Assembly: GCA_964524325.1 (NCBI GenBank)
Contig: CAZGCT010000001.1
Span: forward strand, 172,164 to 236,163
DNA from: an uncultured Hyphomicrobiales bacterium
Lineage (GTDB): Bacteria > Bacteroidota > Ignavibacteria > Kapaibacteriales > UBA2268
Direction of reading: 5' to 3'
DNA: 64,000 nt
Part shown: positions 1 to 64,000 of the stretch, piece after piece
How positions within the stretch are numbered: the stretch's first letter is position 1
How the letters are laid out: each line of letters starts with the position of its first letter
Position numbers and translations under genes: made by a program
The notes under the pieces: model-generated
Told to the model about the DNA's origin: nothing
The model's database searches: none
Seen by the model: the letters and a program-made list of their open reading frames with translations, nothing else

Positions 1-190
1 AAGCTTTGAAGTTTGTAAATTGATTTTACAAAACTTTTGTCTTGGGTTATTTTGTTTTTGTTTATTTAATTATCTAAAAAGAGGTGCTTTGGACAATAAG
101 TTGAATTGTTTCGATTGTTATAATTAGGTTTAAATTTATAATTACTCACTAAGTAATATTTTCAGTTCCATAAAAATATATTCAAAAAAA

Positions 191-1549
191 ATGAAGGTAT
201 TTAGGGAATTATTCTGGAATAAGTATAGATTTATATTATTATTATTCATTTTTGTTTGTGGTAATGTATTTTTTACTATTGCACAAGAGAAGAATGCAAT
301 TCTCGATAGAAACAATCCAATAGTAAGATTTATTCGTGTTTATGGAGAAAAGGGTGAAACTGAACCACCTATTATATCAATCGCAGACGAAAGAACTACC
401 GCGAGTAGCGGGCTTCAGAGTAATAAGCTAATTATTGAGTTTGATGTTTTTGCTAATGTCCCACCAAATTTGTTTGCACGTTTTTACCATTGCTCTTACG
501 ACTGGAAAGAAGATGAAAACATTTTTATTAACGATGCTACAACCAATCGAACAAGCAATATTTTTTGGGAATCAGCTCCTCTGAGCTCAAGATATTATAA
601 TTTTCGTGGAAAAATTATTATACCAAATGAGCAAGTCAAATTTAAATATTCAGGAAATTGGAAAGTAAAACTATTTGATTATTCCAATCCAAATAAAGTT
701 CTTGCCGAATCTAGATTTTTTGTTGTCAACAACATAGTCTCTACAGAATTGAGATTTTATTCCAATTTTTATAAGCCAGAGAGAAATGTTACTGCTTCTG
801 CTTTCGATATCGAAGCAGTTGTAACCGACAAAAAATCGTCTAAACTGATTGAAAACTTTGTCCACACCGTAGTTTTATATAGAAATCAAAGATGGTACGA
901 ACCTTTTTTTGTTTCCCAATATTCAGGACAATTCAATTTAGGTGGCTTTTTTAAAAGTTCAACATCCATTTATGGTTTCCTTCTCGGAGGTAAAGTATTC
1001 CGCATAGAATCCATACCGGCAGAAAATGGCTACCGAGTGTTGGACTTGACAAATTTGGCTCAGTTCCCTTCGATGAATATTCCCATTCGTTTGCCTTTAT
1101 CCGACTACAGGCGAAGAGGAAGTTACTTCGAATTTCACGACGACGGGGCTATGGTATCTTCTTTTGTTACTCCAATTTACGATGATTATATTTATTTAGA
1201 ATTTACACTTGATCCCGAAGGGTGGGAAACTACCAAAGATGTTTTTTTAGTTGGTTCTTTTAATAATTGGCTTCCAACTCGTGAATGGCAAATGTATTAC
1301 GACGAAAATGAAAGACTTTACAAACTTCGACAATGGGTTAGAAGGGCAAGACATAATTATCTTTATGGTACTGCAAACTACGACGATTCAGGGAACATTG
1401 TAAATCTCTTTTACGATGAGTTCGAAGGAAATACAGTGACAAGCGGACATACTTTTTTTGCCTTTGTTTATTACCGAAATCCCGGGTTCGGTGGATACGA
1501 TGAAATTGTTGGCTTTTCCCGTGGTAATTTTTTTTCATCTGGAAGATAA
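191..1549 (+). CDS. hypothetical secreted protein with CBM48/AMPK-beta-like glycogen-binding-type beta-sandwich segment
   Basis: The N-terminal hydrophobic signal-like stretch FILLLFIFVCGNVFFTIAQ is present. Near the C-terminus, VFLVGSFNNWLPTREWQMYYDE resembles the conserved core of CBM48/isoamylase-N domains. There are no catalytic motifs. Confidence 0.45.
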   Translation: MKVFRELFWNKYRFILLLFIFVCGNVFFTIAQEKNAILDRNNPIVRFIRVYGEKGETEPPIISIADERTTASSGLQSNKLIIEFDVFANVPPNLFARFYHCSYDWKEDENIFINDATTNRTSNIFWESAPLSSRYYNFRGKIIIPNEQVKFKYSGNWKVKLFDYSNPNKVLAESRFFVVNNIVSTELRFYSNFYKPERNVTASAFDIEAVVTDKKSSKLIENFVHTVVLYRNQRWYEPFFVSQYSGQFNLGGFFKSSTSIYGFLLGGKVFRIESIPAENGYRVLDLTNLAQFPSMNIPIRLPLSDYRRRGSYFEFHDDGAMVSSFVTPIYDDYIYLEFTLDPEGWETTKDVFLVGSFNNWLPTREWQMYYDENERLYKLRQWVRRARHNYLYGTANYDDSGNIVNLFYDEFEGNTVTSGHTFFAFVYYRNPGFGGYDEIVGFSRGNFFSSGR

Positions 1550-1562
1550 ATGAATATTTTGT

Positions 1563-2111
1563 ATGGAACAAACAAAGAGACTCTTCGTAGGAACTTTTCT
1601 CCAAACAGAAAAACTTTTGACAGAATATCCAAACATTAAAAAAGAATTTCAAACCGCAATTTCAGGAAAGTGGGTCGAAGAGTATAACCTTCATTTTACT
1701 TATCATTTTCTGGGAAATGTAGATAGCAAAACTATCCCGTTTCTTCGTGATGAACTTTCCCCAATTTTGAAGGAGTATAAAAGCATGTTAGCTTTGAAAG
1801 GCCTTGGATGTTTTCCATCGCTTCGTTCACCAAGGGTTCTTTTCGTCAATCTCAGAGATGAAAAACGCATTCTCAAAGATATTCACGCAGATTGTGCAAA
1901 AGTGCTCGATAAATTTAACATTGAATTGGAACGAAGGGAATTTCATCCACATCTTACTTTGATTAGAATTAAAACATTTAAAATTGGATTGTTTCAAAGA
2001 ATTATGGAAAAGTACTTTAACTTAGATTTAGGAACAATCGATACATTTCGTGTTAGCCTTATCGAAAGTCAACTCACTAGAGATGGTCCAATCTACAAAA
2101 CAGTAGAGTAG
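1563..2111 (+). CDS. thpR: RNA 2',3'-cyclic phosphodiesterase (2H phosphoesterase, LigT/ThpR family)
   Basis: The protein is about 180 aa and carries two H-x-T/S-x motifs, HFTY and HPHLTL, spaced as in LigT. Confidence 0.7.
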   Translation: MEQTKRLFVGTFLQTEKLLTEYPNIKKEFQTAISGKWVEEYNLHFTYHFLGNVDSKTIPFLRDELSPILKEYKSMLALKGLGCFPSLRSPRVLFVNLRDEKRILKDIHADCAKVLDKFNIELERREFHPHLTLIRIKTFKIGLFQRIMEKYFNLDLGTIDTFRVSLIESQLTRDGPIYKTVE

Positions 2112-3119
2112 TTAGGTTAAAGCCATTGCAAATTCTTTTAGCTTTTCTGGGACATCTAAACTGCTTGTTTTTGCACTATCGACTGCAACTTCTAATGGTA
2201 AACGGACTGGGTCTTCACCAGGCCTAAAGCAAGTGTAAAAAGCACTTTCTACTCCTTCAAATGCTTCTTTGACCATAACAAATCCCAGCCAACTTGCTGT
2301 AATAATATCTTTAACTGCAGCTTTTCCACCTCTTTGGAAATAACCCATATCAACATGTCTAATTTCATGTTTAATATTCCTACGGGAGAAAATTTCTTCC
2401 AAAATCTTACGTATTTCATCTGCTGTTTTGGGGTAGCCTTCGGCAACAATAATTCTAGAGTCGCGATCCCTATCACTAATTAAATTAACTAATTGCTCGA
2501 AATTCACATTGTCATTAGGAAGAATAATATGTTCTGCACCTGTTGCAACGCCTGCGTAAAATGCAAGAAAACCAGAATCTCGGCCCATTGATTCGATAAT
2601 ATATACCCGCCTATGGGCCGATGCAGTGTCTCGTATCCATTCCAGCATTTCGAGACTTTTGTCTATTGCACTGTAAAAGCCAATTGAGTAGCCATAATTA
2701 TTGCATACATCATTATCTATCGAACCTGGGGCAACCAATATTTTTGTTCTTAGTCCTTTTTCTTTAATGATATTATTCAATACATTTGCGGCGGCCAAAC
2801 TTCCGTTTCCTCCGATTATAAAAAGATAATCGAAATAATTGTCGTGGAGATTGAATGCGCACGCTTCCTGCATATCTCTATTATCTTTGAGTTCTGGTAC
2901 TCTTAGGGTACCAAGAATTGTTCCACCTTGGTGTGAAATTCCGGCAGTGTCTTTCTTGCTCAATTTCCTAAAATTCCCATTAATTAAGCCATGCCAACCA
3001 TCAATTACCCCCCAAACTGATGTAGCTGGTCTTAAGTTCAAGCAACTTCTAACTACTGCCCTTATGAAGGCATTCATTCCTGGTGAATCACCACCACCAG
3101 TCATTATTGCTACTTTCAT
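2112..3119 (-). CDS. pfkA: 6-phosphofructokinase
   Basis: MKVAIMTGGGDSPGMNA at the N-terminus, plus GSIDND and MGRDSG motifs, match PfkA. The GGDGS motif reads GGNGS here. Confidence 0.85.
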   Translation of the reverse strand: MKVAIMTGGGDSPGMNAFIRAVVRSCLNLRPATSVWGVIDGWHGLINGNFRKLSKKDTAGISHQGGTILGTLRVPELKDNRDMQEACAFNLHDNYFDYLFIIGGNGSLAAANVLNNIIKEKGLRTKILVAPGSIDNDVCNNYGYSIGFYSAIDKSLEMLEWIRDTASAHRRVYIIESMGRDSGFLAFYAGVATGAEHIILPNDNVNFEQLVNLISDRDRDSRIIVAEGYPKTADEIRKILEEIFSRRNIKHEIRHVDMGYFQRGGKAAVKDIITASWLGFVMVKEAFEGVESAFYTCFRPGEDPVRLPLEVAVDSAKTSSLDVPEKLKEFAMALT

Positions 3120-3143
3120 AGCACCTCTCTTTATGTTAAAAAT

Positions 3144-4046
3144 TTATAAGAAAAGGCTTACAAGAATTGCTAATATAAACAATATTAAAACAATTACCAA
3201 TAAATTTCTAATTTTTGTAGATAAACTTTCCTTGCTTGCTCTTAATTCATTAACATTTTGAAATAAAAGCCTTATCTCTTCTTTTAACTTTTCGGAACTC
3301 CCTTCTTTGCTTTGCAAGGTTGCTTCGGTTTGCTGCTCAAAATTTGTCAATATTTGGTCCAATTTAATGAACTTTTTGTTCAATTCTTCTGAAAATTCAG
3401 AAAATCTTCCCTCAATTCGTTGTCTTTCTTCGTATATCATTTGACGTGCAGTTTGCAAATTTTCTTTAATTGTATCGAGTTCATCGTATAAAGCTTTGCT
3501 AAAACGAGAGCTTGTCACTGCTTGGTTAAATAGCTTTTGGTCGATGTTCGAAAGCTTCTCGTCGAGCGATTTAAATTTTAATGCATATTTAACTTCGAGC
3601 ATTTTGAGTGTTGAATCTGAATCTTCTTCAATTCTTTCCATTACACGACGACTATACGATTCAAATTCCATTTCTATTTTGTTTTCGAGTGTTTTTACAA
3701 TATTGTCCACTTGCAAAAGTTTAACTTTTAGCTCGGAGTGTAATTTGTATAAATCATTCCTAAGTTTCTCAATTTGTTCAAGATTCTGATAAACATTTTC
3801 GAATGTTGCTGTCTTTTGTTGAAACTCCGTAATAAATTCATTATAAGAGTTCTCTAGAAATTTTACTTTTTCTTCTAGCAAACTTGATATATTTTGGGCA
3901 AAGCTATCCAACTCGTTTAATTTTAAAATGATTTCTTGTTTTGTTTTTTCCAAAAAATCCAAGGCTTTCGAGTACTCAATTGCCTGTTTCTTTATTGTTT
4001 CGAATAATCCTTTGATTTCTGGGCTTATTGCTTTTGATTCTTCCAT
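3144..4046 (-). CDS. hypothetical coiled-coil protein with C-terminal transmembrane anchor
   Basis: The sequence is rich in E, K and L heptad-like repeats. The C-terminus, LLVIVLILFILAILVSLFL, is hydrophobic. Confidence 0.5.
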   Translation of the reverse strand: MEESKAISPEIKGLFETIKKQAIEYSKALDFLEKTKQEIILKLNELDSFAQNISSLLEEKVKFLENSYNEFITEFQQKTATFENVYQNLEQIEKLRNDLYKLHSELKVKLLQVDNIVKTLENKIEMEFESYSRRVMERIEEDSDSTLKMLEVKYALKFKSLDEKLSNIDQKLFNQAVTSSRFSKALYDELDTIKENLQTARQMIYEERQRIEGRFSEFSEELNKKFIKLDQILTNFEQQTEATLQSKEGSSEKLKEEIRLLFQNVNELRASKESLSTKIRNLLVIVLILFILAILVSLFL

Positions 4047-4279
4047 TGTTTTGTATAATCAATGAAAAATTGTAAACTTTCGCAAAGTTGTTCAAGAAAG
4101 TACTTTTCCAATAGGGTTACCTTTTCTGGTGAATTTTGTAAAAGTATCTCGTTTACGTCCTCTCGAAATTTTTCATTTTGTTCATAAAACTTTTTCCATT
4201 GGTTTTGGAGCAAATCCTCTAAAACACCCATTTCTGCTAGTTCTTCGAATATCCGCTTTGGTTTTATTTTTTTTTTCAA
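4025..4279 (-). CDS. hypothetical small protein
   Basis: This is an 84-aa ORF in the same orientation as its neighbours. It overlaps the upstream gene by 22 nt and has no recognisable motif. Confidence 0.3.
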   Translation of the reverse strand: MKKKIKPKRIFEELAEMGVLEDLLQNQWKKFYEQNEKFREDVNEILLQNSPEKVTLLEKYFLEQLCESLQFFIDYTKQWKNQKQ

Positions 4280-4288
4280 TTGTATCTT

Positions 4289-5479
4289 CTATATCAAATT
4301 CAAACCTTTTTCCAATCCAATTATTAAATCTTCAACATCTTCAATTCCAACAGAAAGACGCACCAACCCGTCGGTTATTCCAGCTTCTTTACGCAATTCC
4401 TTCGGCATACTTGTGTGGGTCATACTCGCAGGATGTTGAATTAATGATTCGACTCCCCCAAGGCTGACCGCAAGTTGCCATACCTCGACATTGTTCATCA
4501 ATACTTTTCCTGCTTCTAACCCTCCTTTTAACTCGAATGAAATAACACCGCCACCACCTTGGGATTGTTTCAAAGATAATTCATATTGAGGGTGTGATTT
4601 TAAATAAGGATACCACACTTTTTCGACTTTCGGACTCTTTTCTAAAAATTCAGCAATTTGTAATGCATTTTCGCAATGCTTTTTCATACGAAGTTCCAAT
4701 GTCTTTATTCCTCTGTGTACCAAGAAGGCATTGAATGGGTCGATAACACCACCAATGTGATTAGACATTTTTCTAAATAAACCATAATCTTCAGGGTTTT
4801 TTATTACAACAATCCCTGCAACTACATCGGCATGTCCGTTTAAAAATTTTGTCATACTATGAATAACAAAATCAGCTCCAAATTCAAAAGGTCTTTGCAA
4901 GATTGGACTCATAAATGTGTTATCGACTACAACTTTTGCGTTCCAGGAACGAGCCAATTCTGAAATTTTTTGTATGTCGCTAACAGAAAGAGTGGGATTG
5001 CCTGGGGTCTCGAAAAAAACCACTTTAGTGTTTTCGCGCATTACTTTTTCTACTTCTTGAATATCTGAGGTGTCGACAAAAGCAACCTCAATGCCAAATT
5101 TCGATAGGATTTGCGAAAGGAAGGTAGTTGTCGGTCCGTAAACTGAATTACCACAAACTACATGGTCTCCGCTATTAGTCAATGTAAGGAAAACAAGGCT
5201 TACGGCAGCCATCCCGCTTGCACATCCTATTGCCTTTGTACCTCCCTCCAATTCAGCAATTGCATCCTCCATAGCTTCAATTGTTGGATTTCTCATTCTA
5301 GTGTAGATAAAACCATCTTCCTCGCCCTTGAAAAGTCTTGCTCCATGTTCTGCGTCTTTAAATTTAAATGTTGAAGTTTGATAGATTGGAGGTACAACGG
5401 GACCAAATTCGTAATCCTTGATTCCAGAATGAACGCACTTTGTACCTAAACCCATTCCTTCATTCGTACTCATATCCAA
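4289..5479 (-). CDS. PLP-dependent Cys/Met-metabolism gamma-family enzyme, methionine gamma-lyase-like
   Basis: The length is about 396 aa. The PLP-lysine motif SMTKFLNGHADVVAG is present. The N-terminal Cys/Met-metabolism family signature is seen. Confidence 0.75.
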   Translation of the reverse strand: MDMSTNEGMGLGTKCVHSGIKDYEFGPVVPPIYQTSTFKFKDAEHGARLFKGEEDGFIYTRMRNPTIEAMEDAIAELEGGTKAIGCASGMAAVSLVFLTLTNSGDHVVCGNSVYGPTTTFLSQILSKFGIEVAFVDTSDIQEVEKVMRENTKVVFFETPGNPTLSVSDIQKISELARSWNAKVVVDNTFMSPILQRPFEFGADFVIHSMTKFLNGHADVVAGIVVIKNPEDYGLFRKMSNHIGGVIDPFNAFLVHRGIKTLELRMKKHCENALQIAEFLEKSPKVEKVWYPYLKSHPQYELSLKQSQGGGGVISFELKGGLEAGKVLMNNVEVWQLAVSLGGVESLIQHPASMTHTSMPKELRKEAGITDGLVRLSVGIEDVEDLIIGLEKGLNLI

Positions 5480-5687
5480 ATTTCTTCAATTTAAAAATGA
5501 AATTTAACTAATTAATTCCAAAAAGAAAAATTTGAATACAATATTAAATGAATTATAATTCCTCTCTTTATTTCTTTTCTTGAAAATTAGTTTAGAAAAA
5601 ATTTGCTTTCCCATCGAAAAACGGATTTCAGATAGTTTTTCTTCGTTCCTAAATAAAAGATAAATTTCAGCTACAGGAAATAAAGAA

Positions 5688-7169
5688 TCAATAATTATCT
5701 ATTTGTGCGCGTTGCAATCGATTTGAATAATCAATATAAACTGTTTTCCATTCGGTGAAAATATCGAACACAGTCCAACCACCTTCACGGTGCCCATTTC
5801 CAGTTCCTTTTACACCTCCAAAGGGCATATGGGCCTCAGCCCCAATTGTAGGTGCATTGATATAAGTAATACCAGCCTCGAGATCTCGAATTGAAACAAA
5901 TGCATTATTAATGTTTGTTGTATAAATAGAAGACGACAAGCCATAATCAACAGAATTCGCAAGTTCTATCGCATGCTCGAGCGATTCTGCTTTGCTAACA
6001 GAAAGTATGGGTCCGAATATTTCCTCTTTAAATAGTCGCATATCTGGCGTTACATCAACGAAAATAGTTGGTTCAAAAAAATAACCCTTTGCCAGCTCTC
6101 CTTCTGTAGCCCTTTTACCTCCGCAGACAAGGCGTGCTCCTTCTTTTAGACCTATTTCTACGTACTCTTCGCAAGTTCGAAGCTGTTGTTCATGAATTAC
6201 TGGTCCAACATCAGTATCTTGGTTCAGTCCATTTCCCAGTTTAAGTTTTTTTGTTCTATCGACAAGTCTTTCAATAAATGTATCGTATATATCTTTATGC
6301 AAAATAAGACGCGAAGTAGCTGTGCATCTTTGCCCAGTAGTTCCAAAAGCACCCCAAATTACACCATCGATGGCGATTTCCATGTTTGCATCGGGCATCA
6401 CTATCATAGGGTTTTTACCGCCCATTTCCAAAGAAACTTTTTTATTCAAGCGACCACAAATTTCTCCGAGCTTTGTTCCAATTTCTGTTGAGCCTGTAAA
6501 GCCGATAACCTTTACATCGGGATGTTCAACTAACATATTGCCCATATACCCTTTGCCAATAATAACGTTAAAAACGCCTGGGGGTAGACCTGCTTCGTCG
6601 AAGACTTCCGCAAAAACTACACCGCAATGTGGTACATCCTTTGAAGGTTTAAAAATAACAGTATTTCCAGCTGCCATTGCCGGAAGAATTTTCCACGAAG
6701 GAACTGCAATTGGGAAATTGAAAGCTGTTATCACACCGACAACTCCTATTGGTACTCTAAATGAAAGATTTGCTTTATCAGGTAATTCGCTTGGAGTATT
6801 GTGACCAAAGAGTCTTCTTGTTTCCGAAGCGGCGTAATAAGCTGTATCGATAGCTTCTTGAATATCACCTTTAGTCTCGAAAACGGGTTTCCCCATTTCT
6901 CGAGTCATTATCTTAGCAATTTCTTCCTTTCTTCTTGCGAAAATATCGCCGGCGCGCTTGATGATTTCTCCTCGCTTTGGTGCTGGCACAAGCTTCCATT
7001 TCTTAAAAGCTTCTTTGGCTGCTTGTACAGCAACATCGACATCTTCTTTTCCAGATTCGGGAAATTCCCCTATAATGTCATCAATATTAGCTGGGTTAAT
7101 ATTTAGGAAATACTTTCCGGATCTAGGTTCAACCCATTGACCATTGATATAATTTTTAAATCGTTCCAT
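5688..7169 (-). CDS. NAD(P)-dependent aldehyde dehydrogenase
   Basis: ALDH family motifs include the catalytic Cys region GQRCTA and ELGGK-like LEMGGKNP. The start is chosen at MERFKNY because it is preceded by a perfect GGAGGG Shine-Dalgarno site. The ORF track extends 17 codons further, to 7220. Confidence 0.8.
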   Translation of the reverse strand: MERFKNYINGQWVEPRSGKYFLNINPANIDDIIGEFPESGKEDVDVAVQAAKEAFKKWKLVPAPKRGEIIKRAGDIFARRKEEIAKIMTREMGKPVFETKGDIQEAIDTAYYAASETRRLFGHNTPSELPDKANLSFRVPIGVVGVITAFNFPIAVPSWKILPAMAAGNTVIFKPSKDVPHCGVVFAEVFDEAGLPPGVFNVIIGKGYMGNMLVEHPDVKVIGFTGSTEIGTKLGEICGRLNKKVSLEMGGKNPMIVMPDANMEIAIDGVIWGAFGTTGQRCTATSRLILHKDIYDTFIERLVDRTKKLKLGNGLNQDTDVGPVIHEQQLRTCEEYVEIGLKEGARLVCGGKRATEGELAKGYFFEPTIFVDVTPDMRLFKEEIFGPILSVSKAESLEHAIELANSVDYGLSSSIYTTNINNAFVSIRDLEAGITYINAPTIGAEAHMPFGGVKGTGNGHREGGWTVFDIFTEWKTVYIDYSNRLQRAQIDNY

Positions 7170-7257
7170 AAACCCTCCAAATAAATACAAGAAATAAGTT
7201 GAGTAAAAATTTAAAAGCAAAGTTAATTATATATTTTTTAATAGGGAACCAAAATAT

Positions 7258-7995
7258 TTAAAAATTATTAATGTATCCAAGTTGGGCAAGACTTGTAAAA
7301 TTACCTCCGGCAATAATCAAATGGTCCAATATAGGAATATCAATAAATTTGCTTGCTTCTACGAGTTTTTTGGTAATATTGATATCTTCTTCAGAGGGTG
7401 TACTGTTCCCTGAAGGGTGATTATGCACCAATATAATCGATGCTGCAGCCTCGGTTATTGCAAATCGGAAAACCTCACGTGGGTGCACTAAACTTGAGTT
7501 CAACGTACCTTGAGTGATAAGTTTTGTTTTAGTGATCCTGTTTGACGAATTCAAAAGAACGATATAAAATCTTTCTTGCATAACTCCTTGCAGCATTGGA
7601 ATAAAGTAATTAGCGACGTCTCTAGGTGAACGAAAAATGGGATTTTCTTCGAAGGTCGAGGTTTGGATTCTACGGGATATTTCAAATGCAGCGCAAAGTG
7701 TTATGGCTTTAGCAAGACCAATTCCTTTAATGCTTTTTAATTCGCTAATATCGCGCGAAGCAAGTTGGAATAAACTTTGAAATTTATCGAGGAGTGTTTT
7801 GCCAAGGTCAAGAGCAGATACGCTTTTAGTTCCTGAGGAAATGAGAATAGCCAATAGTTCAGAATCAGAAAGTGAGGATGGCCCATTCTTCAGAAGTCTC
7901 TCTCGAGGTCGTTCGTCGGCTCTCCATTCTTTTATGGATTTATAAGAGCTTTGTTTGTTGATAGGATATTCAGAATCATGCTTGACCTTTTCCAC
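7258..7995 (-). CDS. radC: RadC-family JAB/MPN domain protein
   Basis: An N-terminal helix-hairpin-helix-like region precedes the JAMM motif HNHPSGNSTPSEED. Confidence 0.8.
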   Translation of the reverse strand: MEKVKHDSEYPINKQSSYKSIKEWRADERPRERLLKNGPSSLSDSELLAILISSGTKSVSALDLGKTLLDKFQSLFQLASRDISELKSIKGIGLAKAITLCAAFEISRRIQTSTFEENPIFRSPRDVANYFIPMLQGVMQERFYIVLLNSSNRITKTKLITQGTLNSSLVHPREVFRFAITEAAASIILVHNHPSGNSTPSEEDINITKKLVEASKFIDIPILDHLIIAGGNFTSLAQLGYINNF

Positions 7996-9385
7996 GAAGC
8001 ACCAAAAAAATTGTTCTTAAAATTATTTCAATATCCAATTTCAAAGACATATTTTCTATATAGTAAAAATCGTCCTTGAGCCTGTTCTTTAGGTGCTCTA
8101 CGCTAATTTCAAAGAGTGGTGATTTTACTTGGTTCCAACCGGTAATACCGGGTGGAACAACTAAACGGCGCTTAAACATAGGCACCAATTTGTTGTAACT
8201 TTCTACAAAAACAGGTCGCTCTGGTCTAGGTCCAACTAAACTCATTTCGCCTTTCAAGACGTTCCAAAATTGGGGAACTTCGTCGATGTGTGTTTTACGC
8301 AAAAAAACACCAATGCGTGTGACTCGAGGATCGTTGAGTATAGTAGTCTTGGGCCCAGTTTTTTCCGCATCAACGTACATAGACCTAAATTTATAACAAA
8401 TAAAGATTTTACCGTTTTTACCAACTCGTTCTTGCTTGTATAATATTGGTCCTTTTGAGTCCAATTTTATTAATATGCTAATCAAAATCCAAAATGGTAA
8501 TCCAACAATTAAAACAATCAAGCTAACTAATATATCCAAAAGTCTTTTCAGAAAAGCCTCCCAGGGTCGGAGAAGTTGGATACTTATTTCGATTAACGGT
8601 ATCGAATACAAAGGAAATGTTTTAACTAAGCCAGTTAGAACATCATAAAGGTCTGGGACTATTTTTACAACTATTTGATGTTCAAAGCATTTGTTGGTAA
8701 TTTCTAATATCATTTCGTGGTCGGGTTTGTCGATTGCAATGAACAACTCCGAGGGGTGAATTTCTTTTAAAACTTGGTCAAGTTTATCGAAAGATAAAAC
8801 TGGTATTCCAAGGTCTTCTTCTAATTTGATATCATTCAATAGTATAATTGCTTTGACATTAAAGCCCCATTCTGGGTGTTTATAAACTTTCTTAAATAGT
8901 TCTAGAACTTCGTTTTTAGTACCAAGAATTACTACAGGTATTTGTATTATTTTCTTTTGACGGAGATATTTTTGAAGACGACGTGCAAAAAATCTACCCA
9001 AAAGTATTAGGAAGGTTATATTAATAAAGTAAAGTAGAAACAAAAGCCTTGGGCGTTGTGAACTATCTAAGAATACAAAAAAGAAAATAATAAAGTTGAA
9101 GAAAAAGGAAGCTTTTATCACTGCATAAAATTCGTCGAAAGGCGAACGCACGAACCAATTGCGATACAGCCCAGCAAAGAAAAAAGATACTAGCCAATAG
9201 ACCAAAAGTATAAGTCCAGTAATCAATGTATCGGTGAATGATGGTTGGATATCACTCTCGAACCAACCTGATTCGAAGCGAATATAATAATGGATAATAT
9301 AACTTAGGGAAATAGCAATAATGTCGAATACAATTTCAAAAAATATTGGAGACTTGCAATTTAATTTTTCCTTAAGACTTTTCAT
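7976..9385 (-). CDS. undecaprenyl-phosphate sugar phosphotransferase (WbaP/exopolysaccharide polyprenyl glycosylphosphotransferase family)
   Basis: A multi-TM N-terminus is followed by the C-terminal bacterial sugar-transferase motifs YKFRSM and GPRPERP. Confidence 0.8.
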   Translation of the reverse strand: MKSLKEKLNCKSPIFFEIVFDIIAISLSYIIHYYIRFESGWFESDIQPSFTDTLITGLILLVYWLVSFFFAGLYRNWFVRSPFDEFYAVIKASFFFNFIIFFFVFLDSSQRPRLLFLLYFINITFLILLGRFFARRLQKYLRQKKIIQIPVVILGTKNEVLELFKKVYKHPEWGFNVKAIILLNDIKLEEDLGIPVLSFDKLDQVLKEIHPSELFIAIDKPDHEMILEITNKCFEHQIVVKIVPDLYDVLTGLVKTFPLYSIPLIEISIQLLRPWEAFLKRLLDILVSLIVLIVGLPFWILISILIKLDSKGPILYKQERVGKNGKIFICYKFRSMYVDAEKTGPKTTILNDPRVTRIGVFLRKTHIDEVPQFWNVLKGEMSLVGPRPERPVFVESYNKLVPMFKRRLVVPPGITGWNQVKSPLFEISVEHLKNRLKDDFYYIENMSLKLDIEIILRTIFLVLRGKGQA

Positions 9386-10571
9386 TCTCGGTTACAAGTC
9401 CTTTAAGTGTCCAACTTGAGTTTTGCTTTCCCAAAAAAGCTCGAAAAATTCCAGCAATGCTTCCGGCTAATGAATAAAAAATATAAAGCGGGTAACTGAA
9501 TATTTTTAGCAACCTACCCCCAAGTTTATGATATATAAATCCCAGTAAAACAAGAAGAACAAACAAAACAAATATTGGGATAATTATGATTTTGGCAAGT
9601 TGGAATTTGACAAAAAAAGCAAGTATAATAACACATAATGTAAATATTGGGCTTAACCATCGTAGTAGTTTATGGGAAACAATAAATAATATATAGAAAG
9701 GATGGTACAGTAATTCTGGAACTGCCAAAATAGCAGATATTCCACCTGCAGAAAACCTCATTTTTCGGTGAAATTCTTTACCAATATCGATTCGTTTCCT
9801 TACGTCATAGGCAATTGCATCGGATGCTAAAATCATTCTTTTTCCTTGGGTGATTATTTTTAGAAGTGTAAAAAAGTCGTCGCATACCTTATCGTTTGGT
9901 ATTTGGGTGAATAATTCTTTTCTAATTGCATAACAGGGGCCATTGTTGTTCACAGTTGAGAATATCTCGCTTTCCAATTTCCGAAATATTTCAGAATACT
10001 TCTGCGTTTTTCTTTCCTTACTCGAATAATCTTTCTCCCCGAGGTTCAGAACATTAATTTGTGAAAGAACTCCACCTATGTTTTCATCATTGAAATATCT
10101 AACCAATTTATTCAACGATCCTTTTGCAAGCCTAATGTCTGCGTCGATAAAGACAATAATATCATTTTTGGCTTTTGGAACCAACTGATTTAATACGAAG
10201 TTTTTACCACGCCTTGGAAATATATGGTATTCAATAAAATCATATTCTTTCGAAATTTTCTCTAATATTTCGTTGGTTTTGTCTGTGGATCCATCGGAAC
10301 CAATAATGAATTGTACTTTCGATAAAGGATAACCAGAGTTGGTAATGGAATCCAAAAGTGGTAAGATGTTATTTTCTTCGTTGTGAACTGGGGTAATTAT
10401 CGAAATATTTGGCTCGAAATCCTCGCCTAAATTGATTTTTGCCCTAAATATTTTGCTAATTACGCTAAGTAACAATGGGTAAATTATGTAAGGATAAATT
10501 GTAAGAAAAACAAATGCTAAAAATAAAGTTTCAAGTGTTCCCATTTTAAAAGTCATCAAATCGGAAGACAA
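9372..10571 (-). CDS. family 2 glycosyltransferase with C-terminal membrane segments
   Basis: A GT-A fold N-terminus (ISIITPVHNEE, DAD) is followed by C-terminal TM helices. Confidence 0.7.
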   Translation of the reverse strand: MSSDLMTFKMGTLETLFLAFVFLTIYPYIIYPLLLSVISKIFRAKINLGEDFEPNISIITPVHNEENNILPLLDSITNSGYPLSKVQFIIGSDGSTDKTNEILEKISKEYDFIEYHIFPRRGKNFVLNQLVPKAKNDIIVFIDADIRLAKGSLNKLVRYFNDENIGGVLSQINVLNLGEKDYSSKERKTQKYSEIFRKLESEIFSTVNNNGPCYAIRKELFTQIPNDKVCDDFFTLLKIITQGKRMILASDAIAYDVRKRIDIGKEFHRKMRFSAGGISAILAVPELLYHPFYILFIVSHKLLRWLSPIFTLCVIILAFFVKFQLAKIIIIPIFVLFVLLVLLGFIYHKLGGRLLKIFSYPLYIFYSLAGSIAGIFRAFLGKQNSSWTLKGLVTENEKS

Positions 10572-12183
10572 TTTTCGATATAAAATAACTTTGCTGATTT
10601 TGAGGCTTTCTATATTCTATGAGAAATTGCAAATTAAAATTTCTAATTATTTCGATTCCACCGCTTAGAGAGACACTGAAAAGGTCGTTTCGAATCCCGT
10701 CTAAAAATTTTACTCTATCGCTGTCCGTAGAAGAATGATTTAGCTTATAGTCACCACCAACATTGCGAATAACTCGTCCGGTGCTATCTTTAACATTATC
10801 TCCGTGCCTCTGATACGAAATTCTGAGATTTAATGGGTAACGTTGTAGAAAGAACCCCTTAACCAAAAATCCTAGTTCGTCTGAATTTGGAAAAAGATAA
10901 GTTCCAATTAATTTTCCGTCGTTTGTTCGGTTGTTCACATTATTGAAGTGGGTAAACATATAAGGTTCAACGCGAGTGTATTCCAAGCCAAAATCAGTTG
11001 AAAGGGAAGAAGAATAAATTGCCCCAATGTTCCATGCTGTTTTGTTTCCCCAAAAATTTTTTCCTATCTCAGAAAGAATTAAATCTTCCATCATCCAGCT
11101 TCCCAATAGTAGGAAATTGGGGTAAACATTCCACTCGAAGCTTAAACCCATCGCGGCTTTGTCGCGGTCGTGGAGAGAATGTTCGACAGATTTCAAAAAA
11201 GTTAATGGATTTAAATATGCTAATTCTACGCTTCTTCCCGAATAAGTGATTGTCTCGAAATAAGTCAAATTCCACTTTTTGAATAAAAATGTAGCTGAAT
11301 GCAGCACAAAGTACTTTGGTGGAATGTCGGCCGAAAAACCAACTTGTTTGTGGTCGGCAATAAGGCTAAAGTGGGAGAAATTGTATCTAAAATTTTTTAA
11401 GTTTGCAGCAAGGAAAAACTCATCCATCGGCGGGGCATTATCAGATACCACTAAGTTTTGGTAAACTCCCGAACCTAGTAGTCTTGTTTCTCTTGAAAAC
11501 CCAACTGAAAACCAATTTTTTTGATATCGAACATGTGACTCTACAAGGTCAAAATCACTATTAAGTAATGTAAATTTAACACTGTTCGAAAGGGTTTTAT
11601 CCTCTTGTGTGCCCAGAGTTTTGCTTCCAGATATGAATTTACCATTCGTTACTTGCAAAAAAAAGCCAAGGCTAGAGTCGATTGTGCCATAAATACGAAA
11701 ACCAAGGTTACCATAAATTGCATCTTCCATTTGAATTTCATTTCCGAATTTGACTATAGAACGAACAGAACCTAAAGGCTTAACAGATACACTATTACTA
11801 TCATCTGAATAATGATATATGTATTTTTCATCACTTGAAATAATTTTTGATGAAAGAACTAGGTTTGTGTCGGTCTCGCTAAAAATAAGAACTGCTTTAC
11901 TTTTTGGGAGGATTTCGAATTCAATCAAAAAACCATTTAAGATTTTTTGTTCTAAATAACTTAGTTTGTTTTGATGCTCTGAAATTTTTATAAGAAGCTT
12001 CTTTATTTCCGATCGAGTGAAAGGTATTTTGAAAAAGCTCTTCTCTTCAATAAGCCCTTTTACTTGCATACGTTTAAGAAATTGATAAACTGTGTTTGTT
12101 GTGGGAACATTTTCAATTTGGGCAAACAAAATGCAACACCCAAATAAGCTTAATACTAAGGCATTCAGAAATAATTTTGCCAT
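10546..12183 (-). CDS. outer-membrane capsule/EPS assembly protein, Wzi-like (tentative)
   Basis: A signal peptide is followed by the helical motif TNTVYQFLKRMQVKGLIE, which is typical of the Wzi N-terminus. Long beta-rich stretches follow. The gene sits adjacent to a Wza-like gene. Confidence 0.4.
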   Translation of the reverse strand: MAKLFLNALVLSLFGCCILFAQIENVPTTNTVYQFLKRMQVKGLIEEKSFFKIPFTRSEIKKLLIKISEHQNKLSYLEQKILNGFLIEFEILPKSKAVLIFSETDTNLVLSSKIISSDEKYIYHYSDDSNSVSVKPLGSVRSIVKFGNEIQMEDAIYGNLGFRIYGTIDSSLGFFLQVTNGKFISGSKTLGTQEDKTLSNSVKFTLLNSDFDLVESHVRYQKNWFSVGFSRETRLLGSGVYQNLVVSDNAPPMDEFFLAANLKNFRYNFSHFSLIADHKQVGFSADIPPKYFVLHSATFLFKKWNLTYFETITYSGRSVELAYLNPLTFLKSVEHSLHDRDKAAMGLSFEWNVYPNFLLLGSWMMEDLILSEIGKNFWGNKTAWNIGAIYSSSLSTDFGLEYTRVEPYMFTHFNNVNNRTNDGKLIGTYLFPNSDELGFLVKGFFLQRYPLNLRISYQRHGDNVKDSTGRVIRNVGGDYKLNHSSTDSDRVKFLDGIRNDLFSVSLSGGIEIIRNFNLQFLIEYRKPQNQQSYFISKIVFRFDDF

Positions 12184-12186
12184 TAT

Positions 12187-13908
12187 TTATTTTCTACTAG
12201 TAAGATTAATAATTAAATAGGTTAAACTAATCAAAGTTGCGATACCAGTCGCTATTAGACTGTAATATTGATATTCGGTTCCAGGTGGATAATCGGGTGG
12301 ACCGGGGACAAATATCTCATCTCCGTCGACAATGGTAGCTTCCTCTGGTTTTAGCCAAACTCTTTGTGCCCCGCGAATTACTCGAATTCTTGATTTTTTT
12401 GCTGTCGTTAGGTATCCACCAGCTTTATTGATATACCATTCGAAATTTTTTCCTTTCTCATAAGTAACATAGCCGGGATATTTCACCTGACCCCACACAT
12501 ATACACTTCCTTTGCTTTGAGGGAGCATAATTAAATCACCATCTGAAAGTAGAATATTATGGGCTTCGTTTTTTTTGACTATTAGTTCATATAGGTCGCA
12601 AGAAACAAAATGACCTTTCGAAAGTAATTCCATTTTGAAGCGAGTTGTATCCTCCATTGTTAAATTACTTTGCTTGAAGATGGAAAACAAGTCTATTGTT
12701 GGGTTTTCCCAAAAAGGACGTTGAGGGTAACTCCTTAAAATATATGATTTTGAATATTGTGGGCTACAAGATAGTCCCCCTGCAAGATTAATTAAATCTG
12801 CAACTCTTGTTTTGCCTGGTTCAATTGGGTAAACTCCCGGTTTTTGAACGCAGCCATAGATTCCAGCAACAGCAGTTGCTGTGTGTGCCTCTATTTTTCG
12901 CTCGCCAACAATAACATTCATAAAAGGTTCTAATTCTAAATCGACACTTAGGTCAAAATTTGTATCAAGCTGAACAGTTTTAATATCATTTTGGCTACGA
13001 ACAATAATATTTGTCGGGTCGGCATTATTTTTAAAACCTTTAGCAAAAGCAAATAAATCAGAAAGTTTGTCGCCTCTTTTAAAATAATATTTTCCAGGTG
13101 AAACAACTGCTCCAGAAATAGTAACATACTCAAAATTTGGAGGCAAGAATGGTACAAAAATTTCGTCACCCTCGCGAACATAGGGATCATTTTCGAAAGA
13201 ATTTTTGGATTTACTCATTTCTAAGTCGGCCTTACTGAAACCGTAGTTCTGGTTGTAGATTGTGATATTTCTGCTAGAATAGTAAAAATCCGTTGGAATT
13301 CCTTTATCTACTAATTCGGATTGGCGCTTTCTTTCGAGGTCTTCTACAAAAAGGGATGTTTCAAGTTTGTTAATAGGTACTTCCTGCGATGTAAATTCAT
13401 TATTTGCGATAGATACCACGTTCGAAATTCGATAACTTGCAGGAAGATAGTAAATTCCGGGTTTTTTTACGTTGCCATAAATTTTAACAAGGCAGGTCCT
13501 TGGTTTGTATAGGGAAAGATAAACATTAGCTTTTGGATTAAATTCTTTCACGATTTTTTCAACTTCATTTTTAACTTCCAATAGAGTTTTTCCCTTAACG
13601 TTCATGAAACCATATCGTGGCAGAATAAGCATTCCATCGCTCGATATCTTTGTCAATTCGGGATTAATATTTGCAGGGCTAACAAAAAAGGAAATAACAT
13701 CATTTGGACCAACATAATAAAATGTATCGCATACAACAGTTGTTGTTGGATAAATATCTTTTTCTATTTGAATTTGCTGTTGAAATTGGTTTTTAAACTC
13801 TTCACCAATGCCAGTTTCTTTTTGTAAAGTTGGTAAACCAGTTACCTGAGAATAGGAATTTATCGCAATGAAAAGGAAAATTACAACTAAACCGAGAAAA
13901 AAATTCAT
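12187..13908 (-). CDS. polysaccharide export outer-membrane protein (Wza/KpsD-like, Poly_export + SLBB domains)
   Basis: A signal peptide is present. SLBB-type motifs are repeated: VKIYGNVKKPGIYYL, VTISGAVVSPGKYYF and VYVWGQVKYPGYVTY. Confidence 0.75.
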   Translation of the reverse strand: MNFFLGLVVIFLFIAINSYSQVTGLPTLQKETGIGEEFKNQFQQQIQIEKDIYPTTTVVCDTFYYVGPNDVISFFVSPANINPELTKISSDGMLILPRYGFMNVKGKTLLEVKNEVEKIVKEFNPKANVYLSLYKPRTCLVKIYGNVKKPGIYYLPASYRISNVVSIANNEFTSQEVPINKLETSLFVEDLERKRQSELVDKGIPTDFYYSSRNITIYNQNYGFSKADLEMSKSKNSFENDPYVREGDEIFVPFLPPNFEYVTISGAVVSPGKYYFKRGDKLSDLFAFAKGFKNNADPTNIIVRSQNDIKTVQLDTNFDLSVDLELEPFMNVIVGERKIEAHTATAVAGIYGCVQKPGVYPIEPGKTRVADLINLAGGLSCSPQYSKSYILRSYPQRPFWENPTIDLFSIFKQSNLTMEDTTRFKMELLSKGHFVSCDLYELIVKKNEAHNILLSDGDLIMLPQSKGSVYVWGQVKYPGYVTYEKGKNFEWYINKAGGYLTTAKKSRIRVIRGAQRVWLKPEEATIVDGDEIFVPGPPDYPPGTEYQYYSLIATGIATLISLTYLIINLTSRK

Positions 13909-14029
13909 TTCGGCCTCATATTAATTTACAAAATTACAAAATATAAAGGCTTGTTTCAATTGGTTAAGAATTTAAGAATAAAACCAAAATTTGGCTATTT
14001 TAAATAAGCGATTTCTCTAAAATTCAAAG

Positions 14030-15643
14030 TTACATAATAGAAAAGTCGATATATGGTTCTTTTAACTCGGCAATGGCATTGACGACAAGTTCTGCTAATC
14101 CACCAACAAATAACCTAGATTTGTCCTTTGCACCATAAAAATCAAAAATATCCCGAATTTGTCCTTTACAATTCGAGCAAGGTGCACAAACATATTTGGG
14201 CATTTCGGGTTCGATTAGTTCATTTTTGAATGCGTCAAGAATTTGCTTGAACTTTTTACGTCCGCTAATGTAATTCTTCCAATCCTGAAAATTGTAAGAA
14301 GACATTATTGCAAAGCCACTGCCTCCTCCACAGCAATAATTATCAACTCCGTGTGGTTCCATCTCTCTAAATTTTGGGGCAATATATTTTAAGACTCTGC
14401 GTTGTGGTTCTACAATTCCCATCATTCTAACTATATTGCACGGGTCATGAAGTGTTACTGGGAAGTAATTTTTTTCAGGGTTGAATTTTATCTTTCCGCC
14501 AAAAACGATTTGCTCAATTAAAGTCATTGCATTAATGGTTTTTATCTCGTTTCCAAAGATTCTTTCAGCAATTATTCCTAAAGATTTGGATTCGTGTCCG
14601 CATTCTCCCATGATAATTGCTTTCACTCCTAATTTTTTTGCAATTTCAAAATGTTTGTGTGCAATTCTAGTAAATTGGATATCGTCGTACCAAACTCCAT
14701 AATTAACACCGTCGTAACCAATTAGCTCACTTGATAAAGTCCAACTTATGCCTGCAGCATTTAGCAAAATTGTAAATGCAGCTGGATTTTCGGGCCAAGA
14801 CAAAAATTCACCTGCATTGTGCAAGAGTAGGTAATCTGCCCCGGCAACATCCCAATTAGACTCGATCTTAATTCCAAGTCTATCTGCTAAGTCCTCGTTA
14901 ATAAAACTGACATTGCTTTTAACAACTTCGGGTGACATTCCAGTAGAAGAGCCTTTGGTAAGGTGTTTCACAGTACCTTTTTCGTGCAACTCCTTTGGTG
15001 ATATATCAAATTCTTGGCTAAATAGTTTTCTTATTTCATGGGTAATTAATCCATTATCTATACCTATTGGACAAGTTTGCCCGCAGCGTCGGCAGATTGT
15101 GCATCGGTAGCTTAATTCAACAAGTCGAGATATCAAAGTCCAGTTCAATTCGATATCTCCATGTTGGAACTTCTTAAAAATAAGGCTTCCAGGCTTTACA
15201 TACTTAAAATATAACCTTCTTAGTACCTCTGTCCTATATGTTGGTCTGTATATTTCTGCATGATTACTTGCTTCATAAATTTGGCAGGCATCGTTGCATG
15301 TTTGACACTTTGCACAATGCTCCATAGTTAAGATAAGTGGTTGAAGGAAAGTCCAATTGTTTTCCTTTGAGAAAAGTTTAATTAGGGCAGAAATAAATTT
15401 TTCTACTAGTTCTTGTTCTTCTTTAGGTGTTTTTGGTTTAAGTACTCCGACTGCCATTACTCCGTCTAAAGAATCATCGTAGTTTTGAAGAGTTGGCTCA
15501 CTAAGTTTTTTGAAACCTGGTAGTTCATCCAATTTGTCGTATGGTGGGGGAAGCTTGATACTATCGTTTGGAGAAATTTCACATAATGGTCGTAAATTTG
15601 GATTACTAAAATCTTTAACTTTTATTTTCCTTCTCGCGACCAA
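14030..15643 (-). CDS. dsrK: HdrD/DsrK-like CCG-domain iron-sulfur oxidoreductase
   Basis: There are two 4Fe-4S motifs, CAKCQTCNDAC and CTICRRCGQTCP. A complete CCG domain (C-X34-CC-X47-CAPC) follows. The gene lies immediately downstream of a NarI-like membrane protein and of dsrC. Confidence 0.6.
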   Translation of the reverse strand: MVARRKIKVKDFSNPNLRPLCEISPNDSIKLPPPYDKLDELPGFKKLSEPTLQNYDDSLDGVMAVGVLKPKTPKEEQELVEKFISALIKLFSKENNWTFLQPLILTMEHCAKCQTCNDACQIYEASNHAEIYRPTYRTEVLRRLYFKYVKPGSLIFKKFQHGDIELNWTLISRLVELSYRCTICRRCGQTCPIGIDNGLITHEIRKLFSQEFDISPKELHEKGTVKHLTKGSSTGMSPEVVKSNVSFINEDLADRLGIKIESNWDVAGADYLLLHNAGEFLSWPENPAAFTILLNAAGISWTLSSELIGYDGVNYGVWYDDIQFTRIAHKHFEIAKKLGVKAIIMGECGHESKSLGIIAERIFGNEIKTINAMTLIEQIVFGGKIKFNPEKNYFPVTLHDPCNIVRMMGIVEPQRRVLKYIAPKFREMEPHGVDNYCCGGGSGFAIMSSYNFQDWKNYISGRKKFKQILDAFKNELIEPEMPKYVCAPCSNCKGQIRDIFDFYGAKDKSRLFVGGLAELVVNAIAELKEPYIDFSIM

Positions 15644-15647
15644 TTTT

Positions 15648-16598
15648 CTATCCTTTGTTTTGAATTTGTGTTGTTGTTATTATGAGCCAAGTTTTCCGAC
15701 CATCGGAGCCAATATGAGGTGCTGACCATTGAACTGGTAAATTAAGTTGTTCGTTAAGCCTCTTGCGAATATGCTTATTTGAAATATTTGGTTCGTCGTC
15801 CCATCTGACTTTGTGATATGTGAAGTACTTCATGTAGAAATGTGTCATGTGAGTGAATGGCAAGTAGAACATAAAAAAGGAGAGAAGATAAAAATGTACA
15901 TTTCCAATTAGAGGTGTATTTTTTATTAATGATAAGTTCAAGAATCCTTGGTAAAAGCCAATTATTTCAACTACTGCATTTTTTGAAGAAAGCAACCAAA
16001 TTAATGTTGTAGCATAAAGCGAACCAATCAAAATAATATTGAAATAGTGGCTAAAACTTGAAAATAATCTCAAGTTTTCATCGAAAATTCTTTTAAAAAG
16101 CAAAACAATAGATCCCAAAATTCCTAAAAAAGTGATTAACCAAAGTAAATAATTGAGAAAAAGAATGTATTTATGTGATTGAGTTTTACCTGCGGAGGGA
16201 TACAATCCCACAAGTAAATAGACTAATATTAGTAATGTGAAGACTATGTAAAGGTACATTGCGTAATGAAAAGGTGCCGAACCAAACCACAAAGAACGAT
16301 TGTGTTTCCACACTCCTTTTAATAAGAAAATTTCTTGAAGCATTGACCATAGTTTATGTATTTTTCCGTTTTTAATAAGTTCTGCCCTAAAATCAAGCTC
16401 ATCTGGGTTAGAACCAACATTCTTGGAATCAATCTTTTTGTTGGGTATAGGGTAAAGCTCCCAACGAAGATGCACTGGAGATTTAGCAATTCTAATTCCC
16501 TTTGCAAGAGCAATTGTAATAAATGTCAAAAAACTAAAATAAAAAACAAGATGAAGTAATTCCATAATCTGTACAATTTTTCCGAAAATTAACTCCAA
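15648..16598 (-). CDS. dsrM: NarI-like membrane-bound cytochrome b (DsrM/HdrE-like)
   Basis: The protein has about six TM helices with conserved His in the helices. It shows the nitrate-reductase gamma-like architecture. It lies 4 nt upstream of the CCG protein. Confidence 0.5.
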   Translation of the reverse strand: MELIFGKIVQIMELLHLVFYFSFLTFITIALAKGIRIAKSPVHLRWELYPIPNKKIDSKNVGSNPDELDFRAELIKNGKIHKLWSMLQEIFLLKGVWKHNRSLWFGSAPFHYAMYLYIVFTLLILVYLLVGLYPSAGKTQSHKYILFLNYLLWLITFLGILGSIVLLFKRIFDENLRLFSSFSHYFNIILIGSLYATTLIWLLSSKNAVVEIIGFYQGFLNLSLIKNTPLIGNVHFYLLSFFMFYLPFTHMTHFYMKYFTYHKVRWDDEPNISNKHIRKRLNEQLNLPVQWSAPHIGSDGRKTWLIITTTQIQNKG

Positions 16599-16636
16599 AA
16601 GTAATAAAAACTAAAATAAAGAAGTTTAGATAAAAC

Positions 16637-16678
16637 AAAACCTTGAACAAAGCGAAGTTATTCCTTGTTCAAGGTTTT
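16637..16678 (-). terminator. perfect 14-bp hairpin (AAAACCTTGAACAA / TTGTTCAAGGTTTT, 14-nt loop) followed on the minus strand by a U-rich tract, between dsrC and dsrM
   Basis: Read directly from the sequence. The downstream minus-strand sequence is GTTTTATCTAAACTTCTTTATTTTAG. Confidence 0.5.
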
Positions 16679-16691
16679 TAACAAAGATAAA

Positions 16692-17009
16692 TTATACACA
16701 ACCAGTTGGCTTTGTAAGCCCCGCTACTTTGCAAGCTCCTTTTGCAGGTCCGGAGGGAAATAGGTCGTAAATTTGTTTTAATGTGAAGCCAGTTTCTTTG
16801 CACAATTTACGAATCATCGGTGCAATACCATACTGTTTGTAATAGTTTCGTAAATAATTAATTACTTTCCAATGTTCGGCTGTAAGTTCCGAAACTCCTT
16901 CTGTAGTCGCAAGTGCAACAGCAACCCTTTCGTTCCATTCTTCTGGATTAGCCAAAAAACCTTCTTCATCAACTTCAATCTTAATTTCATTCCACTCGAA
17001 TACTGGCAT
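16692..17009 (-). CDS. dsrC: DsrC-family sulfur-relay/substrate protein with both conserved C-terminal cysteines
   Basis: The protein is 105 aa. The C-terminus, GACKVAGLTKPTGCV, shows CysB-X10-CysA-V as in bona fide DsrC. TusE carries only the final Cys. Confidence 0.8.
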   Translation of the reverse strand: MPVFEWNEIKIEVDEEGFLANPEEWNERVAVALATTEGVSELTAEHWKVINYLRNYYKQYGIAPMIRKLCKETGFTLKQIYDLFPSGPAKGACKVAGLTKPTGCV

Positions 17010-17383
17010 TTTTATACCTTAGCAAAATTGTACATAACACAAAACCTACAAGATACTTTATAATTCATTTAAAAAAAATTCAAAATTAATTGTTTTGAGA
17101 TTCATTTCTATAAAGAATAATATTTATTAATTTTTCTTTTAATAATCTTCAAAGCTTTTGTCCCTTTCTTGTTATTTTTTGTAATTTAGCTTGTAGTAAT
17201 AATTTCTTGATAAAGTTAAATTTCTGGTGTTTTGGTTATAAAAAAGCCAATACCATTCATAAGTTTCCAACACAGGGTTTCTTCTAACTTATCCCTATCC
17301 TGCAAAATTTTGTCATTTATCTTAATCGTATTTAAACTCAAATAGTACCATCGCGAAGTTTTGAAAAGATTCTAAACAACACA

Positions 17384-17809
17384 TTACATATTCATTCCTT
17401 TGCGAATATTTTCTATTTCTTCGAGAAGGTTGTCATGTTTAGTTTCATCGTAAAGTAAATACTCCAATAAATACTTAACAATTGGAGAGGTGAGATCTTG
17501 TAAGGCTTCTTTTGCAATAGCAATTGTTTTCTTTTCTACCTCATTGTGTTCTTCCACAAGCGACCAAATGTTCGATATTTCTTCAGTAAAAAGTGTAATA
17601 GGCTGTTTTTCATAATTATCGATGATAAGCTGTTGAACACGGCGATGCATCACAGAGTCCTGGCGTATTATTTCCATTACTAAGTGGACTAATGGGTTGT
17701 CCGTTTTCTTGATAATTTCGGTAGTATTTCTAATGGTGGCATCCTCGATTTTCTGCCAATCTTTTAAAATTTCAACTAGTTTTTCGATGTTACCTTTTTC
17801 TGTTTCCAT
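17384..17809 (-). CDS. hypothetical acidic helical protein
   Basis: A 141-aa ORF lies between sat and dsrC on the same strand. No motif was recognised. Confidence 0.45.
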   Translation of the reverse strand: METEKGNIEKLVEILKDWQKIEDATIRNTTEIIKKTDNPLVHLVMEIIRQDSVMHRRVQQLIIDNYEKQPITLFTEEISNIWSLVEEHNEVEKKTIAIAKEALQDLTSPIVKYLLEYLLYDETKHDNLLEEIENIRKGMNM

Positions 17810-17965
17810 TTACACTCCAAAAATTTTACTAAAAATTAATATTTTTGTTACGAATTTACAACTTTTATTGAATATCTTGAAATTCTTGCTGCTTTTGTCA
17901 TCAATAAACTTTTTTAATTAAGTTTGTTGCTGCTATTTAAATACTTAGAACTAAACTTAAAACTG

Positions 17966-17987
17966 CTTTGTTTAGTTGAAAACAAAG
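17966..17987 (-). terminator. 8-bp hairpin (CTTTGTTT / AAACAAAG) with a T-rich tail downstream of sat
   Basis: An inverted repeat lies about 130 nt after the sat stop. On the minus strand it is followed by CAGTTTTAAGTTTAG. Confidence 0.35.
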
Positions 17988-18117
17988 TGGAGGATTTAAT
18001 CCAAGTTAATAAATTGGCAAATGGAACTTTCGACAAGTCAAGATTGTTTTTGGTTTTGCTAAAATAAGCTATTGAAAGAATTAACATTTCAAATTTGTGG
18101 GTTTAAGCATGTTTCTA

Positions 18118-19305
18118 TTAATAGGTTTCTTTAAAGCCAGAATAATATTCTCTCAATATAGCAATTACTTCTGGGCGTGAAAATTCTTTAGGTACGTCTT
18201 GCCCCTCGGTTAAAGCTTTTCGTAGCATTGTCCCACTTAAAAGTAGTCTGTATTCTTTTGAATGAGGGCAAGTTTTCATAGATACCATACCATCGCACTT
18301 AAAGCAATAAAATGTCCAATCTGTTTTAAGTGGTTTACAAAGGAGTGCACCATCCCATAGCTCGTCGAATATCTCTTGTGCTTCAAAAGGTCCATAATAA
18401 TTCCCAACACCAGCGTAATCGCGACCAACAATTATGTGTGTGCAGCCATAGTTTTGGCGGATGATTGCATGCAACAATGCTTCTCTTGGCCCAGCATATC
18501 TCATATCCAAATGATGACCTCCGATGAGAACCGAGTCCTTGACAAAGTAATTTTTTACAAGTGCATCTATACAACGCAATCTAACATCGGTAGGAATGTC
18601 GCCAGGCTTTATTTTTCCAACTAATTGGTGGATATAAATTCCATCACTGACTTCTAAAGCAATTTTTGCAAGATATTCGTGCGACCGGTGCATTGGGTTT
18701 CGAACTTGCATGGCAGCTATAGTTTTCCAACCTCGCTCAGCGAAAATTTGTCTTGATTCCTCAGGTCTTTGATAAATGCCATTGTAATGTATAGGGAAGA
18801 ATCCTTCGCTTAACACTTTTACTGGGCCTGCGAGATTAATTTCGCCTTGTTCCATAACCATCTTTGCACCAGGATGTTCGAAATCTGTTGTTTTGAAGAC
18901 ATTCTTGCATTCAAGTTCTTTTGATATTTTGTATTTCTCTTCTACTTTCATAGTTGCTATAATTTCTCCGTGTTCATCGGAATATAGAGCTATTTGGTCT
19001 CCAATTCTAATTTTACTTGCAATTTCCTTTTCAGTTGATAAAGTAATTGGAATAGGCCAGAATAACCCATTCTTACTTGGCATTTTCATTTCTTTGCAAA
19101 CACTCTTCCAATCGTCATAACCCATAAAACCAGTAAGTGGTGTGTACCCCCCAATTCCCATCATGATTAAATCGTTGCATTCTCGGCTTGTAATGCTTAT
19201 TTTCACTAACTTTTCAGCTTTCTTTTTTTCTTCCAAAAGTTCTTCGCCTTCAAGGAGATGTTTAATAAGTGCTGGGCTGCCGTGGGGGCTGATTAATTTT
19301 GACAT
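18118..19305 (-). CDS. sat: sulfate adenylyltransferase (ATP sulfurylase)
   Basis: The motifs [13 protein letters not shown] and VGRDYAGVG are diagnostic of the homo-oligomeric ATP sulfurylase family. The length is about 395 aa. Confidence 0.85.
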
Positions 19306-19330
19306 AATTTCTCCTTTGATTGTTGTTTTA

Positions 19331-19338
19331 CAAACTTA
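19331..19338 (-). promoter_or_regulatory. candidate -7 promoter element TAAGTTTG (TAnnTTTG-type) about 22 nt upstream of the sat start, followed by the SD AAAGGAG
   Basis: The motif matches the FCB-group -7 consensus. No matching -33 TTG was found at canonical spacing. Confidence 0.2.
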
Positions 19339-19479
19339 GTGGCTTTTACAAGATACATATATCATAAAGTAGAATACCCCATTTTAGAAAAAATTCTTTT
19401 TTATTAAAATATTATCATTTATTCCAATATTCAAAATACAACGATATTTATACAAAATTCCCAGTTTGCTTTTATCACT

Positions 19480-20130
19480 CTATAAACAAATTGCTTTTTG
19501 TACCAAATCTATTAATTCTTGCTTCGCTTTTTCTAAATTATCATTTACAATTATGTAATCGAATTTATCTTTCATTTTCATTTCCATTTCTATTCTTTTG
19601 AATCGTTCTTCAAGTTGCTCTTGAGTTTCAGTTTTCCTTGATACAAGTCTTTCTTGTAGCACATCCAATGAAGGTGGGGCAACAAAAATCAACAGGGCCT
19701 TTTCGGGATAAAGCTTTTTTATTGATAATGCTCCTTTAACATCGATGTCGAAAACTATTGTTTCACCTTTTTCAAGACTATTTTCAACTTCCTTTTTTAA
19801 TGTTCCGTAGTAGTGACCAAAGATACTTTCGTATTCAATTAATTCGTTTCGGTCTATTAGGTTCCTAAATTCTGTCTCAGATAGAAAATAATAATCTTTA
19901 CCATTGATTTCGTTGTTTCTCGGTGGCCTTGTTGTTGCAGAAATTGAAAATTTGAAGTTTGGAAAAGCTAACAAAAGGAAGCGAGCCAAAGTGGTTTTAC
20001 CAGCTCCACTTGGTGCCGAAAGTACAATCAGTTGTTTTTGGGGTTGCATATTTTTAGCACTCTGTATTGCATTTACAAATTTAATGAAAAAGCTAAATAG
20101 GAATTTCATTTCGAAATAATTAAAAGCCAT
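19480..20130 (-). CDS. gmk: guanylate kinase
   Basis: The motifs SAPSGAGKTTL, ATTRPPRNNEINGKDYYF and FDYIIVND are present. The likely true start is the internal Met at 20049. Confidence 0.8.
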   Translation of the reverse strand: MAFNYFEMKFLFSFFIKFVNAIQSAKNMQPQKQLIVLSAPSGAGKTTLARFLLLAFPNFKFSISATTRPPRNNEINGKDYYFLSETEFRNLIDRNELIEYESIFGHYYGTLKKEVENSLEKGETIVFDIDVKGALSIKKLYPEKALLIFVAPPSLDVLQERLVSRKTETQEQLEERFKRIEMEMKMKDKFDYIIVNDNLEKAKQELIDLVQKAICL

Positions 20131-20168
20131 TTAAATTTTCCCCAAAAATTGAATCTAATGTTATTTAA

Positions 20169-21788
20169 TCAAATTGAGACAACAAAATGGTAAAAGGGGG
20201 GCAATTCAACAATTTCCATGATTTTCTTTTGAAAATTGTTTTCCCCAAATTGTAAAATAGGGAATATTGTTGCAATACTTCTTTCTTGAAGTGTTCCATT
20301 GGGAAAGAGTAGATTGTTCAACGCAAAGACTTCTTTATGCTTCTGAATGATATTTCTTTTTTCAGCAGAGAATATTTTTGTAACATATGATTCAAGTTGT
20401 CGAAATGATTTTGTAAAATGAGCTTCCCCGCTAATGTTCAATGATTTGTCTAATTTTGAGCCAATTTCTTTAAGTCTGGAAAAAATTTCTGAAAACTCGG
20501 CAGAAATGCCCTTGATTTCATCTTGCAGAAGCAAATTGCGGTTGGCATTATAGATTTTTTCTTCGATCTCTTTTTTGGGTTTAAAAAGGAAATTAATTCC
20601 ATATTCCTCTAAAATATTCATGTATTTATTATGTAAAAATGTTATGGAATGGCGGGGTATAATTGTTGGCATTGTTATCCCGTACCAGGCATATAATTCT
20701 TTTAATTGGGTAGTGTAACCAATTTCGCTTGGACCAAGAACAGAAGCGATATTTGGAAGCAAATAGTCTTGGCAAATTGGGCGCAGAAGAACGTTTGGCG
20801 AGAATTTGTCTTGATTCTTTTCAAAAAACATAATAATATCTTTTTCTGAGATAGTAATATCATCAAGAATCCACATTTTGTTTTTGGTATTCCATTCAAC
20901 TTTTGCCCTTCTTTTATCTGAGTGGAAAAACAAATTAGGCAAAGAGTTTTTCGCTTGAATATGATAGCCTTGCGACCTTATCAGGTGATTTGCAGTTTCG
21001 ATTACAGTAAAACTAGTTCCAAAATTTTCAAATTCCCGCGATAAAATTTCTGCAAAAGCTTTTTGTTTCCTAAATTCTGATGCTGCTACGAAAAGTAACC
21101 CAAAGTCTTTGAAAAGGTAGTTATGAATACTTTGAAATGTATCGACAAGCCTATCCTTTTGGTCGAATAGTTCAAGTAGAAATTTTGAAAATGTTGGGTT
21201 GGATTCATCCTCTGAGTTAGTAAACAAGTAGGATTCTATAAGCTTCGAGTATTTGGTCGAAATAACGTATTCCGACAAAGAATTTTTCAAATTATTAATG
21301 CATTTTTCTTCTATAGGAATTTCTAAAACATCATTTTTTTTGTCCAGAAGAACTACTTGGAATGCCTCTACGCAATCGTGGTCGTTGTCCTCTATCCAGA
21401 ATATTGGGACAAAATTAAAGATTGGAAATTTTTCCTTTAACATTTGTGAGGTTTTGATTGCTGTTAAAGTTTTGTAAAATGTATAGAGTGGTCCACCGTA
21501 AATTCCGGGCTGTTGCCCGGCGACAACGACCAAAGTATTGTCCTGATCAATTAATTTTAGATTTTTTAATTGTTCTTCTGAAAGATCAAATTTGCTATTG
21601 CAATCTCCAACGATTTTCTTAAAAATCTTACGATTAGTGTAAGAGTTTAATTTTTTATCAATAAGATAAGAATTGGATAGTAAATTTTCTAAGTAAACAA
21701 ATCTCTCTTCGAAGAAGGAATTTTTTTTTAGAAAATCGCAAAACAACTTTGAAAAACCAGGTATTTCATCGAAGTTAAGTTTAATCAT
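20169..21788 (-). CDS. bshC: bacillithiol biosynthesis cysteine-adding enzyme BshC (putative)
   Basis: The protein is about 540 aa. The motifs GQQPGIYGGPLYTFYK and PIFWIEDNDHD match the conserved GQQ..GPLYT..K and P.FWI..EDHDFDE blocks of BshC. Confidence 0.65.
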   Translation of the reverse strand: MIKLNFDEIPGFSKLFCDFLKKNSFFEERFVYLENLLSNSYLIDKKLNSYTNRKIFKKIVGDCNSKFDLSEEQLKNLKLIDQDNTLVVVAGQQPGIYGGPLYTFYKTLTAIKTSQMLKEKFPIFNFVPIFWIEDNDHDCVEAFQVVLLDKKNDVLEIPIEEKCINNLKNSLSEYVISTKYSKLIESYLFTNSEDESNPTFSKFLLELFDQKDRLVDTFQSIHNYLFKDFGLLFVAASEFRKQKAFAEILSREFENFGTSFTVIETANHLIRSQGYHIQAKNSLPNLFFHSDKRRAKVEWNTKNKMWILDDITISEKDIIMFFEKNQDKFSPNVLLRPICQDYLLPNIASVLGPSEIGYTTQLKELYAWYGITMPTIIPRHSITFLHNKYMNILEEYGINFLFKPKKEIEEKIYNANRNLLLQDEIKGISAEFSEIFSRLKEIGSKLDKSLNISGEAHFTKSFRQLESYVTKIFSAEKRNIIQKHKEVFALNNLLFPNGTLQERSIATIFPILQFGENNFQKKIMEIVELPPFYHFVVSI

Positions 21789-21930
21789 TTTTTGTTAACT
21801 TTTTTCAAAATTTGTCTTGATAAAAACTCAAATTTAAAACAAGTTGTTATGTGTTGCTTTAACATTTAATATCTAACTAAAAGATAAATAAATGTTATTT
21901 GTATTCGTTTAGAATTTTTAACAAACTAAA

Positions 21931-22605
21931 GTGCAAATGGAAGCAATACTTCTTGATTTTACTGAATTATTAAATAAACGATTGCAAACCTTCATCCACA
22001 GTTTTTCTAAAGGATATCAAAGTACTGGTTCCCAGCTGCATCTAATTAAATTTCAGCAATTGAATATTATGGATTGTTTGGGTTGCACCGAGGATGTATT
22101 TTTCGTTCCCAATGGTGAATGTAAATGTATTGATGATCTCAGCGAAATTTACCCGAAACTTAAAAATAGTCAGACTTGGGTATTTGCACTCGACATTTCA
22201 AAAAACGAGACATTTCAAAAGTTTCCAAAAGTTCTAAATAGGCTGGAGCCTATGTTCCCAACTGTTTTAAATGGCTTAACTTCCTCTCCACAAAAGAAGA
22301 TACTATCTCTTCTCTTTTCCAAAACAAACGATGGGAATATCTCCTCTTTGCTAGATGTTTTCAATGAATTTTCAACGCTTTACAATTACAATTTTTTGGG
22401 ATGCGTGCATAGAACAAACTATGATATTCTTGAATTAATTCCAGAAAGAATAATTAACAGCTTCGGATTTGAAGATGACTATTTCAATTTAGCTTCTGAA
22501 TTGGCAGCGAAAGGCTCATTAAATAAGTTTTTACAAGAACGTTTGCAACGTCCAATTATTCAAGAAGAATTTTTGCTTCGTGATATTTTGAATTTAATAA
22601 AATGA
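21931..22605 (+). CDS. hypothetical protein
   Basis: A 224-aa ORF with good coding potential and no recognisable motif. Confidence 0.45.
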   Translation: MQMEAILLDFTELLNKRLQTFIHSFSKGYQSTGSQLHLIKFQQLNIMDCLGCTEDVFFVPNGECKCIDDLSEIYPKLKNSQTWVFALDISKNETFQKFPKVLNRLEPMFPTVLNGLTSSPQKKILSLLFSKTNDGNISSLLDVFNEFSTLYNYNFLGCVHRTNYDILELIPERIINSFGFEDDYFNLASELAAKGSLNKFLQERLQRPIIQEEFLLRDILNLIK

Positions 22606-22622
22606 TTTTGTTCCTGGTTTAG

Positions 22623-23231
22623 CTAATTATTTGTTTTAAATACCCAATCCCAAAAAGGCGAACTTACTCCATATCTTGAATTTTCATCGCTGTAATGGTG
22701 TTTCATATGATGAGATTTTATTTTTAAAAATAGCTTGCTTTTTGCACCAAAATGGTGAATTGCAAAGTGTATCATATCGTAAATTAAGTAACCTAAAACA
22801 AAACCTGCAAAAAAAGGCAAATTTAAATTGTTGGGGATTATTGTTTTGAATGTGAAATAAAAGAGAAATGCCAAAGGTATGCTTACCGACGGTGGCATTA
22901 CTAATCGTTTTGGGTCACGAGGATAACTATGGTGTATCCCGTGAAAGATAAATAGGAGTTTCGCCCCAATTTTAGTTTTTGGTTTGTAATGGAATACAAA
23001 TCGGTGAAGTAGATACTCGACGAATGACCACAAAAAAATACCAAGAATAAACAAAATTACAATCTTTACAATTGACAAATTGTAGTGAAAAGCAGAAAAG
23101 TAAAGCGAAATCAATATAACTGGTATGTAAATAATTAATGGAACATACCAACTTACTTTAGAGAAATATTCAATAAAATCACTTTTGAATAGGCGAGGGG
23201 TTACTTCTTCATTTGTTATAATATTTGCCAT
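22623..23231 (-). CDS. fatty acid hydroxylase/sterol desaturase superfamily membrane protein
   Basis: The protein has four TM helices and the histidine boxes HRFVFH, HGIHH and HHMKHH. Confidence 0.65.
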   Translation of the reverse strand: MANIITNEEVTPRLFKSDFIEYFSKVSWYVPLIIYIPVILISLYFSAFHYNLSIVKIVILFILGIFLWSFVEYLLHRFVFHYKPKTKIGAKLLFIFHGIHHSYPRDPKRLVMPPSVSIPLAFLFYFTFKTIIPNNLNLPFFAGFVLGYLIYDMIHFAIHHFGAKSKLFLKIKSHHMKHHYSDENSRYGVSSPFWDWVFKTNN

Positions 23232-23303
23232 ATTCGAAAGTAATTGTTAATTAGTTGAAACGAAGAAATATATTGATTATTATAATATTTGAAATTTGTT
23301 TAC

Positions 23304-23897
23304 TTAAAATTTTATTTCCTTTAAGTTTACTGCATATTTCAGAATTTTCAAATAATGATCCAAAGGTATTTCTATTGCACCAAGCAACTTTGTATGTTCG
23401 TTTATGAATTGGCTGTCCAATAAGACAAATTTTTTTTGCTTTAAATGCTCGACTAAATAGTAAAAAGCAACTTTCGAAGCATTGCTGACAAGGGAAAACA
23501 TAGACTCCCCGAAGAATGCTCCTCCAATAGCAACTCCGTATAATCCCCCAACAAGTTCCCCATCTTTAAAAGTTTCTATTGAATGAGCGAAACCTAGGTG
23601 GTGTAAGTTGATGTATGAGTTAATGATGACCTCGTTTATCCAAGAATCTTTGCGGTTTGCGCAACCTTTAATAACTTGCTCAAAGCAAGAATCTATTTTT
23701 ACTTGGAATATTTTTTTCTTAATAATTTTTTTTACGGAATGGGAGGGTTTCAAGTTATAAATTGGAAAAATTGCTCTTGGGTCGGGCAAGAACCATTCAA
23801 TAAGGCCGGTTTTTGGGTCTGCCATGGGAAAGATACCATTCATGTACCCTTCGAGCAAAAATTGCGGGCTAATTATTTTTTTCTTTTCAATTTCCAT
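23304..23897 (-). CDS. aat: leucyl/phenylalanyl-tRNA--protein transferase
   Basis: The motifs GIFPMADP, HSIETFKDGELVGGLYGVAIGGAFFGESMF are characteristic of L/F-transferase. Confidence 0.85.
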   Translation of the reverse strand: MEIEKKKIISPQFLLEGYMNGIFPMADPKTGLIEWFLPDPRAIFPIYNLKPSHSVKKIIKKKIFQVKIDSCFEQVIKGCANRKDSWINEVIINSYINLHHLGFAHSIETFKDGELVGGLYGVAIGGAFFGESMFSLVSNASKVAFYYLVEHLKQKKFVLLDSQFINEHTKLLGAIEIPLDHYLKILKYAVNLKEIKF

Positions 23898-23903
23898 TTA
23901 CCT

Positions 23904-25145
23904 TTACTTGTTGATATTATACAACAAAGAGGCATCGCCGTAACTTAAAAATCTGTAACTTTTAGAAAGTGCCTCTGAGTAAATTTTCTTCCAATCTTCT
24001 CCGACGAATGCTCCAATGAGCAAAAGCAATGTACTTTTTGGTTGGTGGAAGTTGGTAATCAAAGCATCAAAGAAATTGATTTTGTAATTTGGTGTTATGT
24101 ATAATTTTGTGCTCCCAGATATCTTATCGAAATTCTTTTGCGACATAACGTTAAGCATAAATTCAATTGATTCAATTGGATTTAGCTTTGATGGTACTTC
24201 TTTCCAAATGTACTGCTCTATTTCGAACGAGGGTTCCTCAACTATACCCTTTTTAAAGTGTAGCTTTTGTGCAAGCCAATAAATCGATTCCAATGTCCGG
24301 ACACTTGTTGTACCAACTGCAACGAACAATTGAGAATTAATTCGTTTTTTGAAGAAATCGTATATCTTTTGAAGGTTATCGTGGGTAATAGCAAATTTTT
24401 CATCGTGCATCTTGTGCTCAAAAATATCTTGGTTTTGAATTGGTTTAAAAGTTCCCATACCTATATGCAAGGTAATTTCTGAAAAGTAAATTTCTTTTTC
24501 TTCGAGCCGTTTAATTACATTCTCAGAAAAATGCAGGCCAGCTGTATGTGAAGCAACCGAGCCAAATTGATAACCGTATATTGTTTGATAGCGTTCCCGA
24601 TCCAAATCTTTACCTTCACGTTGAATGTAGGGTGGCAATGGAATTTTGCCCAAAGTTTCTAATATATCTAGAAATGAGTAATTTTCTTTTCTCCAAGTAA
24701 AATCGACAACATAATGGTCTGATTTTTTTTCGATAATATTGCAAAAAAACTCTGAATTGCCAAGGGAAGGATCAATTGGTAGCAAAGTAGAAATTTTCTT
24801 TAAGTTTCTTCCTCGAAGCAACGCTTTCCAAGTGCATTTACCTTTTGAAAGGAAGGCTATTTGTGGATCTGTCGATGGTTCTAAAGGTTCCAAGAGTAAA
24901 ACTTCAACCTTGCCTCCTGTTATTTTTTTGAAAAAGAGCCTTGCTGGAATAACCTTAGAAACATTTCTCAACAGAAGACTTCCCCTTGGAATAAGAAATG
25001 GTAAATCATAAAACTTATAGTGTGAAATACTTTTATCTTTTCTGTAAACAAGTAAATTACTTTCATCTCGGTTTGGAAGTGGATACTGCGCTATAAACTC
25101 TTTTGGTAAAGAATAGTCAAAATCTTCTACAGAATATCGTTTCAT
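23904..25145 (-). CDS. queA: S-adenosylmethionine:tRNA ribosyltransferase-isomerase
   Basis: The motifs DFDYSLPKEFIAQYP, IPLPPYI, TAGLHF, VGTTSVR and FLSYGDA are present. Confidence 0.85.
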   Translation of the reverse strand: MKRYSVEDFDYSLPKEFIAQYPLPNRDESNLLVYRKDKSISHYKFYDLPFLIPRGSLLLRNVSKVIPARLFFKKITGGKVEVLLLEPLEPSTDPQIAFLSKGKCTWKALLRGRNLKKISTLLPIDPSLGNSEFFCNIIEKKSDHYVVDFTWRKENYSFLDILETLGKIPLPPYIQREGKDLDRERYQTIYGYQFGSVASHTAGLHFSENVIKRLEEKEIYFSEITLHIGMGTFKPIQNQDIFEHKMHDEKFAITHDNLQKIYDFFKKRINSQLFVAVGTTSVRTLESIYWLAQKLHFKKGIVEEPSFEIEQYIWKEVPSKLNPIESIEFMLNVMSQKNFDKISGSTKLYITPNYKINFFDALITNFHQPKSTLLLLIGAFVGEDWKKIYSEALSKSYRFLSYGDASLLYNINK

Positions 25146-25241
25146 AAGTCGGAATTATATTTTTAAGTAAATATAACGAAAGAGTATACAAAAAAATGGA
25201 TTAATTTTGTCATTTATTCAATTTAGCTTTTTATAATTTTA

Positions 25242-25991
25242 ATGAAGAAAGAATTAATTTCGTTTGTAATACCCGTTTATAACGAAGAAGATAGGATTGA
25301 ATCAACTTTGGAAAAGGTTTGGAATTTCCTCGATTCCAATAAATTTGAATTTGAAATTATAGTCGTAGATGATGGTTCCACGGATAGAACACTTGAAAAA
25401 TTAAGTAAATACCAAAATCAAATTCAGATTATTAGTTACATTCCAAATAGAGGCAAAGGAGCGGCGGTTCGTGCGGGTATGCTTGCTTCGAAAGGTAAGT
25501 TTCGCTTTTTCTCCGATGCGGATTTGTCGACCCCAATATATGAAATTGAAAAACTTTTAGAGAAATTAAATAGTGGTGCCGACATTTGTATTGGTAGCAG
25601 AGCAATAAATCCATCACTAATTAAAAAGCATCAACCATTTTACCGTGAATTAATGGGAAAAATTTTCAATAAAATAGTTCAATTTTTGATTTTTAAAGGA
25701 ATTGATGACACACAATGCGGTTTCAAAGGTTTTACAGATAAAGCTACTGAGTTGGTGTTTTCCAAATCTAAAATAGATGGATTTAGCTTTGATGTGGAAA
25801 TTCTTTTTCTTGCAAAAAAGGCTGGACTTTTTATTGAGCAAGTACCAGTGGAATGGTATAATGACAAGAGGACAAAAGTAAATCCAATAAAAGATTCATT
25901 TAAAATGTTCTTAGAGTTATTAGAAATTAAAAAGTTACATACCAATACAATTTTTAAAAGTGAAGATCGGTTCGTTGACACTAAAATTTAG
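25242..25991 (+). CDS. family 2 glycosyltransferase (polyprenol-phosphate glycosyltransferase-like)
   Basis: The motifs ISFVIPVYNEE, VVDDGSTD and the DAD motif are present. The protein is about 250 aa and soluble GT-A. Confidence 0.7.
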   Translation: MKKELISFVIPVYNEEDRIESTLEKVWNFLDSNKFEFEIIVVDDGSTDRTLEKLSKYQNQIQIISYIPNRGKGAAVRAGMLASKGKFRFFSDADLSTPIYEIEKLLEKLNSGADICIGSRAINPSLIKKHQPFYRELMGKIFNKIVQFLIFKGIDDTQCGFKGFTDKATELVFSKSKIDGFSFDVEILFLAKKAGLFIEQVPVEWYNDKRTKVNPIKDSFKMFLELLEIKKLHTNTIFKSEDRFVDTKI

Positions 25992-27186
25992 ATTCCACGA
26001 AGTTTGGGAACGAAATCTCTTTTTCATATCCTTGTCTCAATTCATAGCTATGATGGGAATGAATGCTTGTGTTCCTTTTCTTCCCTTATATGTACGTGAA
26101 CTTGGAGTAGTAGGTGTTTGGTCAGAAAGGTTTTGGAGTGGGGTGGTATTTGCTGGGCCGTATTTTTTGTCCATCATTTTCGTGCCAATTTGGGGAAATC
26201 TTGGGGACCGATATGGCAAGAAGCTGATGATAATTCGTGCAATTCTTGGTCTTGCTTTAGCTATGTTTTTAATGGGTTTTGCAACTAATGTTTGGCAATT
26301 GTTTCTCTTACGTGTTTTTCAAGGTGCGACTAGTGGATTTATTGCGGCTAATCTTGGTTTCACTGTTGCTAATACCCCTGCTTACAAAAAAGGTTATGCA
26401 GTTGGTTTTCTTCAAAGTTCGCAATCTGCTGGTGCTATTGTTGGTCCAGTTCTTGGGGGTCTCGTTTCAGATATTTTGGGTTTTAGATTTGTCTTCTTTG
26501 TGGTTGCAGGTTTATGCTTAGTGAGTGCAATACTGATTGTTTTCTTTGTGAAAGAAATTATCAAGACAAATGAAAATAGTAAAGATAATGTTTTTTATGT
26601 TTTTAAACTAGTAACTACAGAAGGAAAGTATAAATACACCTTGCTAATGATTATTCTTGGCCAGGTTGGAATTTTTTTAACATTTCCAATTCTTCCTTAC
26701 TATCTTGAGCAACTTAATGCTCCAAATGATATTTTAAGTTCGATCACTGGAATTACGATAGGTTTGACAAGCGTTTTTAATATCATTTTTGCACCAATTT
26801 GGGGTAGATGGGCTGATAAATACACAATTAGCAATCTTTTAATCAAGTCCACTTTGATTTTAACTTTTACAATGTTGCTTCATAGCGTTGCTTTTAATTT
26901 CTTCTTTTTATTACCCTTGAGAATAATTCTTGGCATTTCCATAGCAGGACTTATTCCTTTGCTTTATTCTTATCTTGGAAAAGTTTCCGACCCCGAAAGG
27001 ATAGGAAGTATTATGGGATTTGCTTCTTCTGCCAATTTGTTTGGTTCTTTAGTGGCATATCTTGGTTCAGCTTTTATTGCACCTAATTTAAAACTGAACT
27101 GGTTGTTTGTAATTTCAGGATTAGTACTTCTGTTGGTCCTTTACATAGCTAGGAAGAGTATGCAAAATTCTGAGAAACAACCTTAG
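25960..27186 (+). CDS. MFS transporter
   Basis: The protein has 12 predicted TM helices. The MFS-like loop GNLGDRYGKK lies between TM2 and TM3. Confidence 0.7.
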   Translation: MKIGSLTLKFRFHEVWERNLFFISLSQFIAMMGMNACVPFLPLYVRELGVVGVWSERFWSGVVFAGPYFLSIIFVPIWGNLGDRYGKKLMIIRAILGLALAMFLMGFATNVWQLFLLRVFQGATSGFIAANLGFTVANTPAYKKGYAVGFLQSSQSAGAIVGPVLGGLVSDILGFRFVFFVVAGLCLVSAILIVFFVKEIIKTNENSKDNVFYVFKLVTTEGKYKYTLLMIILGQVGIFLTFPILPYYLEQLNAPNDILSSITGITIGLTSVFNIIFAPIWGRWADKYTISNLLIKSTLILTFTMLLHSVAFNFFFLLPLRIILGISIAGLIPLLYSYLGKVSDPERIGSIMGFASSANLFGSLVAYLGSAFIAPNLKLNWLFVISGLVLLLVLYIARKSMQNSEKQP

Positions 27187-28282
27187 AAATGACTTCCACA
27201 AGCCTTATTACTTTTGGGTAATTCATTCTTTTGGGTCCCAGCAAACCAATATATCCTACAGCATTTGTAATCCAATAAGGTGAAGCAATTATTGAAAAGT
27301 CGTAAAGGAGTTCGTTCTCTGTTTCACGACCTATTAGTATTTGTAAACTTGAACCCATTTGGTTATAAAATTTCTTAAGTACTTTTAAAATCAAACTGCT
27401 ATCTTCTATTAGGGTCATCATTCTTTTAATGTGTTCTGGTTCTTGAAATTCGGGATATTCCAATAGGTTCTTTGCCCCAAAAATCAAAGTTCTTTCTTGC
27501 TCTAAAAGACTGTTGTAGATTCTGTCGAAAAAATTGAAGAACAAATTAATAATTGGAAAATCTTTTATTTCTGTTTCTTCAATTAAGTTGAAAAAATTTT
27601 CGTAGATAAATCTTAAGGACTTACCAGAAATTTTTTCGTTAATGTAACTTGAAACGGACTCAACTTGGTTTTCGTCGATTTCAAATTCAGCCTCGATTGT
27701 TAGTGTTTCGACAAAATTTGAATTCAATGCTAAAATGAATAATAAATTCTTGGAAGAAAGCTTTATGATTTCCAGTTTTTGGACGGTAATATCCTGAATT
27801 TCGGGTATGACAATAATGCTAATATATTTGGATAAAAACCCTAATACTTTAGATGCAATTTTTAGCACATCTTCAAAATTCGCAGTATCTACTTTTTTGA
27901 ATTCTTCTTCGATTTTACTAAAATCTCTTTCAGTAGGTTTAACGTGAGGCAATAAAGAATCAATATAAAATCTGTAGCCTCTGTCGGTCGGTATTCTTCC
28001 AGAGGAGATGTGAGTTTGCTGTAAAAGTTCTTTATCTTCAAGTTCGCACATAATGTTGCGAATTGTAGCAGGGCTCAATTTTAATTTATTTTCTAGGTGC
28101 TTCGATAAAAGCCGGGAACCAATGGGTTGGGCTGTGGAAATATGCAATTGCACAATTGACCGGAGTACTAACTTTTCTCTTTCAGTCAAATCAATAATGA
28201 TTTCTTTAGATTTTATTTTTAAATTACTTTGTCTCATAATGAAAATTAAATATTTTAATTCTTTCAAAAAGACAAAATTCAA
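27149..28282 (-). CDS. hrcA: heat-inducible transcription repressor HrcA
   Basis: The N-terminal winged-helix region LTEREKLVLRSIVQLHISTAQPIGSRLLSK, the sequence SPATIRNIMCELEDKELL, and TDRGYRFYID are present. Confidence 0.8.
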   Translation of the reverse strand: MNFVFLKELKYLIFIMRQSNLKIKSKEIIIDLTEREKLVLRSIVQLHISTAQPIGSRLLSKHLENKLKLSPATIRNIMCELEDKELLQQTHISSGRIPTDRGYRFYIDSLLPHVKPTERDFSKIEEEFKKVDTANFEDVLKIASKVLGFLSKYISIIVIPEIQDITVQKLEIIKLSSKNLLFILALNSNFVETLTIEAEFEIDENQVESVSSYINEKISGKSLRFIYENFFNLIEETEIKDFPIINLFFNFFDRIYNSLLEQERTLIFGAKNLLEYPEFQEPEHIKRMMTLIEDSSLILKVLKKFYNQMGSSLQILIGRETENELLYDFSIIASPYWITNAVGYIGLLGPKRMNYPKVIRLVEVISKVVSQNFAYSS

Positions 28283-28321
28283 AGAAAATTATTTTTGTTT
28301 ACATGTAAAGTAAAACTAAAT

Positions 28322-29452
28322 ATGAAAAAGGTTGCAATTATTCTTGCTGGTGGAAGTGGTGAAAGGTTTTGGCCAATTAGTAGATGCCAAAGACCCAAGC
28401 AACTCCTTCCATTAAATACTGAAAAGACTCTGATTGAGGAGGCAATAGAAAGAATTTCCTCATTTATTTCCATTAACGACATTTTTGTATTTACAAACGT
28501 CACAACATTTGAACCAATAAAAATGGTTCTTAATTTTCTACCTCCTGGAAATATTATTCCAGAGCCTTTGAAAAAGAATACTGCTCCTGCGCTTGCTTAT
28601 GCAATGAGTTTTATTTTAGCTAAATATGGTTTACAATATAAAGAAAACCAATTGTTGATTGGGGTCTTTACGTCCGACCAGAAAATAGACCCTCTTGAAG
28701 GTTTCCAAAAGTCAGTAAACCTTGCTTTCGGCTCGGTTTCCAATCAAAATAAAATTGCGACTATAGGAATAGTCCCCTCGCGTCCGGATACAGCATTTGG
28801 CTATATTGAGGTCAAAAAGTCATCCGATTTCGATCATAAATTTATTTTCGATGTTCTTTGTTTTCATGAAAAGCCAACACTCGAAAAGGCAAAACACTAT
28901 CTTGAGTTGGGCAACTACTTCTGGAATAGTGGAATGTTCTTTTGGAGGTTAGATACATTTTTAAACGAAGCTAAAGTTCACATGCCAGAAATTTTCCAGA
29001 AAATTCAATCCTTAAAAGAAGTCTTTGAACGAAATAGTACTTATTTCTCTTGTATCGACCATTTTTTGAAAGACGTTGAACCAATTTACAAGTCTTTCCC
29101 CGACATTTCAATTGATTATGCTTTGATGGAAAAAACAAACAACATTGTTTTAGTGAAATCATTTTTTGATTGGGATGATATAGGCTCTTGGGATGCATTA
29201 GATAGGACAAAAAAACATGATGAATTTGGGAATGTTAACATTGGTAACAATTTGCTTCTTGACTCAAATAATTCAATTGTATTTAATCAATCGAAATTGG
29301 GTAAAATTAAAGTCTGTCTCATAGGAATGAACGATGTTGTTGTTGTTACCACAGATGATGCTGTACTTGTTTGCCCTAAAAAAGAAGTACAAAAAGTAAA
29401 AAAATGTGTGGAAATGTTGAAAAATAACCCAGAAGATAATGTTTTAATATAA
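28322..29452 (+). CDS. manC: mannose-1-phosphate guanylyltransferase
   Basis: VAIILAGGSGERFWPISR and PKQLL match the nucleotidyltransferase N-terminus. The start is taken at MKKVAIIL. Confidence 0.8.
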   Translation: MKKVAIILAGGSGERFWPISRCQRPKQLLPLNTEKTLIEEAIERISSFISINDIFVFTNVTTFEPIKMVLNFLPPGNIIPEPLKKNTAPALAYAMSFILAKYGLQYKENQLLIGVFTSDQKIDPLEGFQKSVNLAFGSVSNQNKIATIGIVPSRPDTAFGYIEVKKSSDFDHKFIFDVLCFHEKPTLEKAKHYLELGNYFWNSGMFFWRLDTFLNEAKVHMPEIFQKIQSLKEVFERNSTYFSCIDHFLKDVEPIYKSFPDISIDYALMEKTNNIVLVKSFFDWDDIGSWDALDRTKKHDEFGNVNIGNNLLLDSNNSIVFNQSKLGKIKVCLIGMNDVVVVTTDDAVLVCPKKEVQKVKKCVEMLKNNPEDNVLI

Positions 29453-29463
29453 ATGGAATTTTT

Positions 29464-30723
29464 ATGAAAATCCTAATTAAAGACATCTCTTCTTTAGTAA
29501 CCATTTCGGGAAATAATGGAGAACCTCGAAAAGGAAAATTGATAAGTGATGTGGGAGAGATTAAAAATGGTGCCTTATTTTTCGACAAAAATTTACTTTG
29601 GATTGGTACTACTGAAGAAGCCGAGGTAAAACTTCAAACCAACGAAGTTGTTCCCGATAAAGTTCTTTCCTTGAAAGGAAAAACAATTATTCCCGGTTTT
29701 GTCGATTCTCATACTCATCTAGTTTTTGCTGGGGATAGATCAGATGAATTTGCCAAAAGAATGGGTGGGGCAACTTATCGGCAAATTGCAGAAGAAGGTG
29801 GCGGAATTATCTCAACTGTTAAAGCCGTACGCAAAGCTTCTGAAGATGAACTTTTCGAAATTGCATACAAGTATCTTTTCAATGCAATAAGGCATGGAAC
29901 CATAGCAGTAGAAATTAAAAGTGGTTATGGGCTTGACACCCCAAACGAAATTAAAATTCTAAAAGTAATTGAAAAGCTGTCTCAGAATTTTCCAATATGT
30001 ATTGTTCCTACATTTTTAGGGGCTCACGATTTTCCTCCAGAATATAAATCCGATCCAGATGCCTATGTTGAGTTGATTTGCAACGAAATGATTCCGAAAG
30101 TGGCTGAAATGAATTTAGCAAAATATTGTGATTGTTTTGTAGACGAAGGTTATTTTACTTTTGAGCAGGCGGAGAAAATTTTCAAAATGGCTTTCGAATG
30201 TGGTTTGAATTTACGTGTGCATGCAGATGAACTTGCAGATGTTGGTGCGGCTGAGTTTGCTGCTTCATTCGGTGCGGTTTCCGCGGACCATTTGATTTTT
30301 GTCTCCGATTCAAGTATTAATGCTATGAAAAAGTCAGGAACAATTGCTACCCTTCTTCCGGGTACCTCGTACTTTTTACGTATGCCTTATGCACCCGCTA
30401 GAAAAATACTTGAAAACGAAGTACCTATTGCACTTGCTTCTGATTTTAATCCTGGTTCTTGTTTTACCGAAAATATGCAAATAATATTGTCATTAGCAGT
30501 TGTAAATTTAGGTTTATCGTGTGAGCAAGCTTTGGTTGCCTCCACAATTAATGGTGCTCATTCTCTTGAAATTGCAGGTTTGGTTGGTTCCCTTGAAGTT
30601 GGAAAAAATGCTACTTTCGTTGTTTTCAATTGTAGAAACTATGCCGAAATTTTTTATCACTTTGGGGTAAACAATGTTCAGTCTGTTTGGATTGAGGGAA
30701 ATAAATTTATTGAGAATAATTAA
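29464..30723 (+). CDS. hutI: imidazolonepropionase
   Basis: The motifs PGFVDSHTHLVFAGDR, LRVHADEL, and a C-terminal amidohydrolase Asp are present. Confidence 0.85.
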   Translation: MKILIKDISSLVTISGNNGEPRKGKLISDVGEIKNGALFFDKNLLWIGTTEEAEVKLQTNEVVPDKVLSLKGKTIIPGFVDSHTHLVFAGDRSDEFAKRMGGATYRQIAEEGGGIISTVKAVRKASEDELFEIAYKYLFNAIRHGTIAVEIKSGYGLDTPNEIKILKVIEKLSQNFPICIVPTFLGAHDFPPEYKSDPDAYVELICNEMIPKVAEMNLAKYCDCFVDEGYFTFEQAEKIFKMAFECGLNLRVHADELADVGAAEFAASFGAVSADHLIFVSDSSINAMKKSGTIATLLPGTSYFLRMPYAPARKILENEVPIALASDFNPGSCFTENMQIILSLAVVNLGLSCEQALVASTINGAHSLEIAGLVGSLEVGKNATFVVFNCRNYAEIFYHFGVNNVQSVWIEGNKFIENN

Positions 30724-31199
30724 CAAGCTTTTTTTACCATGCTACTTACTTGAAGTTAAACTCTATTTTTCAATTTTAGTTGAATATCTTTAATTTAGTT
30801 TTTTTTTCACATCAAAACTCTTTGAATATCAGCAAAGATGTTCATTTTTACCCATAATCCAAATTTTTTGAATTTATCATTTTTTTCATAAATATCCTAA
30901 AAGTATGGATAACTTTGTAATGTGGCCTATTTACACATATTACTATGGCTGAAATAATGGTAGGGAAAGAGAATTAAGCTCAAAACTCTTTGCTAAATTC
31001 CTTTTAATAAAACAATGTTAGGCTAAAGAAATAACAAAAAATAGGAAATATTAAAGAATCAAAAATTGGAAATTGGTCGGTTGGCAGCGTAGGTTTTAAA
31101 ATAATCACCACATTAGATTTTAAATGGGGGGAGGTTGGAATAATTAATCAATTAATTGCAGATTCATGTGAAATTTTTTTCTCAAAAATAAATGATAAA

Positions 31200-31241
31200 G
31201 AAGTGAACCAAGGTTAGTTCCTCAGTTCACTTCCTTTTTTT
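31200..31241 (+). terminator. bidirectional intrinsic terminator (GAAGTGAAC-16 nt-GTTCACTTC + T7) flanked by an A-run on the other side
   Basis: A 9-bp stem is followed by TTTTTTT on the plus strand. On the minus strand it lies directly after the lat stop and has a T-rich tail. Confidence 0.6.
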
Positions 31242-31258
31242 GAAAAAAAATCGAACTT

Positions 31259-32626
31259 TCAATTTTGACTTTTTTGGAGTTCAAAAAGTATTTTACGGAT
31301 AATTTCAATTCCATGGTCAATTTCCTGGTGTGTAATGCAAAGCGATGGCCTAAACCTTATAGATTTAATTCCGGAACCTAATATCAAAAGCCCATTGTTC
31401 TCAGCTATTTTGCGAAACTTGTTGCGTATTTCGTTTGATGGTAAATCGAAGGCACAAAATAATCCTCTTCCCCGAATGTTACTTACCCACCTTGGAAACT
31501 CTAGGCCCAACCCTTCTAACTTTTCCATTAAGTAAGTTCCCATTACTTGTACGTTTTCTAGTAGATTATCCTCCTCAATTATTTCAAGATATCGTGTGGC
31601 TCGGACCATGTCTACAAGATTACCGCCCCAAGTGGAGTTAATTCTGCTGGAAATCTTGAAAACATTTTCTTCGACTTCGTCTATTTTGCTTCCAACAAGT
31701 ATTCCACAAACTTGCATTTTCTTTCCAAAAGCCATGATATCTGGTTGAACGTTCATTTGTTCATGTGCCCACATTGTACCAGTAATTCCTACACCAGTTT
31801 GAATTTCATCGAAGATTAATAAGCAATCATTTTCATCGGCAAGTTGGCGAAGACTCTGCAGAAATTCGGGTCTAAAGTGATTGTCTCCCCCCTCTCCTTG
31901 AATTGGTTCGATAATAATTGCGGCTATATCATCTGGATTTTCCAAGAAGGCTTTCTTAATTTCTTCTTCTGCTTGCTTTTCCCACGCCAATGTTTGTTCT
32001 ACATTTTTGTCAATGAATGGAAATGACATTTTGGGGTTAATTATTCTTGGCCAATCGTTAAACTTCGGATAGTACTTTGTCTTGGTTGGATCTGTATTGG
32101 TTAAACTCATAGTGTAACCAGAGCGTCCATGAAAAGCTTCGCGAAAATGGATTATTTTGTGCCCCTTTTCTTGCTGAATACCTTTAAGAAAGTTTTTCCG
32201 TACCTTCCAGTCGAAAGCTGCTTTTAGAGCATTTTCGACTGCCAAGGCTCCACCTTCGATGAAAAAAACATATTTGAAATGTTTTGGAACAGCAGTTTTG
32301 AAAAAGGTTTTTACAAAGGTTGCCATCTCTTCAGTGTAAATATCTGAGTTTGATGGTTTGTTTATTGCTACAAATTTCAAATATTCCAGAAAATCTTCCT
32401 CTAACATCTTGGGGTGGTTAAGTCCCAAAGGCAAGGACGCAAAACAAGTAAATAAATCTAAGTACTTTTTCCCACTAATCTTGTCTACAAAGAATGATGG
32501 AGTACTTTCGGTCAAATCGGTTACAAAGTTGTAACCGTCGATAAGCATATGAGCTTTCAAAGTGCTTAGAACATTTGTACTTTCTACAAAATACTTTTGT
32601 TTGTAAGATAATGACAATTTGGACAT
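31259..32626 (-). CDS. lat: class-III PLP aminotransferase, L-lysine 6-transaminase-like
   Basis: The aminotransferase class-III fold is indicated by DEIQTGVGITG and the Lys region FGKKMQV. The length and N-terminus resemble L-lysine epsilon-aminotransferases. Confidence 0.55.
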   Translation of the reverse strand: MSKLSLSYKQKYFVESTNVLSTLKAHMLIDGYNFVTDLTESTPSFFVDKISGKKYLDLFTCFASLPLGLNHPKMLEEDFLEYLKFVAINKPSNSDIYTEEMATFVKTFFKTAVPKHFKYVFFIEGGALAVENALKAAFDWKVRKNFLKGIQQEKGHKIIHFREAFHGRSGYTMSLTNTDPTKTKYYPKFNDWPRIINPKMSFPFIDKNVEQTLAWEKQAEEEIKKAFLENPDDIAAIIIEPIQGEGGDNHFRPEFLQSLRQLADENDCLLIFDEIQTGVGITGTMWAHEQMNVQPDIMAFGKKMQVCGILVGSKIDEVEENVFKISSRINSTWGGNLVDMVRATRYLEIIEEDNLLENVQVMGTYLMEKLEGLGLEFPRWVSNIRGRGLFCAFDLPSNEIRNKFRKIAENNGLLILGSGIKSIRFRPSLCITHQEIDHGIEIIRKILFELQKSQN

Positions 32627-32719
32627 AGCATAACCTCCTAATTAAAAACCAATGACAATTTACAGGATATTAGAAAGAAGAGTAATAGGAAAGATTCAAG
32701 CAACAAAGAAGTAAAGATT

Positions 32720-32765
32720 TCAGAATGGAAAAAGAAAGAAAGGAGCCACCGCGAATGGTGCCTTT
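32720..32765 (-). terminator. imperfect 10-bp hairpin (GAAAGG-CACC / GGTGGCTCCTTTC) followed on the minus strand by TTTCTTTTTCC, about 100 nt upstream of the lat start
   Basis: Read from the sequence. It lies in an intergenic region with no upstream minus-strand gene, so it is either a leader attenuator or the 3' end of a small RNA. Confidence 0.3.
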
Positions 32766-33014
32766 CTCCAAATTCACATTTGCTTTAATTGTTTTTACTC
32801 GCATACACAAAATTAATGAATTTAAAGGAGAAAATTTGTCAATTTTAAAACTACAAAGCGGAATTTAAAAATTTGACAAAAAATTCATAAAAAAAATTAT
32901 TGCTCAATATTATTTATTTTTTAATTTTGTTTTTACATTTTAATTGTTACCTAACAAATTGATAGTTTTTGAAATTAGAAAAAAAGTATGTTTTTTAAAC
33001 TTTGAGGGATTTTA

Positions 33015-34376
33015 ATGACTGCAAAACCAAAAACTCGAAAAGCTTTGGGTACTCAACAACAAAAAAAGTTGGGACCGACACAAGTGATTATCTTTGTGGC
33101 TTTATTAGTATTTTTCTTTTTCGTCTGTTTCCGATATTTTATTCCTTGGGGAACCGCGCAGTTTGTTGTACCTTTGTTTAAACCAAGCGGTGACAAATTG
33201 GAAAAAATTGGTTTTGTAAAATTCCAAGACCTTGTTTGGGCATCTACCACTAAAGAAAAAGCCGAAGAAATTATAAAACATGGTTCGGTTGAAATCAGCA
33301 AGGATTTGATTAATAAGGAATTTATTTTTGATTTTACTTTTGAACCAAGAAACGAACGCGAGCACGGATATGTTAAAGAATCACTTCAATTCTTTGTGAA
33401 ATCCGAGGTAATAGGGGAAAATGCCATTATTTTGGACCCTGAGCTTGCCTTTTCAATTCTTGCATTGGACCTTGCTTTTCTTGTTACTATCTTTCTTACA
33501 ATGGTTTTTCCAACCAATTTTGGCTTTATGGCTTTGCTTTTCGACCGTCAAATAGATAATACTAAAACAAAGATTCGACTTCAAACTGGCTTTCCAGAAG
33601 AGGTTGTTGAACTTCTTGTTATGCCCGATGATATTTTGATTCAAAAAGATAGGGATGAAGTCGAAAAGGCATTTAGAATAGTGTGGGAAAGAACCATTGG
33701 CGAAGAAATGTCCTCTCCTCGTCAATCACTGCGTTTTGAAGATATTTTTGATGACACCACGGATGTAGTCAAGTTTAGAAATATCAATCTTTATAGTAGA
33801 ATAAAGGACTATTTCTCTGATTTCGTTTTGAAGGAAATTGAAGATACCAAAGACGGTTTGCTCTGGCGACGAAATCATTTCCTTGTTTTCAAAGGGTTGA
33901 GATTGTACATGGCACACCATTTTACCGAGAAATATTCCAACAATGTTACAGGTCTTGCCTATGGCGGTGCTGCATTTCTAATTGTTGCAGTTGGTATTCG
34001 AGGGTTGAAATTTATCCCCGCAACCAAACCCTCCTTTATTTTGCTTGCCATCTTTCTTGAATTTACCATGTTGGCTTTGCTGTCAATTACTTTGATTTAT
34101 ACAGAAGAAGAAGAACGAATGGACCGTATGTTGAAAAAAATGGAAGATGCAAACAAAAGCCAGTTGGAAGCTCTTCGCACCCAACAATACGATATCCATC
34201 AATTAACCACAGTCTTAATTGGACAATCTGCCGAAATTATCAAGTCCCGTGTTGAACGTGCTATTTCTGATTATCTTACAAGCGACGATCATGTCAAAAA
34301 GATGATAGCAGAAGAAATTAGCGAAAAAATTCTTATTGGGTTGAAAGAATCATTCTTAAGCGAAAAAGGAAAGTAA
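33015..34376 (+). CDS. hypothetical membrane protein with C-terminal coiled coil
   Basis: An N-terminal TM helix and internal hydrophobic helices are followed by a charged coiled-coil tail. Confidence 0.5.
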   Translation: MTAKPKTRKALGTQQQKKLGPTQVIIFVALLVFFFFVCFRYFIPWGTAQFVVPLFKPSGDKLEKIGFVKFQDLVWASTTKEKAEEIIKHGSVEISKDLINKEFIFDFTFEPRNEREHGYVKESLQFFVKSEVIGENAIILDPELAFSILALDLAFLVTIFLTMVFPTNFGFMALLFDRQIDNTKTKIRLQTGFPEEVVELLVMPDDILIQKDRDEVEKAFRIVWERTIGEEMSSPRQSLRFEDIFDDTTDVVKFRNINLYSRIKDYFSDFVLKEIEDTKDGLLWRRNHFLVFKGLRLYMAHHFTEKYSNNVTGLAYGGAAFLIVAVGIRGLKFIPATKPSFILLAIFLEFTMLALLSITLIYTEEEERMDRMLKKMEDANKSQLEALRTQQYDIHQLTTVLIGQSAEIIKSRVERAISDYLTSDDHVKKMIAEEISEKILIGLKESFLSEKGK

Positions 34377-34393
34377 AATTTTGAATTTTTTCT

Positions 34394-34426
34394 AAATGCC
34401 CACGTTTTCGTGGGCATTTTTTTTTT
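34394..34426 (+). terminator. intrinsic terminator AAATGCCCACG-TTTT-CGTGGGCATTT followed by T10
   Basis: A perfect 11-bp stem, a 4-nt loop and a long T-run lie immediately after the stop of the 33015-34376 gene. Confidence 0.8.
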
Positions 34427-34436
34427 GCCTAATTCC

Positions 34437-34784
34437 TTATTGAATGAATAATGATAAAATATCTTCAGGTTTAATATTGGCTTGTGCTTTAATGCCTTCT
34501 TCTTTGAATTTAGCCTTTTTTGTTTCTTCCAATTCTTTTAAAGCTTCCTCCAATGTTTGAATTTGCCTAAATCTACCTTGGCTAAGCGGATGATTATTGT
34601 CCAATTGGTTCTTATTCTCCAGATATTTTAGAGCAATATCGACAACACTTTTTTGCCAGTCGCTTAAATCCAAAATGTCCTTTTGCTCTTTGTATACAAT
34701 TGCAACAGACTCTTCTTTTCTAAATTGCTTAGATTTAATGTCTTCTACTTTGTTTAGCATGTTTTTGATTGAACGAATTTCCAT
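34437..34784 (-). CDS. hypothetical protein
   Basis: A 115-aa charged helical ORF. Confidence 0.4.
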   Translation of the reverse strand: MEIRSIKNMLNKVEDIKSKQFRKEESVAIVYKEQKDILDLSDWQKSVVDIALKYLENKNQLDNNHPLSQGRFRQIQTLEEALKELEETKKAKFKEEGIKAQANIKPEDILSLFIQ

Positions 34785-34917
34785 TTTTGCCCTCTTGTTT
34801 TTTCAAAATATTATTTGTATTTTGTTTTTGGTTTTTTTAATTTTTTTGAAAAATGAAATTCTTCAATTTTTATACCATAATTAAGAATTCAATTTGTCAA
34901 ATTGTTCGGGAGGGTTT

Positions 34918-35421
34918 ATGAAATTTTTATTACCAGTTCTTTTATTAGTCTTCTTGCTATCTTGTTCTACTTCAAATGACCAGTTATCGACGGAAGAAGA
35001 AGTTAGGGAAAAAGAGAAAGTTGTCGAAGTTTTGAAAGCCTACAATAAAGCCTATGAAAAGAAAAACTTCTCGGAAATGGTACGCTATCTTGCTAATGAT
35101 TTAACTTTTTTTGGTAGCGATTCAGGGGAAACCGTTAAATCTTTATCCGAATTTAAGGTAGCTATAGAAAAGCAGTGGGAAGATATGGATTCCTTGAAAT
35201 TTGGTAATATGCAAGATATTTACATTTTAATGGATTCAAGAGGAAGAATCGCCTCGGCAATTTATGGAATTCCTTTGAATATTTGGACTAACGGACAATA
35301 TGTTAACTTTTTCCTTCGTGTAGCAAGAACATTAAAGAAAGAAGGTGGAAACTGGGTGATTGCAAGCGGTATTACTGGAATTACTCGCCCATCGAAATCG
35401 GTAAAAGAATTGGTTGAATAA
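34918..35421 (+). CDS. lipoprotein with SnoaL/NTF2-like (DUF4440-type) fold
   Basis: The lipobox FLLSCS follows the signal peptide. The start is taken at the ATG preceded by a GGAGGG Shine-Dalgarno site. The rest is a KAYNKAYEKKNF-type NTF2-like region. Confidence 0.5.
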   Translation: MKFLLPVLLLVFLLSCSTSNDQLSTEEEVREKEKVVEVLKAYNKAYEKKNFSEMVRYLANDLTFFGSDSGETVKSLSEFKVAIEKQWEDMDSLKFGNMQDIYILMDSRGRIASAIYGIPLNIWTNGQYVNFFLRVARTLKKEGGNWVIASGITGITRPSKSVKELVE

Positions 35422-35596
35422 ATTACCTTGCTAAACTTCTTAAATTTTAAGCTATTTTACAAAAACTAAAGATTGAGGATTTAAGAGGTTTTCTTTTAAA
35501 TATCTCTAAATGTTGTACTTTTATTTTTTTAAACCAGTTTTCATTTAAGTAAAACTGGATTGATTATTAATATTTCTAGATTTGTTTTTGGGTATG

Positions 35597-36745
35597 CTAA
35601 TAAAAAAGGTAAAAGAAAACAAACCTTGTAGTTATTGAAGGAGCAAAACTTCTTTCTTTGGTTTTTTCATAAGTTTCGATTAAAAGCGAGGGAGTAAGAT
35701 AAATCTTTTCAATTGGTTTATAATTAAGGCAAAAAAGGAATAAATTCCTTTTGTCATTTTGGAAATCTCTAGAAATATTAGGATCAATTTGGTCGAACCT
35801 AAAAACAAAATTTACTTTTTTTGATAAATAAAATATCCCAAACAGGGAAATACCTAACATGTTTCTATTTAAATATTTCTTTTGAAGTGTATCGTAAAAC
35901 GAATTACGCACATAATTGTAAAAGTTTTCAACTCCAACTTTGAAAAGGTCTTTTTGGTGGAATGTAAAGAAAATTGAAACTAAGTCTTCATCCTTACTCA
36001 ATATTTGATTTGCTACAAATTTATCGGATATGGGTTTTTGATATTTATGGTAATAATTAATAAAAGCGTTGATGCTTTCGCTGGGTTTAAAAAAGAAATT
36101 CGAATACAAAGTTTTATGTCTATCTGTTTCGGGAGTATTGCCAGAACCATTTCCAAAAAGGAACCAGTAGTTAACAATTCCTTCTTTGTCTATCTTACCT
36201 TTTAAAGAAATTCCGAAATCTCTTGAGCTCGAAAAACCATATAAATCAATAATTGTTTTTTCAACATGTCGATTTTCCCATGAAAATTCCGAAATGTCGA
36301 ATGTTGGGGTTGGTTGTATTCCAATTGTCAAGTTCGAGCCTTGAAAAATATTTTTCCATTGAAGGTAGGCATCCTTTACAAAAACACCTATTTTTGAATT
36401 ACTTGTTAGGGTGAATTGGTCGGCTTCAAGCCTAAACCTGGATGAAAATTGATCAGAAATTTGGTAATCATATGTAAAGTAAATCCTTCTGAACTCGAAT
36501 CCGTTAAGGTCTTTAGCATCTTTATAATTTACGAATGGGAGTTGTGCGACGCTACTGTCTCGCATAATATTGTAGTAATAATCTCCAAACATATAACCCG
36601 AAAACCGACCTTTCTCAAGTATTTCTTGGGATTGTACTGAGTAAAATGAAAGAAAATTTACTATTAAAAGGATCTTCAAATTAAATAATCTGAATAGCTT
36701 GCCTTGCTTCATTCTAAATATTTTAAAAAACTCAAAATTAATCAA
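35597..36745 (-). CDS. outer-membrane beta-barrel protein (porin-like)
   Basis: A signal peptide and alternating aromatic beta-strand pattern are present. The C-terminal residue is aromatic (Y). Confidence 0.5.
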   Translation of the reverse strand: MINFEFFKIFRMKQGKLFRLFNLKILLIVNFLSFYSVQSQEILEKGRFSGYMFGDYYYNIMRDSSVAQLPFVNYKDAKDLNGFEFRRIYFTYDYQISDQFSSRFRLEADQFTLTSNSKIGVFVKDAYLQWKNIFQGSNLTIGIQPTPTFDISEFSWENRHVEKTIIDLYGFSSSRDFGISLKGKIDKEGIVNYWFLFGNGSGNTPETDRHKTLYSNFFFKPSESINAFINYYHKYQKPISDKFVANQILSKDEDLVSIFFTFHQKDLFKVGVENFYNYVRNSFYDTLQKKYLNRNMLGISLFGIFYLSKKVNFVFRFDQIDPNISRDFQNDKRNLFLFCLNYKPIEKIYLTPSLLIETYEKTKERSFAPSITTRFVFFYLFY

Positions 36746-37022
36746 AAGTTAACAATTCTACTTATTATAATAGTGATTGATAGGGTATACACTTTTTGTG
36801 ATACTGTAAACTTTTCAACAATTTAAACAATTTGATTATTAACAGTTTGGGAAAATAGGATCGAATTTTCATCTTAGTGACAAAGTAACTCCTAAGTTTT
36901 AAAATTTCGATAAATAGTTTTAAAATAATTTGGGGTGCAAATAATGATTTAAGTAACGAAAAGGAATGTTTTTATTTAATAAAGAAATAATGATTTTTAG
37001 AATTGATTTTCTTCTATTTCAA

Positions 37023-38192
37023 TTATTTGCATTTCCTAAGATTACGTGCTACAAAATTCTCAATTTTACTTACCAAATCTATAGTAAGCTTATCCGCAAT
37101 GAAATAACCTTCTGGGGTCAGTTTTATCAAATTATTATTTATTATGGCTTTGCCCATAGACTCCCAAGCCTCAAATATTTGACCGCAGATTTGGAACAAA
37201 TCAATTCCAAATTCTTGTTTGAACTCGAGTAGGGGAATCCCCTCAGATCTCAAGCCAAGCATAATTTTCTCAAGAATTCTTTTATTTGTATCAATGTGTT
37301 CGAAATTTTCTATTGGTAAGCGATTTGACTTAAGTAGGTTAAAATAATTGTTAAGGTTTCTTACATTCCAACTTCTTTTGTGGTTAAAGAAACTATGAGC
37401 GGATGGTCCAAAACCAAAATAATCTCCATATCTCCAGTAATTTAAATTGTGAAGTGATTTAAATCCAGATTTAGCAAAATTGGATACTTCATATTGAATG
37501 AAATTGTGTTCGCTAAGTGTTGAAGTTATAAACTTATATATTTCAAAATCTTGCTCTTCTGTTTTGGGGCAAATATTGCCTTTTAGGAGTTCATTATACA
37601 ATGGGGTTTTTTCTTCATAAATTAATGAATATGCAGAAATATGTTTGATGTCGTGTTTCAATAGTTCTTCTAAGGTTTTACTGATCGAAGCAATGGTCTG
37701 ATTAGGTATCGAGAAAATGATATCCACACTTACTTTTTCAAAAAAGTCTAATGCCATAGTGATGGCATCCATTGCTTCTTTTGCTGTGTGAATTCTATCT
37801 AAAAATGTTAGTTCTTCGGGGACTAATGATTGGACTCCTATGCTGATTCGGTTTATCCCGAGTGATTTGTAATCTGCCAATTTGTTGGTGAAGTTTGTTC
37901 CAGGATTGCATTCCACCGTAAATTCACTAATTTCATCAACATCGAAAAAATTTGAAATTGTGGAAATTATTTTATCAATTTGCTCTGGTTCCAAAAGGGA
38001 AGGAGTGCCTCCTCCAAAATAAAGAGTATGGACTTTTACTCTTCTCCCCAATTCATGATTAAAGTAAAGTTCAATTTCTCTTTGTAACCAAAATACAAAT
38101 TCTTCAATCTTGCGTTTATTTGTAATGGAGTAAAAGTCACAATATGAGCATTTTTTTTCGCAAAATGGGATGTGAAGGTAGATTCCTATCAT
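37023..38192 (-). CDS. hemW: radical SAM heme chaperone HemW (HemN-like, oxygen-independent coproporphyrinogen oxidase family)
   Basis: The radical-SAM motif in IYLHIPFCEKKCSYCDF and a HemN C-terminal domain are present. Confidence 0.8.
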   Translation of the reverse strand: MIGIYLHIPFCEKKCSYCDFYSITNKRKIEEFVFWLQREIELYFNHELGRRVKVHTLYFGGGTPSLLEPEQIDKIISTISNFFDVDEISEFTVECNPGTNFTNKLADYKSLGINRISIGVQSLVPEELTFLDRIHTAKEAMDAITMALDFFEKVSVDIIFSIPNQTIASISKTLEELLKHDIKHISAYSLIYEEKTPLYNELLKGNICPKTEEQDFEIYKFITSTLSEHNFIQYEVSNFAKSGFKSLHNLNYWRYGDYFGFGPSAHSFFNHKRSWNVRNLNNYFNLLKSNRLPIENFEHIDTNKRILEKIMLGLRSEGIPLLEFKQEFGIDLFQICGQIFEAWESMGKAIINNNLIKLTPEGYFIADKLTIDLVSKIENFVARNLRKCK

Positions 38193-38193
38193 T

Positions 38194-39405
38194 TTACGAA
38201 AGTTTGTATTGATTAATCTTTCGGTACAAGGTTCGCTCGCTTATTCCAAGGGCTTTTGCAGTTCTACGGCGATTTCCTTTAAATTTTCTTAGGGTATATG
38301 AAATAATTTCTTTCTCGATATTGGTTAAATTCAAATTATCTGGTAAAATATTTGGGAAACCATCATTATCGACAATATGATATGTTCCCGGCCTTAGTTC
38401 TGTAATATTCGAATTTACCGAATCCATCTTACTATTCAATTCGTTTAAAGCTTCTTTTACCAGGTCCACATCCTTTTTAATTTCAAGTAAAGTTCTAAAA
38501 ATGATTTCTAAGCCTAGTTGGGTTTCTTTTCCGGAAGGAACATAAAGTAAAGATGTTTCCTTAGGTTGTTCAATTCTTACATGGGGTGGTAGTGCTGGTG
38601 GAAGGTACCTTTTTAAAACCTCAAGGGTTATATACCCAGTTTTTTCAAGTTTTAATATAGTTTCTATGAGATTTTTTAATTCCCTAATATTTCCAGGCCA
38701 TTGCAATCCACGAAGGATATTCAAAGCTTCCAACGATACCCCTTGAAAAGAGATCCCAAGTTGCGAACAAGTTTTTTGGGCAAAAAAATCGACCAGAATT
38801 GGAATATCCTCTGGACGTTCACGTAATGGAGGAAGAATAATATGCAAATTTTTTAGTCTGTAAAACAAGTCTTGTCTGAAAGTCCCTTTGTATATTTCCT
38901 CTTCAAGCTTTTTATTTGTAGCAGCAATCACTCGTACTTCAACCTTCCTGACTTCAGTTGAACCTAGTCGATTGAATTCCCCTGATTCAAGTACACGAAG
39001 TAATTTAACCTGCGTTCCGACGGGCATTTCTCCAATTTCGTCCAAGAAAATTGTTCCGCGATTTGCTACTTCGAAATATCCTTTTCTTTGTTCGTAAGCT
39101 CCGGTAAAGGCACCCTTTTCGTGTCCAAAAAGTTCGGACTCTAGCAATGTTTCAGGTATTGCGCCACAATTAACACTTATGAAAGGAAATTTTCTTCTTT
39201 TGCTAAGTTGATGAATGGCGTTGGCGACTACTTCTTTTCCAGTTCCAGTTTCACCCGTGATTAAAACATTAAGGTCCGTGGGGGCAACTTTAAGAATGGT
39301 ACGGAAGATGTCAAGAATTTTTTCAGATACACCAACAAGTCCATATTTGTTTTCTAGTAATTCAAGAGTGGCTTTATTAATTATTATTTCTTCATTCATT
39401 GGCAT
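38194..39405 (-). CDS. sigma-54-dependent transcriptional activator lacking an N-terminal sensor domain (PspF-like)
   Basis: The AAA+ domain starts at about residue 20 (GETGTGKE). The GAFTGA motif is present. A C-terminal Fis-type HTH reads RTAKALGISERTLYRKI. Confidence 0.85.
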   Translation of the reverse strand: MPMNEEIIINKATLELLENKYGLVGVSEKILDIFRTILKVAPTDLNVLITGETGTGKEVVANAIHQLSKRRKFPFISVNCGAIPETLLESELFGHEKGAFTGAYEQRKGYFEVANRGTIFLDEIGEMPVGTQVKLLRVLESGEFNRLGSTEVRKVEVRVIAATNKKLEEEIYKGTFRQDLFYRLKNLHIILPPLRERPEDIPILVDFFAQKTCSQLGISFQGVSLEALNILRGLQWPGNIRELKNLIETILKLEKTGYITLEVLKRYLPPALPPHVRIEQPKETSLLYVPSGKETQLGLEIIFRTLLEIKKDVDLVKEALNELNSKMDSVNSNITELRPGTYHIVDNDGFPNILPDNLNLTNIEKEIISYTLRKFKGNRRRTAKALGISERTLYRKINQYKLS

Positions 39406-40054
39406 TCTTTCTTAACTTTGTCCATTCATCCCAACCACCGGGATAAATAAAAACATTTTTGTAACCGAGGTGAATTAAATCGTACGAAACTTTGTGGCTT
39501 GCGTCGCAAGAACCTCCTTCGCAATAGACAATAATTACTTTTTGTGGGTCTATTGGCAAAGTTGCTATCTTTTGGAAATACAAGTTTAGGTCCTGCTCGT
39601 AGGCAAAGATATTTATAGCTTTGCCAATATGGGCTTTATTGTACTCATCTGGTGAACGTGCATCAATTAGTATGAGATTTGGAGACTCAAGGTATTTAAT
39701 TAATTGATTGTAGGTAACAATGGGAATTTCATCTGAACGTTTTTGAGGATTGATTTTATCAACTTGCTTTTGTTCTATTTGGGTTGCTTTCTTTGCTTTC
39801 GTTGTATCCTTTAAAGTAAAAGTAGCTGTGTCTAATTTTTTTATATCTTCTTTGCTTGCAGTTTCTTTTGGGGGTACATTCGAAATTGTATCAGAAAGAA
39901 GTTTTTCTAATATTGTGTCCGAAACTATTGCTGGTTTCTTAAATAAAATAATTCCAGACGGGTTTAAATAGTTGTAAATTACAGCAACGAAAGAAGTTAA
40001 GCCTAAAATAAAAAGAGCTTCTCTGGAAATTTGTTTCCAATCTATTTTGCGCAT
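39392..40054 (-). CDS. membrane-anchored rhodanese-domain protein
   Basis: An N-terminal TM helix is followed by a rhodanese fold (LIDARSPDEY). The active-site loop is VYCEGGSCD. The gene overlaps the activator gene by 14 nt. Confidence 0.7.
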   Translation of the reverse strand: MRKIDWKQISREALFILGLTSFVAVIYNYLNPSGIILFKKPAIVSDTILEKLLSDTISNVPPKETASKEDIKKLDTATFTLKDTTKAKKATQIEQKQVDKINPQKRSDEIPIVTYNQLIKYLESPNLILIDARSPDEYNKAHIGKAINIFAYEQDLNLYFQKIATLPIDPQKVIIVYCEGGSCDASHKVSYDLIHLGYKNVFIYPGGWDEWTKLRKNANE

Positions 40055-40055
40055 A

Positions 40056-40442
40056 TTAAAATCCTCTTTCTTTTTTAATTAATTCAAAAGCAAAGTTAAT
40101 TTCTTGAATTTTATGCGTTGCAAAATTGCGAATTTCTTGCCCAAGATTTTGGACAAAGTCCGGGTGATACTCTTTAACTTTTCTTTTATAAGCCATTTTA
40201 ATTTCATCTATTGTAGAATTTCGGTCTATACCAAGAATTTGATAAGCTTCGTTAAGGGAAATGTTATTTATGTTCTTTTCAAAGTTCCGATAAAATGAAC
40301 TTGTTTTCTTCCATTCATTCTCAATTTCTTGTTTTAAAGCATCATCTTCTTCAAGAGGAAGTTCATAATGTCGATATTCAAATTCTTTATCGGTTAAATT
40401 CGACTTGATAATCTTCCAAATTCTTCCAAAAATTTGCGACAT
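40056..40442 (-). CDS. J-domain protein
   Basis: A C-terminal J domain with an HPD motif (KEYHPDFVQNL) is present. Confidence 0.6.
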   Translation of the reverse strand: MSQIFGRIWKIIKSNLTDKEFEYRHYELPLEEDDALKQEIENEWKKTSSFYRNFEKNINNISLNEAYQILGIDRNSTIDEIKMAYKRKVKEYHPDFVQNLGQEIRNFATHKIQEINFAFELIKKERGF

Positions 40443-40534
40443 TTCAAATTTTTTAAAAAAAATTAAACGAACAAGAAATAGATTTATGACAAGGAATATA
40501 AAGGTTAAGACAAATTGACATATTGAATAAATTA

Positions 40535-41389
40535 CTAGTAAGATTCTGATTCGTTGGGAAAGTTTTGGTTTCTAACATCTTCAGCATACTTTTTACAAGC
40601 TTCTAAAATTGTTTCGAACAAACTTGCATATCTACGTACAAACCGAGGATTAAAATCTATAGTTAAGCCAACAAGGTCGGTATACACAAGGATTTGCCCA
40701 TCGCAGTGCGGCCCTGCGCCAATACCTATTGTGGGTATTTTAATTGCTTGAGAAATTTTTTTGGACAGTTCTGCGGGTATTTTTTCAAGGACTACGGCAA
40801 AAACACCAGCTTGTTCTAAGTTTACAGCGTCGCGGAAAATTGCTTCCGCTTCTTGTGGATCTTTGCCTCTTGCCCTATAAGAACCAAATTTGTGGATACT
40901 TTGTGGCGTAAGACCAACGTGACCCATCACCGGAATACCACTTTCTGTCATTCTTCTAATTGCTTGTAAAGTAATTTCTGTAGCACCTTCCAATTTAACT
41001 CCTCCACAACCTGTCTCTTTCATAATTCTTCCTGCATTTGTAAATGCTTCGTCCGCAGATACTTGGTAGCTCATAAACGGCATGTCTGCAATAATTAAGG
41101 GTCTTTTTGCTCCTCTTACAACTGCTTTTGTATGGTAGATAATTTCATCCAATGTAACTGGTATAGTTGTTTCTAACCCTTGGACAACATTACCAAGCGA
41201 ATCTCCAACTAAAATTACATCTACACCACTTTCATCTAATATTCTTCCTATTAAAGCATCATAAGCGGTTAGACAAACTATCTTCTGCCCAGAATTTTTC
41301 ATTTCTTGAAGTCTAAAAGTTGTGACTTTGCGTGGGTCCACGCTTGTGCTTCCAATATAATCCATTTTTCCCTTTTCGATTAAAAGCAA
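40535..41389 (-). CDS. panB: 3-methyl-2-oxobutanoate hydroxymethyltransferase
   Basis: The motifs KIVCLTAYDALIGR, LVGDSLGNVVQG and GIGAGP are present. Confidence 0.85.
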   Translation of the reverse strand: MLLIEKGKMDYIGSTSVDPRKVTTFRLQEMKNSGQKIVCLTAYDALIGRILDESGVDVILVGDSLGNVVQGLETTIPVTLDEIIYHTKAVVRGAKRPLIIADMPFMSYQVSADEAFTNAGRIMKETGCGGVKLEGATEITLQAIRRMTESGIPVMGHVGLTPQSIHKFGSYRARGKDPQEAEAIFRDAVNLEQAGVFAVVLEKIPAELSKKISQAIKIPTIGIGAGPHCDGQILVYTDLVGLTIDFNPRFVRRYASLFETILEACKKYAEDVRNQNFPNESESY

Positions 41390-41678
41390 AATTAAAAAAT
41401 ATGTAACTGGTTAAATAAAATTTTTTTCCGTAATGTATTATTGGATTAAGAAATTTGCTTTGATTTATGTCATTACGGCAGAACCGAGCTACTTGATTTT
41501 ATTCATTTTTAATTCGTAGAAATAATGAACACCGAAACTAGATTTTTTTTAATTTTACTGTTTGGTAATATTTAAATATTAGATTGATACGATTATAAAA
41601 AAGGTACATTAATTTTATATTTATTATAAAACAATAGGGTGCAAATTTTAATAAAAAATATTGAAGAGGTAAATTGGT

Positions 41679-41691
41679 GCTGCTTAGCAGC
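41679..41691. promoter_or_regulatory. 13-bp perfect palindrome GCTGCTTAGCAGC in the divergent panB / octaheme-operon intergenic region
   Basis: An exact palindrome about 250 nt upstream of the octaheme cytochrome start. It is a candidate dimeric regulator binding site. Confidence 0.3.
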
Positions 41692-41942
41692 TGATAATTA
41701 TTGTAGCTTAGTTTTTCAAGTTTTAGAATTTTACTGTTTGTATTGCTATGAGAACCCTTCAAAGTAGTAACAATTTAATTTTTTGCACTAATTTTCTAAG
41801 CAAAACTACAAAAGTTTATCAGCCATGATACTTTGTTCTTGGTGTTATTATTTTATGAAAATAGTGGATTCACTTCAGAAATTGCCTCTTAATTTCCTTT
41901 TAAAATTCGATAATTTCTTATTTATGTTAAATAAAAGAAAGC

Positions 41943-43544
41943 TTGAAAGATATGAGATGGATTGTAATTTCTCTTGCCATTTTAAGCGGCGTCGCTGTTG
42001 TTGTCCTCAACCTTATTAGTCCTAAAGAAATATTACCTACAAAGTTAATGCAATTGAGGGAAAAGTATTCCTCTAAAAAGTTCGAAGCTGGGTACAAACG
42101 TGTCGACCACTCAAAATTTGCTATTCTCCAACAAAATTTCGAAACACCACAAGAGGTTACCAAAGCCTGCATTTCGTGCCACAATAATACTGCAAAAGAT
42201 ATTATGAATGGTAACCATTGGAATTGGGAAAGAGTTGATTACATTAAAGGCAAAGGAATTGTGTATCTTGGGAAAAGAAATGCAATCAATAATTATTGCT
42301 TGAGTGTTGTAAATAGCGAAAAGCTTTGTGCAAAATGCCACATTGGATTCGGAATTGACCATACTGGTCGTGGTTTTACCGATTCAACGAATATTGATTG
42401 CCTAATATGCCATGATAATACTGGATCATATGCAAAAGCTTCAGGGGAAGCTGGTGCACCGTCTCCAAATGTCAATTTCAATTTTGTTGCTCAAAATGTA
42501 GGCAAACCACAGAATGTAAATTGTGGTTCATGTCATTTCTTTGGTGGGGGTGGGAACAACGTAAAGCACGGCGACTTAGAAGTGTCATTGTTGGAGGCTA
42601 CAAATGAAGTTGATGTACATATGGGTATCGATGGATTTAATTTGCAATGTATTGATTGCCATACTACTCATAGGCATAATATATCGGGGAAATTGTATTC
42701 ATTGTCTTCAATGAATACAAATAGAGTTGAATGTGAACAATGCCATACCGCTACACCTCACACAAAAGGGATTTTAAACGAGCATACATTGAAAGTAGCT
42801 TGCCAGACTTGTCACATACCTAAATATGCAACAATGAAACCAACTAAATTATCTTGGGATTGGAGCGAAGCTGGAAAACTTGTAGATGGTAAACCGATAA
42901 AACTTAAAGATTCCCTTGGTAATGAAATTTATACATCCCAGAAAGGTAGGTTTACTTGGGGCAACAATGTACGACCCGATTACATTTGGTTCAACGGAAC
43001 TAGTAGCCATTACCTTGCTGGAGACAAGATTCAAGATACTTCGAAACCATTGGTGCTCAATCAATTATTTGGTACATTCGACGACCCAAGTTCAAAAATT
43101 TATCCAGTGAAAATTCATTATGGCAAGCAGCCATTCGACCCGATTAACAAAATACTAATTCAGCCAAAACTTTATGGTGAGAAGTCCGGCGAAGGTGCCT
43201 TTTGGGTTGATTTCGATTGGAAAACTTCTTCAAAAATTGGTATGCAAACTCTCGATTTACCTTTCAGTGGTGAAATTTCTTTCATTCCAACTATTATGTA
43301 TTGGCCCTTAAATCATTTGGTTGTTAAAAAAGAAAAATCTGTGCAGTGTATAGAATGCCATACCAAAAACAGCTCTCGCCTTGCTGGACTTCAAGGTCTT
43401 TACTTGCCCGGGAGGGATAATAGCGATTTGGTTGACTACGGTGGTTTAATATTAATAATTTTAGTGATTCTTTTGGTTGTGATCCACTCTTCATTTAGGA
43501 TTTATTTTTATTTTAAAAATAAAAAAGAGGTTCAAAATGGGTAG
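41943..43544 (+). CDS. membrane-anchored octaheme c-type cytochrome (OTR/HAO-like superfamily)
   Basis: There are eight CxxCH motifs: CISCH, CAKCH, CLICH, CGSCH, CIDCH, CEQCH, CQTCH and CIECH. A hydrophobic segment sits at each end. No CxxCK motif is present. Confidence 0.8.
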   Translation: MKDMRWIVISLAILSGVAVVVLNLISPKEILPTKLMQLREKYSSKKFEAGYKRVDHSKFAILQQNFETPQEVTKACISCHNNTAKDIMNGNHWNWERVDYIKGKGIVYLGKRNAINNYCLSVVNSEKLCAKCHIGFGIDHTGRGFTDSTNIDCLICHDNTGSYAKASGEAGAPSPNVNFNFVAQNVGKPQNVNCGSCHFFGGGGNNVKHGDLEVSLLEATNEVDVHMGIDGFNLQCIDCHTTHRHNISGKLYSLSSMNTNRVECEQCHTATPHTKGILNEHTLKVACQTCHIPKYATMKPTKLSWDWSEAGKLVDGKPIKLKDSLGNEIYTSQKGRFTWGNNVRPDYIWFNGTSSHYLAGDKIQDTSKPLVLNQLFGTFDDPSSKIYPVKIHYGKQPFDPINKILIQPKLYGEKSGEGAFWVDFDWKTSSKIGMQTLDLPFSGEISFIPTIMYWPLNHLVVKKEKSVQCIECHTKNSSRLAGLQGLYLPGRDNSDLVDYGGLILIILVILLVVIHSSFRIYFYFKNKKEVQNG

Positions 43545-44211
43545 GAAAGTTTATATCTATTCTGCATACGAGAGATTTTGGCATTGGACTCAAGCAATTT
43601 TGATTTTCTTTTTAGCCTTCACTGGCTTCGAGGTACATGGTGTTTATATTTTCTTTGGGTACGAAAATGCTGTAATTTACCATAGAATTGCTGCCTATCT
43701 TTACATCATATTGGTTATTTTCACTATTTTTTGGCATTTTGCTACAGGACTATGGAAACAGTATATTCCTACGCGAAAATTCATTAAGGAACAAATTGAG
43801 TTTTATATTACCGGTATTTTTCGTAATGCTCCTCATCCTATTAAAAAGACTGTTTTAAGCAAACTTAATCCATTACAAAAGCTTACTTACTTTGCATTAA
43901 AAGTTTTGGTAATTCCAATAGTGGGTACATCTGGTTTATTCTATCTTTTTTATCGGTACCAAACCGACTTAGGGGTACAAGCAATTAATATTGCTTCATT
44001 GAAATACATTGCAATAATTCACACCGCCGGTGCAATTTTGCTGGTTGCTTTTATTATTGTGCATATTTATTTAACTACAACTGGAACTACTATTTTTTCA
44101 AATCTAAATGCTATGTTGACTGGGTACGAAGAAATAGAAACAAAGGAAGAATCGGATAAAAATTTCGTCCAGAAATCAGAGTTGCCGGTTCAAAATTTAG
44201 AAGAAAATTAA
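43537..44211 (+). CDS. cytochrome b561/HydC/FdnI-family membrane b-type cytochrome subunit
   Basis: RFWHWTQAILIFFLAFTGFEVHG and four TM helices carrying His ligands are present. The gene overlaps the cytochrome c gene by 8 nt. Confidence 0.7.
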   Translation: MGRKVYIYSAYERFWHWTQAILIFFLAFTGFEVHGVYIFFGYENAVIYHRIAAYLYIILVIFTIFWHFATGLWKQYIPTRKFIKEQIEFYITGIFRNAPHPIKKTVLSKLNPLQKLTYFALKVLVIPIVGTSGLFYLFYRYQTDLGVQAINIASLKYIAIIHTAGAILLVAFIIVHIYLTTTGTTIFSNLNAMLTGYEEIETKEESDKNFVQKSELPVQNLEEN

Positions 44212-44232
44212 TTTAAGTCATAAATTTGGAGA

Positions 44233-44754
44233 GTGAATATGGAAACACAAAAGTATATGAATCCTTACTTGGCGGGCTTGTTGTTAGGTTTGTTGTTACT
44301 TTTTACTTTTTTTATCACTGGTCGTGGTTTGGGTGCAAGTGGTGCATTCAAAAGCCTTACAGTTGCTACAGTCCAAAGCATTGCCCCTGGACATTCAAAT
44401 AATTCTAAATTCTACAAGGAATATTCCGAAGAGCATTCTGGAAATCCCTTGATGAACTGGCTTGTCTTTGAAATTTCGGGTGTCATTATTGGGGCTTTTC
44501 TTTCTGGACTTGCATCCAATAGATTGAAACTTCAATTGGAAAAAGGACCGAGGTTGTCTTCGAACACAAGAATAATCGCAGCATTTCTTGGTGGGGTACT
44601 TTGGGGAGTTGGTTCACAACTTGGTCGAGGTTGCACAAGCGGTGCAGCTTTGAGCGGCCTTGCAATTATGTCCACTGGGGGTATCCTTACCATGATATCA
44701 ATTTTCGCTGGGGCCTATTTGTTTGCATTTTTCTTTAGAAAGTTTTGGATTTAA
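44233..44754 (+). CDS. YeeE/YedE-family sulfur-compound transporter, half-size subunit A
   Basis: The protein is 173 aa with 4 TM helices. The conserved loop GRGCTSGAALSGLA is present. Confidence 0.7.
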   Translation: MNMETQKYMNPYLAGLLLGLLLLFTFFITGRGLGASGAFKSLTVATVQSIAPGHSNNSKFYKEYSEEHSGNPLMNWLVFEISGVIIGAFLSGLASNRLKLQLEKGPRLSSNTRIIAAFLGGVLWGVGSQLGRGCTSGAALSGLAIMSTGGILTMISIFAGAYLFAFFFRKFWI

Positions 44755-44766
44755 TTGGGAGGATTT

Positions 44767-45996
44767 ATGGGACCACTTGTGCCAGATGTAATTAGTCAAG
44801 GGTTAAATTTTGTTATTGCATTTTTTATTGGAATTTTCTTTGGTGCGATATTGGAACAGGCAGGTTTTTCTTCTTCGCGAAAACTTGTTGGTTTGTTCTA
44901 CGGTTATGATTTTACGGTTTTAAGAGTATTCTTTACTGCTGGTGCCGTTGCAATGGCTGGAATTTTTCTTTTCCAAACATTTGGAATCATCGATATTACT
45001 GCCTTTTATATAAATCCAACTTACTTCTGGTCTGCAATAGTTGGTGGTTTAATTATGGGACTGGGATTTGTTGTTGGTGGATATTGCCCAGGAACAAGTG
45101 TTTGTGCTGCTTCCATAGGTAAGCTCGACGCAATGGTTTTCGTTTTTGGCATTATTGTTGGCGTTTTTATTTTTGCCGAAGGGTACAGTATCTTTGAACC
45201 ATTATATAAAAGTTCGTTTCTGGGTTATCCAAGAATTTTCCAAACCTTAAATATTTCTCAGCAGTTTTTTGCTTTTCTTTTGGTTATAATTGCTTTATCT
45301 GCTTTTTATTTTACAAATATTATTGAAAACAAAGTAAATAGTAAAAAGCTAAGTGCCATCAAAACTACACCTTATTTTGCAATAGTGTTAGTGATTGGAG
45401 TTGTTATTGCTTTTTCTTCCTTTACTTTTTACGATAAAAAGGAGATGATATTAAGTTTAACGGAAAATCCAGAATATGTTGTCTCTGCAACTGGTATTTC
45501 TTGCTCCGATACTAATCCAAATCCAAATTCAATTTGCCCTGACGAATTTGCTCTTATCTTAATTAGAATCCTTGAGTTTAAAAACATTAAAATTTATGAT
45601 TTCAGACCCACAGAAGATAGACAAAAACTACCATTTCCAAAATCTATACCCTCAACAATTGATGATTTGTTTTCTAAAGAATTCAATAGACTACTTCGGG
45701 TGAGGGGCACCGAAAATATTTTTATTGCTAATGATGAATTTACAGAAAGAAAGATGGTCTTTATTGCTAAAAGTTTGGGCTACAAAAAAGTTAAGTTTTT
45801 GAAAGGTGGGGTGAACTACTTTGTCGATGAAATTTTGAATTACAAAGAAAACCCCGATCCTAGAACCCAACAAGAAATTAACCGGAACAAATTTAGGCTT
45901 TATGCTAAACAAGTATTACCGGAAATCTTTGCAAAGTCTAAGACAAATGAAGTTTCCCAAACAAAGAAGAAAAAACCTACTATGGGAGGGTGTTAG
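44767..45996 (+). CDS. YeeE/YedE-family transporter half-size subunit B fused to a rhodanese-like domain lacking the active-site Cys
   Basis: The N-terminal TM region carries GGYCPGTSVCAAS. The C-terminus has a rhodanese-like fold (KIYDFRPTEDRQ...FLKGGVNYF) with no Cys at the catalytic loop position. The start is taken at the ATG preceded by GGGAGG. The ORF track begins at an upstream TTG at 44755. Confidence 0.65.
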   Translation: MGPLVPDVISQGLNFVIAFFIGIFFGAILEQAGFSSSRKLVGLFYGYDFTVLRVFFTAGAVAMAGIFLFQTFGIIDITAFYINPTYFWSAIVGGLIMGLGFVVGGYCPGTSVCAASIGKLDAMVFVFGIIVGVFIFAEGYSIFEPLYKSSFLGYPRIFQTLNISQQFFAFLLVIIALSAFYFTNIIENKVNSKKLSAIKTTPYFAIVLVIGVVIAFSSFTFYDKKEMILSLTENPEYVVSATGISCSDTNPNPNSICPDEFALILIRILEFKNIKIYDFRPTEDRQKLPFPKSIPSTIDDLFSKEFNRLLRVRGTENIFIANDEFTERKMVFIAKSLGYKKVKFLKGGVNYFVDEILNYKENPDPRTQQEINRNKFRLYAKQVLPEIFAKSKTNEVSQTKKKKPTMGGC

Positions 45997-46080
45997 TATC
46001 TCTTTTTTGAATTTTTAATTAGGATTAGATTTTGTTTAGTTGCATGGGTTATTTGTTTAGATTAACTTTTTAAAACTAAT

Positions 46081-47376
46081 TTACTTTATCATGTTTCCAT
46101 AATGATCGAACATGTATTTCACAACGGCTTCGGCTTCGTTTGGTTTTAGACCTTGGTTTGGCATAGGCGGGTAATTTGGGTCTACTTTAACAGGGTTTAG
46201 AATGTACCTTACCATATCTTCTTGGCGATCCTCATATTTTTTTAATACTTCTTTGTGAGGAGGGCCAACCAATTTGGTATCGAATTGATGACAAGCAACA
46301 CATTTTGCTTTGTAAATCTCTTCCCCATTAACTTCTTTGACTGTACTGCGACCAGCACTTGCTAAAAGCTTCTCATGATATGCAATATGATCTTTTGAAA
46401 TTTTGAACTCTTGTATTTTGTTCGAAATTGCGAGGGAGGTTGCATCCGAACCAAAGAACAATAGGAAAGAGAATATTGCAGAGAAAAAGGCATTTTTGGC
46501 AAAAGTAATGCTTTTATTTTTTAATGAAAAATAACTAAATAGTAAGCAAAGTAAAAAAACAAGCAAAGAAGCTACAAGTAAAATGTAATTTTGTAGGGTT
46601 ACAAGACTTTTGGGTAAATTGACATAAATGACAAGAGAAATAATTGGAAGAATATTGCCCCAGATGATAACATTTGAAAGAGCTTTTTTAACCACACCGT
46701 TTTCTTCAGGAAAAAATTCGCCTATTTCGGAAACTTTATCCACTGTAAATGTTTTGAAAATGTAGGCTAAGGAGGAAAGGACAAAAGCAATTCCAATGAA
46801 TTGGATAATTCTGAAAATAATATTCAAATCCAAAAAATCTGCAATGTTGAAGCCAGATAAAACGAATGAATTTTGAATTGCAATTAATGAAATACCATTA
46901 GTTAAGTATATAGTAAAAAAGATTGCAATTATTGAAAGTGTTTGAAGTAATAAAATAGTCGGATTAATGTTTATTAAACTATGATTCTTTTCAAAAAAAA
47001 ATAGTATGGTCTTTAGGAAAACTACAAATAAGATGAAAAGTAGAGTGGAAGAAAAAAGTACTACAAAAAAGTCATTGGGTGCCTTTTGCATAAATTGAAG
47101 TAAGGAATAATATATCGAAAGCAAAGGAACAAACCCAAGCCCGATTAACGCTACATAGCCTCTTGCGATATACTCGATAAAGTTCCTTGCAATAGTTAAA
47201 TAGTATTCGTTTTTTGTTTTATTGGTTTTAACATAGAAATATAGGGAATAAATTACACCACCAAACAAAAAAGCAAAATAAAGGTTGAAGGTTGAAAAAC
47301 CTAAATAGAAAAATATCTCCAAAAGTTTTGAAACCTGTACTGAATGTGGAATTGCAAAAACGTTCAACGCTTCCAT
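46081..47376 (-). CDS. polytopic membrane protein with C-terminal class-I cytochrome c domain
   Basis: About 12 TM helices are followed by KAKCVACHQFD ... PPMP, a CxxCH motif plus a Met-ligand region. It is the last gene of the cox/ctaB run. Confidence 0.55.
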   Translation of the reverse strand: MEALNVFAIPHSVQVSKLLEIFFYLGFSTFNLYFAFLFGGVIYSLYFYVKTNKTKNEYYLTIARNFIEYIARGYVALIGLGFVPLLSIYYSLLQFMQKAPNDFFVVLFSSTLLFILFVVFLKTILFFFEKNHSLININPTILLLQTLSIIAIFFTIYLTNGISLIAIQNSFVLSGFNIADFLDLNIIFRIIQFIGIAFVLSSLAYIFKTFTVDKVSEIGEFFPEENGVVKKALSNVIIWGNILPIISLVIYVNLPKSLVTLQNYILLVASLLVFLLCLLFSYFSLKNKSITFAKNAFFSAIFSFLLFFGSDATSLAISNKIQEFKISKDHIAYHEKLLASAGRSTVKEVNGEEIYKAKCVACHQFDTKLVGPPHKEVLKKYEDRQEDMVRYILNPVKVDPNYPPMPNQGLKPNEAEAVVKYMFDHYGNMIK

Positions 47377-47386
47377 TTATTCTCTC

Positions 47387-48256
47387 CTAAAATTTGAGTA
47401 TTTTCTGAACTGAAATGACAAGTGAGAAAATTAAAACAAAGATGTTCAAATTTATAAATGCTATTTTATAAAAGTTTTGTGGTTGGATAACTTTAACCAT
47501 ACGGTAAATTCTTCCTAAAAATAAAACACCTAGCAAAAAAACAACGATAAACGAATAAAGATTAAAACTTTCGATAAAAGCTAATATTATCAATGCAATT
47601 ATCACAAGTGCAAAAATCCAAAAAAAAGATATTCTTGCAATTTGTAAGGAAGAAAAAATATCTGTGAGCACTGGAAAGCCAGCATTTCGATACTCTTTCT
47701 CATAAACAATTAAAAGTAACCAAAAATGTGGAATTTGCCATACAAAAAAGAAAAGGGAAATTGAAAAGATTTGAGGATGCTCAATTGAACCGCCCGCAAA
47801 TGTCCAACCTATCAAAGGAGGAATTGCTCCAATCACAGCTCCAGGGATTGCTGCAAAAGGGGTTATTCTCTTCAAAGGTGTATAAATTACATTATAAAAA
47901 ATTAAGGCAAGAAGCCCAAAAAAGAAAGGGTGTGACTTTTCACTTGAGAGAAAAAGTACAGCTAAGCCTATTGCAATTAGTGCTCCAGATATAATAGTTC
48001 CAGATGCTGGAGAAATTACTCCTTGGGGGATTGGACGAGACATTGTTCTTGGCATTCGACTGTCCAATTGCCATTCTTGCACTTGATTGAGTGCACCGGA
48101 GCCTCCAGCCAGCAAAAAAACACCAAGCCAAAGGAAAAACAAATCGAAATTAATAGAATTGTTTGCAAGTATATAACCAAGAATTGCTGATATCGATACA
48201 AATACGACAATTCGAAATTTAATCAATATTAGAAAATTCTTTAAGGTAAATTTCAT
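47387..48256 (-). CDS. ctaB: protoheme IX farnesyltransferase (heme O synthase)
   Basis: A UbiA-family fold carries the motif NQVQEWQLDSRMPRTMSRPIP. Confidence 0.8.
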   Translation of the reverse strand: MKFTLKNFLILIKFRIVVFVSISAILGYILANNSINFDLFFLWLGVFLLAGGSGALNQVQEWQLDSRMPRTMSRPIPQGVISPASGTIISGALIAIGLAVLFLSSEKSHPFFFGLLALIFYNVIYTPLKRITPFAAIPGAVIGAIPPLIGWTFAGGSIEHPQIFSISLFFFVWQIPHFWLLLIVYEKEYRNAGFPVLTDIFSSLQIARISFFWIFALVIIALIILAFIESFNLYSFIVVFLLGVLFLGRIYRMVKVIQPQNFYKIAFINLNIFVLIFSLVISVQKILKF

Positions 48257-49224
48257 TGTTTATTTTTTGCAAAGTTGATGAACAACAAATCAACAATGTA
48301 CTCTAATTCATCTTCTTTTAAGTTGTTTAGTTGTCTTGGCATTTTAATTTTTTCATAACCACTAACAATATGTAAGTCGGGGTTGATTATTGATTCCCGA
48401 ATGTAGTTCTTGTCTATAGCAACAGAAGTGTCTTTCCCATTGAAGATGACTTTTGCAAAACCCCGAGATAATTCAGAAAACGATGGACCTATGCTTTTTC
48501 TGTTGTCAATACTATGACATTGGACACAACCTTTTGCAAATAAGATTGCCTGGCTACCAGACAAGTAATCTTTATAGCCACCAGTATGAGATGCTACATA
48601 TTTTCGAAGATAATTATCGTCGACTTTACCCTCTAGCCATTGCGAAAATTCATGCTCCGGTACGACATAGACTTTTGTGTACATTAATGAATGATTCAAA
48701 CCGCAATATTCAGCACATGCTATGTCGAATGAACCAATTTCTTTCGGATGTACAACCATATAGTTTTCTCTACCAGGAATAGCGTCCTCTTTAATTCTAA
48801 AAGCAGGTATGTAAAAAGAATGGTTTACGTCTTGCGATACAATGTTGAACTTAACTGGCCTTCCAACCGGTATAAACAAAGTGTCTGTTACTTTGCCATT
48901 ATCGTAAAAAAAATTCCAAGCCCACATTTTTGCTTCGACCTTAACGTTCAGTGCGTTGGGTGGAACAATTCGCGATTCCTTGAAAACTCCATAACTGTAG
49001 AAAAACATTGTTAAGACAAGTATTACAGGAACAACAATCCAAATAATTTCAACAACCTTATTCCCCTCAATTTGCGAGGCGACTGGATTTCTCTTCCGAT
49101 TGTATTTGATTACAAAATATATCATAGCAAAAGTAACAATCAAAAGTAACGCAACTGCTATTCCTATTATATACAACATCACATAATCGACTGATTTAGC
49201 ATATTCTGTTGCCCATTGAAACAT
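48253..49224 (-). CDS. coxB: cytochrome c oxidase subunit II with fused cytochrome c domain (caa3-type)
   Basis: Two N-terminal TM helices are followed by the CuA motif CAEYCGLNHSLM. A C-terminal CVQCH heme site is present. Confidence 0.85.
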   Translation of the reverse strand: MFQWATEYAKSVDYVMLYIIGIAVALLLIVTFAMIYFVIKYNRKRNPVASQIEGNKVVEIIWIVVPVILVLTMFFYSYGVFKESRIVPPNALNVKVEAKMWAWNFFYDNGKVTDTLFIPVGRPVKFNIVSQDVNHSFYIPAFRIKEDAIPGRENYMVVHPKEIGSFDIACAEYCGLNHSLMYTKVYVVPEHEFSQWLEGKVDDNYLRKYVASHTGGYKDYLSGSQAILFAKGCVQCHSIDNRKSIGPSFSELSRGFAKVIFNGKDTSVAIDKNYIRESIINPDLHIVSGYEKIKMPRQLNNLKEDELEYIVDLLFINFAKNKQ

Positions 49225-49233
49225 TTCAACCTC

Positions 49234-49527
49234 CTACCTAAAGAAAATATCAGTTGCCGTAAGAATAAAAATTGATGCAAGCGTTACCAGTGCAACCAAA
49301 AGAAAGAACTTGAAAATTGCATCGTCGAATTTAATATGCATAAAATAGTTTATAACAAGAGTTGACTTGACAGCTGCAATAAATAAAGCTATAAACAAAG
49401 CAATCCGACCAAAATCTACACCAGCAATGGTTACTGTAAGGACAGTAAGTGAAACAAGGCTTAACCAAACAAGTACATAAGTTCCATAGGGTATTAAATG
49501 TGAGTTGTGCTCTTTTTCCATTGTCAC
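49234..49527 (-). CDS. coxD: cytochrome c oxidase small subunit IV (CoxD-like)
   Basis: A 97-aa protein with 3 TM helices, positioned between coxC and coxB. Confidence 0.5.
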   Translation of the reverse strand: MTMEKEHNSHLIPYGTYVLVWLSLVSLTVLTVTIAGVDFGRIALFIALFIAAVKSTLVINYFMHIKFDDAIFKFFLLVALVTLASIFILTATDIFFR

Positions 49528-49530
49528 CTC

Positions 49531-50211
49531 TTAGTGAATAAGATAAAACAAAGGGAACAAAAAAATCCAAATTAGATCGACAAGGTGCCAATATAATCCA
49601 GAGTTTTCGAGTTTGATATAATCCTCTTTGTTGATTTTATTTCTAGATAGGAAAACAAGCATAAATAGTAATATTATTGCACCAATAATTACGTGTAAAG
49701 CGTGGAGCCCAGTCATAGAATAATACATTCCGTAGAAAATAATCTCACCATTTGGCTTTGACAGTAACTCTGGGTTGTTCGGTGAAATTCCATGCTGAAA
49801 CTTTGCGCCCCACTCAAAATACTTAATGACAAGGAAGGCTAAAGCAAAAGCAATAGTCGAAATTAAGAAAAAAATTGAAAGAGTCTTTTTAGCTCTTTGG
49901 ATTGCTGCTATCGAAAGAGCCATAGTTAAACTACTTGTTAAAAGAATAATAGTATTTACCGTACCTAGAACAACATTCAGTTCTTGCCCTGCTATTATAA
50001 AGTCCTTTGTATATTGCAATCGATAAGACATATAAAGCAGAAATAATCCCCCAAATAAAAGCAATTCAGTAAATAAAAACAACCACATACCGATTTTGGC
50101 ACCAATAGCATCTTTGTGTTGATGTGGGTCAGAGATATGGTGGACACTCTTCTTAATTTGATTTTCGGAAAGTGCATTTGTTGTTTCAATTCTTTCCATC
50201 ATTTTTCTCAT
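49531..50211 (-). CDS. coxC: cytochrome c oxidase subunit III
   Basis: A roughly 200-aa, 5-TM protein adjacent to coxA with the subunit III-like hydrophobic pattern. Confidence 0.7.
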   Translation of the reverse strand: MRKMMERIETTNALSENQIKKSVHHISDPHQHKDAIGAKIGMWLFLFTELLLFGGLFLLYMSYRLQYTKDFIIAGQELNVVLGTVNTIILLTSSLTMALSIAAIQRAKKTLSIFFLISTIAFALAFLVIKYFEWGAKFQHGISPNNPELLSKPNGEIIFYGMYYSMTGLHALHVIIGAIILLFMLVFLSRNKINKEDYIKLENSGLYWHLVDLIWIFLFPLFYLIH

Positions 50212-51826
50212 TTATTTTTGAAAAATCGTAAGGTCCGTGATTAACTACTGGTATTGTTTTAAAATTTTCTGTCGGTGGGGGCGAGGGTATGGTCCATTCT
50301 AAAGTAACTCCTCCCCAAGGATTTGAATCGGATCTTTTTCCTTTAAAAAGTGAATAAATTAGATTGCCAAACATCATAGCAAGCCCAGCTATGAGTATCC
50401 ATGAACCAATTGTTGAAATTATGTGCAAGGTTTCGTATTCAGGAAGATAACTCCAATAACGGCGAGGCATTCCTAAGTAACCAAGAATAAACATTGTGAA
50501 ATATAGCATGTTGAAACCAATAAAGATAAATGGGGTAGACCAAATTGCTACTTTTTCATTATACATTTTTCCAAACATTTTTGGGAACCAGTAATGTAGA
50601 GCTGCAAATAAGATAATTGCTGTTCCTCCAAACATTACATAATGGAAATGTGCGACAACGAAGTAGGTGTCCGTTACGTGAATGTCTGTTGCTAATGAAC
50701 CTAAAACAAGTCCGGTTAGACCCCCAATAGAAAAAAGAAAAATGAACATCATTACGTAAATTAAAGGTGCACGCAGTTCTATAGAACCTTTGTAAAGAGT
50801 TGCTACCCAATTGAAAACTTTAACTCCGCTTGGAACAGCAACAAGAAATGTAAGCAAAGAAAATATCATTCTTGCGGTATCGCTGATACCAGAAGTGAAC
50901 ATATGATGAGCCCAAACAAAGTAACCAATTAGGGCAATCGAGAGCGAAGAGAAAGCTATAACCCTATATCCAAAAATAGTTCTACGAGCAAAAGTAGGAA
51001 TAATTTCAGATACGACTCCCATAGCAGGCAATATCATTATGTAAACTGCTGGATGTGAATAAATCCAGAAAAGATGCTGAAACAATAATGGGTCACCACC
51101 GAGTGCGGGGTCGAAAATACCAATTTGTAAAATCCTTTCAACTACAACAAGAAGAATGGTTATTCCTACTACTGGGGTGGCTACTACTTGAATCCAAGCA
51201 GTTGCATACAAAGCCCAGACAAACAAAGGCATCCTGAAAAATGTCATTCCAGGTGCTCGTAGTCGGTGTACCGTAGTAACAAAATTCAATCCAGTAAGAA
51301 TTGATGAGAAACCAAGAATGAAAGCCCCAAGCAATGGAAGAATAACATTTGTAGTTGTTCGAATGCTATACGGAACATAAAATGTCCATCCAGTATCGAT
51401 TGGGCCGCCTTGAAGAAATAAAGATATTATTGCAAAAAGTCCACCTAGGATGTATAGATACCAGGATAAAAGGTTAAGCCTCGGAAATGCAACATCCCGC
51501 GCTCCAATTTGTATTGGGAGGAAAAAGTTGCCAAAAATTGCAGGTATTCCTGGTATTATAAATAGAAAAATCATTATTACCCCGTGGAGGGTGAAAAAAG
51601 CATTGTATGTCTGTGCATCAATAATAGTTTGGTCTGGGGTAAGCATTTCGAGTTTCATCAGAAAGCCTAAAAAAACACCAACCCAGAAAAATGTGATCAT
51701 TGCTACAAGATAAAGTATACCAATTCTTTTGTGGTCTGTGCTCGAAAGCCACCCCAAAATTCCCTTCTTTGTTTCGTGTTGTGAAAGATAATTTTCAAGT
51801 GTTTCTGCAATAGTGCTATTAGCCAT
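50186..51826 (-). CDS. coxA: cytochrome c oxidase subunit I
   Basis: The heme-copper oxidase motifs WAHHMF, GHPEVY-like region and conserved His ligands are present. The protein is 546 aa. Confidence 0.9.
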   Translation of the reverse strand: MANSTIAETLENYLSQHETKKGILGWLSSTDHKRIGILYLVAMITFFWVGVFLGFLMKLEMLTPDQTIIDAQTYNAFFTLHGVIMIFLFIIPGIPAIFGNFFLPIQIGARDVAFPRLNLLSWYLYILGGLFAIISLFLQGGPIDTGWTFYVPYSIRTTTNVILPLLGAFILGFSSILTGLNFVTTVHRLRAPGMTFFRMPLFVWALYATAWIQVVATPVVGITILLVVVERILQIGIFDPALGGDPLLFQHLFWIYSHPAVYIMILPAMGVVSEIIPTFARRTIFGYRVIAFSSLSIALIGYFVWAHHMFTSGISDTARMIFSLLTFLVAVPSGVKVFNWVATLYKGSIELRAPLIYVMMFIFLFSIGGLTGLVLGSLATDIHVTDTYFVVAHFHYVMFGGTAIILFAALHYWFPKMFGKMYNEKVAIWSTPFIFIGFNMLYFTMFILGYLGMPRRYWSYLPEYETLHIISTIGSWILIAGLAMMFGNLIYSLFKGKRSDSNPWGGVTLEWTIPSPPPTENFKTIPVVNHGPYDFSKINEKNDGKN

Positions 51827-52595
51827 TTCTCACCTCTGAATTCTCTTTTTTCTTTTTAGAAATTAATATTACAAAAAATACAGCTAAGCCAAGTAGAATT
51901 AAAGTTCCAAAAACGCGTGTGAAATTGAACACATATGTTCTTCCGGTTGGGTCGTAGGAGTAACAAAATTTTAAAATGCGGTTAACTGTGGGCAATGGTA
52001 TTCCTTTGTCAGCTTCTAATAAAGCCATTTTAAAGTCGAACGGGTTAAACTCCGTTCCGAATAAATATCTTATTATTTTACCATCTGGGGAAATCGAATA
52101 CAATGCTGCACCGTGAATAAATTCTCCTTTGCCATCTGGCTTAAAGTAGAAACCTACAGATTTAGTTACTTTCATAATCGAAATACTATCGCCAACAAGA
52201 AATACCCAGCCATTTTTATCGATTTTCCGCTTAAGGCCTTTTATGTGGTTTTCTTTCCACTTTTTTGCCTTATCGTATGTTTCTGTATGATCAAAACTTA
52301 TAGTAACAAGTTGGTAGTCTTTACCGGGTATTAGATCTGTTTTATCAACTACCTCTGAGATACCAGTTAAAAGTGGACTACAAATTCCAGGGCAGTGATA
52401 ATAAACAAACATTAGTATTGTGGGTTTATTGATCAAGTCCCAAAGTTTAATTTGCTTTCCCTCTTCATTGGTAAATGAAAGATCCAGTGGGATTTTGTTG
52501 CCTAATTTTTCTACAATACCTACTTCGGGTTCTTTAATGCTTTTCAAAACCGAAGCAACAAGAAAAAATGCAAGAATAAGTAATATCCTTTTCAT
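51819..52595 (-). CDS. sco: SCO1/SenC copper chaperone
   Basis: A thioredoxin-like fold with the CPGIC motif and a downstream His is present. Confidence 0.8.
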   Translation of the reverse strand: MKRILLILAFFLVASVLKSIKEPEVGIVEKLGNKIPLDLSFTNEEGKQIKLWDLINKPTILMFVYYHCPGICSPLLTGISEVVDKTDLIPGKDYQLVTISFDHTETYDKAKKWKENHIKGLKRKIDKNGWVFLVGDSISIMKVTKSVGFYFKPDGKGEFIHGAALYSISPDGKIIRYLFGTEFNPFDFKMALLEADKGIPLPTVNRILKFCYSYDPTGRTYVFNFTRVFGTLILLGLAVFFVILISKKKKENSEVRNG

Positions 52596-52606
52596 AACTC
52601 TCTATT

Positions 52607-53512
52607 TCAATTTAGTGTTAGAATTTTATCAATGAATTGTTTTTTCTCTTGTTCACTTGAATAAATAAATTTAGGTGAAATACCATTAAGCGGAAATGTA
52701 GAAATAATTAAATCTTCTATGTTCTTGGAGTCTTTTCTGGCATTTATCAGAAAGTGGGTAAATTTGTCTAAATCCTTAATGAATTTTTTTAAATTTTCAT
52801 CATTGAGAGCCAAAGATATTGAATTTGTTTTTCCAAGAAATTGTTCATTTTCTTTTAAAATTTTGTCTATTGCTTTTGTTATTGGTATTGTTGGGGGAAG
52901 TTCATAAGTTTGTGTTACTTTGTAGGTTGTTTCCAAATCGGCAATATCCTTTTCTGAAATTTCAACAGAATCGGTATAAAACTTATTAATTTTGTGAAAC
53001 AAAGCGATTTTTTCCTTTGTAGAAAGATAGCTATAAGAGACCATGCTTGAACCTATTATTCCTTCTTGCAAGGTCTTATAAACTTGTGTGATTGTTCTTC
53101 CATTTTTCCAACCTTCTTTAGATTTGAAATTCCTTGGAGAGGGATTTAACCCCATACTTGCTAATCCATTTCCTTCCCCAGTTTCGCCGTGGCAGGAAGA
53201 GCAAGTAGTCCGATAAATTTCCTCTCCCCTCTTTATCATATCAATTGGAGGTTTGATTATTTCCTCTACTTTTATACCTTCTATTTTTCTTCCAAGCGAA
53301 AGCTCGACCTCTTTGAATTGTTTGGTTGTATCAATTTCGTCGTGGGGGGTGGTGTTCCTATAAAAATGGTCAATTTGGTCAAGGTAAGCTAAACTTATGC
53401 CAAAAATCGAAAGGAAGATAATTATAAATGAATATCCAACCCACCTTTTAGGGTCCTTAAAAACCTCTTTAAAGTTAATTTCATCATAAAAATAATCAAA
53501 TAATTTTTTCAT
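52607..53512 (-). CDS. membrane-anchored monoheme cytochrome c
   Basis: An N-terminal TM helix and a single CSSCH motif with Met downstream are present. The gene lies between actF and sco. Confidence 0.7.
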   Translation of the reverse strand: MKKLFDYFYDEINFKEVFKDPKRWVGYSFIIIFLSIFGISLAYLDQIDHFYRNTTPHDEIDTTKQFKEVELSLGRKIEGIKVEEIIKPPIDMIKRGEEIYRTTCSSCHGETGEGNGLASMGLNPSPRNFKSKEGWKNGRTITQVYKTLQEGIIGSSMVSYSYLSTKEKIALFHKINKFYTDSVEISEKDIADLETTYKVTQTYELPPTIPITKAIDKILKENEQFLGKTNSISLALNDENLKKFIKDLDKFTHFLINARKDSKNIEDLIISTFPLNGISPKFIYSSEQEKKQFIDKILTLN

Positions 53513-53588
53513 TTTATGCTGCCCAAATTTTAATTTAGTTTCTTCTAATAAAGCAAATACGATATTTTTAAAAAATATTGTTAAGATT

Positions 53589-54782
53589 TTATAAATGAAA
53601 CTCTACACCTCTTTTGAGTTTTGGGTCGCCTATAGGTACGAGGTTTATCTTTTTTGCAAAGAGGTAAAAAGATGTTAGCAACAAACCAAACCCAAAAATT
53701 ATCGTAACTACTTCAAACCAATTGAAGGGTATTGATTGCTTTGAGTAAGTTGGCATAACAATCCAGAACAAGTCGTAGTAATGAGAAAAAAGTATCCAAA
53801 TAGAGGCGATTTTAAGCCTTCTTGCATCCATTTTTGCTGGTTGGGGTAACAAAAATATATAGGGTACCACAAACTTAACGAAAATAATACCGATGGAGAC
53901 ATACAGCCAGGAACCAGTGCCCCGATCTATAAACCAAAAAGTTTCTTCTGGCAAATTAGCATACCAAATCAACATAAATTGACTGAAAGCAATGTATGCC
54001 CAGAAATTGGTGAACGCGAAAAGAAGAGCTCCCATGCTATAATAATGGTCTGGACCTAATCCTTGTACTAAGTACCCCTTTTCGTTCAACATTATTGAAA
54101 ACAATGTAAAAACACTTAAAGAAGCAAGAAAAGTTCCAGCAAAATAATATACACCAAAAATAGTTGAATACCAATGAGGTTCCAGGCTCATTAGAAAGTC
54201 TATGGCGAATATTGTTAAGGTTACAGCGAAGATTGGCATAAATATAGCGGAGACAGTTATATTTTTCTTAGTGAAATTTTGACTTGGATTTACATCCTGA
54301 CTCCGAGAAAACCTGGTTATTAAGTAATAGAATAAATACCATAAAAGTAAAATTATGATAGTTCTAATAATAAAGAAATTTTCGTTTAAGTAAGGTGCTT
54401 TTCCTTTTAATATTTTGTCGGCTTGAACAGCTTCGTAATGCGACCAATGAAAAAGGGAATGAATATTAAGAATTATTGGAATAATCAAAACTGGCAAAAA
54501 CAAAATAACCGATGCATTGATTTCTGCTACTCTCCTAAATGGTACACTCCACACTGCTCCAGTAAGATATTCAATACCAATAAAGAATAATGAACCTACA
54601 CCAATGCTTGCTATCCACGCGGTTAGAATAACTAAATTGAAAGAAATTCTAGCTGGATTGAATATAAAACCGAGAATTATTCCCAACAATCCAATAGCAA
54701 ACAGCAAAAAGCCAAGCTTGAAGATTTTTTGGGGAATTTCTTTTTTCTCGTAAATAACATCAATTTTGGCATTTTCTATCAT
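53589..54782 (-). CDS. actF: alternative complex III subunit ActF (NrfD/PsrC-like membrane subunit)
   Basis: The protein has about 10 TM helices in a polysulfide-reductase-like membrane fold. The start is set at the ATG overlapping the actDE stop (ATGA). The ORF track extends to 54935. Confidence 0.7.
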   Translation of the reverse strand: MIENAKIDVIYEKKEIPQKIFKLGFLLFAIGLLGIILGFIFNPARISFNLVILTAWIASIGVGSLFFIGIEYLTGAVWSVPFRRVAEINASVILFLPVLIIPIILNIHSLFHWSHYEAVQADKILKGKAPYLNENFFIIRTIIILLLWYLFYYLITRFSRSQDVNPSQNFTKKNITVSAIFMPIFAVTLTIFAIDFLMSLEPHWYSTIFGVYYFAGTFLASLSVFTLFSIMLNEKGYLVQGLGPDHYYSMGALLFAFTNFWAYIAFSQFMLIWYANLPEETFWFIDRGTGSWLYVSIGIIFVKFVVPYIFLLPQPAKMDARRLKIASIWILFSHYYDLFWIVMPTYSKQSIPFNWFEVVTIIFGFGLLLTSFYLFAKKINLVPIGDPKLKRGVEFHL

Positions 54783-55918
54783 TGAGTATCCTCCTGTTTT
54801 GCATTTAAAGATCGCTGCAAGGCTCTTATGTAGAGAACGATAGCCCAACGTTCTTCCTCGGTTAGTTGTTTGGAATAGGATGGCATAATATTTTGCCCTT
54901 CCACAATCACATGATATATACGACCGTCGCTCCAATTTCGAACTTTATCGGTATGGATGCTTGGGGGATTCGGGAATTGCCCATTTAAACGACTATCTCC
55001 TTCCCCGCGCCACCCATGGCAGGGGCTGCAGAAAGTGTTATATTTATCTTTGCCAAGTTTTAAATTAGCTTCTGTGTACATTAATGGATTAATTAATTTT
55101 GCACCAGCTTCATCAGGTTTGCCTTTGAAAGGATAGAAAATGTCTCCACGGCTAACGGTTCCTGCAACTGGTTTTCGCATTCCAAAACCATCGGCAAAGA
55201 AATTAGAGCTTTCTTGAGGGTTCAATTTAAATTGGTTCAACATAAAGTCGAATGGTGGCAAATACAGAATTTTATTGTTGAATAAATAACCAATAGTCGA
55301 AGTTAGAGAAGCAATGAAAACAAGAAAGACAATGAATTTCCAACTGAAAACTTTAGGTTTGAAACTTAGTTCGTTTTCTTGATATTCAATATCTAATATT
55401 TCGTCCGCCTCAAATTCTTTAAATAGCCTATGAACTTCTTCGTAGCTAAATTTCGGGTCTTTTTCTTCGATAATTAAGCCACAATAGTCGGTTGAGATTA
55501 GCTGCATGTAACGTGTGTCGTTTAAAGGATGTCGATTGTTTGGAAATTTAAAGATGATGAAAAGCATTACAATCGCTGTTCCTACGGACGCAAGCAAAAC
55601 TGTAACTTCAAAAATTACTGGTACAAAAGCTGGGAAGGAGAACCAAGGTTTCCCACCAATGATAAGTGGATAGTCCACCGACATGGTCCACCATGTCAGA
55701 AGAATTGCAGAAAAGGTACCAGTGAGCCCTAAAATCAATGCAACATAACCTAAAGGGGACCATTTTAAACGCATTATTTTGGGAATACCATGGAGGGGAT
55801 AGGAGGAATGAACATCCCATTTTTTGTAACCCAACTCCACAACTTTTTTTGCAAGTTTTACTAACTTGTTAGGGTCTTTGTAAAGAGCACCAATGGCAAA
55901 AAGTTTCTTTTCTTCCAT
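54779..55918 (-). CDS. actDE: alternative complex III ActD-ActE fusion (membrane DUF3341-like domain + monoheme cytochrome c)
   Basis: An N-terminal ActD-like segment of about 170 aa with TM helices is followed by a C-terminal CSPCH monoheme domain. Confidence 0.6.
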   Translation of the reverse strand: MEEKKLFAIGALYKDPNKLVKLAKKVVELGYKKWDVHSSYPLHGIPKIMRLKWSPLGYVALILGLTGTFSAILLTWWTMSVDYPLIIGGKPWFSFPAFVPVIFEVTVLLASVGTAIVMLFIIFKFPNNRHPLNDTRYMQLISTDYCGLIIEEKDPKFSYEEVHRLFKEFEADEILDIEYQENELSFKPKVFSWKFIVFLVFIASLTSTIGYLFNNKILYLPPFDFMLNQFKLNPQESSNFFADGFGMRKPVAGTVSRGDIFYPFKGKPDEAGAKLINPLMYTEANLKLGKDKYNTFCSPCHGWRGEGDSRLNGQFPNPPSIHTDKVRNWSDGRIYHVIVEGQNIMPSYSKQLTEEERWAIVLYIRALQRSLNAKQEDTQ

Positions 55919-55925
55919 TTTGACC

Positions 55926-57287
55926 TCAATGATGTTTGGGTTGTGAATTTGGAAGCACGGCTTTTACTTCCGAAATGGATACTACTGGTAATGTGCGGAT
56001 AAATAAGATTACTAATGTAAAAAATAACCCGAAGCTACCGATTAGTATTCCTAAATCATATAAAGTTGGTTTGAAATAGTCCCAACTTGTGGGAAGAAAG
56101 TCTCGGGAAGTTGTTGTAACAACAATCACAAAACGTTCGAACCACATCCCTACATTTACCAAAACACCAATTATGAACATTGGAATGATACTTCTTCTTA
56201 TTTTTTTAATCCAGAAAAGTTGAGTGAATATCACATTGCAAGAAACCATTATCCAATAAGCCCAAGCATAATTGCCAAACGCTCTATTAATAAAGACAAA
56301 AGATTCAAGAGGATTACCACTATACCATGCGATAAAGAATTCCATCCCGTAGGCATACCCAACCATTAAACCAGTTGCAATCATAACTTTGTTCATTTTT
56401 TCGAGTGTGTCTATAGTAATAATGTGCTCCAAATCGAAGATTTTGCGAATTACAATCAAAACATTTTGAACCATTGCAAAGCCAGAAAAAACTGCTCCAG
56501 CTACAAAATAAGGTGGGAAAATTGTTGTGTGCCAACCGGGTAGGATCGAAACTGCAAAGTCGAAACTAACTATTGTATGTACCGAAAGCACTAAAGGAGT
56601 TGCAAAGCCAGCAAGGACAAGATACATCATTTCGTAATGATTCCAATGTTTATTGGAGTGTCTCCATCCAAGGCTAAAAATGGAGTAAATTATTTTCTTG
56701 ATTTTGTTTTTTGTTCTGTCCCTTAACATTGCAAGGTCGGGAATTAATCCAATATACCAAAATACGAATGATACAGTAAGATAAGTCGAGACTGCGAAAA
56801 CGTCCCAAATTAATGGAGAAGTAAAGTTAACCCAAAGATGGTGTTGGTTGGGCAGGGGGAAAAGATACCCATCGAGCCAAGGGCGACCTGTGTGGATTAA
56901 CGGAAAAAGCCCAGCAGTCATAACCGCAAATATTGTCATTGCTTCTGCGAATCGAGCGATACCCGTTCGCCACCTTTGTCGAAAGAGGAACAAAATAGCT
57001 GAAATCAATGTTCCTGCATGTCCTATTCCTACCCAAAAAACAAAGTTTACAATGTCGAAAGCCCAACCAATTGGTTGATTAATTCCCCAAAGGCCTAACC
57101 CATAGTAAAAAGTAAAACCAAGACATATAGCACCAACTAAAAGCATCGACACCGAAATACCAAGTGCCAGATAGTATTTCCATGTTGGTTTAGTTTCAAG
57201 AGGCCGTGCAATCGAATCGTATATTTGTGCTTGAGTTGGGGTGCCCTCGACAACTGTAGGTTCAATTGAATAGTCGATTTGATTCAC
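55926..57287 (-). CDS. actC: alternative complex III subunit ActC (NrfD/PsrC-like quinol-binding membrane subunit)
   Basis: A 10-TM polysulfide-reductase-like protein lying directly downstream of actB. Confidence 0.75.
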
Positions 57288-60200
57288 GCTTTATCCTCCT
57301 TTGTTTTATTTCGCAATTTGGCAATATAGGTTACGTTTGGCTTAACATTTAACTCTTCGAGTACATAATAACCGAGCTTATGATTACGCCATTTATAGAT
57401 ATCTGAATCTTTATCGTTGACATTTCCAAAGATAATAGCTTCTGCTGGACAAGCTTCTTGGCAAGCAGTTTTAACTTCGCTTCCTTTGAATTCGCGCCCT
57501 TCGGTTTGGGCTTTGTGTCTTGCGTCAGTAATTCTTTGAATGCAAAAAGTGCATTTTTCCATTACCCCGCGGGAGCGAACAGTAACTTCCGGATTATTTA
57601 GCAATTTGAGAGAATCTTGGTAAAAATAACCATTAGCAAAATGATTTCTAAAATCAAAGAAGTTGAATCTTCGGACTTTATAAGGGCAGTTGTTAGAACA
57701 ATACCTGGTACCAACACAGCGGTTGTAAATCATTTGATTTAATCCATCTGGACTATGGTTTGTGGCAACAACTGGACAAACATTCTCGCACGGTGCGTCG
57801 TCGCAATGTTGGCATAACATTGGTTGCAAACTTACCTCTGGATTATCTGGTGTTCCACTGAAATAGGTATCGATTCGTATCCATTGCATTTCGCGTCCTC
57901 GAATTACTTGATCCTTACCAACAACTGGAACATTGTTTTCCACATTGCAGGCGCTTATGCATGCTCCACAACCAGTACACTTGTTTAAATCTATTGCCAT
58001 TGCCCATTTAACGCCATGATATTGTATTTCAGGTATAATCGTGAGTTTTTGCTTTGCCTTGTGGATTTCAAACCTATCGTTTATGAAATCTTCGACCGTG
58101 CTCTCCTGAATAATATGACGAGATTTATGTAAATCTTTCACAAAAGTATCATTTAATGAATGATGTTCAACAGTGCTGGCAAATTTGTAATATCGATTTA
58201 GTTTAGTGACTTTTATATCTGATAATACCAATCCATTTTTGTAATCCTCTTTTGAAAGTAGTTGTAAGGGGTCGAAGCCAACATCTTTACCGATGGGGCC
58301 TGCATTTGTTCGCCCAAAACCTGCTTCGATAGTTAAAGTTTTTTCAGCTAACCCAGGAAGTACGAAAATAGGTGCTTCTAATGAATTGTTCTTATGTTCA
58401 ATTTTTACGAAATCACCAGTTTTTAGGTTCAGCTTATTTGCTTCGTTTTCTGAAATGGCAATGTAATTGTCCCAAGTAACTTTAGAAATTGGATGTGGTA
58501 ATTCAACCAACCAAGCATTATTCAAAAATTTTCCATCCCAAACAAAATAAGGCTTTTTAATTAGGATTGTCCATTTGCTTTCATTTTTTTTGAAATTTAA
58601 TTCTTTTAATTTTGAAAAGTCAGCATTGGGTTTAATAAATTCTTTCGATGGGAAGGAGAAAACACCGTCGTGTAGCACAGAAAACCAAAATTGTTCAAAG
58701 GGTACACCTACCTTGGTTTTTGGAAAAACTTCTGTTTCCCAAAACTTTTTTAAGTATTCGTGAAAATTATTGTTCCTCAACTTTCCATCAACGAGAGCCA
58801 GCATTATGCTTTCCTTTTGATAGGTTCCGTAGATGGGTTCTATAACCGGTTGAGAGAGTGAATAAATTGATTCTCCATCAAAGAAATCTCCCCAGCTTTC
58901 AAAATTGTGATTTATTGGGACTATATGATTGGAAAGCAGTGCAGTTTCGGTTTCACTTTCAACAAAAGCAAAAACATTTGGGACTTTTTCCATTCCTTTT
59001 GCCAGTTCGAAATCTCTTGGTAAATGGAAGACTGGGTTGCAATCCAAAATAATCAGGGTTCCTACTTTTCCAGATAATAATGAACTGGACAAGGAAGCCA
59101 GATCTTCAAATGTAGATTTTGGGATTGAAGGTTTCGGTTTATTTCTAAATAAATTGTGATTGCTTAAAATTTCGTTTAGCAAGTTGCATAGGTAATGAAT
59201 TGTATAAGGTTGAAGATCTCCAGCAAAAACAATTGAATTGCTTTGGCTACTGATTAAATCTTTTACAATCTGTTTAAGCAAATCGATTGAAATATTATTG
59301 GAATTTGCGAACTGCTCTAAATTGAAATTTGAAAATTTTTCGCGTAAGAGTGACATTGGAATACTTAAATTTGAAAGCTTTTCTGCATGCTTGGTTATGA
59401 TTTCATTAATTATGGAGGCAATCAAGTATTCATATTGACTTGGATGTAGTGGGATCCTGTAATCAGCGTTAGCACCCGTTAATGTAAAATCCGACTCTAC
59501 AGCATAGAATCTGCTAAAATTATGTATATCATTTACGTTCCTTTTTGATGCAAATTCTCTTATGTTTCGAACAATGTTGCCCTCGTTGCCAAGAAAATTG
59601 CTTTCTATGGAAACAATAACTTTTGCTTTGGTTAGGTCATAATCCAAGAGATTTGTATTCGGGTAAAAGTCAATCAAAGCTTTTTCTTTTGAATAGTTTT
59701 CCAGAAACTCGTAAGTGAAGATTTTAGTATTTGGGTATTTTTCTTTGAATTGCGATAATATCTTGGCAAAAGAGGGGGAGTAAATATGCTTCGAAATAAT
59801 TGCAATTTCTTTTCTTTCATTAACGCTATTGTTTAATACAGTCAACAATGTAGAAAAAATATTTGGAAAATCGGTTTTTTCCCACTTGCCATTTCTTTTT
59901 ATTAATGGTGTTTTGTATCTCTCCGGATCGTAAAGATTAAGAATTGTAGCTTGCCCAATGGAGCAAATTTTACCTTTATTGACAGGATGGTCTGGGTTTC
60001 CATCGACTTTAATAGGTCTTCCTTCACGTGTTTTGATTAGAATTCCACAATGATTCGGGCAACCCATGCAAGTCGAAGAATAATAATTTGCTTTGCCAGG
60101 AAGAACATTTTCTGGTTTTTGATTGTACGGAACAATATCGCCTTTATTACGATAATCTTTACAAGCAGTTGAAGTGAAAGCGAGGGTTGCTGCTGAAATT

Positions 60201-60346
60201 GCAAGAAATTTTCGTCTCGAAATACCATTCAGGTGGTTAACGTTAAATTCTTCTTTAACATCATATTGAAATTCTGTTTCTTTTAGTGTTTGAGACTTTT
60301 CAGGATTTTTTAATTCATCAAAACTCTTCCAATATTTTTTTATCAT
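57284..60346 (-). CDS. actB: alternative complex III subunit ActB (molybdopterin-oxidoreductase-like domain fused to 4Fe-4S ferredoxin domain)
   Basis: The Tat signal [13 protein letters not shown] is present. Fe-S motifs include [25 protein letters not shown] and CSNNCPY. The start is set at [12 protein letters not shown]. Confidence 0.85.
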
Positions 60347-60507
60347 GGTAAACCTATTTTTTATCAACAAATGTTTTATACAAATGCACACAAAAAGCGG
60401 ATTCTCTTTCCAGAGTTCTTCTTTAGTGAAACTAAGGGGAAATGCATTCCTAGTTTGGTGGTTTCAAAAATAATTGGCGAAAAGGTTAAATTCTTCATAT
60501 TCAGATT

Positions 60508-61080
60508 TTACCTATGACAAGCTCCGCAAAAATCTGGACCATTATTAATTTTATCTTTCAGCTCAGGCATTTTTTGGTGTGCATTTCTATGGCAATCCAA
60601 GCATGCACCCATTGTGAGTCTATGTACTTGTTGAATCTTGTCCATCTTTGCTACGTCACCGTGACAATGCTTACAATCAATTCCTTTTTGAACGTGGACG
60701 GCATGATTAAAGTAGGCAAAGTCTCCAAGTCTGTGAACACGATTCCATTTAATTGGTCGTTCGTCAGCAAAAAATTGTGCAAGTTTGATTATTTCGGGTT
60801 TGTCTTTTCTTGCAACAGAATGGCAATTCATACAAATATCTGTAGATGGGATTGTTGCAAATCTTCCTTTATCAACGCCGATATGGCAGTATTTACAATC
60901 AATTTGCATATTCCCGGCGTGAAGTTTGTGGGAAAAAGTAATAGGTTGGTTTGGTGAATACCCAACTCCATCACGCTCTGGTCTCGATACAAAAAAAGTT
61001 ACAAAATATGCCACAAGAACAACAAAAACTGTAATTGGCAGGCGAACTTTTAAAATGTAATCAAGCTGAGACTTTTGCAC
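60508..61080 (-). CDS. actA: alternative complex III subunit ActA (pentaheme cytochrome c)
   Basis: An N-terminal TM helix is followed by five CxxCH motifs. Confidence 0.8.
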   Translation of the reverse strand: MQKSQLDYILKVRLPITVFVVLVAYFVTFFVSRPERDGVGYSPNQPITFSHKLHAGNMQIDCKYCHIGVDKGRFATIPSTDICMNCHSVARKDKPEIIKLAQFFADERPIKWNRVHRLGDFAYFNHAVHVQKGIDCKHCHGDVAKMDKIQQVHRLTMGACLDCHRNAHQKMPELKDKINNGPDFCGACHR

Positions 61081-61277
61081 AATTTACTCCATATTAATAA
61101 AGAAAAAAACAATATAAATAAACAAAAATATGAAAAAAAAAATTTTTTTAAAAAAATTATAAATCAACAGGTATCCAATTGCACAACAAAGGGTTAAAAA
61201 ATGAAAATGATACTAGTATAAACTAAAATTTATTTTAGTTGTTTTTACTTTTGTTTAAAGTTCAATTTAAAATATAA

Positions 61278-61315
61278 ATATCCCTCTATTTGATAGTTCG
61301 AGAACTGGAGGGTAT
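61278..61315 (-). terminator. hairpin ATATCCCTC ... GAGGGTAT with T-rich tail downstream of the lipoprotein gene and upstream of the actA promoter region
   Basis: An inverted repeat of 8-9 bp with a loop of about 22 nt. The minus-strand tail reads TTATATTTTAAATTG. Confidence 0.35.
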
Positions 61316-61458
61316 TATAAATTTATCGTAACTCTGTTTTTTTATTGCTTTTCTTAACCACCTTATAAAAAGTTTCTGTCATGTGCATTAGGAAAATTAA
61401 TTTAATCTTTTTTCTGAACAGGATTTTTAGGTTAAGAGTAAGTTAATGTTATTTGAAA

Positions 61459-62166
61459 TTAAAATTTGTACTTAAAAGCTCGTCGTGTCTCGGTGCTAAG
61501 CAATAAAATTAAGTTTGGAGGAGCAAAAGTACCCGATACAATCTCTGGTGCAAAAAAGGTAAGAGTTTTAATTTCTTTGAAATCGAGTGTCATGTCGAAA
61601 ATTCTGATTCTTTTTCTTTTGTTATCAACAAAGTATAAATATTTTGAGTTTTGGAATGAGCAATCTACCGATTTAACATTGTTTATCTTGCTTGCTTTTA
61701 TTTTGTTATAATTAATTGGATTTAAGTGAAATATAAAAACGGTATTTTTTTTGAGAACAACAGCATCGAAAGTTTTTTTTATTGGGTTAAAGTAAATACC
61801 TTTTATTTCTGAAAATTTTGAATTAAATCTGGAAAGAGGTTGCTTTTCCTTGATTTCAAGATTCCTCTTGTCAATTTTAAGAATATCTTTTTGGGATACG
61901 ACAAATATAAAAAACTCATCTACAAAAAGATGTGATAATATAAGATTGTCAAATTTTTTTGCAAAGATTATTTTGAAGCTTGTATCGCTTTTTGCTAAAA
62001 TTCCTTCTTGGGTGGCAAAGTAAAAAGCCGTGTCGAAGATTGAATAAAAAATTCCAGATGTCTTTGCATATTCAATCTTTCTAGCCTCTATCTCTTGCAA
62101 CCTATAAGAACTTGTGTCGTTGCAAGCAAAGAGTAAAATGAAAGCTGCCAGTAAATGAAGTTTCAT
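61459..62166 (-). CDS. hypothetical lipoprotein
   Basis: The lipobox LFAC follows the signal peptide. No other motif is present. Confidence 0.45.
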   Translation of the reverse strand: MKLHLLAAFILLFACNDTSSYRLQEIEARKIEYAKTSGIFYSIFDTAFYFATQEGILAKSDTSFKIIFAKKFDNLILSHLFVDEFFIFVVSQKDILKIDKRNLEIKEKQPLSRFNSKFSEIKGIYFNPIKKTFDAVVLKKNTVFIFHLNPINYNKIKASKINNVKSVDCSFQNSKYLYFVDNKRKRIRIFDMTLDFKEIKTLTFFAPEIVSGTFAPPNLILLLSTETRRAFKYKF

Positions 62167-62942
62167 TTGTTATCAAGATAGTATTTATATAGTACTATTC
62201 CAACAGAAATTCCAAGGTTCAAAGAATCAATGTTTCCCTCACCTTCGATTTTGAACATTTCGTCGCATAATTTTAGTATTTCCGGGGAAATCCCTCGCGC
62301 TTCGTTTCCAAAAATTAATATTGAATTTTTGGGTAATTTTAATTTGCTAAGCAGCATATTTGCATCCAATGTTGCTGCGAAAATCCTGGTATCTCTTTTA
62401 TGATCCACAATAAAATTAGCGAGATTTTCCTTTTGTAAAACATTCACACGAAAGAATGCTCCCATAGATCCACGAATTACTTTTGGATTGTATTTTTCTA
62501 CAGAATCAGGGGACGTAACTAACGTTTTAACTCCAAACCAGTCGGCAGTCCGTATTATTGTTCCAAAATTCCCCGGATCGCTTATTCCGTCGAGCAACAC
62601 TATTGGATATTCAATTTGTTTAGGATTAGAGTCAGACTTTGCAATAGCGATTATGTCCTGCGGAGTTTCTGTTTCACATAATTGTATGAATTGCTGTTGT
62701 CTTGCAACGTATACATCCACTCCTCTTGAAAAGAATTTCTGGGCAAGCTTCTTGCTTAATTCTTTTGCAGAATTTTCGATGACTACTAATTCAGTTGGGT
62801 AATTCGACTGGATAAGTTCCTCGCAAAGTTTATACCCTTCGGCAATGAACAATCCAGTTTCTTTACGCTTTTTTTTATCTTTAAGCGACAAGATAAACTT
62901 TTTTAAGTTATTACTGAGAGGTTTGAACTTAATTGCCAACAT
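62163..62942 (-). CDS. SpoU/TrmH-family RNA 2'-O-methyltransferase
   Basis: A SPOUT fold with the C-terminal motifs LLDGISDPGNFGTIIRTA and ILIFGNEARGIS is present. Confidence 0.75.
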   Translation of the reverse strand: MLAIKFKPLSNNLKKFILSLKDKKKRKETGLFIAEGYKLCEELIQSNYPTELVVIENSAKELSKKLAQKFFSRGVDVYVARQQQFIQLCETETPQDIIAIAKSDSNPKQIEYPIVLLDGISDPGNFGTIIRTADWFGVKTLVTSPDSVEKYNPKVIRGSMGAFFRVNVLQKENLANFIVDHKRDTRIFAATLDANMLLSKLKLPKNSILIFGNEARGISPEILKLCDEMFKIEGEGNIDSLNLGISVGIVLYKYYLDNK

Positions 62943-63810
62943 TTTTGTATTCTATTGGTTTCTTCGAAAATAAATATAGTGATAATTCAGCTGAGAAGAG
63001 AATAATAAAAAATAAATAATAAATCCAAATTAATATGGATACCAACAATGCATATGTTCCATAGAATTTACTGTAGTTCGCAAAGTAAATAAGGTAAAGG
63101 GAAAATGCCTGTCTTGCAAACTCTCCAAGTAGTGTACATATTAAACTCGAGGTTAGTACAATCTTGAGAGATATTTTAGAACTTGGGATAAATTTGTATA
63201 TAAAGAAGAAGACGATGAAATAAAGAACAATCCAAATTATTTGCTTAGTGATTTTCGAGATGATTAATGCAATGTCTTGTGGAAGAATATTAATGAAGGT
63301 TTTACTAATAATTGTAACTAAAGGCATTGCATAAGTGAGCAAAAGAATAAATATTGTTAAAATTAGAGTAAGTAAAATATCTTTTAATTTGTAAAAAACA
63401 AATATTTTTTTAGATTTAACCTCGAAAACTACATTTAGACTATTTCTTAAAGTACTAAAAACTGTAGAAGATAACCAAAGCAATGTGACAATTCCAATCC
63501 AACCAGCGTATTTGCTAACTGAAAAAATATTATTGATTTCCAAAAGCAAATTGCTTATGAAATAATAACTTCCTTCAGTTTCCGGCAAAAAAGAGAACAA
63601 AAGATTAGAAATTAATTCTGTAAAGTTACTCTTATCCAAGAACAATGTTGCAATAAAAATTCCTACAAGTATCAGGGGAATTACGTAAAGGAGAGTATTA
63701 AATGAAATAGCCGCAGAGAGCAGAAAGATATGGTGATTTTCTATTTTGTCGATGAACCTTACAACAAATTGATAAGAATCTCGGATAAAATTTGGAATTT
63801 TAATTTTCAA
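62929..63810 (-). CDS. YihY/BrkB-family membrane protein
   Basis: The protein has 6 TM helices with the YihY-like pattern. It uses a TTG start. Confidence 0.65.
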   Translation of the reverse strand: MKIKIPNFIRDSYQFVVRFIDKIENHHIFLLSAAISFNTLLYVIPLILVGIFIATLFLDKSNFTELISNLLFSFLPETEGSYYFISNLLLEINNIFSVSKYAGWIGIVTLLWLSSTVFSTLRNSLNVVFEVKSKKIFVFYKLKDILLTLILTIFILLLTYAMPLVTIISKTFINILPQDIALIISKITKQIIWIVLYFIVFFFIYKFIPSSKISLKIVLTSSLICTLLGEFARQAFSLYLIYFANYSKFYGTYALLVSILIWIYYLFFIILFSAELSLYLFSKKPIEYKNVGN

Positions 63811-64000
63811 TATAGTGCGACCCTCGACTTACTTTATCTTCTATTGTGGCATTTGTAACAGCAATTGCTGTGATAATACCATTTCGCAATTGAAGAATAT
63901 CTTTGTTCATTTTTGCCTTTTGATAAAAATGTTCGATTTCCGTTTGTAGGTGACGCAAAATCGTTGTTGCTCTCATAAGCCTTTGTCGGGTTCGAACTAA
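63800..64000 (-). CDS. partial CDS (C-terminal 66 codons of a gene continuing beyond the window edge)
   Basis: An open minus-strand frame runs from the window edge and ends at a TAA at 63800-63802. It overlaps the downstream gene start by 11 nt. Confidence 0.3.
   Translation of the reverse strand, partial: LVRTRQRLMRATTILRHLQTEIEHFYQKAKMNKDILQLRNGIITAIAVTNATIEDKVSRGSHYIEN

Follow-up and report, generated by a model that had tools for sequence, protein, structure and literature searches.

A sat–orf141–dsrC–dsrM-2–dsrK-2 locus derived by in situ deletion from a dissimilatory sulfate-reduction supercluster and its probable DsrAB-independent redox module

Results and Discussion

Synteny with related loci shows that a sat–dsrC–dsrMK-like gene cluster in the 64-kb stretch of DNA analysed here (the window) is an in situ deletion derivative of a dissimilatory sulfate-reduction supercluster of the Kapabacteria/Ignavibacteria type, from which two segments have been lost. 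We consider it rather probable that the quinol-to-DsrC redox module left behind works without a locally encoded DsrAB.

Gene content of the locus

Five intact open reading frames occupy positions 14030–19305 and encode ATP sulfurylase (Sat), a protein of 141 aa, a DsrC with two cysteines, a cytochrome b of the NarI type and an Fe–S protein with a single CCG domain; these and all other features of the locus given below lie on the minus strand. The gene order and the positions of the five frames agree with a sequence-only reading of this DNA, which had also recorded dsrAB and aprAB as missing. This absence is borne out by tblastn searches, which detected no homologues of AprA/B, QmoC or DsrA/B/D/N/L in the window and 10 kb beyond each end (~84 kb). 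The same arrangement is present at ~100% identity in L001 (Logan SRR7473445) and L002 (NCBI GCA_900096875.1), and the same reduced layout recurs at 93% identity in L091 from an independent sample (SRR8371833); the layout is therefore not an assembly artefact. Elsewhere in the window, ACIII (ActA–F) and a caa3 oxidase are encoded at 46081–61080.

Origin by two deletions

The locus is bounded by two syntenic anchors assigned with Pfam. Upstream lies gmk (19480–20130; Guanylate_kin), whose adjacency to sat is common to the relative L174, and downstream a Poly_export/SLBB polysaccharide-export gene (12187–13908), which also follows dsrK in L174. Between these flanks L174 carries sat–aprBA–hyp–CxxCxxCC–qmoC–dsrABDN–orf145–dsrL–dsrC–dsrM–dsrK, and its identities to the window are 66% for gmk, 83% for sat, and 68% for both the polysaccharide-export gene and the gene that follows it. 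Nine close relatives (74–81% DsrK identity) have CxxCxxCC–qmoC–dsrABDN–orf145–dsrL–dsrC–dsrMK. In JGI loci the cluster continues further upstream to sat–aprBA. The same gene order extends across Kapabacteria, Ignavibacteria and, without sat–apr, Acidobacteria-like loci.

Comparison with L174, L093 and L088 places the first deletion scar in the 308-bp spacer at 17810–18117, a site that in relatives holds ~9 kb comprising aprB, aprA, a small hypothetical gene, the gene for a CxxCxxCC protein, qmoC, dsrA, dsrB, dsrD and dsrN. In some relatives the small hypothetical gene gives a weak Ogr/Delta-like match. The second scar is the 374-bp spacer at 17010–17383, where relatives have dsrL (~1.75 kb). 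No remnants of the lost genes were found in either spacer by tblastn, blastx or blastn-short. In a neighbour-joining tree of orf141, DsrC, DsrM and DsrK, the window falls, with 100% bootstrap support, inside a clade whose eight other members all have dsrAB to dsrK on the fetched DNA, and sat too in the four that reach far enough upstream. The ancestral order was gmk–sat–aprB–aprA–hyp–CxxCxxCC–qmoC–dsrA–dsrB–dsrD–dsrN–orf145–dsrL–dsrC–dsrM2–dsrK2–polysaccharide export, with one deletion in situ taking aprB to dsrN and the other dsrL. The placement of sat beside a minimal dsrC–dsrMK unit is, on this synteny, no designed architecture but the scar of these deletions.

Set against the Kapabacteria/Ignavibacteria dsr cluster described in 2019 (PMC6338057), the shared genes are orthologous and in the same order, as are the flanks in L174, whereas the window lacks aprBA, two small genes, qmoC, dsrA, dsrB, dsrD, dsrN and dsrL, has no dsrTMKJOP nearby and is lower in G+C (34% in its lineage, 36.5–41% in relatives). 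Its root-to-tip distance is the longest in the tree, and this long branch may simply be an effect of the lower G+C. A second lineage has undergone parallel reduction, leaving orf143–dsrC–dsrMK in L014 and orf147–dsrC in L111.

DsrC and Sat

The product of dsrC (16692–17009; 105 aa) ends in CKVAGLTKPTGCV and has both redox-active cysteines of the C-terminal arm, Cys93 and Cys104, with ten residues between them. It matches PF04358 (E = 7.5e-40), and its best solved relatives are the DsrC proteins of Pyrobaculum, Desulfomicrobium and Desulfovibrio (E = 1e-33 to 1e-35), compared with 7e-8 for TusE; with 82 bits it falls short of the 191 that the TusE equivalog requires. Together with the two cysteines, these results uphold its identification as a genuine DsrC rather than TusE. 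Identity is 82–91% to the DsrC of the Kapabacteria/Ignavibacteria cluster type and 90–91% to that of full-cluster relatives. The DsrC proteins of sulfate reducers (PDB 2V4J chain C, 2XSJ chain C, 1JI8 and 1SAU) match over their full length (E = 1e-30 to 1e-35) and have the same motif in the C-terminal arm, CK[VM]AGLxKPTGCV, with both cysteines; the window DsrC differs in having no DsrAB partner encoded nearby. By motif match only, a candidate Bacteroidota-type −7 box, TAATTTTG, lies at 17088–17081, 72 nt upstream of dsrC. Downstream of the gene is a terminator-like hairpin (16637–16678) with a 16-bp stem followed by UUUUGUUUUAU, for which the minimum free energy is −19.9 kcal/mol (z = −6.0 relative to shuffles).

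Sat (18118–19305; 395 aa; PF01747 and PUA_2) matches PF01747 with E = 5.8e-86 and exceeds the cut-offs of both NF003166 (509 bits, cut-off 387) and TIGR00339 (370 bits). Identity to relatives is 77–83%, the upper value being reached with L174 and L092/L093, where aprBA comes next. As judged by these matches, the window gene is orthologous to the sat standing first in the sat–aprBA–...–dsr supercluster of relatives.

The DsrM-2/DsrK-2 pair

The NarI-like dihaem cytochrome b gene, dsrM-2 (15648–16598), scores 25.6 bits against Nitrate_red_gam (cut-off 22.9), and translation probably begins at the ATG at 16565, for a product of 305 aa. The neighbouring dsrK-2 (14030–15643) encodes a cytoplasmic Fe–S protein of 537 aa with two 4Fe–4S motifs (Fer4_8) and one CCG domain. 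Its best NCBIfam match is DsrK (NF045796; 297 bits, cut-off 400), with GlpC at 23 and GlcF at 19 bits, so that by these scores it groups, as proposed, with DsrK/HmcF/TmcB rather than with GlpC/GlcF. DsrM-2 reaches only 24 bits against NF038037, for which the cut-off is 300. The canonical paralogues in the relative L009 score 734 (DsrK) and 484 bits (DsrM), above the same cut-offs. DsrK-2 is 73–81% identical to its counterparts in the Kapabacteria/Ignavibacteria cluster type and 74–81% to those of full-cluster relatives, but shares only 25% identity with the canonical DsrK that these relatives also encode; for DsrM-2 the identity to counterparts is 49–61% in the cluster type and 58–61% in relatives. 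We conclude from these scores and identities that the pair is a DsrM-2/DsrK-2 paralogue and not the canonical DsrMK of DsrMKJOP. The DsrMK architecture assigned by the sequence-only reading thus stands in that a NarI-like and a CCG protein adjoin dsrC, but not as regards the canonical pair.

In DsrK-2 the cluster-ligand cysteines, of the Fe–S motifs and the CCG domain alike, are all invariant, and nine substitutions fall at positions at least 90% conserved (family median two). DsrM-2 keeps nine of ten conserved histidine columns (His in at least half of 16 aligned DsrM-2 sequences). Its loop at residues 53–82 has diverged, including H53N, and one loop carries seven changes at sites where at least 90% of the family agree. 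To our knowledge no biochemical characterisation of DsrM-2/DsrK-2 exists; the 25% identity to canonical DsrK and the place beside dsrC suggest DsrC as its substrate. The canonical DsrMK(JOP) of Archaeoglobus and Desulfovibrio, a menaquinol:DsrC-trisulfide oxidoreductase (Barbosa et al. 2024, PMC10861901), shares the pairing of a NarI-like dihaem b subunit with an HdrD-like subunit having two 4Fe–4S motifs and a single CCG domain, encoded beside dsrC, and the same chemistry would be expected of the window pair; the window locus differs in lacking DsrJOP, and the DsrM-2/K-2 family in often lying away from dsr genes, beside PAS kinases or MerR-like regulators. [quoted passage not shown]

The orf141 protein

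The product of orf141 (17384–17809; 141 aa) has no Pfam or NCBIfam match, and is 62–79% identical to its counterpart encoded in relatives between dsrN and dsrL, with 66–79% for the 'hyp' of the Kapabacteria/Ignavibacteria cluster type. On this evidence orf141 is a conserved dsr-cluster gene, the unnamed 'hyp' before dsrL in Kapabacteria, Ignavibacteria and Acidobacteria, in keeping with its suspected role as an accessory component. A C-terminal MYPYGGY tail, otherwise conserved in the family, is missing in the window and goes with a neighbouring dsrL.

The AF2 model (pLDDT 92.5) consists of four long helices forming two repeated helix–loop–helix halves, and the invariant residues of the family are E22 and D51/S52/H55 in the first half and E92 and E122-x-x-H125 in the second. 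Profile matches were obtained to DF1 (E = 0.004), DFsc (0.01) and MJ0754 (0.013), and sub-threshold Rubrerythrin matches in 21 of 42 family members; fold searches were unspecific, their matches covering a helical hairpin only. The four-helix architecture and putative diiron motif are shared with rubrerythrin/ferritin-like bundles (PF02915, MJ0754, the designed 'Due Ferri'), from which orf141 differs in having no match at the curated threshold, Ser where the first-half ExxH glutamate is expected, and no rubredoxin domain, its metal binding being only predicted. The model and these motifs make orf141 a probable rubrerythrin-like protein of small size with a di-metal site, normally working with DsrL-2 and DsrC.

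Selection on the retained genes

Between the window and L091 (dS 0.14–0.19), dN/dS is 0.025 for dsrC, 0.084 for orf141 and 0.117 for sat, compared with 0.26 and 0.19 for the flanking gmk and bshC. The spacers are 81–87% identical (scar 1, 86.8%) and the genes 92–96.5%. Strong purifying selection has thus acted on dsrC, orf141 and sat after the two segments were lost, and these genes are not decaying. As selection has preserved the leftover genes intact, their function probably does not depend on a sulfite reductase encoded nearby. The dsrM2 gene is under weaker constraint (dN/dS 0.38), and seven conserved loop residues have changed; a loss or shift of function in the membrane half may be under way.

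Weighing other explanations

The missing genes might have moved instead of being lost, with dsrAB, dsrD/N, aprBA, qmoABC, dsrL and dsrTMKJOP at other loci of the genome; dsrC–dsrM2K2–orf141 would then serve ordinary dissimilatory sulfite/sulfate reduction and sat would feed AprBA. We hold such fission to be possible but doubtful. The inspected ~84 kb is only part of the genome, the contig alone being reported as 533 kb, and a pathway in operation would leave dsrC and sat under strong purifying selection, as seen here. There is also precedent for a split, since L003, L004 and L019 have orf145–dsrL–dsrC–dsrMK with no dsrAB within 10 kb upstream. L003 and L004 encode a DsrK-like protein, P0040, named by NCBI from Ignavibacteria GWB2_35_12, a genome listed with all DSR genes, dsrAB included (Thiel et al., PMC6338057). 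Fission would, however, need two separate precise relocations (aprB to dsrN, and dsrL) while sat, orf141 and dsrC stayed in place, and two deletions are simpler. No dsr or apr match lies elsewhere in the window or its 10-kb margins, whereas in L008 and L009 dsrTMKJO(P) lies no more than 10 kb from dsrK2. Of the DsrB sequences listed (120 cluster representatives and 15 members of the closest cluster), none has 533,415 bp as its longest contig, the length recorded for the window's DsrK, orf141 and Sat, and orf141 has lost the tail that accompanies dsrL.

That the leftover dsr genes are neutral passengers drifting toward pseudogenes after loss of the catalytic genes is disfavoured by the data, and we judge it very unlikely. 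The elevated dN/dS of dsrM, the substitutions in DsrM-2 and DsrK-2 and the long branch would fit such decay, but every frame is intact in two lineages ~7% apart in nucleotide sequence, the catalytic Cys and His are retained, spacers evolve faster than genes, and dsrC, orf141 and sat have dN/dS below that of flanking housekeeping genes. Scarcely credible, finally, is the reverse history, in which sat–orf141–dsrC–dsrMK is the original module and aprBA–qmoC–dsrABDN and dsrL were inserted later in relatives. DsrM-2/K-2 does occur without any nearby dsr gene at 46 of 76 scorable GTDB species-representative loci, so the module can exist independently; yet the tree nests the window among carriers of dsrAB to dsrK, the order is shared across Kapabacteria, Ignavibacteria and, minus sat–apr, Acidobacteria-like loci, the same genes would have had to enter the same two places in many lineages, and the window orf141 lacks an otherwise conserved tail.

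Proposed function

[quoted passage not shown] From what is known of the families, electrons from menaquinol would enter the two b haems of DsrM-2 and then DsrK-2, where two [4Fe–4S] clusters would hand them on to the one CCG (noncubane) cluster, which would return oxidised DsrC (a trisulfide, persulfide or disulfide involving Cys93/Cys104) to the dithiol. Against such a relay, menaquinol has little reducing power towards ordinary protein disulfides. The oxidised DsrC would come not from a neighbouring DsrAB but most likely from a sulfurtransferase or a source of sulfane sulfur, in the metabolism of thiosulfate, polysulfide or tetrathionate, or else from thiol oxidation. Since aprBA is gone, the most plausible task of Sat is to activate sulfate for assimilation.

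Gene content of the locus

The locus comprises five intact open reading frames running head to tail on the minus strand, which encode ATP sulfurylase (sat, 19305–18118), a 141-residue protein (orf141, 17809–17384), DsrC (dsrC, 17009–16692), a NarI-like membrane protein (16598–15648) and a 537-residue Fe-S protein (15643–14030). Comparison with L091, a strain of 93% nucleotide identity from a different sequencing run, and with L174, a relative carrying a full dsr cluster (GCA_037478895.1), places the likely real start of the membrane protein at the ATG at 16565. Sat scores 509 bits against NF003166 (cut-off 387) and 370 bits against TIGR00339 (cut-off 323), with PF14306 and PF01747 both present, and the Fe-S protein contains Fer4_8 and one CCG stretch. 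A 308-bp spacer (17810–18117) separates sat from orf141, and a 374-bp spacer (17010–17383) separates orf141 from dsrC. A hairpin followed by a U-run lies 3′ of dsrC (−19.9 kcal/mol, z = −6.0). A sigma-70 promoter and terminator scan gave sites no commoner than in shuffled sequence, and missed this long-loop hairpin. The expression TAnnTTTG picks out plausible −7 boxes ahead of sat, dsrC and dsrM, which are motif matches only, and a search of 13800–19700 against Rfam with E up to 1 gave no match.

DsrC exceeds the curated cut-offs of PF04358 (136 bits, cut-off 24.9; E = 7.5e-40) and TIGR03342 (122 bits, cut-off 53.5) and falls far below that of the TusE equivalog NF008562 (82 bits, cut-off 191). 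The protein ends in CKVAGLTKPTGCV, which carries Cys93 and Cys104; in the C-terminal arm, ...GACKVAGLTKPTGCV, these are the penultimate CysA and, eleven positions upstream, CysB, and the arm motif is close to those of the D. vulgaris and P. aerophilum proteins. Solved DsrC structures match with E values of 1e-26 to 1e-35, the nearest being those from Pyrobaculum, Desulfomicrobium, Desulfovibrio and Archaeoglobus (1e-30 to 1e-35), whereas the TusE-type structure 7SYB matches at only 7e-8. Allochromatium DsrC matches at 8e-26. On these comparisons the protein is assigned as a genuine DsrC, DsrC proper rather than TusE, as the sequence-only reading had held from its two cysteines. As an observation that reading was correct in every particular, since the reading frames, the family matches and the genes of an aerobic respiratory chain elsewhere in the window were all confirmed.

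The membrane pair is a second DsrMK paralogue

The two genes following dsrC had been described as having the DsrMK architecture. A NarI-like protein and an HdrD-like protein with a single CCG domain are indeed encoded, but they belong to a second paralogue, DsrM-2/DsrK-2, and not to the canonical DsrMK of DsrMKJOP. The Fe-S protein sides with DsrK (297 bits), and likewise with HmcF and TmcB, rather than with GlpC/GlcF (about 20 bits). It has in common with canonical DsrK two 4Fe-4S motifs and a single CCG domain, the latter distinguishing both from HdrD (PMC10861901). It does not reach the DsrK equivalog NF045796 (400 bits), nor does its partner, at 24 bits, reach the DsrM equivalog NF038037 (300 bits). 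The comparison locus L009 has two pairs. Its second pair fails the same thresholds (DsrK-2, 304 bits; DsrM-2, 30 bits), whereas its canonical DsrK (734 bits) and DsrM (484 bits), encoded in a separate cluster with a DsrT-like gene, dsrM, dsrK, dsrJ and dsrO, exceed them. With the window DsrK, the DsrK of the second pair shares 80% identity and the canonical L009 DsrK 25%. We therefore identify the window pair, by sequence, as the 'dsrM-2/dsrK-2' genes listed for Candidatus Thermonerobacter by Thiel et al. 2019 (PMC6338057). The same gene order is found after dsrC in L008–L010, L088, L090 and L174, with identities to the window of 73–81% for K and 49–61% for M. Cysteines 110/113/116/120, 181/184/187/191, 402, 437–438 and 486/489/492 of DsrK-2 are invariant in 11 sequences. 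We found no published biochemical characterisation of the DsrM-2/K-2 family in the literature.

Origin by deletion in place

In all the close relatives retrieved (L008, L009, L010, L088, L089 and L090; DsrK-2 74–81% identical), the genes CxxCxxCC-qmoC-dsrA-dsrB-dsrD-dsrN-orf145-dsrL, in which orf145 is a homologue of orf141, lie upstream of dsrC-dsrM-dsrK. The same is true of L012, L013 and L015 (DsrK-2 69–70%). In JGI metagenome loci centred on orf141, the cluster reaches further upstream to sat-aprB-aprA and a small Ogr-like gene, with sat 77–83% identical to that of the window; the order with sat-aprB-aprA is that published for Thermonerobacter (PMC6338057).

The direction of change is settled by L174, where the order is gmk-sat-aprB-aprA-hyp-CxxCxxCC-qmoC-dsrA-dsrB-dsrD-dsrN-orf145-dsrL-dsrC-dsrM-dsrK; a Poly_export/SLBB gene and one more come next. 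In the window, gmk-sat-orf141-dsrC-dsrM-dsrK precedes those same two genes, and the window products are identical to those of L174 at 66% (gmk), 83% (sat), 78% (orf141), 90% (DsrC), 61% (DsrM), 80% (DsrK), 68% (export gene) and 68% (the gene after it) of positions. The two long spacers fall exactly where aprB to dsrN and dsrL, respectively, sit in L174. Because L174 has the full cluster between the same flanking genes, we conclude that the window layout arose in place, through two losses, one of some 9 kb comprising aprB to dsrN and one of some 1.8 kb comprising dsrL. Synteny of the flanks was found with L174 only, and not with L008 or L009. A neighbour-joining tree built from the four proteins in common nests the window, with 100% bootstrap support, in a clade with eight others, every one of which has dsrAB to dsrK on the DNA fetched. 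Searches for remnants of the deleted genes in both spacers and throughout the window (tblastn of the relatives' proteins, blastx with E up to 50, and blastn-short) returned noise only. The full cluster with dsrM-2/K-2 and a 'hyp' gene was described in 2019; the documented in-place reduction, with the retained genes under selection, is new here. A parallel reduction has occurred in a separate lineage, represented by L014 (orf143-dsrC-dsrMK) and L111 (orf147-dsrC, dsrMK being absent), in each case after a DUF4139 gene; orf143 and orf147 are further homologues of orf141.

Several 'binchicken' MAG records among the comparison loci (L008, L010, L013, L014 and L017) are titled 'uncultured Hyphomicrobiales bacterium'. 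They carry dsr loci of Kapabacteria/Ignavibacteria type, 66–81% identical to the window, and these taxonomic labels therefore look wrong.

Selection on the retained genes

Three assemblies that are the same or almost the same in sequence have the reduced layout, and L091 (SRR8371833) shows the order bshC-gmk-sat-orf141-dsrC-dsrM. Since the deletions are common to the window and L091, the divergence between them (dS 0.14–0.19) reports selection after the loss. This comparison extends from bshC through dsrM, with dsrK outside the L091 coverage. The dN/dS ratios are 0.025 for dsrC, 0.084 for orf141 and 0.117 for sat, set beside 0.19 and 0.26 for the flanking genes bshC and gmk and 0.38 for dsrM, and the spacers are 81–87% identical where the genes are 92–96.5% identical. 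From the low ratios and the lesser conservation of the spacers, DsrC, orf141 and Sat are clearly maintained under purifying selection.

DsrM is less constrained than these three. Seven positions conserved at 90% or above are changed in DsrM-2, all of them in the loop spanning residues 53–82 (H53N, E54K, G61V, E66D, W70F, W71R and E82K); the other nine conserved His columns are retained. This loop may have been an interface with a partner since lost. The L091 and window proteins differ at 38 of 305 residues, many of them within the loop. DsrK-2 departs from the family at nine positions conserved at 90% or above, where the family median is two; no cluster-ligand cysteine is among the nine, and the cofactor ligands are retained.

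No other tip of the tree lies as far from the root as the window (0.57, compared with 0.42–0.48), a distance that we do not rely on as a sign of relaxed selection: the lineage is also lower in G+C (window 34%, L091 33%, full-cluster relatives 36.5–41%), and branch-length comparisons are confounded by this A+T-richness. Long-distance dN/dS against the relatives is uninformative owing to saturation of synonymous sites, and the L091 comparison was used instead.

The fate of dsrAB

No homologue of AprA/B, QmoC or DsrA/B/D/N/L was found in the window or in the 10 kb beyond each end (about 84 kb). The sequence-only reading had drawn from the cluster a capacity for dissimilatory sulfur oxidation or reduction. 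This is not supported: AprBA and DsrAB are absent from the window and its 10-kb flanks, so that at the locus, to which the statement applies, the sulfate-reduction pathway is incomplete, and we find no evidence there of respiration or oxidation via Dsr. Surveys that have met DsrC or DsrMK in an assembly with no DsrAB usually deem them false positives or the result of incompleteness (PMC8477390, PMC10504309).

The cluster could instead have been split, with dsrAB located elsewhere in the genome, away from the retained genes. Split clusters do exist: in L003, L004 and L019, the 10 kb upstream of orf145-dsrL-dsrC-dsrMK contain no dsrAB, and the DsrK-like protein encoded by L003 and L004 (P0040) is named by NCBI from Ignavibacteria GWB2_35_12, whose genome is listed by Thiel et al. 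as having dsrAB (PMC6338057). Two precise relocations are nevertheless a less simple account of the window than two clean deletions. The DsrK, orf141 and Sat of the window are on record for a 533,415-bp contig. A search with the DsrB of locus L093 placed none on the window's contig among the 120 cluster representatives listed, and none of the 15 of 63 listed members of the closest 90% DsrB cluster is on that contig. Overall, we consider it somewhat more probable than not that the whole genome is devoid of DsrAB. Two DsrB candidates for the window organism, the proteins P0522 and P0391, were rejected as belonging to other organisms; P0522 led us to L174.

The orf141 family

The suggestion that orf141 might be an accessory component is borne out by its neighbourhoods, since it is a conserved gene, published as 'hyp', of dsrL-containing dsr clusters. 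The family, for which neither Pfam nor NCBIfam has a model, is small: grouping 5.8 billion proteins at 90% identity leaves it 132 clusters, and at 50% identity it has 451 representatives (E up to 0.001). In 80 metagenome loci scored by tblastn, the usual order is dsrAB(-dsrD)(-dsrN)-orf141-dsrL-dsrC, followed by dsrM-2/K-2 or the canonical dsrMKJO. In the published dsr-cluster descriptions that we found, the gene is shown either as 'hyp' or as a hypothetical with no label.

Searches of the window protein against Pfam, Rubrerythrin (PF02915) included, and against NCBIfam gave no match; 21 of 42 relatives give sub-threshold matches to PF02915, the best with E = 0.0064. Its AlphaFold model consists of four long helices (pLDDT 92.5). 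The sequence is an internal repeat whose invariant residues are E22, D51, S52 and H55 (first half) and E92, E122 and H125 (second half). Set against a twofold E ... ExxH pattern, E92 and E122xxH125 are present in the second half, and the first half reads D51-S52-x-x-H55, with Ser replacing Glu. The family profile aligns with designed diiron proteins (E 0.004–0.01), and fold searches were unspecific. Given the confident four-helix model and the repeated invariant residues, we predict that orf141 is probably a di-metal, rubrerythrin-like protein.

The C-termini of the relatives read ...KGMYPYGG[YI], and those of the window and L091 read ...KGMNM; L014 and L111 are also tail-less. Scored for a YP[YF] tail and an immediately downstream dsrL, 46 homologues have both, 7 the tail only, 5 dsrL only and 12 neither, an association (Fisher p = 1.6e-5, non-redundant homologues, loci L008–L171) in which shared ancestry is ignored. 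Four of the five proteins scored as having no tail beside dsrL have xPY tail variants. The pattern suggests that the tail may serve an interaction with DsrL. Two points are new here, namely that dsrL-containing dsr clusters have in orf141 a conserved and probably di-metal component, and that its tail is linked to dsrL.

Tail-less homologues (56–58% identical) stand alone in L110, L114, L115, L117 and L118, with orf141 at about 10000, divergent from an mreB-mreC-mreD operon. No dsr gene lies within 10 kb of them, so membership of the family does not strictly imply a dsr cluster; mreBCD are the only neighbours of these copies and are uninformative.

Distribution of DsrM-2/K-2

A GTDB scan gave at least 80 species-representative loci whose DsrK-2 shares 56% identity or more with that of the window. 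By record title they come from Kapabacteria, Ignavibacteria, Zixibacteria, Calditrichota and Acidobacteriota, and further from Gemmatimonadota, Syntrophaceae/Smithella, Spirochaetes and Planctomycetes. On the DNA fetched for each (up to 10 kb on either side, less for short contigs), 46 of the 76 scorable loci lack dsrAB, dsrC, dsrL and orf141. It follows that DsrM-2/K-2 is a widespread module, and one that can occur physically apart from dsr genes. At some of the dsr-free loci, the pair is adjoined by a PAS histidine kinase and response regulator or by a MerR-like regulator.

In a 5.46-Mb Kapabacteria chromosome (OY762428.1; L016/L007), the pair has no dsrC nearby, and an orf145 homologue (P0161) lies at another position. 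Here, as at other loci that have no dsrC nearby, either a PAS histidine kinase with response regulators lies after the pair or a MerR-like, Cys-rich regulator lies before it. Six Smithella/Syntrophaceae MAGs (L062, L063, L064, L071, L075 and L078) have dsrA-dsrB-dsrD-dsrN-dsrC, dsrM-2/K-2 and then the canonical dsrMKJOP; with two MK pairs in succession, both paralogues thus coexist in one operon. In Gemmatimonadota MAGs (L035, 493–3387; L065, 1029–1871), unusual DsrC-family proteins adjoin DsrM-2/K-2 and a PAS kinase. One is a 215-residue tandem double-DsrC-like protein in which the terminal cysteines are absent; others, of 270–380 residues, have an N-terminal HTH, and one of these has a DsrC-like domain at its end (...GLPRPPGCA).

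Possible function and neighbouring genes

DsrC and DsrMK are usually read as markers of DsrAB-based sulfur respiration. The locus amounts to a natural knock-out series, the catalytic genes having been deleted in place while DsrC, the 'hyp' protein and Sat remain strongly constrained. If the genome is without DsrAB, then DsrC and DsrM-2/K-2 function independently of it, genome surveys would be wrong to count such clusters towards a potential for sulfate or sulfite reduction, and the pair would offer a clean system for finding the function of the second DsrMK paralogue. We regard the locus as a good lead for a DsrAB-independent DsrC/DsrMK function, and not as evidence for Dsr-based respiration or oxidation.

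By analogy with the canonical system (PMC10861901), menaquinol would pass electrons to the b haems of DsrM-2 and thence to the CCG cluster of DsrK-2, which would reduce an oxidised DsrC species on Cys93/Cys104. With aprBA gone, Sat would most simply activate sulfate for assimilation. A tentative and rather doubtful extension is that a Kapabacteria-like aerobic lineage, respiring through ACIII and caa3, discarded DsrAB, AprBA, Qmo and DsrL and kept under selection a quinol-driven DsrC cycle with a diiron-like orf141 partner. DsrC would then be a DsrAB-independent carrier of sulfane sulfur or a disulfide, through which the membrane quinone pool is tied to cytoplasmic sulfurtransferase chemistry (thiosulfate, polysulfide or tetrathionate) or to thiol homeostasis, and DsrM-2/K-2 a general quinol:DsrC oxidoreductase distinct from DsrMKJOP.

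Candidate oxidants or sulfur donors for DsrC would be a rhodanese-domain protein (39392–40054, minus strand), encoded between a sigma-54 activator (38194–39405, minus) and a DnaJ-domain protein (40056–40442, minus), and the products of a plus-strand cluster at 41943–45996: an octahaem cytochrome c, a cytochrome b and two YeeE/YedE-type transporters. This cluster, about 25 kb from dsrC, is possibly related to tetrathionate, thiosulfate or sulfite. Its first gene encodes a 533-residue multihaem cytochrome c matching PF11783 ('Cytochrome_cB', 2e-62), which we take to be the family of octahaem tetrathionate reductase; cytochrome b561 (43537–44211) and two 'Sulf_transp' proteins (44233–44754 and 44755–45996, the second with an extra C-terminal domain of about 200 residues) follow, and no TusA or DsrE gene adjoins them. 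L174 has a rhodanese gene three genes upstream of gmk-sat, of which the window has no detectable homologue.

The aerobic chain remarked on in the sequence-only reading was found on the minus strand at 46081–61080, where alternative complex III and a caa3-type oxidase are encoded, with ActA (60508–61080), ActB (57284–60391), ActC (55926–57287) and ActD/E (54779–55918), then probably ActF, followed by a cytochrome c, SCO1, CoxI (50186–51826), CoxIII, CoxII (48253–49224) and a UbiA-family prenyltransferase that is probably haem O synthase. Genes of thiol or sulfur assimilation also lie near the cluster on the minus strand, namely bacillithiol synthase BshC (20169–21788), two genes upstream of sat, and a Cys/Met-metabolism PLP enzyme (4289–5479), about 9 kb downstream of dsrK.

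Follow-up and report, generated by a model that had tools for sequence, protein, structure and literature searches.

Stem-loops that lie between cistrons can give the segments of an operon mRNA different stabilities, as in the puf operon of Rhodobacter and the malEFG/REP system of Escherichia coli. Canonical intrinsic terminators, including the bidirectional form built from an A-tract, a stem, and a U-tract, likewise place a sense-strand stem-loop after a stop codon, with an A-tract upstream and a U-tract downstream, and the hairpin described here shares all of these elements. In Desulfovibrio vulgaris, dsrC (dsvC) is highly and constitutively expressed (PMC6470260, PMC2685097), which documents the high DsrC expression assumed when the hairpin was first annotated; its regulation is separate from that of dsrAB (PMC6470260, citing Karkhoff-Schweizer 1993; PMC2685097). 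The Kapabacterium ‘Ca. Thermonerobacter’ carries a dsrM-2/dsrK-2 pair after dsrC, in the order dsrL-dsrC-dsrM2-dsrK2 (PMC6338057); the supplements of that study contain no per-gene values for the dsrC and dsrM2/K2 transcripts of this organism.

The 64-kb stretch of DNA that we analyzed (the window; GC content ≈33%) matches the dsrC-dsrM-dsrK part of the Kapabacteria order (PMC6338057). The names of the sources of its DsrM homologs put the organism among Kapaibacteriota, Ignavibacteria, or Bacteroidota. Like its D. vulgaris counterpart, the dsrC gene of the window appears to be a highly expressed unit of its own, with a strongly conserved upstream region and a 3′ hairpin. Unlike that counterpart, it lies directly upstream of dsrMK-like genes, without adjacent dsrAB or dsrL. 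The features of the region are as follows.

17010–17124, minus strand: dsrC upstream region, presumed promoter plus 5′ UTR, containing TAATTTTG at 17081–17088
16692–17009, minus strand: dsrC, 105 aa, with two conserved C-terminal cysteines
16679–16691, minus strand: linker from the dsrC stop to the stem, 13 nt, including one A of the A-tract beyond the stem and a TCTTTG common to relatives
16637–16678, minus strand: RNA stem-loop, 5′ arm 16678–16663, loop 16662–16653, 3′ arm 16652–16637
16626–16636, minus strand: U-rich tail GUUUUAUCUAA, which joined with the last four U's of the stem gives UUUUGUUUUAU
16596–16603, minus strand: candidate Bacteroidota-type −7 box TACTTTTG, a perfect match, downstream of the hairpin and 30 nt before the dsrM ATG
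16584–16591, minus strand: second −7-like box TAATTTTC, 18 nt before the ATG, aligning with the TAGTTTTG/CAGTTTTG block of clade B
15648–16565, minus strand: dsrM-like gene for a DsrM-2 type membrane cytochrome b (NarI-type), with a conserved ATG at 16565
14030–15643, minus strand: dsrK-like gene for an HdrD-type Fe-S/CCG protein, below the NCBIfam DsrK cut-off

By its sequence, the gene upstream of the hairpin is a bona fide dsrC: the product matches Pfam PF04358 at 7.5e-40 and TIGR03342 with 122 bits against a cut-off of 53.5, and both cysteines, spaced by 10 residues, lie in the C-terminus (...GACKVAGLTKPTGCV). Strong purifying selection still acts on the gene, whose product differs by one amino acid from that of L081, the closest relative (88% DsrM identity), and is 90% identical to clade B. 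The initial annotation named the gene on the other side dsrM. The two genes there encode a DsrM/DsrK-like pair that corresponds to the DsrM-2/DsrK-2 paralogs of Kapabacteria (PMC6338057), but both fall under the NCBIfam equivalog cut-offs (24.5 vs 300 for DsrM and 297 vs 400 for DsrK). The spacer length of 93 nt given at the outset applies only if dsrM begins at the TTG at 16598, as in public gene calls (316 aa). The conserved ATG at 16565 gives 305 aa, and we place the start there in view of an in-frame stop further upstream in L081 and of homolog lengths of 305–309 aa; the spacer is then 126 nt (16566–16691), of which 71 nt separate the hairpin from dsrM. DsrM diverges much faster than its neighbors (61% identity to clade B, compared with 90% for DsrC and 80% for DsrK), and between the window and L081 codon positions 1 and 2 are 92.5% and 96.7% identical in dsrM and 99–100% identical in dsrC.

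The locus as a whole is reduced. In the clade-B locus L164 (1–12536), the order is aprA, two hypothetical genes, qmoC-like, dsrA, dsrB, dsrD, dsrN, hyp145, dsrL, dsrC, dsrM, and dsrK, and downstream of dsrK it carries polysaccharide, RadC, and aldehyde dehydrogenase genes, as does the window. Only gmk, sat, orf141, dsrC, dsrM, and dsrK are found at the locus in the window (14030–19305) and in L081, L082, and L083. By tblastn, none of aprA, qmoC-like, dsrA, dsrB, dsrD, dsrN, and dsrL was detected within the 64-kb window, and no dsrL remnant was found in the 374-nt gap between orf141 and dsrC. The retention of dsrC, dsrMK, and sat without dsrAB or aprA at a syntenic locus raises the question of what role DsrC and DsrMK play in this lineage, and we regard this genomic context as more consequential than the hairpin itself. 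The conserved hypothetical gene orf141 (17384–17809, minus strand) adjoins dsr genes in 22 related loci at 53–79% identity; it matches no Pfam or NCBIfam family, and its only PDB similarity, to the uncharacterized MJ0754, is weak (E = 0.017).

The inverted repeat between dsrC and dsrM lies exactly where it was first reported, at 16637–16678, and its arms, AAAACCTTGAACAA (16637–16650) and TTGTTCAAGGTTTT (16665–16678), are 100% complementary across an N14 segment. Because the neighboring genes are all on the minus strand, the relevant RNA is the reverse complement, which reads UAA(stop)-N13-AAAACCUUGAACAAGG-AAUAACUUCG-CUUUGUUCAAGGUUUU-GUUUUAUCU, where AAUAACUUCG is the segment between the 14-nt arms and GUUUUAUCU follows directly 3′ of the stem. 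In the ViennaRNA fold, a G·U and a G-C pair extend the 14 perfect Watson–Crick pairs to a 16-bp stem with a 10-nt loop; six of the 16 pairs are G-C, and the base of the stem consists of A:U pairs. The in silico folding proposed earlier thus returns a stable stem, at −18.8 kcal/mol for the isolated hairpin and −19.9 kcal/mol in a 67-nt context (z = −5.35, equalled by 0 of 200 dinucleotide shuffles), and provides the stable sense-strand RNA stem-loop expected of a terminator. No other perfect inverted repeat of at least 14 bp with a loop of at most 20 nt occurs across the window, and any such repeat (at least 14 bp, short loop) appeared in only two of 60 first-order Markov shuffles of it. The spacer is identical in two further, independent assemblies of the same organism (L082 and L083), so the hairpin is not an assembly artifact. 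The stem-loop 3′ of dsrC is real and non-random.

Membership in a larger family was also considered. Elsewhere in the window the stem sequence has no match at 0 mismatches apart from its own two arms, matches with two mismatches are at chance level, and the sequence is absent from the 81 related loci compared. A REP/BIME-like repeat family was ruled out, since there are no multiple palindrome copies in the window or the 81 loci. Rfam 15 gave no match at gathering thresholds over the whole window and chance-level matches only (E > 2) in a permissive scan of 16400–17500; after both scans, identity with a curated RNA family was rejected. A predicted long-range helix that would pair the dsrM leader with the region of the dsrC stop was treated as chance, its sequence being unconserved in L081.

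The stem begins 13 nt 3′ of the dsrC stop on the sense strand, where a transcription unit may end, although the next gene, co-oriented, follows 71 nt further on. An A5 run on the upstream side, with one A beyond the stem, mirrors the U-tract. The U-rich stretch that the initial annotation described on the coding strand after the hairpin is also present, and it reads UUUUGUUUUAU when the four terminal A:U pairs of the stem are opened. We scored tails with our own implementation of the d'Aubenton-Carafa/TransTermHP decay weighting. Against an AT-rich background (2.4 on average, with the 99th percentile at 4.4), the hairpin scores 5.2 with the four A:U pairs opened, above that percentile, and 3.3 with the full 16-bp stem; the score with the pairs opened agrees with the U-rich tract of ≈7–9 nt expected immediately 3′ of a terminator stem. 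Compared with the E. coli and Bacillus subtilis archetype, the stem (16 bp) and loop (10 nt) are longer and the GC content is lower, and, unlike in canonical terminators, some of the U-tract takes part in pairing at the base of the stem.

A built-in consensus terminator scan allows loops of up to 8 nt and so missed this hairpin; the scan is uninformative because its overall count equals the shuffle expectation. Among ≈28 sizeable intergenic gaps in the window there are three strong gene-end hairpins (−15 kcal/mol or better), the other two lying at 31197–31236 and 34394–34419. All three are flanked by A/U tracts, and in this respect the dsrC hairpin fits the local style of terminator. No hairpin follows dsrK, sat, or orf141 in the window, and the same is true of most other intergenic gaps. 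The element at 34394–34419 is a textbook bidirectional terminator, AAAUGCCCACG-UUUU-CGUGGGCAUUU, with A and U runs on its flanks between convergent genes; that at 31197–31236 is a 17-bp hairpin 3′ of a class-III aminotransferase gene.

We consider it somewhat better than an even chance (probability ≈0.55) that the dsrC 3′ hairpin is a Rho-independent terminator and 3′-end stabilizer that uncouples dsrC from dsrMK. RNA polymerase moving along the minus strand would make the 16-bp hairpin and then the U-rich UUUUGUUUUAU, and most transcripts would be released ≈55–65 nt past the dsrC stop codon; the structure, the position, and the tail are observed, and termination and its efficiency are our inference. 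The same hairpin would shield the short dsrC mRNA from 3′-to-5′ exonucleases. The gene for DsrC, a small and highly expressed sulfur carrier, would in this way be uncoupled from the membrane complex genes dsrM and dsrK, whose lower expression could come from residual read-through, from a separate promoter in the 71-nt gap, or from both. Against termination stand the long 10-nt loop, the moderately GC-rich stem, and its A:U base. The roles of terminator and stabilizer are not mutually exclusive, and the hairpin is probably functional, although not a new kind of element.

The initial annotation had named absence of the hairpin from orthologous loci as grounds for abandoning its proposal, and we find instead that the structure recurs there. 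A scan of genome collections with a DsrM alignment returned 80 loci, and in 27 of these dsrC immediately precedes dsrM in the same orientation. One of the 27 was left out, its 24-nt spacer being too short, and with the window and L081 this gave 28 analyzable loci. With significance defined as p ≤ 0.02 versus shuffles, a hairpin is present in all 11 of the closest loci, where it starts 9–18 nt past the dsrC stop at −10 to −27 kcal/mol, and in 19 of the 28 overall, at offsets of up to 56 nt. Stems vary by lineage, for example, CAAGGAAUC, GUGGAGAACCC (L003/L006), and GGCUUCCUG (L008/L009), with a CAAGGAAU core common to the window, L081, and L001/4/5/7. Conservation applies to the presence of a folded structure at this position and not to sequence, since the stems themselves vary from one lineage to another. 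Several distant relatives (L010, L017, L024, L025, L085, and L086) have textbook terminators with a GC stem and a U-run after dsrC. The sense fold is more stable than the antisense fold in 15 of 19 non-tied hairpins, a biased comparison in that the hairpins were ascertained on the sense strand.

Within the window's own clade, the genome collections searched contain only L081 and the identical assemblies L082 and L083, and a protein scan of metagenomes contributed no more than a few close loci. The L081 hairpin differs from that of the window at 7 of 42 positions, with changes in one arm and no pairwise compensation. Its context fold, which recruits the A-tract and U-tract, is nonetheless at −19.8 kcal/mol, compared with −19.9 kcal/mol in the window. 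The two hairpins are 83% identical as opposed to ≈90% at synonymous sites and thus display no extra conservation, a second point against the terminator reading.

A third point comes from the relatives in clade B (L001–L007) and clade C (L008 and L009), whose homologs of the hairpin exceed it in length and strength (−19 to −27 kcal/mol) but for the most part have no U-tract, with tail scores at background level (1.7–2.8; exceptions are L003 at 4.2 and L006 at 3.1). The 3′ ends of clade-B dsrK, in contrast, have canonical U-tailed terminators, with scores of 4.1–6.3 in the five that were scored (L001, L002, L003, L005, and L006). This difference is our main reason for thinking that the dsrC hairpin may originally have served in stabilization or processing rather than in termination. 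A stabilizing hairpin calls only for a stable 3′ stem-loop, with no need of a U-tract, and that much is found in all 11 closest loci. The principal alternative, which we hold to be appreciably less probable than termination, is that the hairpin is a 3′-end stabilizer or processing barrier within a dsrC-dsrM-dsrK cotranscript. It would block 3′ exonucleases after a downstream endonucleolytic cleavage, and the dsrC segment would outlive the dsrMK segment. The U-less hairpins of the next clade would fit such a stability or processing role at least as well as they fit termination, and two further observations agree with it: a second clade-B hairpin in the spacer (hp2, described below) could be a processing site, and no hairpin follows dsrK in the window. 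The likeness to puf- and malEFG-type stem-loops is that a stable hairpin follows the cistron needed in excess, and the clade-B homologs, being U-less, resemble them further. The window hairpin, however, differs from these systems in that it is not a REP-like repeat and has a U-tail; the U-rich tails of both the window and L081 and the textbook terminators at the same position in several distant relatives argue for termination.

The initial annotation proposed that one promoter upstream of dsrC drives dsrC-dsrM-dsrK and that the DsrC:DsrMK ratio depends solely on a leaky terminator. In favor of this, the genes share an orientation and lie only 126 nt apart, and the weak A:U stem base and long loop are compatible with incomplete termination. 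The 115 nt before the dsrC ATG are ≈96% identical to L081, whereas identity is ≈75% beyond them and 76% in the spacer between dsrC and dsrM; such a pattern suggests that they are likely to be a constrained promoter plus 5′ UTR. The single-promoter model is possible, if somewhat less probable than the stabilizer alternative, but it is weakened by the region downstream of the hairpin, and here the −7 consensus of Bacteroides promoters, TAnnTTTG, is informative. We dropped a sigma-70 promoter scan (58 matches vs 56.6 by chance) in favor of this motif, which is enriched in the window (135 vs 102 expected, a count reached by 0 of 100 shuffles). It ends 10–60 nt upstream in six of the 28 genes with an upstream gap of at least 50 nt (chance ≈5%), and these genes include sat, bshC, a polysaccharide export gene, and dsrM. 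Before dsrM, a perfect TAnnTTTG (16603–16596) and a near-match follow the hairpin at 30 and 18 nt from the ATG, a placement like that of the boxes of sat, bshC, and other genes, and L081 keeps both boxes with one mismatch each. Because TACTTTTG is placed like the box of sat and those of four other genes, separate promoters could set the DsrC:DsrMK ratio. The full TTTG-N18–22-TAnnTTTG pattern is not significantly enriched in the window (8 vs 4.7), and the −7 box of dsrM lacks a good −33 TTTG partner upstream; for these reasons a dsrM promoter is plausible but only inferred, and dsrMK may have a promoter of their own between the hairpin and dsrM.

Throughout the window, TAnnTTTG tends to sit 20–45 nt upstream of start codons. 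Several listed TTG or GTG starts overlap such a box (e.g., 28295, 36745, 41389, and 7220) and are for that reason probably mis-called.

The second hairpin, hp2, is a sequence-conserved, AU-rich hairpin of 19 bp that precedes the dsrM ATG by ≈20 nt in clades B and C (L001–L009, L084, and L096). It has the form AAAAUUGAUUUUUGAAGG-loop-CCUUUAAAAAUCAGUUUU and folds at −18 to −20 kcal/mol (e.g., L004:2940–2981). In a nine-sequence alignment, 94% of the cells pair and seven pairs are changed on both sides, pairing collapses in slid-alignment controls, and the non-Watson–Crick cells comprise 12 G·U and two A·C in the sense orientation. The hairpin overlaps TTTG-N20-TAnnTTTG-like boxes. In L003, L006, and L084, however, both G's of the boxes are changed while compensating changes keep the helix, on which grounds we rejected the idea that hp2 is solely the dsrM promoter; since the helix survives loss of these G's, the structure rather than the promoter boxes seems to be selected. 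Possible roles for hp2 include those of a second terminator, an RNase site, and an operator. No further copies of hp2 turned up in a metagenome search for the exact pattern, and the window and L081 retain only a decayed remnant (16592–16628 in the window). A more ambitious scheme, which we regard as doubtful and less probable than either alternative above, is that these elements form a Kapaibacteria-wide, selected post-transcriptional device. The U-less hairpin and hp2 of clade B would be a processing or attenuation module setting DsrC:DsrMK, collapsed into one canonical terminator in the window lineage, where dsrC would be kept for a DsrAB-independent role.

Less probable still is a chance palindrome or neutral relic without function. 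The rate at which the hairpin region has diverged between the window and L081 is close to that of neutral sites, but a comparable repeat in only two of 60 shuffled windows, the z of −5.35, and the recurrence, with differing sequences, of a hairpin at this position in 19 of 28 loci make this reading very improbable. The weakest candidate is a DNA-level role, in which a dimeric regulator would bind the palindrome as an operator or activator site and so act on the dsrM promoter. It could draw on a perfect 14-bp palindrome centered ≈60–70 bp upstream of the putative dsrM start site and on arms that are themselves quasi-palindromic (CCTTGAACAAGG), but it is made highly improbable by the atypical 28 bp between arm centers, a G·U pair that lengthens the stem in the sense RNA alone, changes without compensation in one arm of L081, and conservation in relatives of position and stability rather than of the arm sequences.

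If the hairpin terminates or stabilizes the dsrC message, it offers a simple route to DsrC in large excess over DsrMK from adjacent genes. By analogy with the high constitutive DsrC expression of model sulfate reducers, such an arrangement would be sensible and not surprising. The hairpin is an ordinary regulatory feature that leaves the understanding of terminators and Dsr systems unchanged; its use lies in operon annotation and in the reading of metatranscriptomes of Kapaibacteria-like bacteria. Elsewhere in the window, a perfect 12-bp palindrome, TTGTATTCATTG-TCTT-CAATGAATACAA, is located at 42693–42720 within the open reading frame at 41943–43544.

Follow-up and report, generated by a model that had tools for sequence, protein, structure and literature searches.

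A run of minus-strand genes encoding a J-domain protein, a membrane rhodanese, a sensor-less sigma-54 activator (enhancer-binding protein, EBP) and, in this sub-lineage only, HemW is best explained as an operon that stands by itself and is served by a promoter of its own. We tentatively read the EBP cassette, at somewhat short of an even chance, as a trans-controlled and autoregulated stress or proteostasis activator, with two candidate inputs: the J-protein, which would act through DnaK, and the rhodanese, which would be thiol-reactive. Sensor-less sigma-54 activators are rare, and PspF and HrpR/HrpS are the textbook cases of control in trans. The sensor-less family to which this EBP belongs is large and uncharacterised, spanning Bacteroidota, Ignavibacteria and related phyla. 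The cassette supplies concrete candidates, namely the J-protein, the anchored CX4C rhodanese and a DNA box, and if these are confirmed, Hsp70 and thiol chemistry would be tied to sigma-54 activation.

Gene order and protein components

On the minus strand of the window (the whole 64-kb stretch of DNA that was analysed), panB (ORF call, 40535-41389) is followed by the genes for the J-domain protein (40056-40442, 128 aa), the membrane rhodanese (39392-40054, 220 aa) and the EBP (38194-39405, 403 aa), and the run ends with hemW (37023-38192). The rhodanese gene begins 1 nt after the J-domain gene, and the EBP stop lies 1 nt from hemW, which is thus immediately downstream, as the preliminary description had stated. 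The overlap that it reported between the EBP gene and that of a one-helix membrane rhodanese is also real, and measures 14 nt when the first ATG is taken as the EBP start. The likely start is the second methionine (MNEE..., 39399, 401 aa), chosen by gene callers and found in relatives, which leaves an 8-nt overlap, ATGAATGA. Rfam and tRNA scans of the 64-kb window gave no matches, rpoN is absent from it, and no match to PspA/IM30 was found among the genes of 33000-46000. The gene hrcA occurs within the window.

The EBP has no sensor domain, in agreement with the first description. Pfam places Sigma54_activat at residues 24-189 (PF00158, E 2e-72), AAA_lid_14 at 195-269 and a C-terminal Fis-type HTH (HTH_8, PF02954, E 2e-13) at 360-400, with no domain N-terminal of the AAA+ module. 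Walker A (GETGTGKE) and Walker B (DEIGE) are invariant in alignment A1, and the sigma-54-contact loop EKGAFTGA (residues 96-103) is invariant in 21/21 aligned sequences. The AF2 model and Pfam together give an AAA+ region at 24-256 and a disordered stretch at 258-302 with a conserved PPALPP, and the model adds a single long helix (299-336) ahead of the HTH. The earlier label "PspF-like" fits this architecture and fails on sequence. Like PspF (with PspA/PspBC) and HrpR/HrpS (with HrpV), the EBP consists of AAA+ plus HTH only; unlike PspF, it has an extra 90-aa linker with the long helix before the HTH. Scores against the PspF equivalog TIGR02974 (286.7 bits, cutoff 443.55) and PRK11608 (239.9 bits, cutoff 529) are well short, and a PDB sequence search found NtrC, FleQ and NifA at least as close as PspF to the AAA+ core. 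PspF orthology is ruled out by the TIGR02974 and PRK11608 scores together with the neighbours (J-protein, rhodanese and hemW, and no PspA).

The J-domain protein (PF00226, E 3e-13) has an intact HPD tripeptide, invariant in alignment A3, and a conserved amphipathic N-terminus, MGQIFxRIKxIAKS; no transmembrane or hydrophobic helix was found in it. It matches a type III (J-domain only) co-chaperone. Assignment to DjlA was rejected on score (60.4 bits, cutoff 162) and for want of an N-terminal transmembrane anchor, and assignment to DnaJ on a score under the cutoff. A search with the J-protein gave only 6 close matches, none of them a fusion.

The rhodanese domain (PF00581, residues 116-213, E 4e-22) belongs, in the AF2 model, to a chain with a helix at 6-30, disorder at 55-107 and the domain itself at 112-220. 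Its loop, VYCEGGSCDAS, includes the CEGGSC reported earlier and carries a CX4C pair, C178 and C183. In alignment with PDB rhodaneses, C178 falls at the position of the catalytic cysteine, and it is invariant both in a set of 22 sequences and in a set of 13. With a rhodanese fold and a cysteine at the first active-site loop position, the protein is a candidate sulfurtransferase. A juxtamembrane motif, YNxxNPxGIxLxxKPxVVSD, is also conserved, and the transmembrane helix and this motif are conserved as well as the domain (alignments A2 and A4). The flanking charges of 27 homologues are ambiguous as to orientation; if the domain were periplasmic, about 12 residues and the helix would be left facing the cytoplasm. 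NCBIfam scores are all far below cutoff (PspE, 24 against 102; GlpE, 24.5 against 102).

E. coli YibN, PspE and GlpE also have a single rhodanese domain, and YibN an N-terminal anchor as well, whereas the CX4C loop and long disordered linker seen here are family-specific. We consider it quite improbable that the protein is a YibN-like membrane-protein-biogenesis factor with a cytosolic domain, which would either belong to the stress regulon or report insertion stress to the EBP. The architecture of YibN is the same, its domain is cytosolic and its helix binds YidC (PMC11997395), and the two proteins match pairwise at E 1e-8 and 22% identity; the conservation of helix and juxtamembrane motif would suit such a role, as would the presence of SecG and LptE in the Bacteroidota EBP context. 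The similarity is at the generic rhodanese-domain level, however, and the CX4C pair is invariant in this family, but YibN has no cysteine at the first (catalytic) position; the flanking charges, ambiguous here, are not so in YibN.

Conservation of the cassette and the wider activator family

The cassette was followed through 13 independent loci of a Kapabacteria-like clade, with identities of 54-82% for the EBP and 31-57% for the rhodanese. The rhodanese gene lies directly 5' of the EBP gene in 13/13 loci while the outer flanks differ among them, so the pairing is not a local accident but looks as one would expect for proteins that work together. The CX4C cysteine pair is likewise present in 13/13. 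The earlier proposal of the rhodanese as a partner of the EBP therefore gains backing from gene order; its description as the only candidate does not stand, since a conserved J-domain gene, directly upstream of the rhodanese in 11/13 loci (and by 1 nt in the window), had been missed. The rhodanese and, usually, the J-protein are probably the control partners of the EBP, a link drawn entirely from gene order.

Other neighbours are less constant. A radical-SAM gene in the hemW position follows the EBP in 7/13 loci, and LptE adjoins it in 0/13. The identity of hemW, a member of the radical-SAM heme chaperone family, is secure (TIGR00539, 287.1 bits, cutoff 205.4), and this gene is tied to the cassette in the closest sub-lineage only. 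LOG, panB and hemW are gained or lost at the cassette edges among loci, and in close relatives the cassette genes are tightly coupled, overlapping by up to 11 nt or separated by at most 3 nt. Proteostasis genes occur near the EBP: the order grpE-dnaJ-EBP-MORN-M48 in L010, grpE-dnaJ 4-5 kb upstream in L084 and L097, htpG close to it in L083 and hrcA in L086. With the single rhodanese sequence as query, a metagenome scan recovered only 5 loci.

Such changes at the edges also bear on a somewhat unlikely alternative, namely that the J-protein, rhodanese, EBP and HemW form a housekeeping operon whose products make no regulatory contact, the EBP being constitutive, set by its abundance or controlled from elsewhere. 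Mixed-function operons are many in FCB genomes, the same EBP sits inside MiaB-EBP-LptE, LOG, panB and hemW come and go at the cassette, and no fusion protein was found. However, adjacency in 13/13 loci at EBP identities down to 54%, while all the other neighbours vary, goes beyond usual operon drift, and the known sensor-less EBPs, PspF and HrpR/HrpS, are established to have controllers encoded adjacently.

Beyond the clade, the EBP is a member of an old sensor-less family found across the FCB group (Bacteroidota, Ignavibacteria and related phyla). A neighbour-joining tree of the family is congruent with taxonomy, and the rhodanese-linked clade is monophyletic within it. The preliminary description had taken the missing sensor as a pointer to the rhodanese, but this is a trait of the whole family, whose members mostly have no rhodanese neighbour. 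In Bacteroidota the context is MiaB-EBP-LptE-x-SecG-groES-groEL, where Pfam matches bear out LptE, MiaB and SecG as neighbours. In 33/80 family loci, two adjacent genes of groES and groEL size lie no more than 6 kb from the EBP, and the same 14-nt overlap is often seen in the MiaB-EBP-LptE arrangement.

The window EBP shares with this orthogroup a length of about 400 aa, the lack of an N-terminal domain, the linker with PPALPP and the long helix, and agreement between phylogeny and taxonomy, but not the gene order, with hemW in place of LptE downstream and the rhodanese in place of MiaB upstream. The LptE-linked EBPs, of which THC0290_0733 of Flavobacterium psychrophilum is an example, equal it in length and domain layout, at 38-48% identity, with the linker in common, a near-identical HTH and a TGTCA-N3-TGTC box nearby in both; unlike them, the window EBP has the J-protein and rhodanese upstream, hemW downstream, and no LptE, MiaB or groESL. 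Relative to the LptE-linked EBP, that of the window clade may be orthologous or paralogous. Literature searches found no experimental function for either type, no paper on the rhodanese-EBP pair and none naming a sigma-54 activator for heat-shock or chaperone genes in Bacteroidota.

The cassette promoter and candidate sigma-54 sites

Phylogenetic footprinting defines a promoter/operator region upstream of the J-domain gene (40467..40520, minus strand). It consists of the box TGTCAATTTGTC (40520-40509), then TGTCATAA (40491-40484), then TCGT (40470-40467), always 16 nt from TGTCA; the spacing does not vary among the window, L095, L096, L082, L083 and L097. The region upstream of the J gene has no GG dinucleotide, and the cassette promoter is therefore not of the sigma-54 type. 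TGTCATAA might be taken for a degenerate -24 element, but this reading was rejected: what is conserved, at a fixed distance, is TCGT and not the -12 region.

The box TG[TA]CA-N3-TGTC occurs once in the 64-kb window, at this promoter. Within 225 kb of clade DNA, the 12-nt box turns up at the cassette promoter of 5 loci and once inside a gene. In Bacteroidota it is enriched 43-fold upstream of groES. The pentamers TGTCA/TGACA number 70 in 4950 nt upstream of groES, where 9-15 would be expected, and 11 in 660 nt in front of the J operon, where 0.84 would be expected. Most groES upstream regions of the EBP-linked Bacteroidota loci also have TGGCAY-N5-yTG. Since the sigma-54-type groES promoters of Bacteroidota and the cassette promoter have the same box, the EBP most likely binds TGTCA-N3-TGTC in the cassette's own promoter and would thereby regulate itself, as PspF, which binds its own promoter, does. 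We infer this box as the DNA site of the EBP from these sequence comparisons. It could also be the site of another regulator; in some Bacteroidota loci the box forms a hairpin followed by a T-run, and could there be the secG terminator.

According to published promoter maps, genes for chaperones and for envelope quality control are sigma-54-dependent in Bacteroidota. In F. psychrophilum, sigma-54-type promoters have been mapped at groESL, dnaK, grpE-dnaJ, htpG, lon, clpB and skp, and the EBP-LptE operon is read from a promoter of its own, of another type (PMC9723704). A PSSM survey found chaperone enrichment likewise across Bacteroidota (PMC12316311). The window clade gives another result: the only two chaperone promoters available, htpG in L083 and grpE in L097, have no -24/-12 element, so the EBP was rejected as the driver of chaperone genes there. 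What both have in common with the promoter of the cassette is a TTCGT(C/T)T element. Because these two promoters have no -24/-12 and hrcA is present in the window, HrcA or a sigma factor of the ECF type, rather than sigma-54, may control the chaperone genes of this clade.

The failure to see a GG-N10-GC element by eye was reproduced with two matrices. The best matches to the canonical sigma-54 matrix (TGGCAC-N5-TTGCW) in the window and clade loci lie within genes and are no better than in shuffled sequence, and a matrix built from 26 Bacteroidota groES promoters gave no intergenic window match above shuffles. Candidate sigma-54 promoters before the octaheme operon, hemW and the J gene were sought and none found. 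The sole conserved sigma-54-like -24/-12 candidate in the window is TGGTATAAAAATTGAA (34862..34877, minus strand; TGGTAT-N5-TTG type, at 34877). This precedes by 78 nt an unrelated 115-aa gene of unassigned function (34437-34784). The site is kept as TGGTATAAATTTTG(C/T) before the orthologous gene in L082 and L096, where the flanks have diverged, and its 14-mer also stands before an unrelated methyltransferase/glycosyltransferase ORF in L088. Sites of the TGGTATAAATTTTG type number 4 in about 450 kb of strand, against about 0.1 expected, and all are intergenic and correctly oriented.

Proposed control of the activator, and the neighbouring sulfur genes

Because the EBP lacks an input domain, its ATPase and oligomer state would probably be set in trans by the co-encoded J-protein and rhodanese. 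By analogy with the action of DnaK/DnaJ on sigma-32, the J-protein might pass the EBP to DnaK and so create a chaperone-titration loop, and the CX4C loop of the anchored rhodanese could make the EBP responsive to thiols, persulfide or the state of the membrane. The targets would most likely form a regulon for stress, proteostasis or envelope functions at other places in the genome, and not be the adjacent octaheme/YeeE operon. As in the PspF and Hrp systems, the cassette has candidate control proteins encoded alongside, one of them membrane-bound, and PspE, encoded at the end of the E. coli psp operon, is also a rhodanese. Unlike psp, the cassette has no PspA/IM30, and a J-domain protein and the anchored rhodanese with CX4C stand in the place of the partners. 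The parallel with sigma-32 (RpoH) and DnaK/DnaJ at the membrane is conceptual only: Hsp70 would restrain a stress activator via a J-domain and free it when chaperones are busy, but here the target would be a sigma-54 activator, not a sigma factor, and hrcA is also present.

A broader reading, which we judge distinctly unlikely, would make the FCB sensor-less EBP the master activator of a sigma-54 proteostasis or envelope-stress regulon, acting through TGTCA-N3-TGTC, with the version of this clade gated at the membrane by a DnaK-recruiting J-protein and the CX4C rhodanese. If true, the FCB EBP would fill the role of sigma-32 in a superphylum that is not known to have RpoH. Folding load and thiol or sulfane-sulfur state would then be joint inputs to a sigma-54 activator, and we know of no EBP for which such control logic has been described.

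The preliminary description had proposed another mechanism, in which persulfide or thiosulfate would be sensed at the cysteine of the rhodanese, which would in turn switch the EBP and so activate a local regulon of hemW and the octaheme (tetrathionate-reductase-like)/YeeE operon. We find this very improbable. The rhodanese-EBP pair is indeed conserved with both cysteines invariant, the window is rich in sulfur genes, and there is a precedent in FisR, a sulfide- and polysulfide-sensing sigma-54 activator that couples sulfur chemistry to sigma-54 activation. FisR senses via cysteines of its own N-terminal domain and adjoins its targets sqr/pdo, whereas in the cassette a separate membrane protein carries the cysteines, with no linked sulfur gene as its target. 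Against a sulfur regulon, moreover, most EBP family members have no rhodanese neighbour, the sole conserved sigma-54-like site precedes an unrelated gene, and hemW, missing in 6/13 loci, is simply co-transcribed and not a separate target.

The octaheme/cyt b/YeeE operon itself is confined to this contig and absent from every relative examined. Its octaheme gene (TIGR04315, 558 bits) starts at 41943 on the plus strand, and the gene divergent to it is panB rather than one of the cassette. No TGG[CT]A[CT] element was found on either strand in the 553 nt upstream of the operon, which contain one TGACA only. Since the cytochrome c gene and panB are directly adjacent in the syntenic loci L082, L095 and L096, the operon looks like a recent insertion, and the local annotation is corrected accordingly: it does not appear to be part of an EBP regulon. 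The sulfur genes of the window comprise the octaheme gene, YeeE-type transporters, dsrC, a DsrK-like gene and sat.

Gene order and protein architecture of the activator cassette

The sigma-54 enhancer-binding protein (EBP; 403 aa, 38194-39405, minus strand) is encoded in a minus-strand run in which panB (40535-41389) is followed by genes for a 128-aa J-domain protein (40056-40442), a 220-aa rhodanese (39392-40054), the EBP and HemW (37023-38192, above the NCBIfam cutoff), with gaps of 92 nt before the J-domain gene and 1 nt before both the rhodanese gene and hemW, and with the rhodanese and EBP genes overlapping. Open reading frames, AF2 models and NCBIfam thus agree with the preliminary description of a one-helix rhodanese overlapping the EBP gene with hemW immediately downstream; its 14-nt overlap holds for the first ATG but shrinks to 8 nt (ATGAATGA) with the second Met, the start used by relatives. 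It had also named the rhodanese as the only candidate partner of the EBP, having missed the J-domain gene 1 nt upstream of the rhodanese. Pfam assigns EBP residues 24-189 to Sigma54_activat, 195-269 to the AAA lid and 360-400 to a Fis-type HTH, and finds no domain before residue 24; the protein retains intact Walker A, Walker B and GAFTGA motifs, in line with the earlier reading of a sensor-less activator. In the AF2 models, the EBP is disordered over 258-302, including a conserved PPALPP, and then forms a single long helix (299-336) preceding the HTH, and the rhodanese has an N-terminal helix (6-30) and, beyond a disordered linker (55-107), a confidently modelled rhodanese domain (112-220) with the active-site loop VYCEGGSCDAS.

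Gene order was compared across 13 independent loci of a Kapabacteria-like clade, comprising the window contig (L001) and 12 others found through EBP or rhodanese homologues. At identities of 54-82% for the EBP and 31-57% for the rhodanese, the rhodanese gene lies immediately 5' of the EBP gene in 13/13 loci. In close relatives the two genes overlap by up to 11 nt or are separated by up to 3 nt; their junction is less tight in distant loci. The J-domain gene is immediately 5' of the rhodanese in 11 loci, four loci have a LOG-family gene ahead of the J-domain or rhodanese gene, and the outer flanks are wholly different from locus to locus. Both rhodanese cysteines (CX4C) are kept in all 13; a juxtamembrane motif of the rhodanese, YNxxNPxGIxLxxKPxVVSD, is conserved too, and the J-protein conserves HPD and an amphipathic N-terminus, MGQIFxRIKxIAKS. 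The pairing noticed earlier is therefore conserved: the EBP and an anchored CX4C rhodanese, usually with the J-protein, form an obligate synteny, and the EBP and rhodanese are probably functionally linked. Downstream of the EBP, a HemW-like radical-SAM gene is present in no more than 7/13 loci, which does not support hemW as a target of the EBP.

A family of sensor-less activators across the FCB group

By sequence, the window EBP belongs to an uncharacterised FCB family of sensor-less EBPs. A protein search returned at least 8000 matches, nearly all close to 400 aa long and alike in domain content, and a genome scan gave 80 loci in Bacteroidia, Flavobacteriia, Chitinophagia, Ignavibacteria, Balneolales, KSB1, Marinimicrobia and Gemmatimonadota, most commonly in the context MiaB-EBP-LptE-x-SecG-groES-groEL. 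No rhodanese or small J-protein occurs in any of these 80 loci. Absence of a sensor is a family trait and therefore no pointer by itself to the rhodanese, so that the earlier argument from the missing sensor to a rhodanese partner is not supported. A neighbour-joining tree tracks taxonomy, with the rhodanese-linked sequences as one clade among taxon clades; the simplest reading would be an orthologue with an altered neighbourhood, and a paralogue is possible. Gemmatimonadota EBPs (L005, L017, L023, L038-L041) are 505-607 aa long, with an N-terminal extension of about 120 residues that Pfam does not match. The extension is either an input domain that has escaped recognition or the result of ORFs called too long in GC-rich DNA.

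Proteostasis genes lie near family EBPs in several forms: a groES/groEL-sized pair within 6 kb in 33/80 loci, grpE-dnaJ in L010, L084 and L097, htpG in L083 and hrcA in L086, there two genes away. In L010, a Bacteroidia MAG, a packed run of grpE-dnaJ-EBP-MORN repeat protein-M48 peptidase (31-4260) replaces MiaB-EBP-LptE.

The system may resemble the PspF/PspA and HrpS/HrpV class in its sensor-less EBP, control by a co-encoded partner and autoregulation, but it belongs to neither family. NtrC, FleQ, NifA and ZraR are as near to the AAA+ core as PspF is, and PspF models score the EBP far under cutoff; the label 'PspF-like' thus suits the architecture (AAA+ and HTH without a sensor) and not the family. 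Literature searches found no description of the clade-specific set of J-protein and rhodanese with the EBP. The observation is solid and supplies testable candidates for the sigma-54 activator of the Bacteroidota proteostasis regulon and for its control.

Promoters of the cassette, groES and window genes

Transcription start site mapping in Flavobacterium psychrophilum placed -24/-12 promoters at groESL, dnaK, grpE-dnaJ, htpG, lon, clpB and skp, listing the EBP-LptE operon in a different promoter class and naming no activator for the -24/-12 set (PMC9723704), and a PSSM survey extended the chaperone enrichment to Bacteroidota generally (PMC12316311). Most groES upstream regions in the family loci carry TGGCAY-N5-yTG (about 30-80 nt 5' of groES in L008-L081), in which the -12 cytosine is weak; therefore, scans for TGGCAC-N5-TTGC overlook most of them. 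Flavobacteriaceae promoters have TTGTCAG about 13 nt 5' of the TGG. TGTCA/TGACA pentamers number 70 in 4950 nt 5' of groES against 9-15 expected, and the 12-nt box TG[TA]CA-N3-TG[TA]C is enriched 43-fold there (23 in 7.3 kb versus 69 in 936 kb).

The window contains this box once, at 40520-40509 between panB and the J-domain gene, within a footprint common to the window, L095, L096, L082, L083 and L097: TGTCA-N3-TGTC, about 20 nt, TGTCATAA, and TCGT, always 16 nt 3' of TGTCA. Across 225 kb of clade DNA, the box is confined to the cassette promoters of five loci and one in-gene match. The cassette thus has a dedicated conserved promoter, and in another lineage its box is characteristic of sigma-54-type groES promoters close to the orthologous gene. 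As the EBP HTH is almost invariant, we infer that EBPs of this family bind the box; its presence could instead be owed to another regulator or, in some loci, to a secG terminator hairpin. The promoter itself is not of sigma-54 type, because the region lacks any GG dinucleotide, and its fixed-distance CGT resembles ECF-type -10 elements. Such a reading would fit AAC-N16-CGTC in the distant LOG-J-rhodanese-EBP operons (5' of LOG in L085, L086, L093, L094) and at L097 grpE (about 2950-2975), TTCGTTTA in the L083 htpG promoter, and ECF sigma genes immediately 5' of the J-gene in L084 (4302-4916) and L097 (8263-8871).

Scanning the window with canonical and Bacteroidota-derived sigma-54 PWMs gave no site above shuffled-sequence level, the best matches lying within genes, which bears out the absence of a canonical element noted by eye. 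Conservation picks out one candidate sigma-54-type element, TGGTATAAAAATTGAA (34877-34862, minus strand), 78 nt 5' of a gene for a 115-aa highly charged protein without a family assignment (34437-34784, minus strand; best Pfam E 1e-3). It is readable as TGGTATAAA-N2-TTG and agrees with the Bacteroidota groES consensus at 11/14 positions; in L082 and L096 the orthologous gene is likewise preceded by it, as TGGTATAAATTTTG(C/T), amid diverged flanks; the same 14-mer in L088 precedes an unrelated methyltransferase/glycosyltransferase ORF, and an extended -10 (TGnTATAAA) is a possible alternative.

Proposed control and the surrounding gene blocks

The octaheme/cytochrome b/YeeE operon (41943-45996, plus strand) encodes an octaheme tetrathionate-reductase-family cytochrome (above the TIGR04315 cutoff), a cytochrome b561 and two YeeE/YedE-type proteins, the second (413 aa) with a C-terminal half of about 200 aa without a family match. 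It had been proposed as the target of a sulfur-responsive EBP-rhodanese pair. The operon was found in none of the other clade loci compared, and its 553-nt upstream region holds one TGACA and no TGG[CT]A[CT] on either strand, which makes such a sulfur regulon very unlikely. It appears to have been inserted recently, between 41390 and 46080, because a 430-aa cytochrome c gene adjoins panB directly in the syntenic L082, L095 and L096.

Synteny and motifs, the only basis for a mechanism here, suggest an EBP controlled in trans, with the J-protein recruiting DnaK to it in a chaperone-titration loop analogous to that of sigma-32, the rhodanese providing a thiol, sulfane-sulfur or membrane input, and the EBP acting through the box to repress or tune the operon that encodes it; the sigma-54 targets of the EBP would lie outside the window. 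We hold this model tentatively, its chances falling slightly short of even. Against it count hrcA (27149-28282, minus strand), 10 kb from the EBP, the lack of -24/-12 elements in the two available clade chaperone promoters (L083 htpG, L097 grpE), and the ambiguous orientation of the rhodanese in the membrane. E. coli YibN demonstrates that a cytosolic orientation is possible for a rhodanese of this architecture (PMC11997395). In sequence, the window protein is just as similar to the periplasmic Sud and YnjE, and its flanking charges are similar on both sides of the helix (N-tail, 2-3 K/R and 1-2 acidic residues; following 15 residues, also 2-3 K/R).

Elsewhere in the window, a minus-strand sulfur-metabolism cluster (14030-19305) contains genes for a DsrK/HdrD-like Fe-S/CCG protein (14030-15643), a NarI/DsrM-like membrane protein (15648-16598), DsrC (16692-17009) and ATP sulfurylase (18118-19305); bshC is located at 20169-21788. 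A minus-strand respiratory block (46081-61080) encodes cytochrome c, heme O synthase, an aa3-type oxidase (COX1-4), SCO1 and Alternative Complex III (ActD, an NrfD-like subunit, a 1035-aa molybdopterin/Fe-S subunit and a multiheme c7-type cytochrome). In keeping with an FCB-group origin, the window also encodes a T9SS plug-domain protein (191-1549).

Follow-up and report, generated by a model that had tools for sequence, protein, structure and literature searches.

The four-gene operon at positions 41943–45996 on the + strand of the window (the whole 64,000-nucleotide stretch of DNA analyzed here) encodes, on a reading to which we give slightly better than even weight, a periplasmic, quinol-linked reductase of the OTR (tetrathionate-reductase) family that is bound to the membrane, together with a dedicated sulfur-handling cassette. 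Its most likely function is the quinol-linked periplasmic reduction of tetrathionate or sulfane sulfur, assisted by an import channel and by a tethered carrier arm ending in Cys. The genes (otr, cytb, yeeA, and yeeB) all run in one direction and are tightly packed, with spacings, in gene order, of −8, 27, and 12 nt and no convincing terminator seen between them. The features discussed below are as follows.

41952..43544, + strand: otr, octaheme c-type cytochrome of the OTR family (TIGR04315, 1SP3, CxxCH count)
42273..42299, + strand: active-site segment GKRNAINNYC (residue-level alignment to 1SP3)
43437..43508, + strand: C-terminal transmembrane helix of Otr, YGGLILIILVILLVVIHSSFRIYF (hydrophobic; invariant H515 and R519)
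43537..44211, + strand: four-helix diheme cytochrome b of the PF01292 type, FdnI/HyaC/PhsC-like (PF01292 match)
44239..44754, + strand: yeeA, half-size YeeE/YedE protein of 171 aa (PF04143 positions 174–310)
44767..45429, + strand: membrane part of yeeB (PF04143 positions 12–182)
45430..45954, + strand: noncatalytic rhodanese-fold domain of YeeB, predicted periplasmic (AlphaFold, Foldseek, homologues)
45955..45993, + strand: disordered Lys-rich C-terminal tail of YeeB, SQTKKKKPTMGGC (pLDDT, GGC conservation)

A preliminary description of this DNA had reported four codirectional ORFs within 4 kb, an 8-nt overlap between the first two, and a GGGAGG Shine-Dalgarno site before the fourth, and all of these were recovered: the ORFs lie on the + strand where they had been placed, the overlap reads ATGGGTAG at 43537–43544, and the GGGAGG is found at 44757–44762, ahead of an ATG at 44767. 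The otr ORF opens at TTG 41943 and ends at 43544, but on the lengths and alignments of homologues the likely true starts of otr, yeeA, and yeeB are ATG 41952 (530 aa), ATG 44239 (171 aa), and ATG 44767 (409 aa). A cytochrome c oxidase cluster lies directly downstream of the operon in the window.

Profile search and alignment show Otr to be a true OTR-family enzyme bearing the motif of a Lys-ligated active-site heme. As previously described, the protein contains exactly eight CxxCH motifs (at residues 76, 129, 153, 194, 236, 264, 287, and 469), no CxxCK, and hydrophobic segments at both termini, the N-terminal one being a signal or anchor segment. The 533-aa ORF product was put forward as part of a candidate novel redox module, but it scores 558 bits against TIGR04315, well above the family cut-off of 375, and aligns to Shewanella OTR (1SP3) with E=1.1e-120 over residues 61–479, making it an ordinary OTR member. 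In an alignment of 14 homologues all heme Cys and His residues are conserved, and K111 and C119, which correspond to Lys56 and the neighboring Cys64 of Shewanella OTR, are invariant columns; Lys56 is reportedly the active-site heme ligand. The Shewanella oneidensis enzyme (SO_4144), a soluble periplasmic protein, resembles Otr in its eight CxxCH hemes, its fold-level sequence, its active-site Lys motif (GKKN, against GKRN here), and the adjacent Cys. It differs in that its crystallized chain (443 aa) lacks the C-terminal helix, the alignment stopping at Otr residue 479, and in that it has neither the translationally coupled cytochrome b nor the YeeE/rhodanese cassette. Two residues of this helix, H515 (43485–43487) and R519 (43497–43499), are invariant in 82/82 homologues.

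The presumed quinol-oxidizing membrane anchor is the second gene product, a protein of 224 aa that matches PF01292 at 82.8 bits (cut-off 30.1), bearing out its initial assignment as a b-type cytochrome of the HydC/FdnI/PhsC type. Three of its His residues (H16, H162, and H176) line up with the FdnI heme ligands H18, H155, and H169, H49 falls near FdnI H57, and all seven of its His residues are invariant in 79/79 homologues. FdnGHI, [NiFe]-hydrogenase-1, and PhsABC likewise contain a four-helix PF01292 cytochrome b, and FdnH and HyaA each have one C-terminal transmembrane helix, as does Otr. However, the periplasmic partner here is a multiheme c-type cytochrome, whereas those complexes pair a Mo or NiFe enzyme and its FeS subunit with the anchor; the cytochrome b misses the equivalog cut-off of PhsC, its top NCBIfam match (94 vs. 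204 bits), and, relative to FdnI/HyaC/PhsC, it has three extra invariant His residues, with an invariant His and Arg in the partner helix. The pairing with Otr is itself already published, contrary to the suggestion that an octaheme enzyme joined to a cytochrome b and YeeE halves was new: the same two-gene core occurs as TDIS_1882/1883 in Thermosulfurimonas dismutans (PMC4911364) and in the Ignavibacteriae MAG Ch128a (PMC7509429), and in both cases Otr with cytochrome b561 was read as a membrane-anchored, quinone-linked tetrathionate reductase. Neither report mentions the split YeeE, the rhodanese-like domain, or the GGC tail.

Both remaining genes are half-size YeeE/YedE proteins, as had been proposed, and match complementary halves of PF04143. 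YeeA corresponds to the C-terminal half of a full-length YeeE (PmpA-like) and aligns with StYeeE residues 235–326, its GRGCTSG Cys (44632–44634) pairing with the essential C293; a positive-inside analysis predicts an N-in/C-in topology. The membrane part of YeeB comprises the N-terminal YeeE half and an H7-like helix (five transmembrane segments), followed by an extra sixth helix at 45364–45426, and carries the conserved Cys residues of GGYCPGTSVC at 45085 and 45103. Six hydrophobic segments in the sequence match six helices in the AlphaFold model, where the membrane part is of low confidence (pLDDT about 40–50), so the topology rests on homology, charge bias, and stand-alone homologues. The same C-half/N-half split is known from PmpA/PmpB, and such halves have been proposed to heterodimerize (PMC11582611). 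The thiosulfate uptake system YeeE/TsuA-YeeD/TsuB shares PF04143, the Cys aligned with C293, and GGxCxG, but the window halves score far under the TsuA equivalog cut-offs, and in place of the cytoplasmic TusA-like YeeD they are accompanied by a terminal-Cys rhodanese fold that is predicted to be periplasmic.

This rhodanese-like domain gives only a subthreshold match to PF00581 (13.7 bits against 22.2, E=0.085), a match that is present in most YeeB homologues. Its fold is backed by an AlphaFold model (residues ~225–395, pLDDT 83–91) that Foldseek pairs with single-domain rhodaneses at probability 1.0 and TM 0.57–0.74. The catalytic-loop position reads FIANDEFTERK (45721–45753), acidic and with Ala in place of Cys, in agreement with the earlier claim of a fused rhodanese-like domain lacking the loop Cys; the Cys is likewise absent in 71/73 fused and 12/13 stand-alone homologues, the family having Ala, Ser, or Gly there. 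The conserved Cys instead closes the protein, at the end of a disordered tail (residues 397–409, pLDDT below 50) whose final Gly-Gly-Cys occupies 45985–45993, just before the stop codon at 45994–45996. The GGC is invariant in all 30 aligned homologues and, among complete genome homologues, in 69 of 71, whereas the rest of the domain has a mean pairwise identity of only 35%; some homologues end in GGCG, GGCS, or GGCGV. We predict that the domain faces the periplasm: the YeeE crystal structure has its N terminus outside (PMC7449682), and an N-out topology with six transmembrane helices places the C terminus of YeeB outside as well. The positive-inside pattern agrees with this placement, and the stand-alone rhodanese-GGC homologues carry N-terminal signal anchors or a lipobox. 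The preliminary description overlooked both the invariant Cys at the end of the protein and the probable placement of the rhodanese-like domain in the periplasm, and together these change the mechanistic reading.

By analogy, we propose the GGC tail as a putative sulfur-carrier "swinging arm." GGC is the functional motif of SoxY, and the SoxYZ arm (GGCGG) is similarly a flexible, basic, extracytoplasmic C-terminal peptide tied to c-type cytochrome sulfur enzymes, although the likeness is a three-residue motif with no homology or fold relation, and here the arm is borne by a rhodanese fold, tethered to the membrane or joined to a transporter. Sud of Wolinella succinogenes, the periplasmic polysulfide-sulfur transferase of polysulfide reductase, is also a rhodanese-fold protein: sulfur bound to one of its Cys residues is delivered to a quinol-linked sulfur reductase, but this residue is the canonical loop Cys, which the YeeB family lacks. 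The cassette, too, goes with Psr/Phs-like operons. In three independent contexts, operons for a PhsA/PsrA-like molybdoenzyme, FeS, and NrfD (PsrABC/PhsABC-like) have directly downstream of them a split YeeE pair followed by unfused rhodanese-GGC genes for exported proteins, and at one locus (L046) an otr module has as neighbors both this cassette and, about 1.5 kb upstream of the cassette, a gene for a molybdopterin oxidoreductase. The stand-alone rhodanese-GGC proteins are found as tandem paralogues, two or three in a row, one of them a predicted lipoprotein unattached to the channel. Published systems offer further links to sulfur: in lucinid symbionts otr lies beside divergent soxY/soxZ (PMC11237559), and the YeeE-like SoxT is a proposed importer of sulfur from SoxYZ (PMC11582611).

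We compared the 80 best genome hits among at least 576 matching stretches; these are the closest relatives (47–63% identity), and 70 of them had enough downstream sequence to be informative. All 70 show the order otr-cytb-yeeA-yeeB, in MAGs and isolates labeled Ignavibacteriota, Bacteroidota, Acidobacteriota, Planctomycetota, Armatimonadota, and LCP-89. The flanks differ between loci, including the upstream regulator (MarR or MerR), and pairwise distances among the four operon proteins are correlated (r=0.54–0.80). According to the preliminary description, a gene order that is widespread and already annotated as a known respiratory enzyme would make the module ordinary, and this is in part the case; the unit is, however, annotated gene by gene only, and we found no paper covering its YeeE and rhodanese part. 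Three features appear to be undescribed: the C-terminal membrane helix with invariant His and Arg in this Otr clade; the constant association of a split YeeE channel with the Otr operon; and the extra helix of YeeB with its GGC-ended, predicted periplasmic rhodanese-fold domain lacking the catalytic Cys. The original proposal of a quinol-linked periplasmic sulfur-oxyanion module that imports a sulfur product is consistent with our results and strengthened by genomic context, while its claim to novelty was largely wrong.

Were electrons to flow the other way, Otr would oxidize thiosulfate or arm-bound sulfur (compare SoxXA and TsdA) and deliver electrons through cytochrome b to the quinone pool, with the GGC as the covalent substrate carrier, as in the Sox system. 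The SoxY-like arm, the proximity of otr to soxYZ in sulfur-oxidizing symbionts, and the oxidase cluster just downstream in the window fit this direction, which we nevertheless consider unlikely. The tetrathionate/thiosulfate couple reportedly lies near +0.2 V, so thiosulfate oxidation to menaquinone would be unfavorable, if menaquinone is the quinone here; moreover, the cassette is also joined to Psr/Phs-type enzymes, which are reductases, and no further Sox components were seen in the flanks of the otr units.

A second alternative, quite unlikely in our judgment, concerns the arm: the GGC might gate or plug the YeeAB pore, sense redox state or sulfane sulfur, or bind a metal or heme, with the rhodanese-like domain serving only as a docking scaffold. 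The inactive, acidic loop would suit such a role, as would the implication of SoxT-type YeeE proteins in signal transduction besides import (PMC11582611). However, the tandem paralogues, and above all the lipoprotein detached from the channel, fit a diffusible or tethered carrier better than a pore plug, and the flexible, Lys-rich, GGC-ended tails resemble the SoxY carrier arm.

It is improbable that Otr and cytochrome b form a quinol-linked nitrite or hydroxylamine reductase, for ammonification or detoxification, with YeeE and rhodanese as unrelated neighbors. Shewanella OTR does act on nitrite and hydroxylamine in vitro, as cited in genome papers, several of which invoke nitrite reduction by Otr; yet yeeA-yeeB directly follows otr-cytb in every informative locus, across phyla and in varied flanks, the same accessory cassette goes with Psr/Phs-like sulfur reductases, and no nitrogen-metabolism genes are conserved beside the otr units compared. 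Highly improbable is a selenium or tellurium module in which the substrate of Otr is selenite or a similar oxyanion and the product is taken in or sequestered by a YedE-like channel with its Cys arm. In its favor, the YeeE halves weakly match the YedE/FdhT selenium-transport models, and a related multiheme enzyme supports selenite-dependent viologen oxidation (PMC13510729); but those matches reach only 38 and 26 bits (cut-offs 350 and 200), neither selD, selA/B, nor selenoprotein genes are conserved in the flanks of the compared loci, and the enzymes that partner the cassette belong to the Otr and Psr/Phs types.

For the quinol-linked sulfur reductase that we favor, the mechanism would run as follows. 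Cytochrome b would oxidize menaquinol and pass electrons outward to the eight hemes, the C-terminal helix of Otr packing on cytochrome b in the manner of the FdnH and HyaA anchors, and periplasmic Otr would reduce tetrathionate or a related sulfane-sulfur compound (e.g., polysulfide or polythionate). YeeA (N-in) and YeeB (N-out) may form an antiparallel heterodimer equal to one full YeeE channel, with the sixth YeeB helix putting the rhodanese-like domain in the periplasm. The operon contains no thiol-disulfide oxidoreductase gene, and a free periplasmic thiol would need protection or re-reduction. The terminal Cys of YeeB would serve there as a tethered carrier arm, comparable to the SoxY arm or to Sud. 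Holding sulfur in covalent form, as a persulfide or a thiosulfonate, the arm would present it to Otr, deliver the product for import at the mouth of the YeeAB channel, or do both.

All four co-directional open reading frames claimed for this operon by the preliminary description are present in the window. Homologue lengths and alignments place the probable true starts of three of them at ATG 41952, ATG 44239 and ATG 44767, giving the following genes:

41952-43544 (+), otr, octaheme cytochrome, 530 aa
43537-44211 (+), gene for a b-type cytochrome of the PF01292 family
44239-44754 (+), yeeA, half-size YeeE/YedE protein, 171 aa
44767-45996 (+), yeeB, half-size YeeE/YedE protein with a rhodanese-like domain and a terminal GGC tail, 409 aa

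The finer details of the layout also held up: by motif count the first product has eight CxxCH and no CxxCK, with hydrophobic segments at both termini; otr overlaps the cytochrome b gene by 8 nt (ATGGGTAG); and ATG 44767 begins 4 nt past a GGGAGG. The intergenic gaps are -8, 27, and 12 nt, and the named best matches are mostly Ignavibacteriota or Ignavibacteriales by label, which points to an origin of the window in that group. The spacer 5' of otr (41390-41951) is 560 nt long and AT-rich, and a search of it for a riboswitch or a regulator ORF found neither. An Rfam scan of 41300-46200 returned nothing beyond a sub-threshold sRNA match (E = 0.21), and promoter and terminator consensus scans gave counts at or near shuffle expectation.

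The first product is an ordinary member of the OTR family. It scores 558 bits against the OTR profile TIGR04315 (cut-off 375) over profile positions 1-440 of 440, so that the profile check proposed in the preliminary description comes out above cut-off, and it aligns with the Shewanella oneidensis OTR of known structure (PDB 1SP3) at E = 1e-120. All eight CxxCH motifs are conserved among homologues, and CxxCK is absent. In the alignment, K111 corresponds to Lys56 of 1SP3 and C119 to the neighboring Cys64, both invariant in homologues. Lys56 is said to ligate the active-site haem of OTR (reportedly Mowat et al., 2004), and the window protein is thus predicted to share the OTR trait of a lysine ligand supplied from outside the haem motif. 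MtrA-like porin-cytochromes, HAO, MccA/SirA, NrfA/NrfH/NrfB, and DmsE were considered for Otr and rejected, each giving weak partial matches far under cut-off. The clade to which the window protein belongs carries a C-terminal transmembrane helix that is absent from the crystallised Shewanella protein: the 1SP3 chain has 443 aa, and its alignment stops at residue 479 of Otr. Within this helix H515 and R519 are invariant in 82/82 sequences.

The partner of Otr is a b-type cytochrome, as had been proposed, scoring 82.8 bits against PF01292 (gathering score 30.1). Three of its histidines, H16, H162, and H176, pair in the alignment with H18, H155, and H169, haem ligands of FdnI, and a fourth, H49, is one turn away from FdnI H57; together they give the four haem-ligating histidines on helices 1, 2, and 4 that are expected of the family. 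All seven histidines of the protein are invariant in 79/79 sequences, including H34, H67, and H100, which lie beyond the four canonical ligands; together with the histidine and arginine of the Otr helix, these three might point to a quinone site of unusual type or to a third site for haem. With 94.4 bits against the PhsC equivalog NF011582, whose cut-off is 204, the cytochrome is by sequence PhsC-like rather than PhsC. From the invariant H515/R519 of the Otr helix, the seven invariant histidines, and the alignment with FdnI ligands, we infer that Otr and cytochrome b would form a stable complex on the plan of FdnHI or HyaAC, and that they may share a quinone or haem site on the cytoplasmic side. 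The preliminary description had presented this pairing as undescribed. It had already been reported by Mardanov et al. (PMC4911364), and Kadnikov et al. (2020) described in an Ignavibacteriae MAG a cluster of "Otr and cytochrome b561 protein" receiving electrons from the quinone pool (PMC7509429), so the central claim to novelty fails.

The four-gene arrangement is not an oddity either. In a pattern scan that took one genome from each species, at least 576 stretches proved to encode relatives, and among the best 80, which we examined, yeeA and then yeeB directly follow the cytochrome b gene in the same order and orientation in all 70 loci that have at least 2 kb of downstream sequence. This survey of genome context, which the preliminary description had called for, shows the order to be widespread: by record title the examined loci belong to Ignavibacteriota, Melioribacteraceae, Kapabacteria, Prolixibacteraceae and other Bacteroidota, Acidobacteriota, Pirellulaceae, Chthonomonadia, and LCP-89, and cultured carriers include Mariniphaga anaerophila DSM 26910, Gaoshiqia sediminis, Sunxiuqinia rutila, and Lutibacter sp. 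Pairwise distances among the four proteins correlate (r = 0.54-0.80), the pattern expected if the four genes are passed on as one unit. At L073, one of the related loci, a second, divergent otr-cytochrome b pair (4483-6548, -) without a yeeAB of its own sits beside a full four-gene module, so the otr-cytochrome b core can occur without the two yeeE genes.

Genes flanking the module vary from locus to locus. The sole recurrent neighbor is a small, co-directional upstream regulator, of MarR type in 16 loci and of MerR type in 15; neither type is found upstream of otr in the window. The MerR-type regulator of related loci is Cys-rich, with a cluster of cysteines at its C terminus that might sense redox state or sulfur. 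The window has the following flanking genes:

38194-39405, gene for a sigma-54-type activator
39392-40054 (-), gene for a 220-aa protein with one N-terminal membrane helix and a rhodanese domain with a catalytic-type Cys (VIIVYCEGGSCDASHK)
46081-50211 (-), cytochrome c oxidase cluster, directly downstream of the otr operon and convergent with it

On the strand opposite to the otr operon and ~2 kb upstream of it, the 39392-40054 gene overlaps the start of the activator gene by 14 nt, and a regulatory link with sulfur sensing is possible. As read from translations, the products of the oxidase cluster are a polytopic membrane protein of 431 aa that has a CVACH cytochrome c domain at its C terminus, a putative haem O synthase, a protein resembling subunit II fused to a cytochrome c domain (CVQCH), and proteins resembling subunits III and IV; from this cluster, the host is probably a facultative aerobe.

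The third and fourth products proved to be YeeE/YedE halves as described, matching the C-terminal and N-terminal half of the PF04143 profile, respectively; the scores of the pair are 82.6 and 56.9 bits (gathering score 27). The cysteine of YeeA aligns with C293 of StYeeE, at the periplasmic substrate site, and the GGYCPGTSVC motif of YeeB is invariant among homologues. Both proteins are half-size, whereas TsuA/YeeE has nine helices at full length, and score 25 and 47.5 bits against the TsuA/YeeE equivalogs NF041049 and NF052577, whose cut-offs are 645 and 400; on sequence they belong to PF04143 and not to the equivalog. In the window the two genes share a reading frame, with one TAA and 12 nt between them (44752-44767), and we considered whether they are a frameshifted or pseudogenised full-length yeeE. 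We reject this, because the order is C-half and then N-half and is kept in 70 loci with variable, out-of-frame spacing in relatives; the single in-frame TAA is thus coincidental.

The crystal structure of YeeE has its N terminus on the outside; H1-H6 together with H7 finish on the inside, and the remaining half runs in inverted orientation (PMC7449682). By profile coordinates, on which the assignment of halves rests, YeeB corresponds to the N-half plus H7 with a sixth hydrophobic helix added; a direct phmmer search of YeeB against the PDB did not retrieve YeeE. The N-out topology of YeeE and this sixth helix together predict that the C-terminal rhodanese-GGC domain of YeeB lies in the periplasm, and the charge bias agrees, with the helix 5-6 loop being ENKVNSKKLSAIK and the N terminus carrying no positive charge. 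The AlphaFold model of the membrane half was left out of this argument because of its low confidence (pLDDT about 40-50). YeeA corresponds to the inverted C-half, and a predicted N-in orientation agrees with the strongly basic character of its helix 2-3 loop.

The C-terminal domain of YeeB scores 13.7 bits against the rhodanese family PF00581, below the gathering score of 22.2, and most homologues do match the family. AlphaFold models the domain (residues ~225-395 from the ATG) with a pLDDT of 83-91, and the top Foldseek matches of the model are rhodanese-fold proteins, mostly single-domain rhodaneses (TM 0.57-0.74, probability 1.0), which points to a rhodanese alpha/beta fold. In place of the CxxxxxR motif of active rhodaneses, the catalytic-loop stretch reads ANDEFTE within the acidic loop FIANDEFTERK, with Ala at the catalytic position, bearing out the earlier observation of a rhodanese-like domain that lacks the loop Cys. 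This Cys is absent from 71/73 fused and 12/13 stand-alone homologues. To call the domain degenerate is correct as regards the catalytic Cys, but overlooks the end of the protein, a Lys-rich tail modeled as disordered whose last three residues are Gly-Gly-Cys. The terminal GGC is present in 30/30 database homologues and in 69/71 complete genome homologues, a few being extended to GGCG, GGCS, or GGCGV. The rhodanese-like domain itself has a mean pairwise identity of only 35% while the GGC is invariant, which argues for selection directed at the tail in particular. The swinging arm of SoxY has GGC as its functional motif (PMC11237559), and the YeeB tail agrees with the GGC(GG) pattern of that arm; YeeB has no SoxY family match in Pfam or NCBIfam, and its fold is that of a rhodanese.

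A word-indexed search with the rhodanese-like domain alone gave no matches, and an exhaustive HMMER search only 72 cluster representatives. Many of these are stand-alone proteins of ~200 aa with an N-terminal signal anchor, a Cys-less domain, a Lys-rich linker, and a terminal GGC, and one stand-alone paralogue of 375 aa carries a lipobox. Given these signal-anchored homologues, the fused YeeB resembles a YeeB of five helices to which an exported carrier with its anchor has been attached. At three loci (L087:8001-10990, L090:8001-9278, and L085:2179-3474) exported, GGC-tailed rhodanese-like proteins occur as 2 or 3 tandem paralogues, among them one two-domain predicted lipoprotein and one with a loop Cys (FYCNNG); at L087, a PF05635 (23S rRNA intervening-sequence protein) gene lies between two of the paralogues.

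Stand-alone carrier genes directly follow split yeeE genes in 5/5 context look-ups. In all three look-ups with enough sequence, this cassette of split YeeE pair and carrier lies directly 3' of genes for a PhsA/PsrA-like molybdoenzyme, an FeS subunit, and an NrfD-type anchor, the molybdoenzymes scoring 476-483 bits to PhsA, under the equivalog cut-off. At a Draconibacterium locus (L046), the cassette stands beside an otr module, with a molybdopterin oxidoreductase gene ~1.5 kb upstream of the cassette. Two unrelated kinds of quinol-linked periplasmic reductase thus have the cassette in common, and since family membership makes one of them a sulfur reductase, this sharing is the strongest argument for sulfur compounds as the substrates of Otr here. 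In lucinid symbionts, otr adjoins divergent soxY/soxZ (PMC11237559). No paper describing otr with YeeE, or a GGC-tailed rhodanese, came up in the searched open-access literature, which is not proof of absence; both the invariant association of the Otr unit with a split YeeE and a Cys-tailed inactive rhodanese, predicted to be periplasmic, and the sharing of the cassette with Psr/Phs-like operons appear to be undescribed in the searchable literature. We tentatively propose, as a reading that may well prove wrong, that the window operon encodes an unrecognised family of periplasmic sulfur carriers (a membrane-tethered, inactivated rhodanese with a SoxY-like GGC arm) which, with a heterodimeric split YeeE, makes up a portable cassette serving two unrelated classes of enzyme, Otr-cytochrome b and the molybdenum Psr/Phs reductases. 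This suggests that the SoxY-type carrier strategy has arisen independently on a rhodanese scaffold.

On the mechanism we favor for the module, cytochrome b would oxidise menaquinol and pass electrons to the eight haems of Otr, anchored by its C-terminal helix; Otr in turn would act in the periplasm to reduce tetrathionate or a different sulfane-sulfur compound. YeeB would take up sulfur on its terminal Cys as a persulfide or thiosulfonate, and the arm would shuttle it between the active site of Otr and the periplasmic opening of a YeeA-YeeB channel for import; this channel step is consistent with the proposals that PmpA and PmpB heterodimerise and that SoxT imports sulfur from SoxYZ (PMC11582611). 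The same parts could be read with the module running in the oxidative direction, with the module handling selenium, or with the GGC tail gating or sensing rather than carrying, and the context data disfavor each of these as less likely. The earlier interpretation pointed in the right direction but over-claimed novelty: both Otr and its cytochrome b partner were known already, and the four-gene operon occurs widely.

What OTR-family cytochromes do physiologically has not been clear since the structure appeared in 2004. The in vitro substrates of OTR are tetrathionate, nitrite, and hydroxylamine, and in genome papers it has been placed in either the sulfur or the nitrogen cycle; that the module is a nitrite reductase is likewise the less likely reading on the context data. 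The invariant link of Otr to a sulfur channel and a Cys-arm carrier, in a cassette shared with Psr/Phs-type reductases, bears on this question: for Ignavibacteriota, Bacteroidota, and Acidobacteriota, groups abundant in sediments, aquifers, and wastewater, it is strong evidence from genomic context that the role is one in sulfur metabolism. From the module also comes a concrete, testable hypothesis, that the substrate is carried on a tethered arm; should the proposed carrier family and portable cassette be borne out, the in vivo substrate of OTR-family enzymes would be sulfur bound to a carrier and not free tetrathionate.
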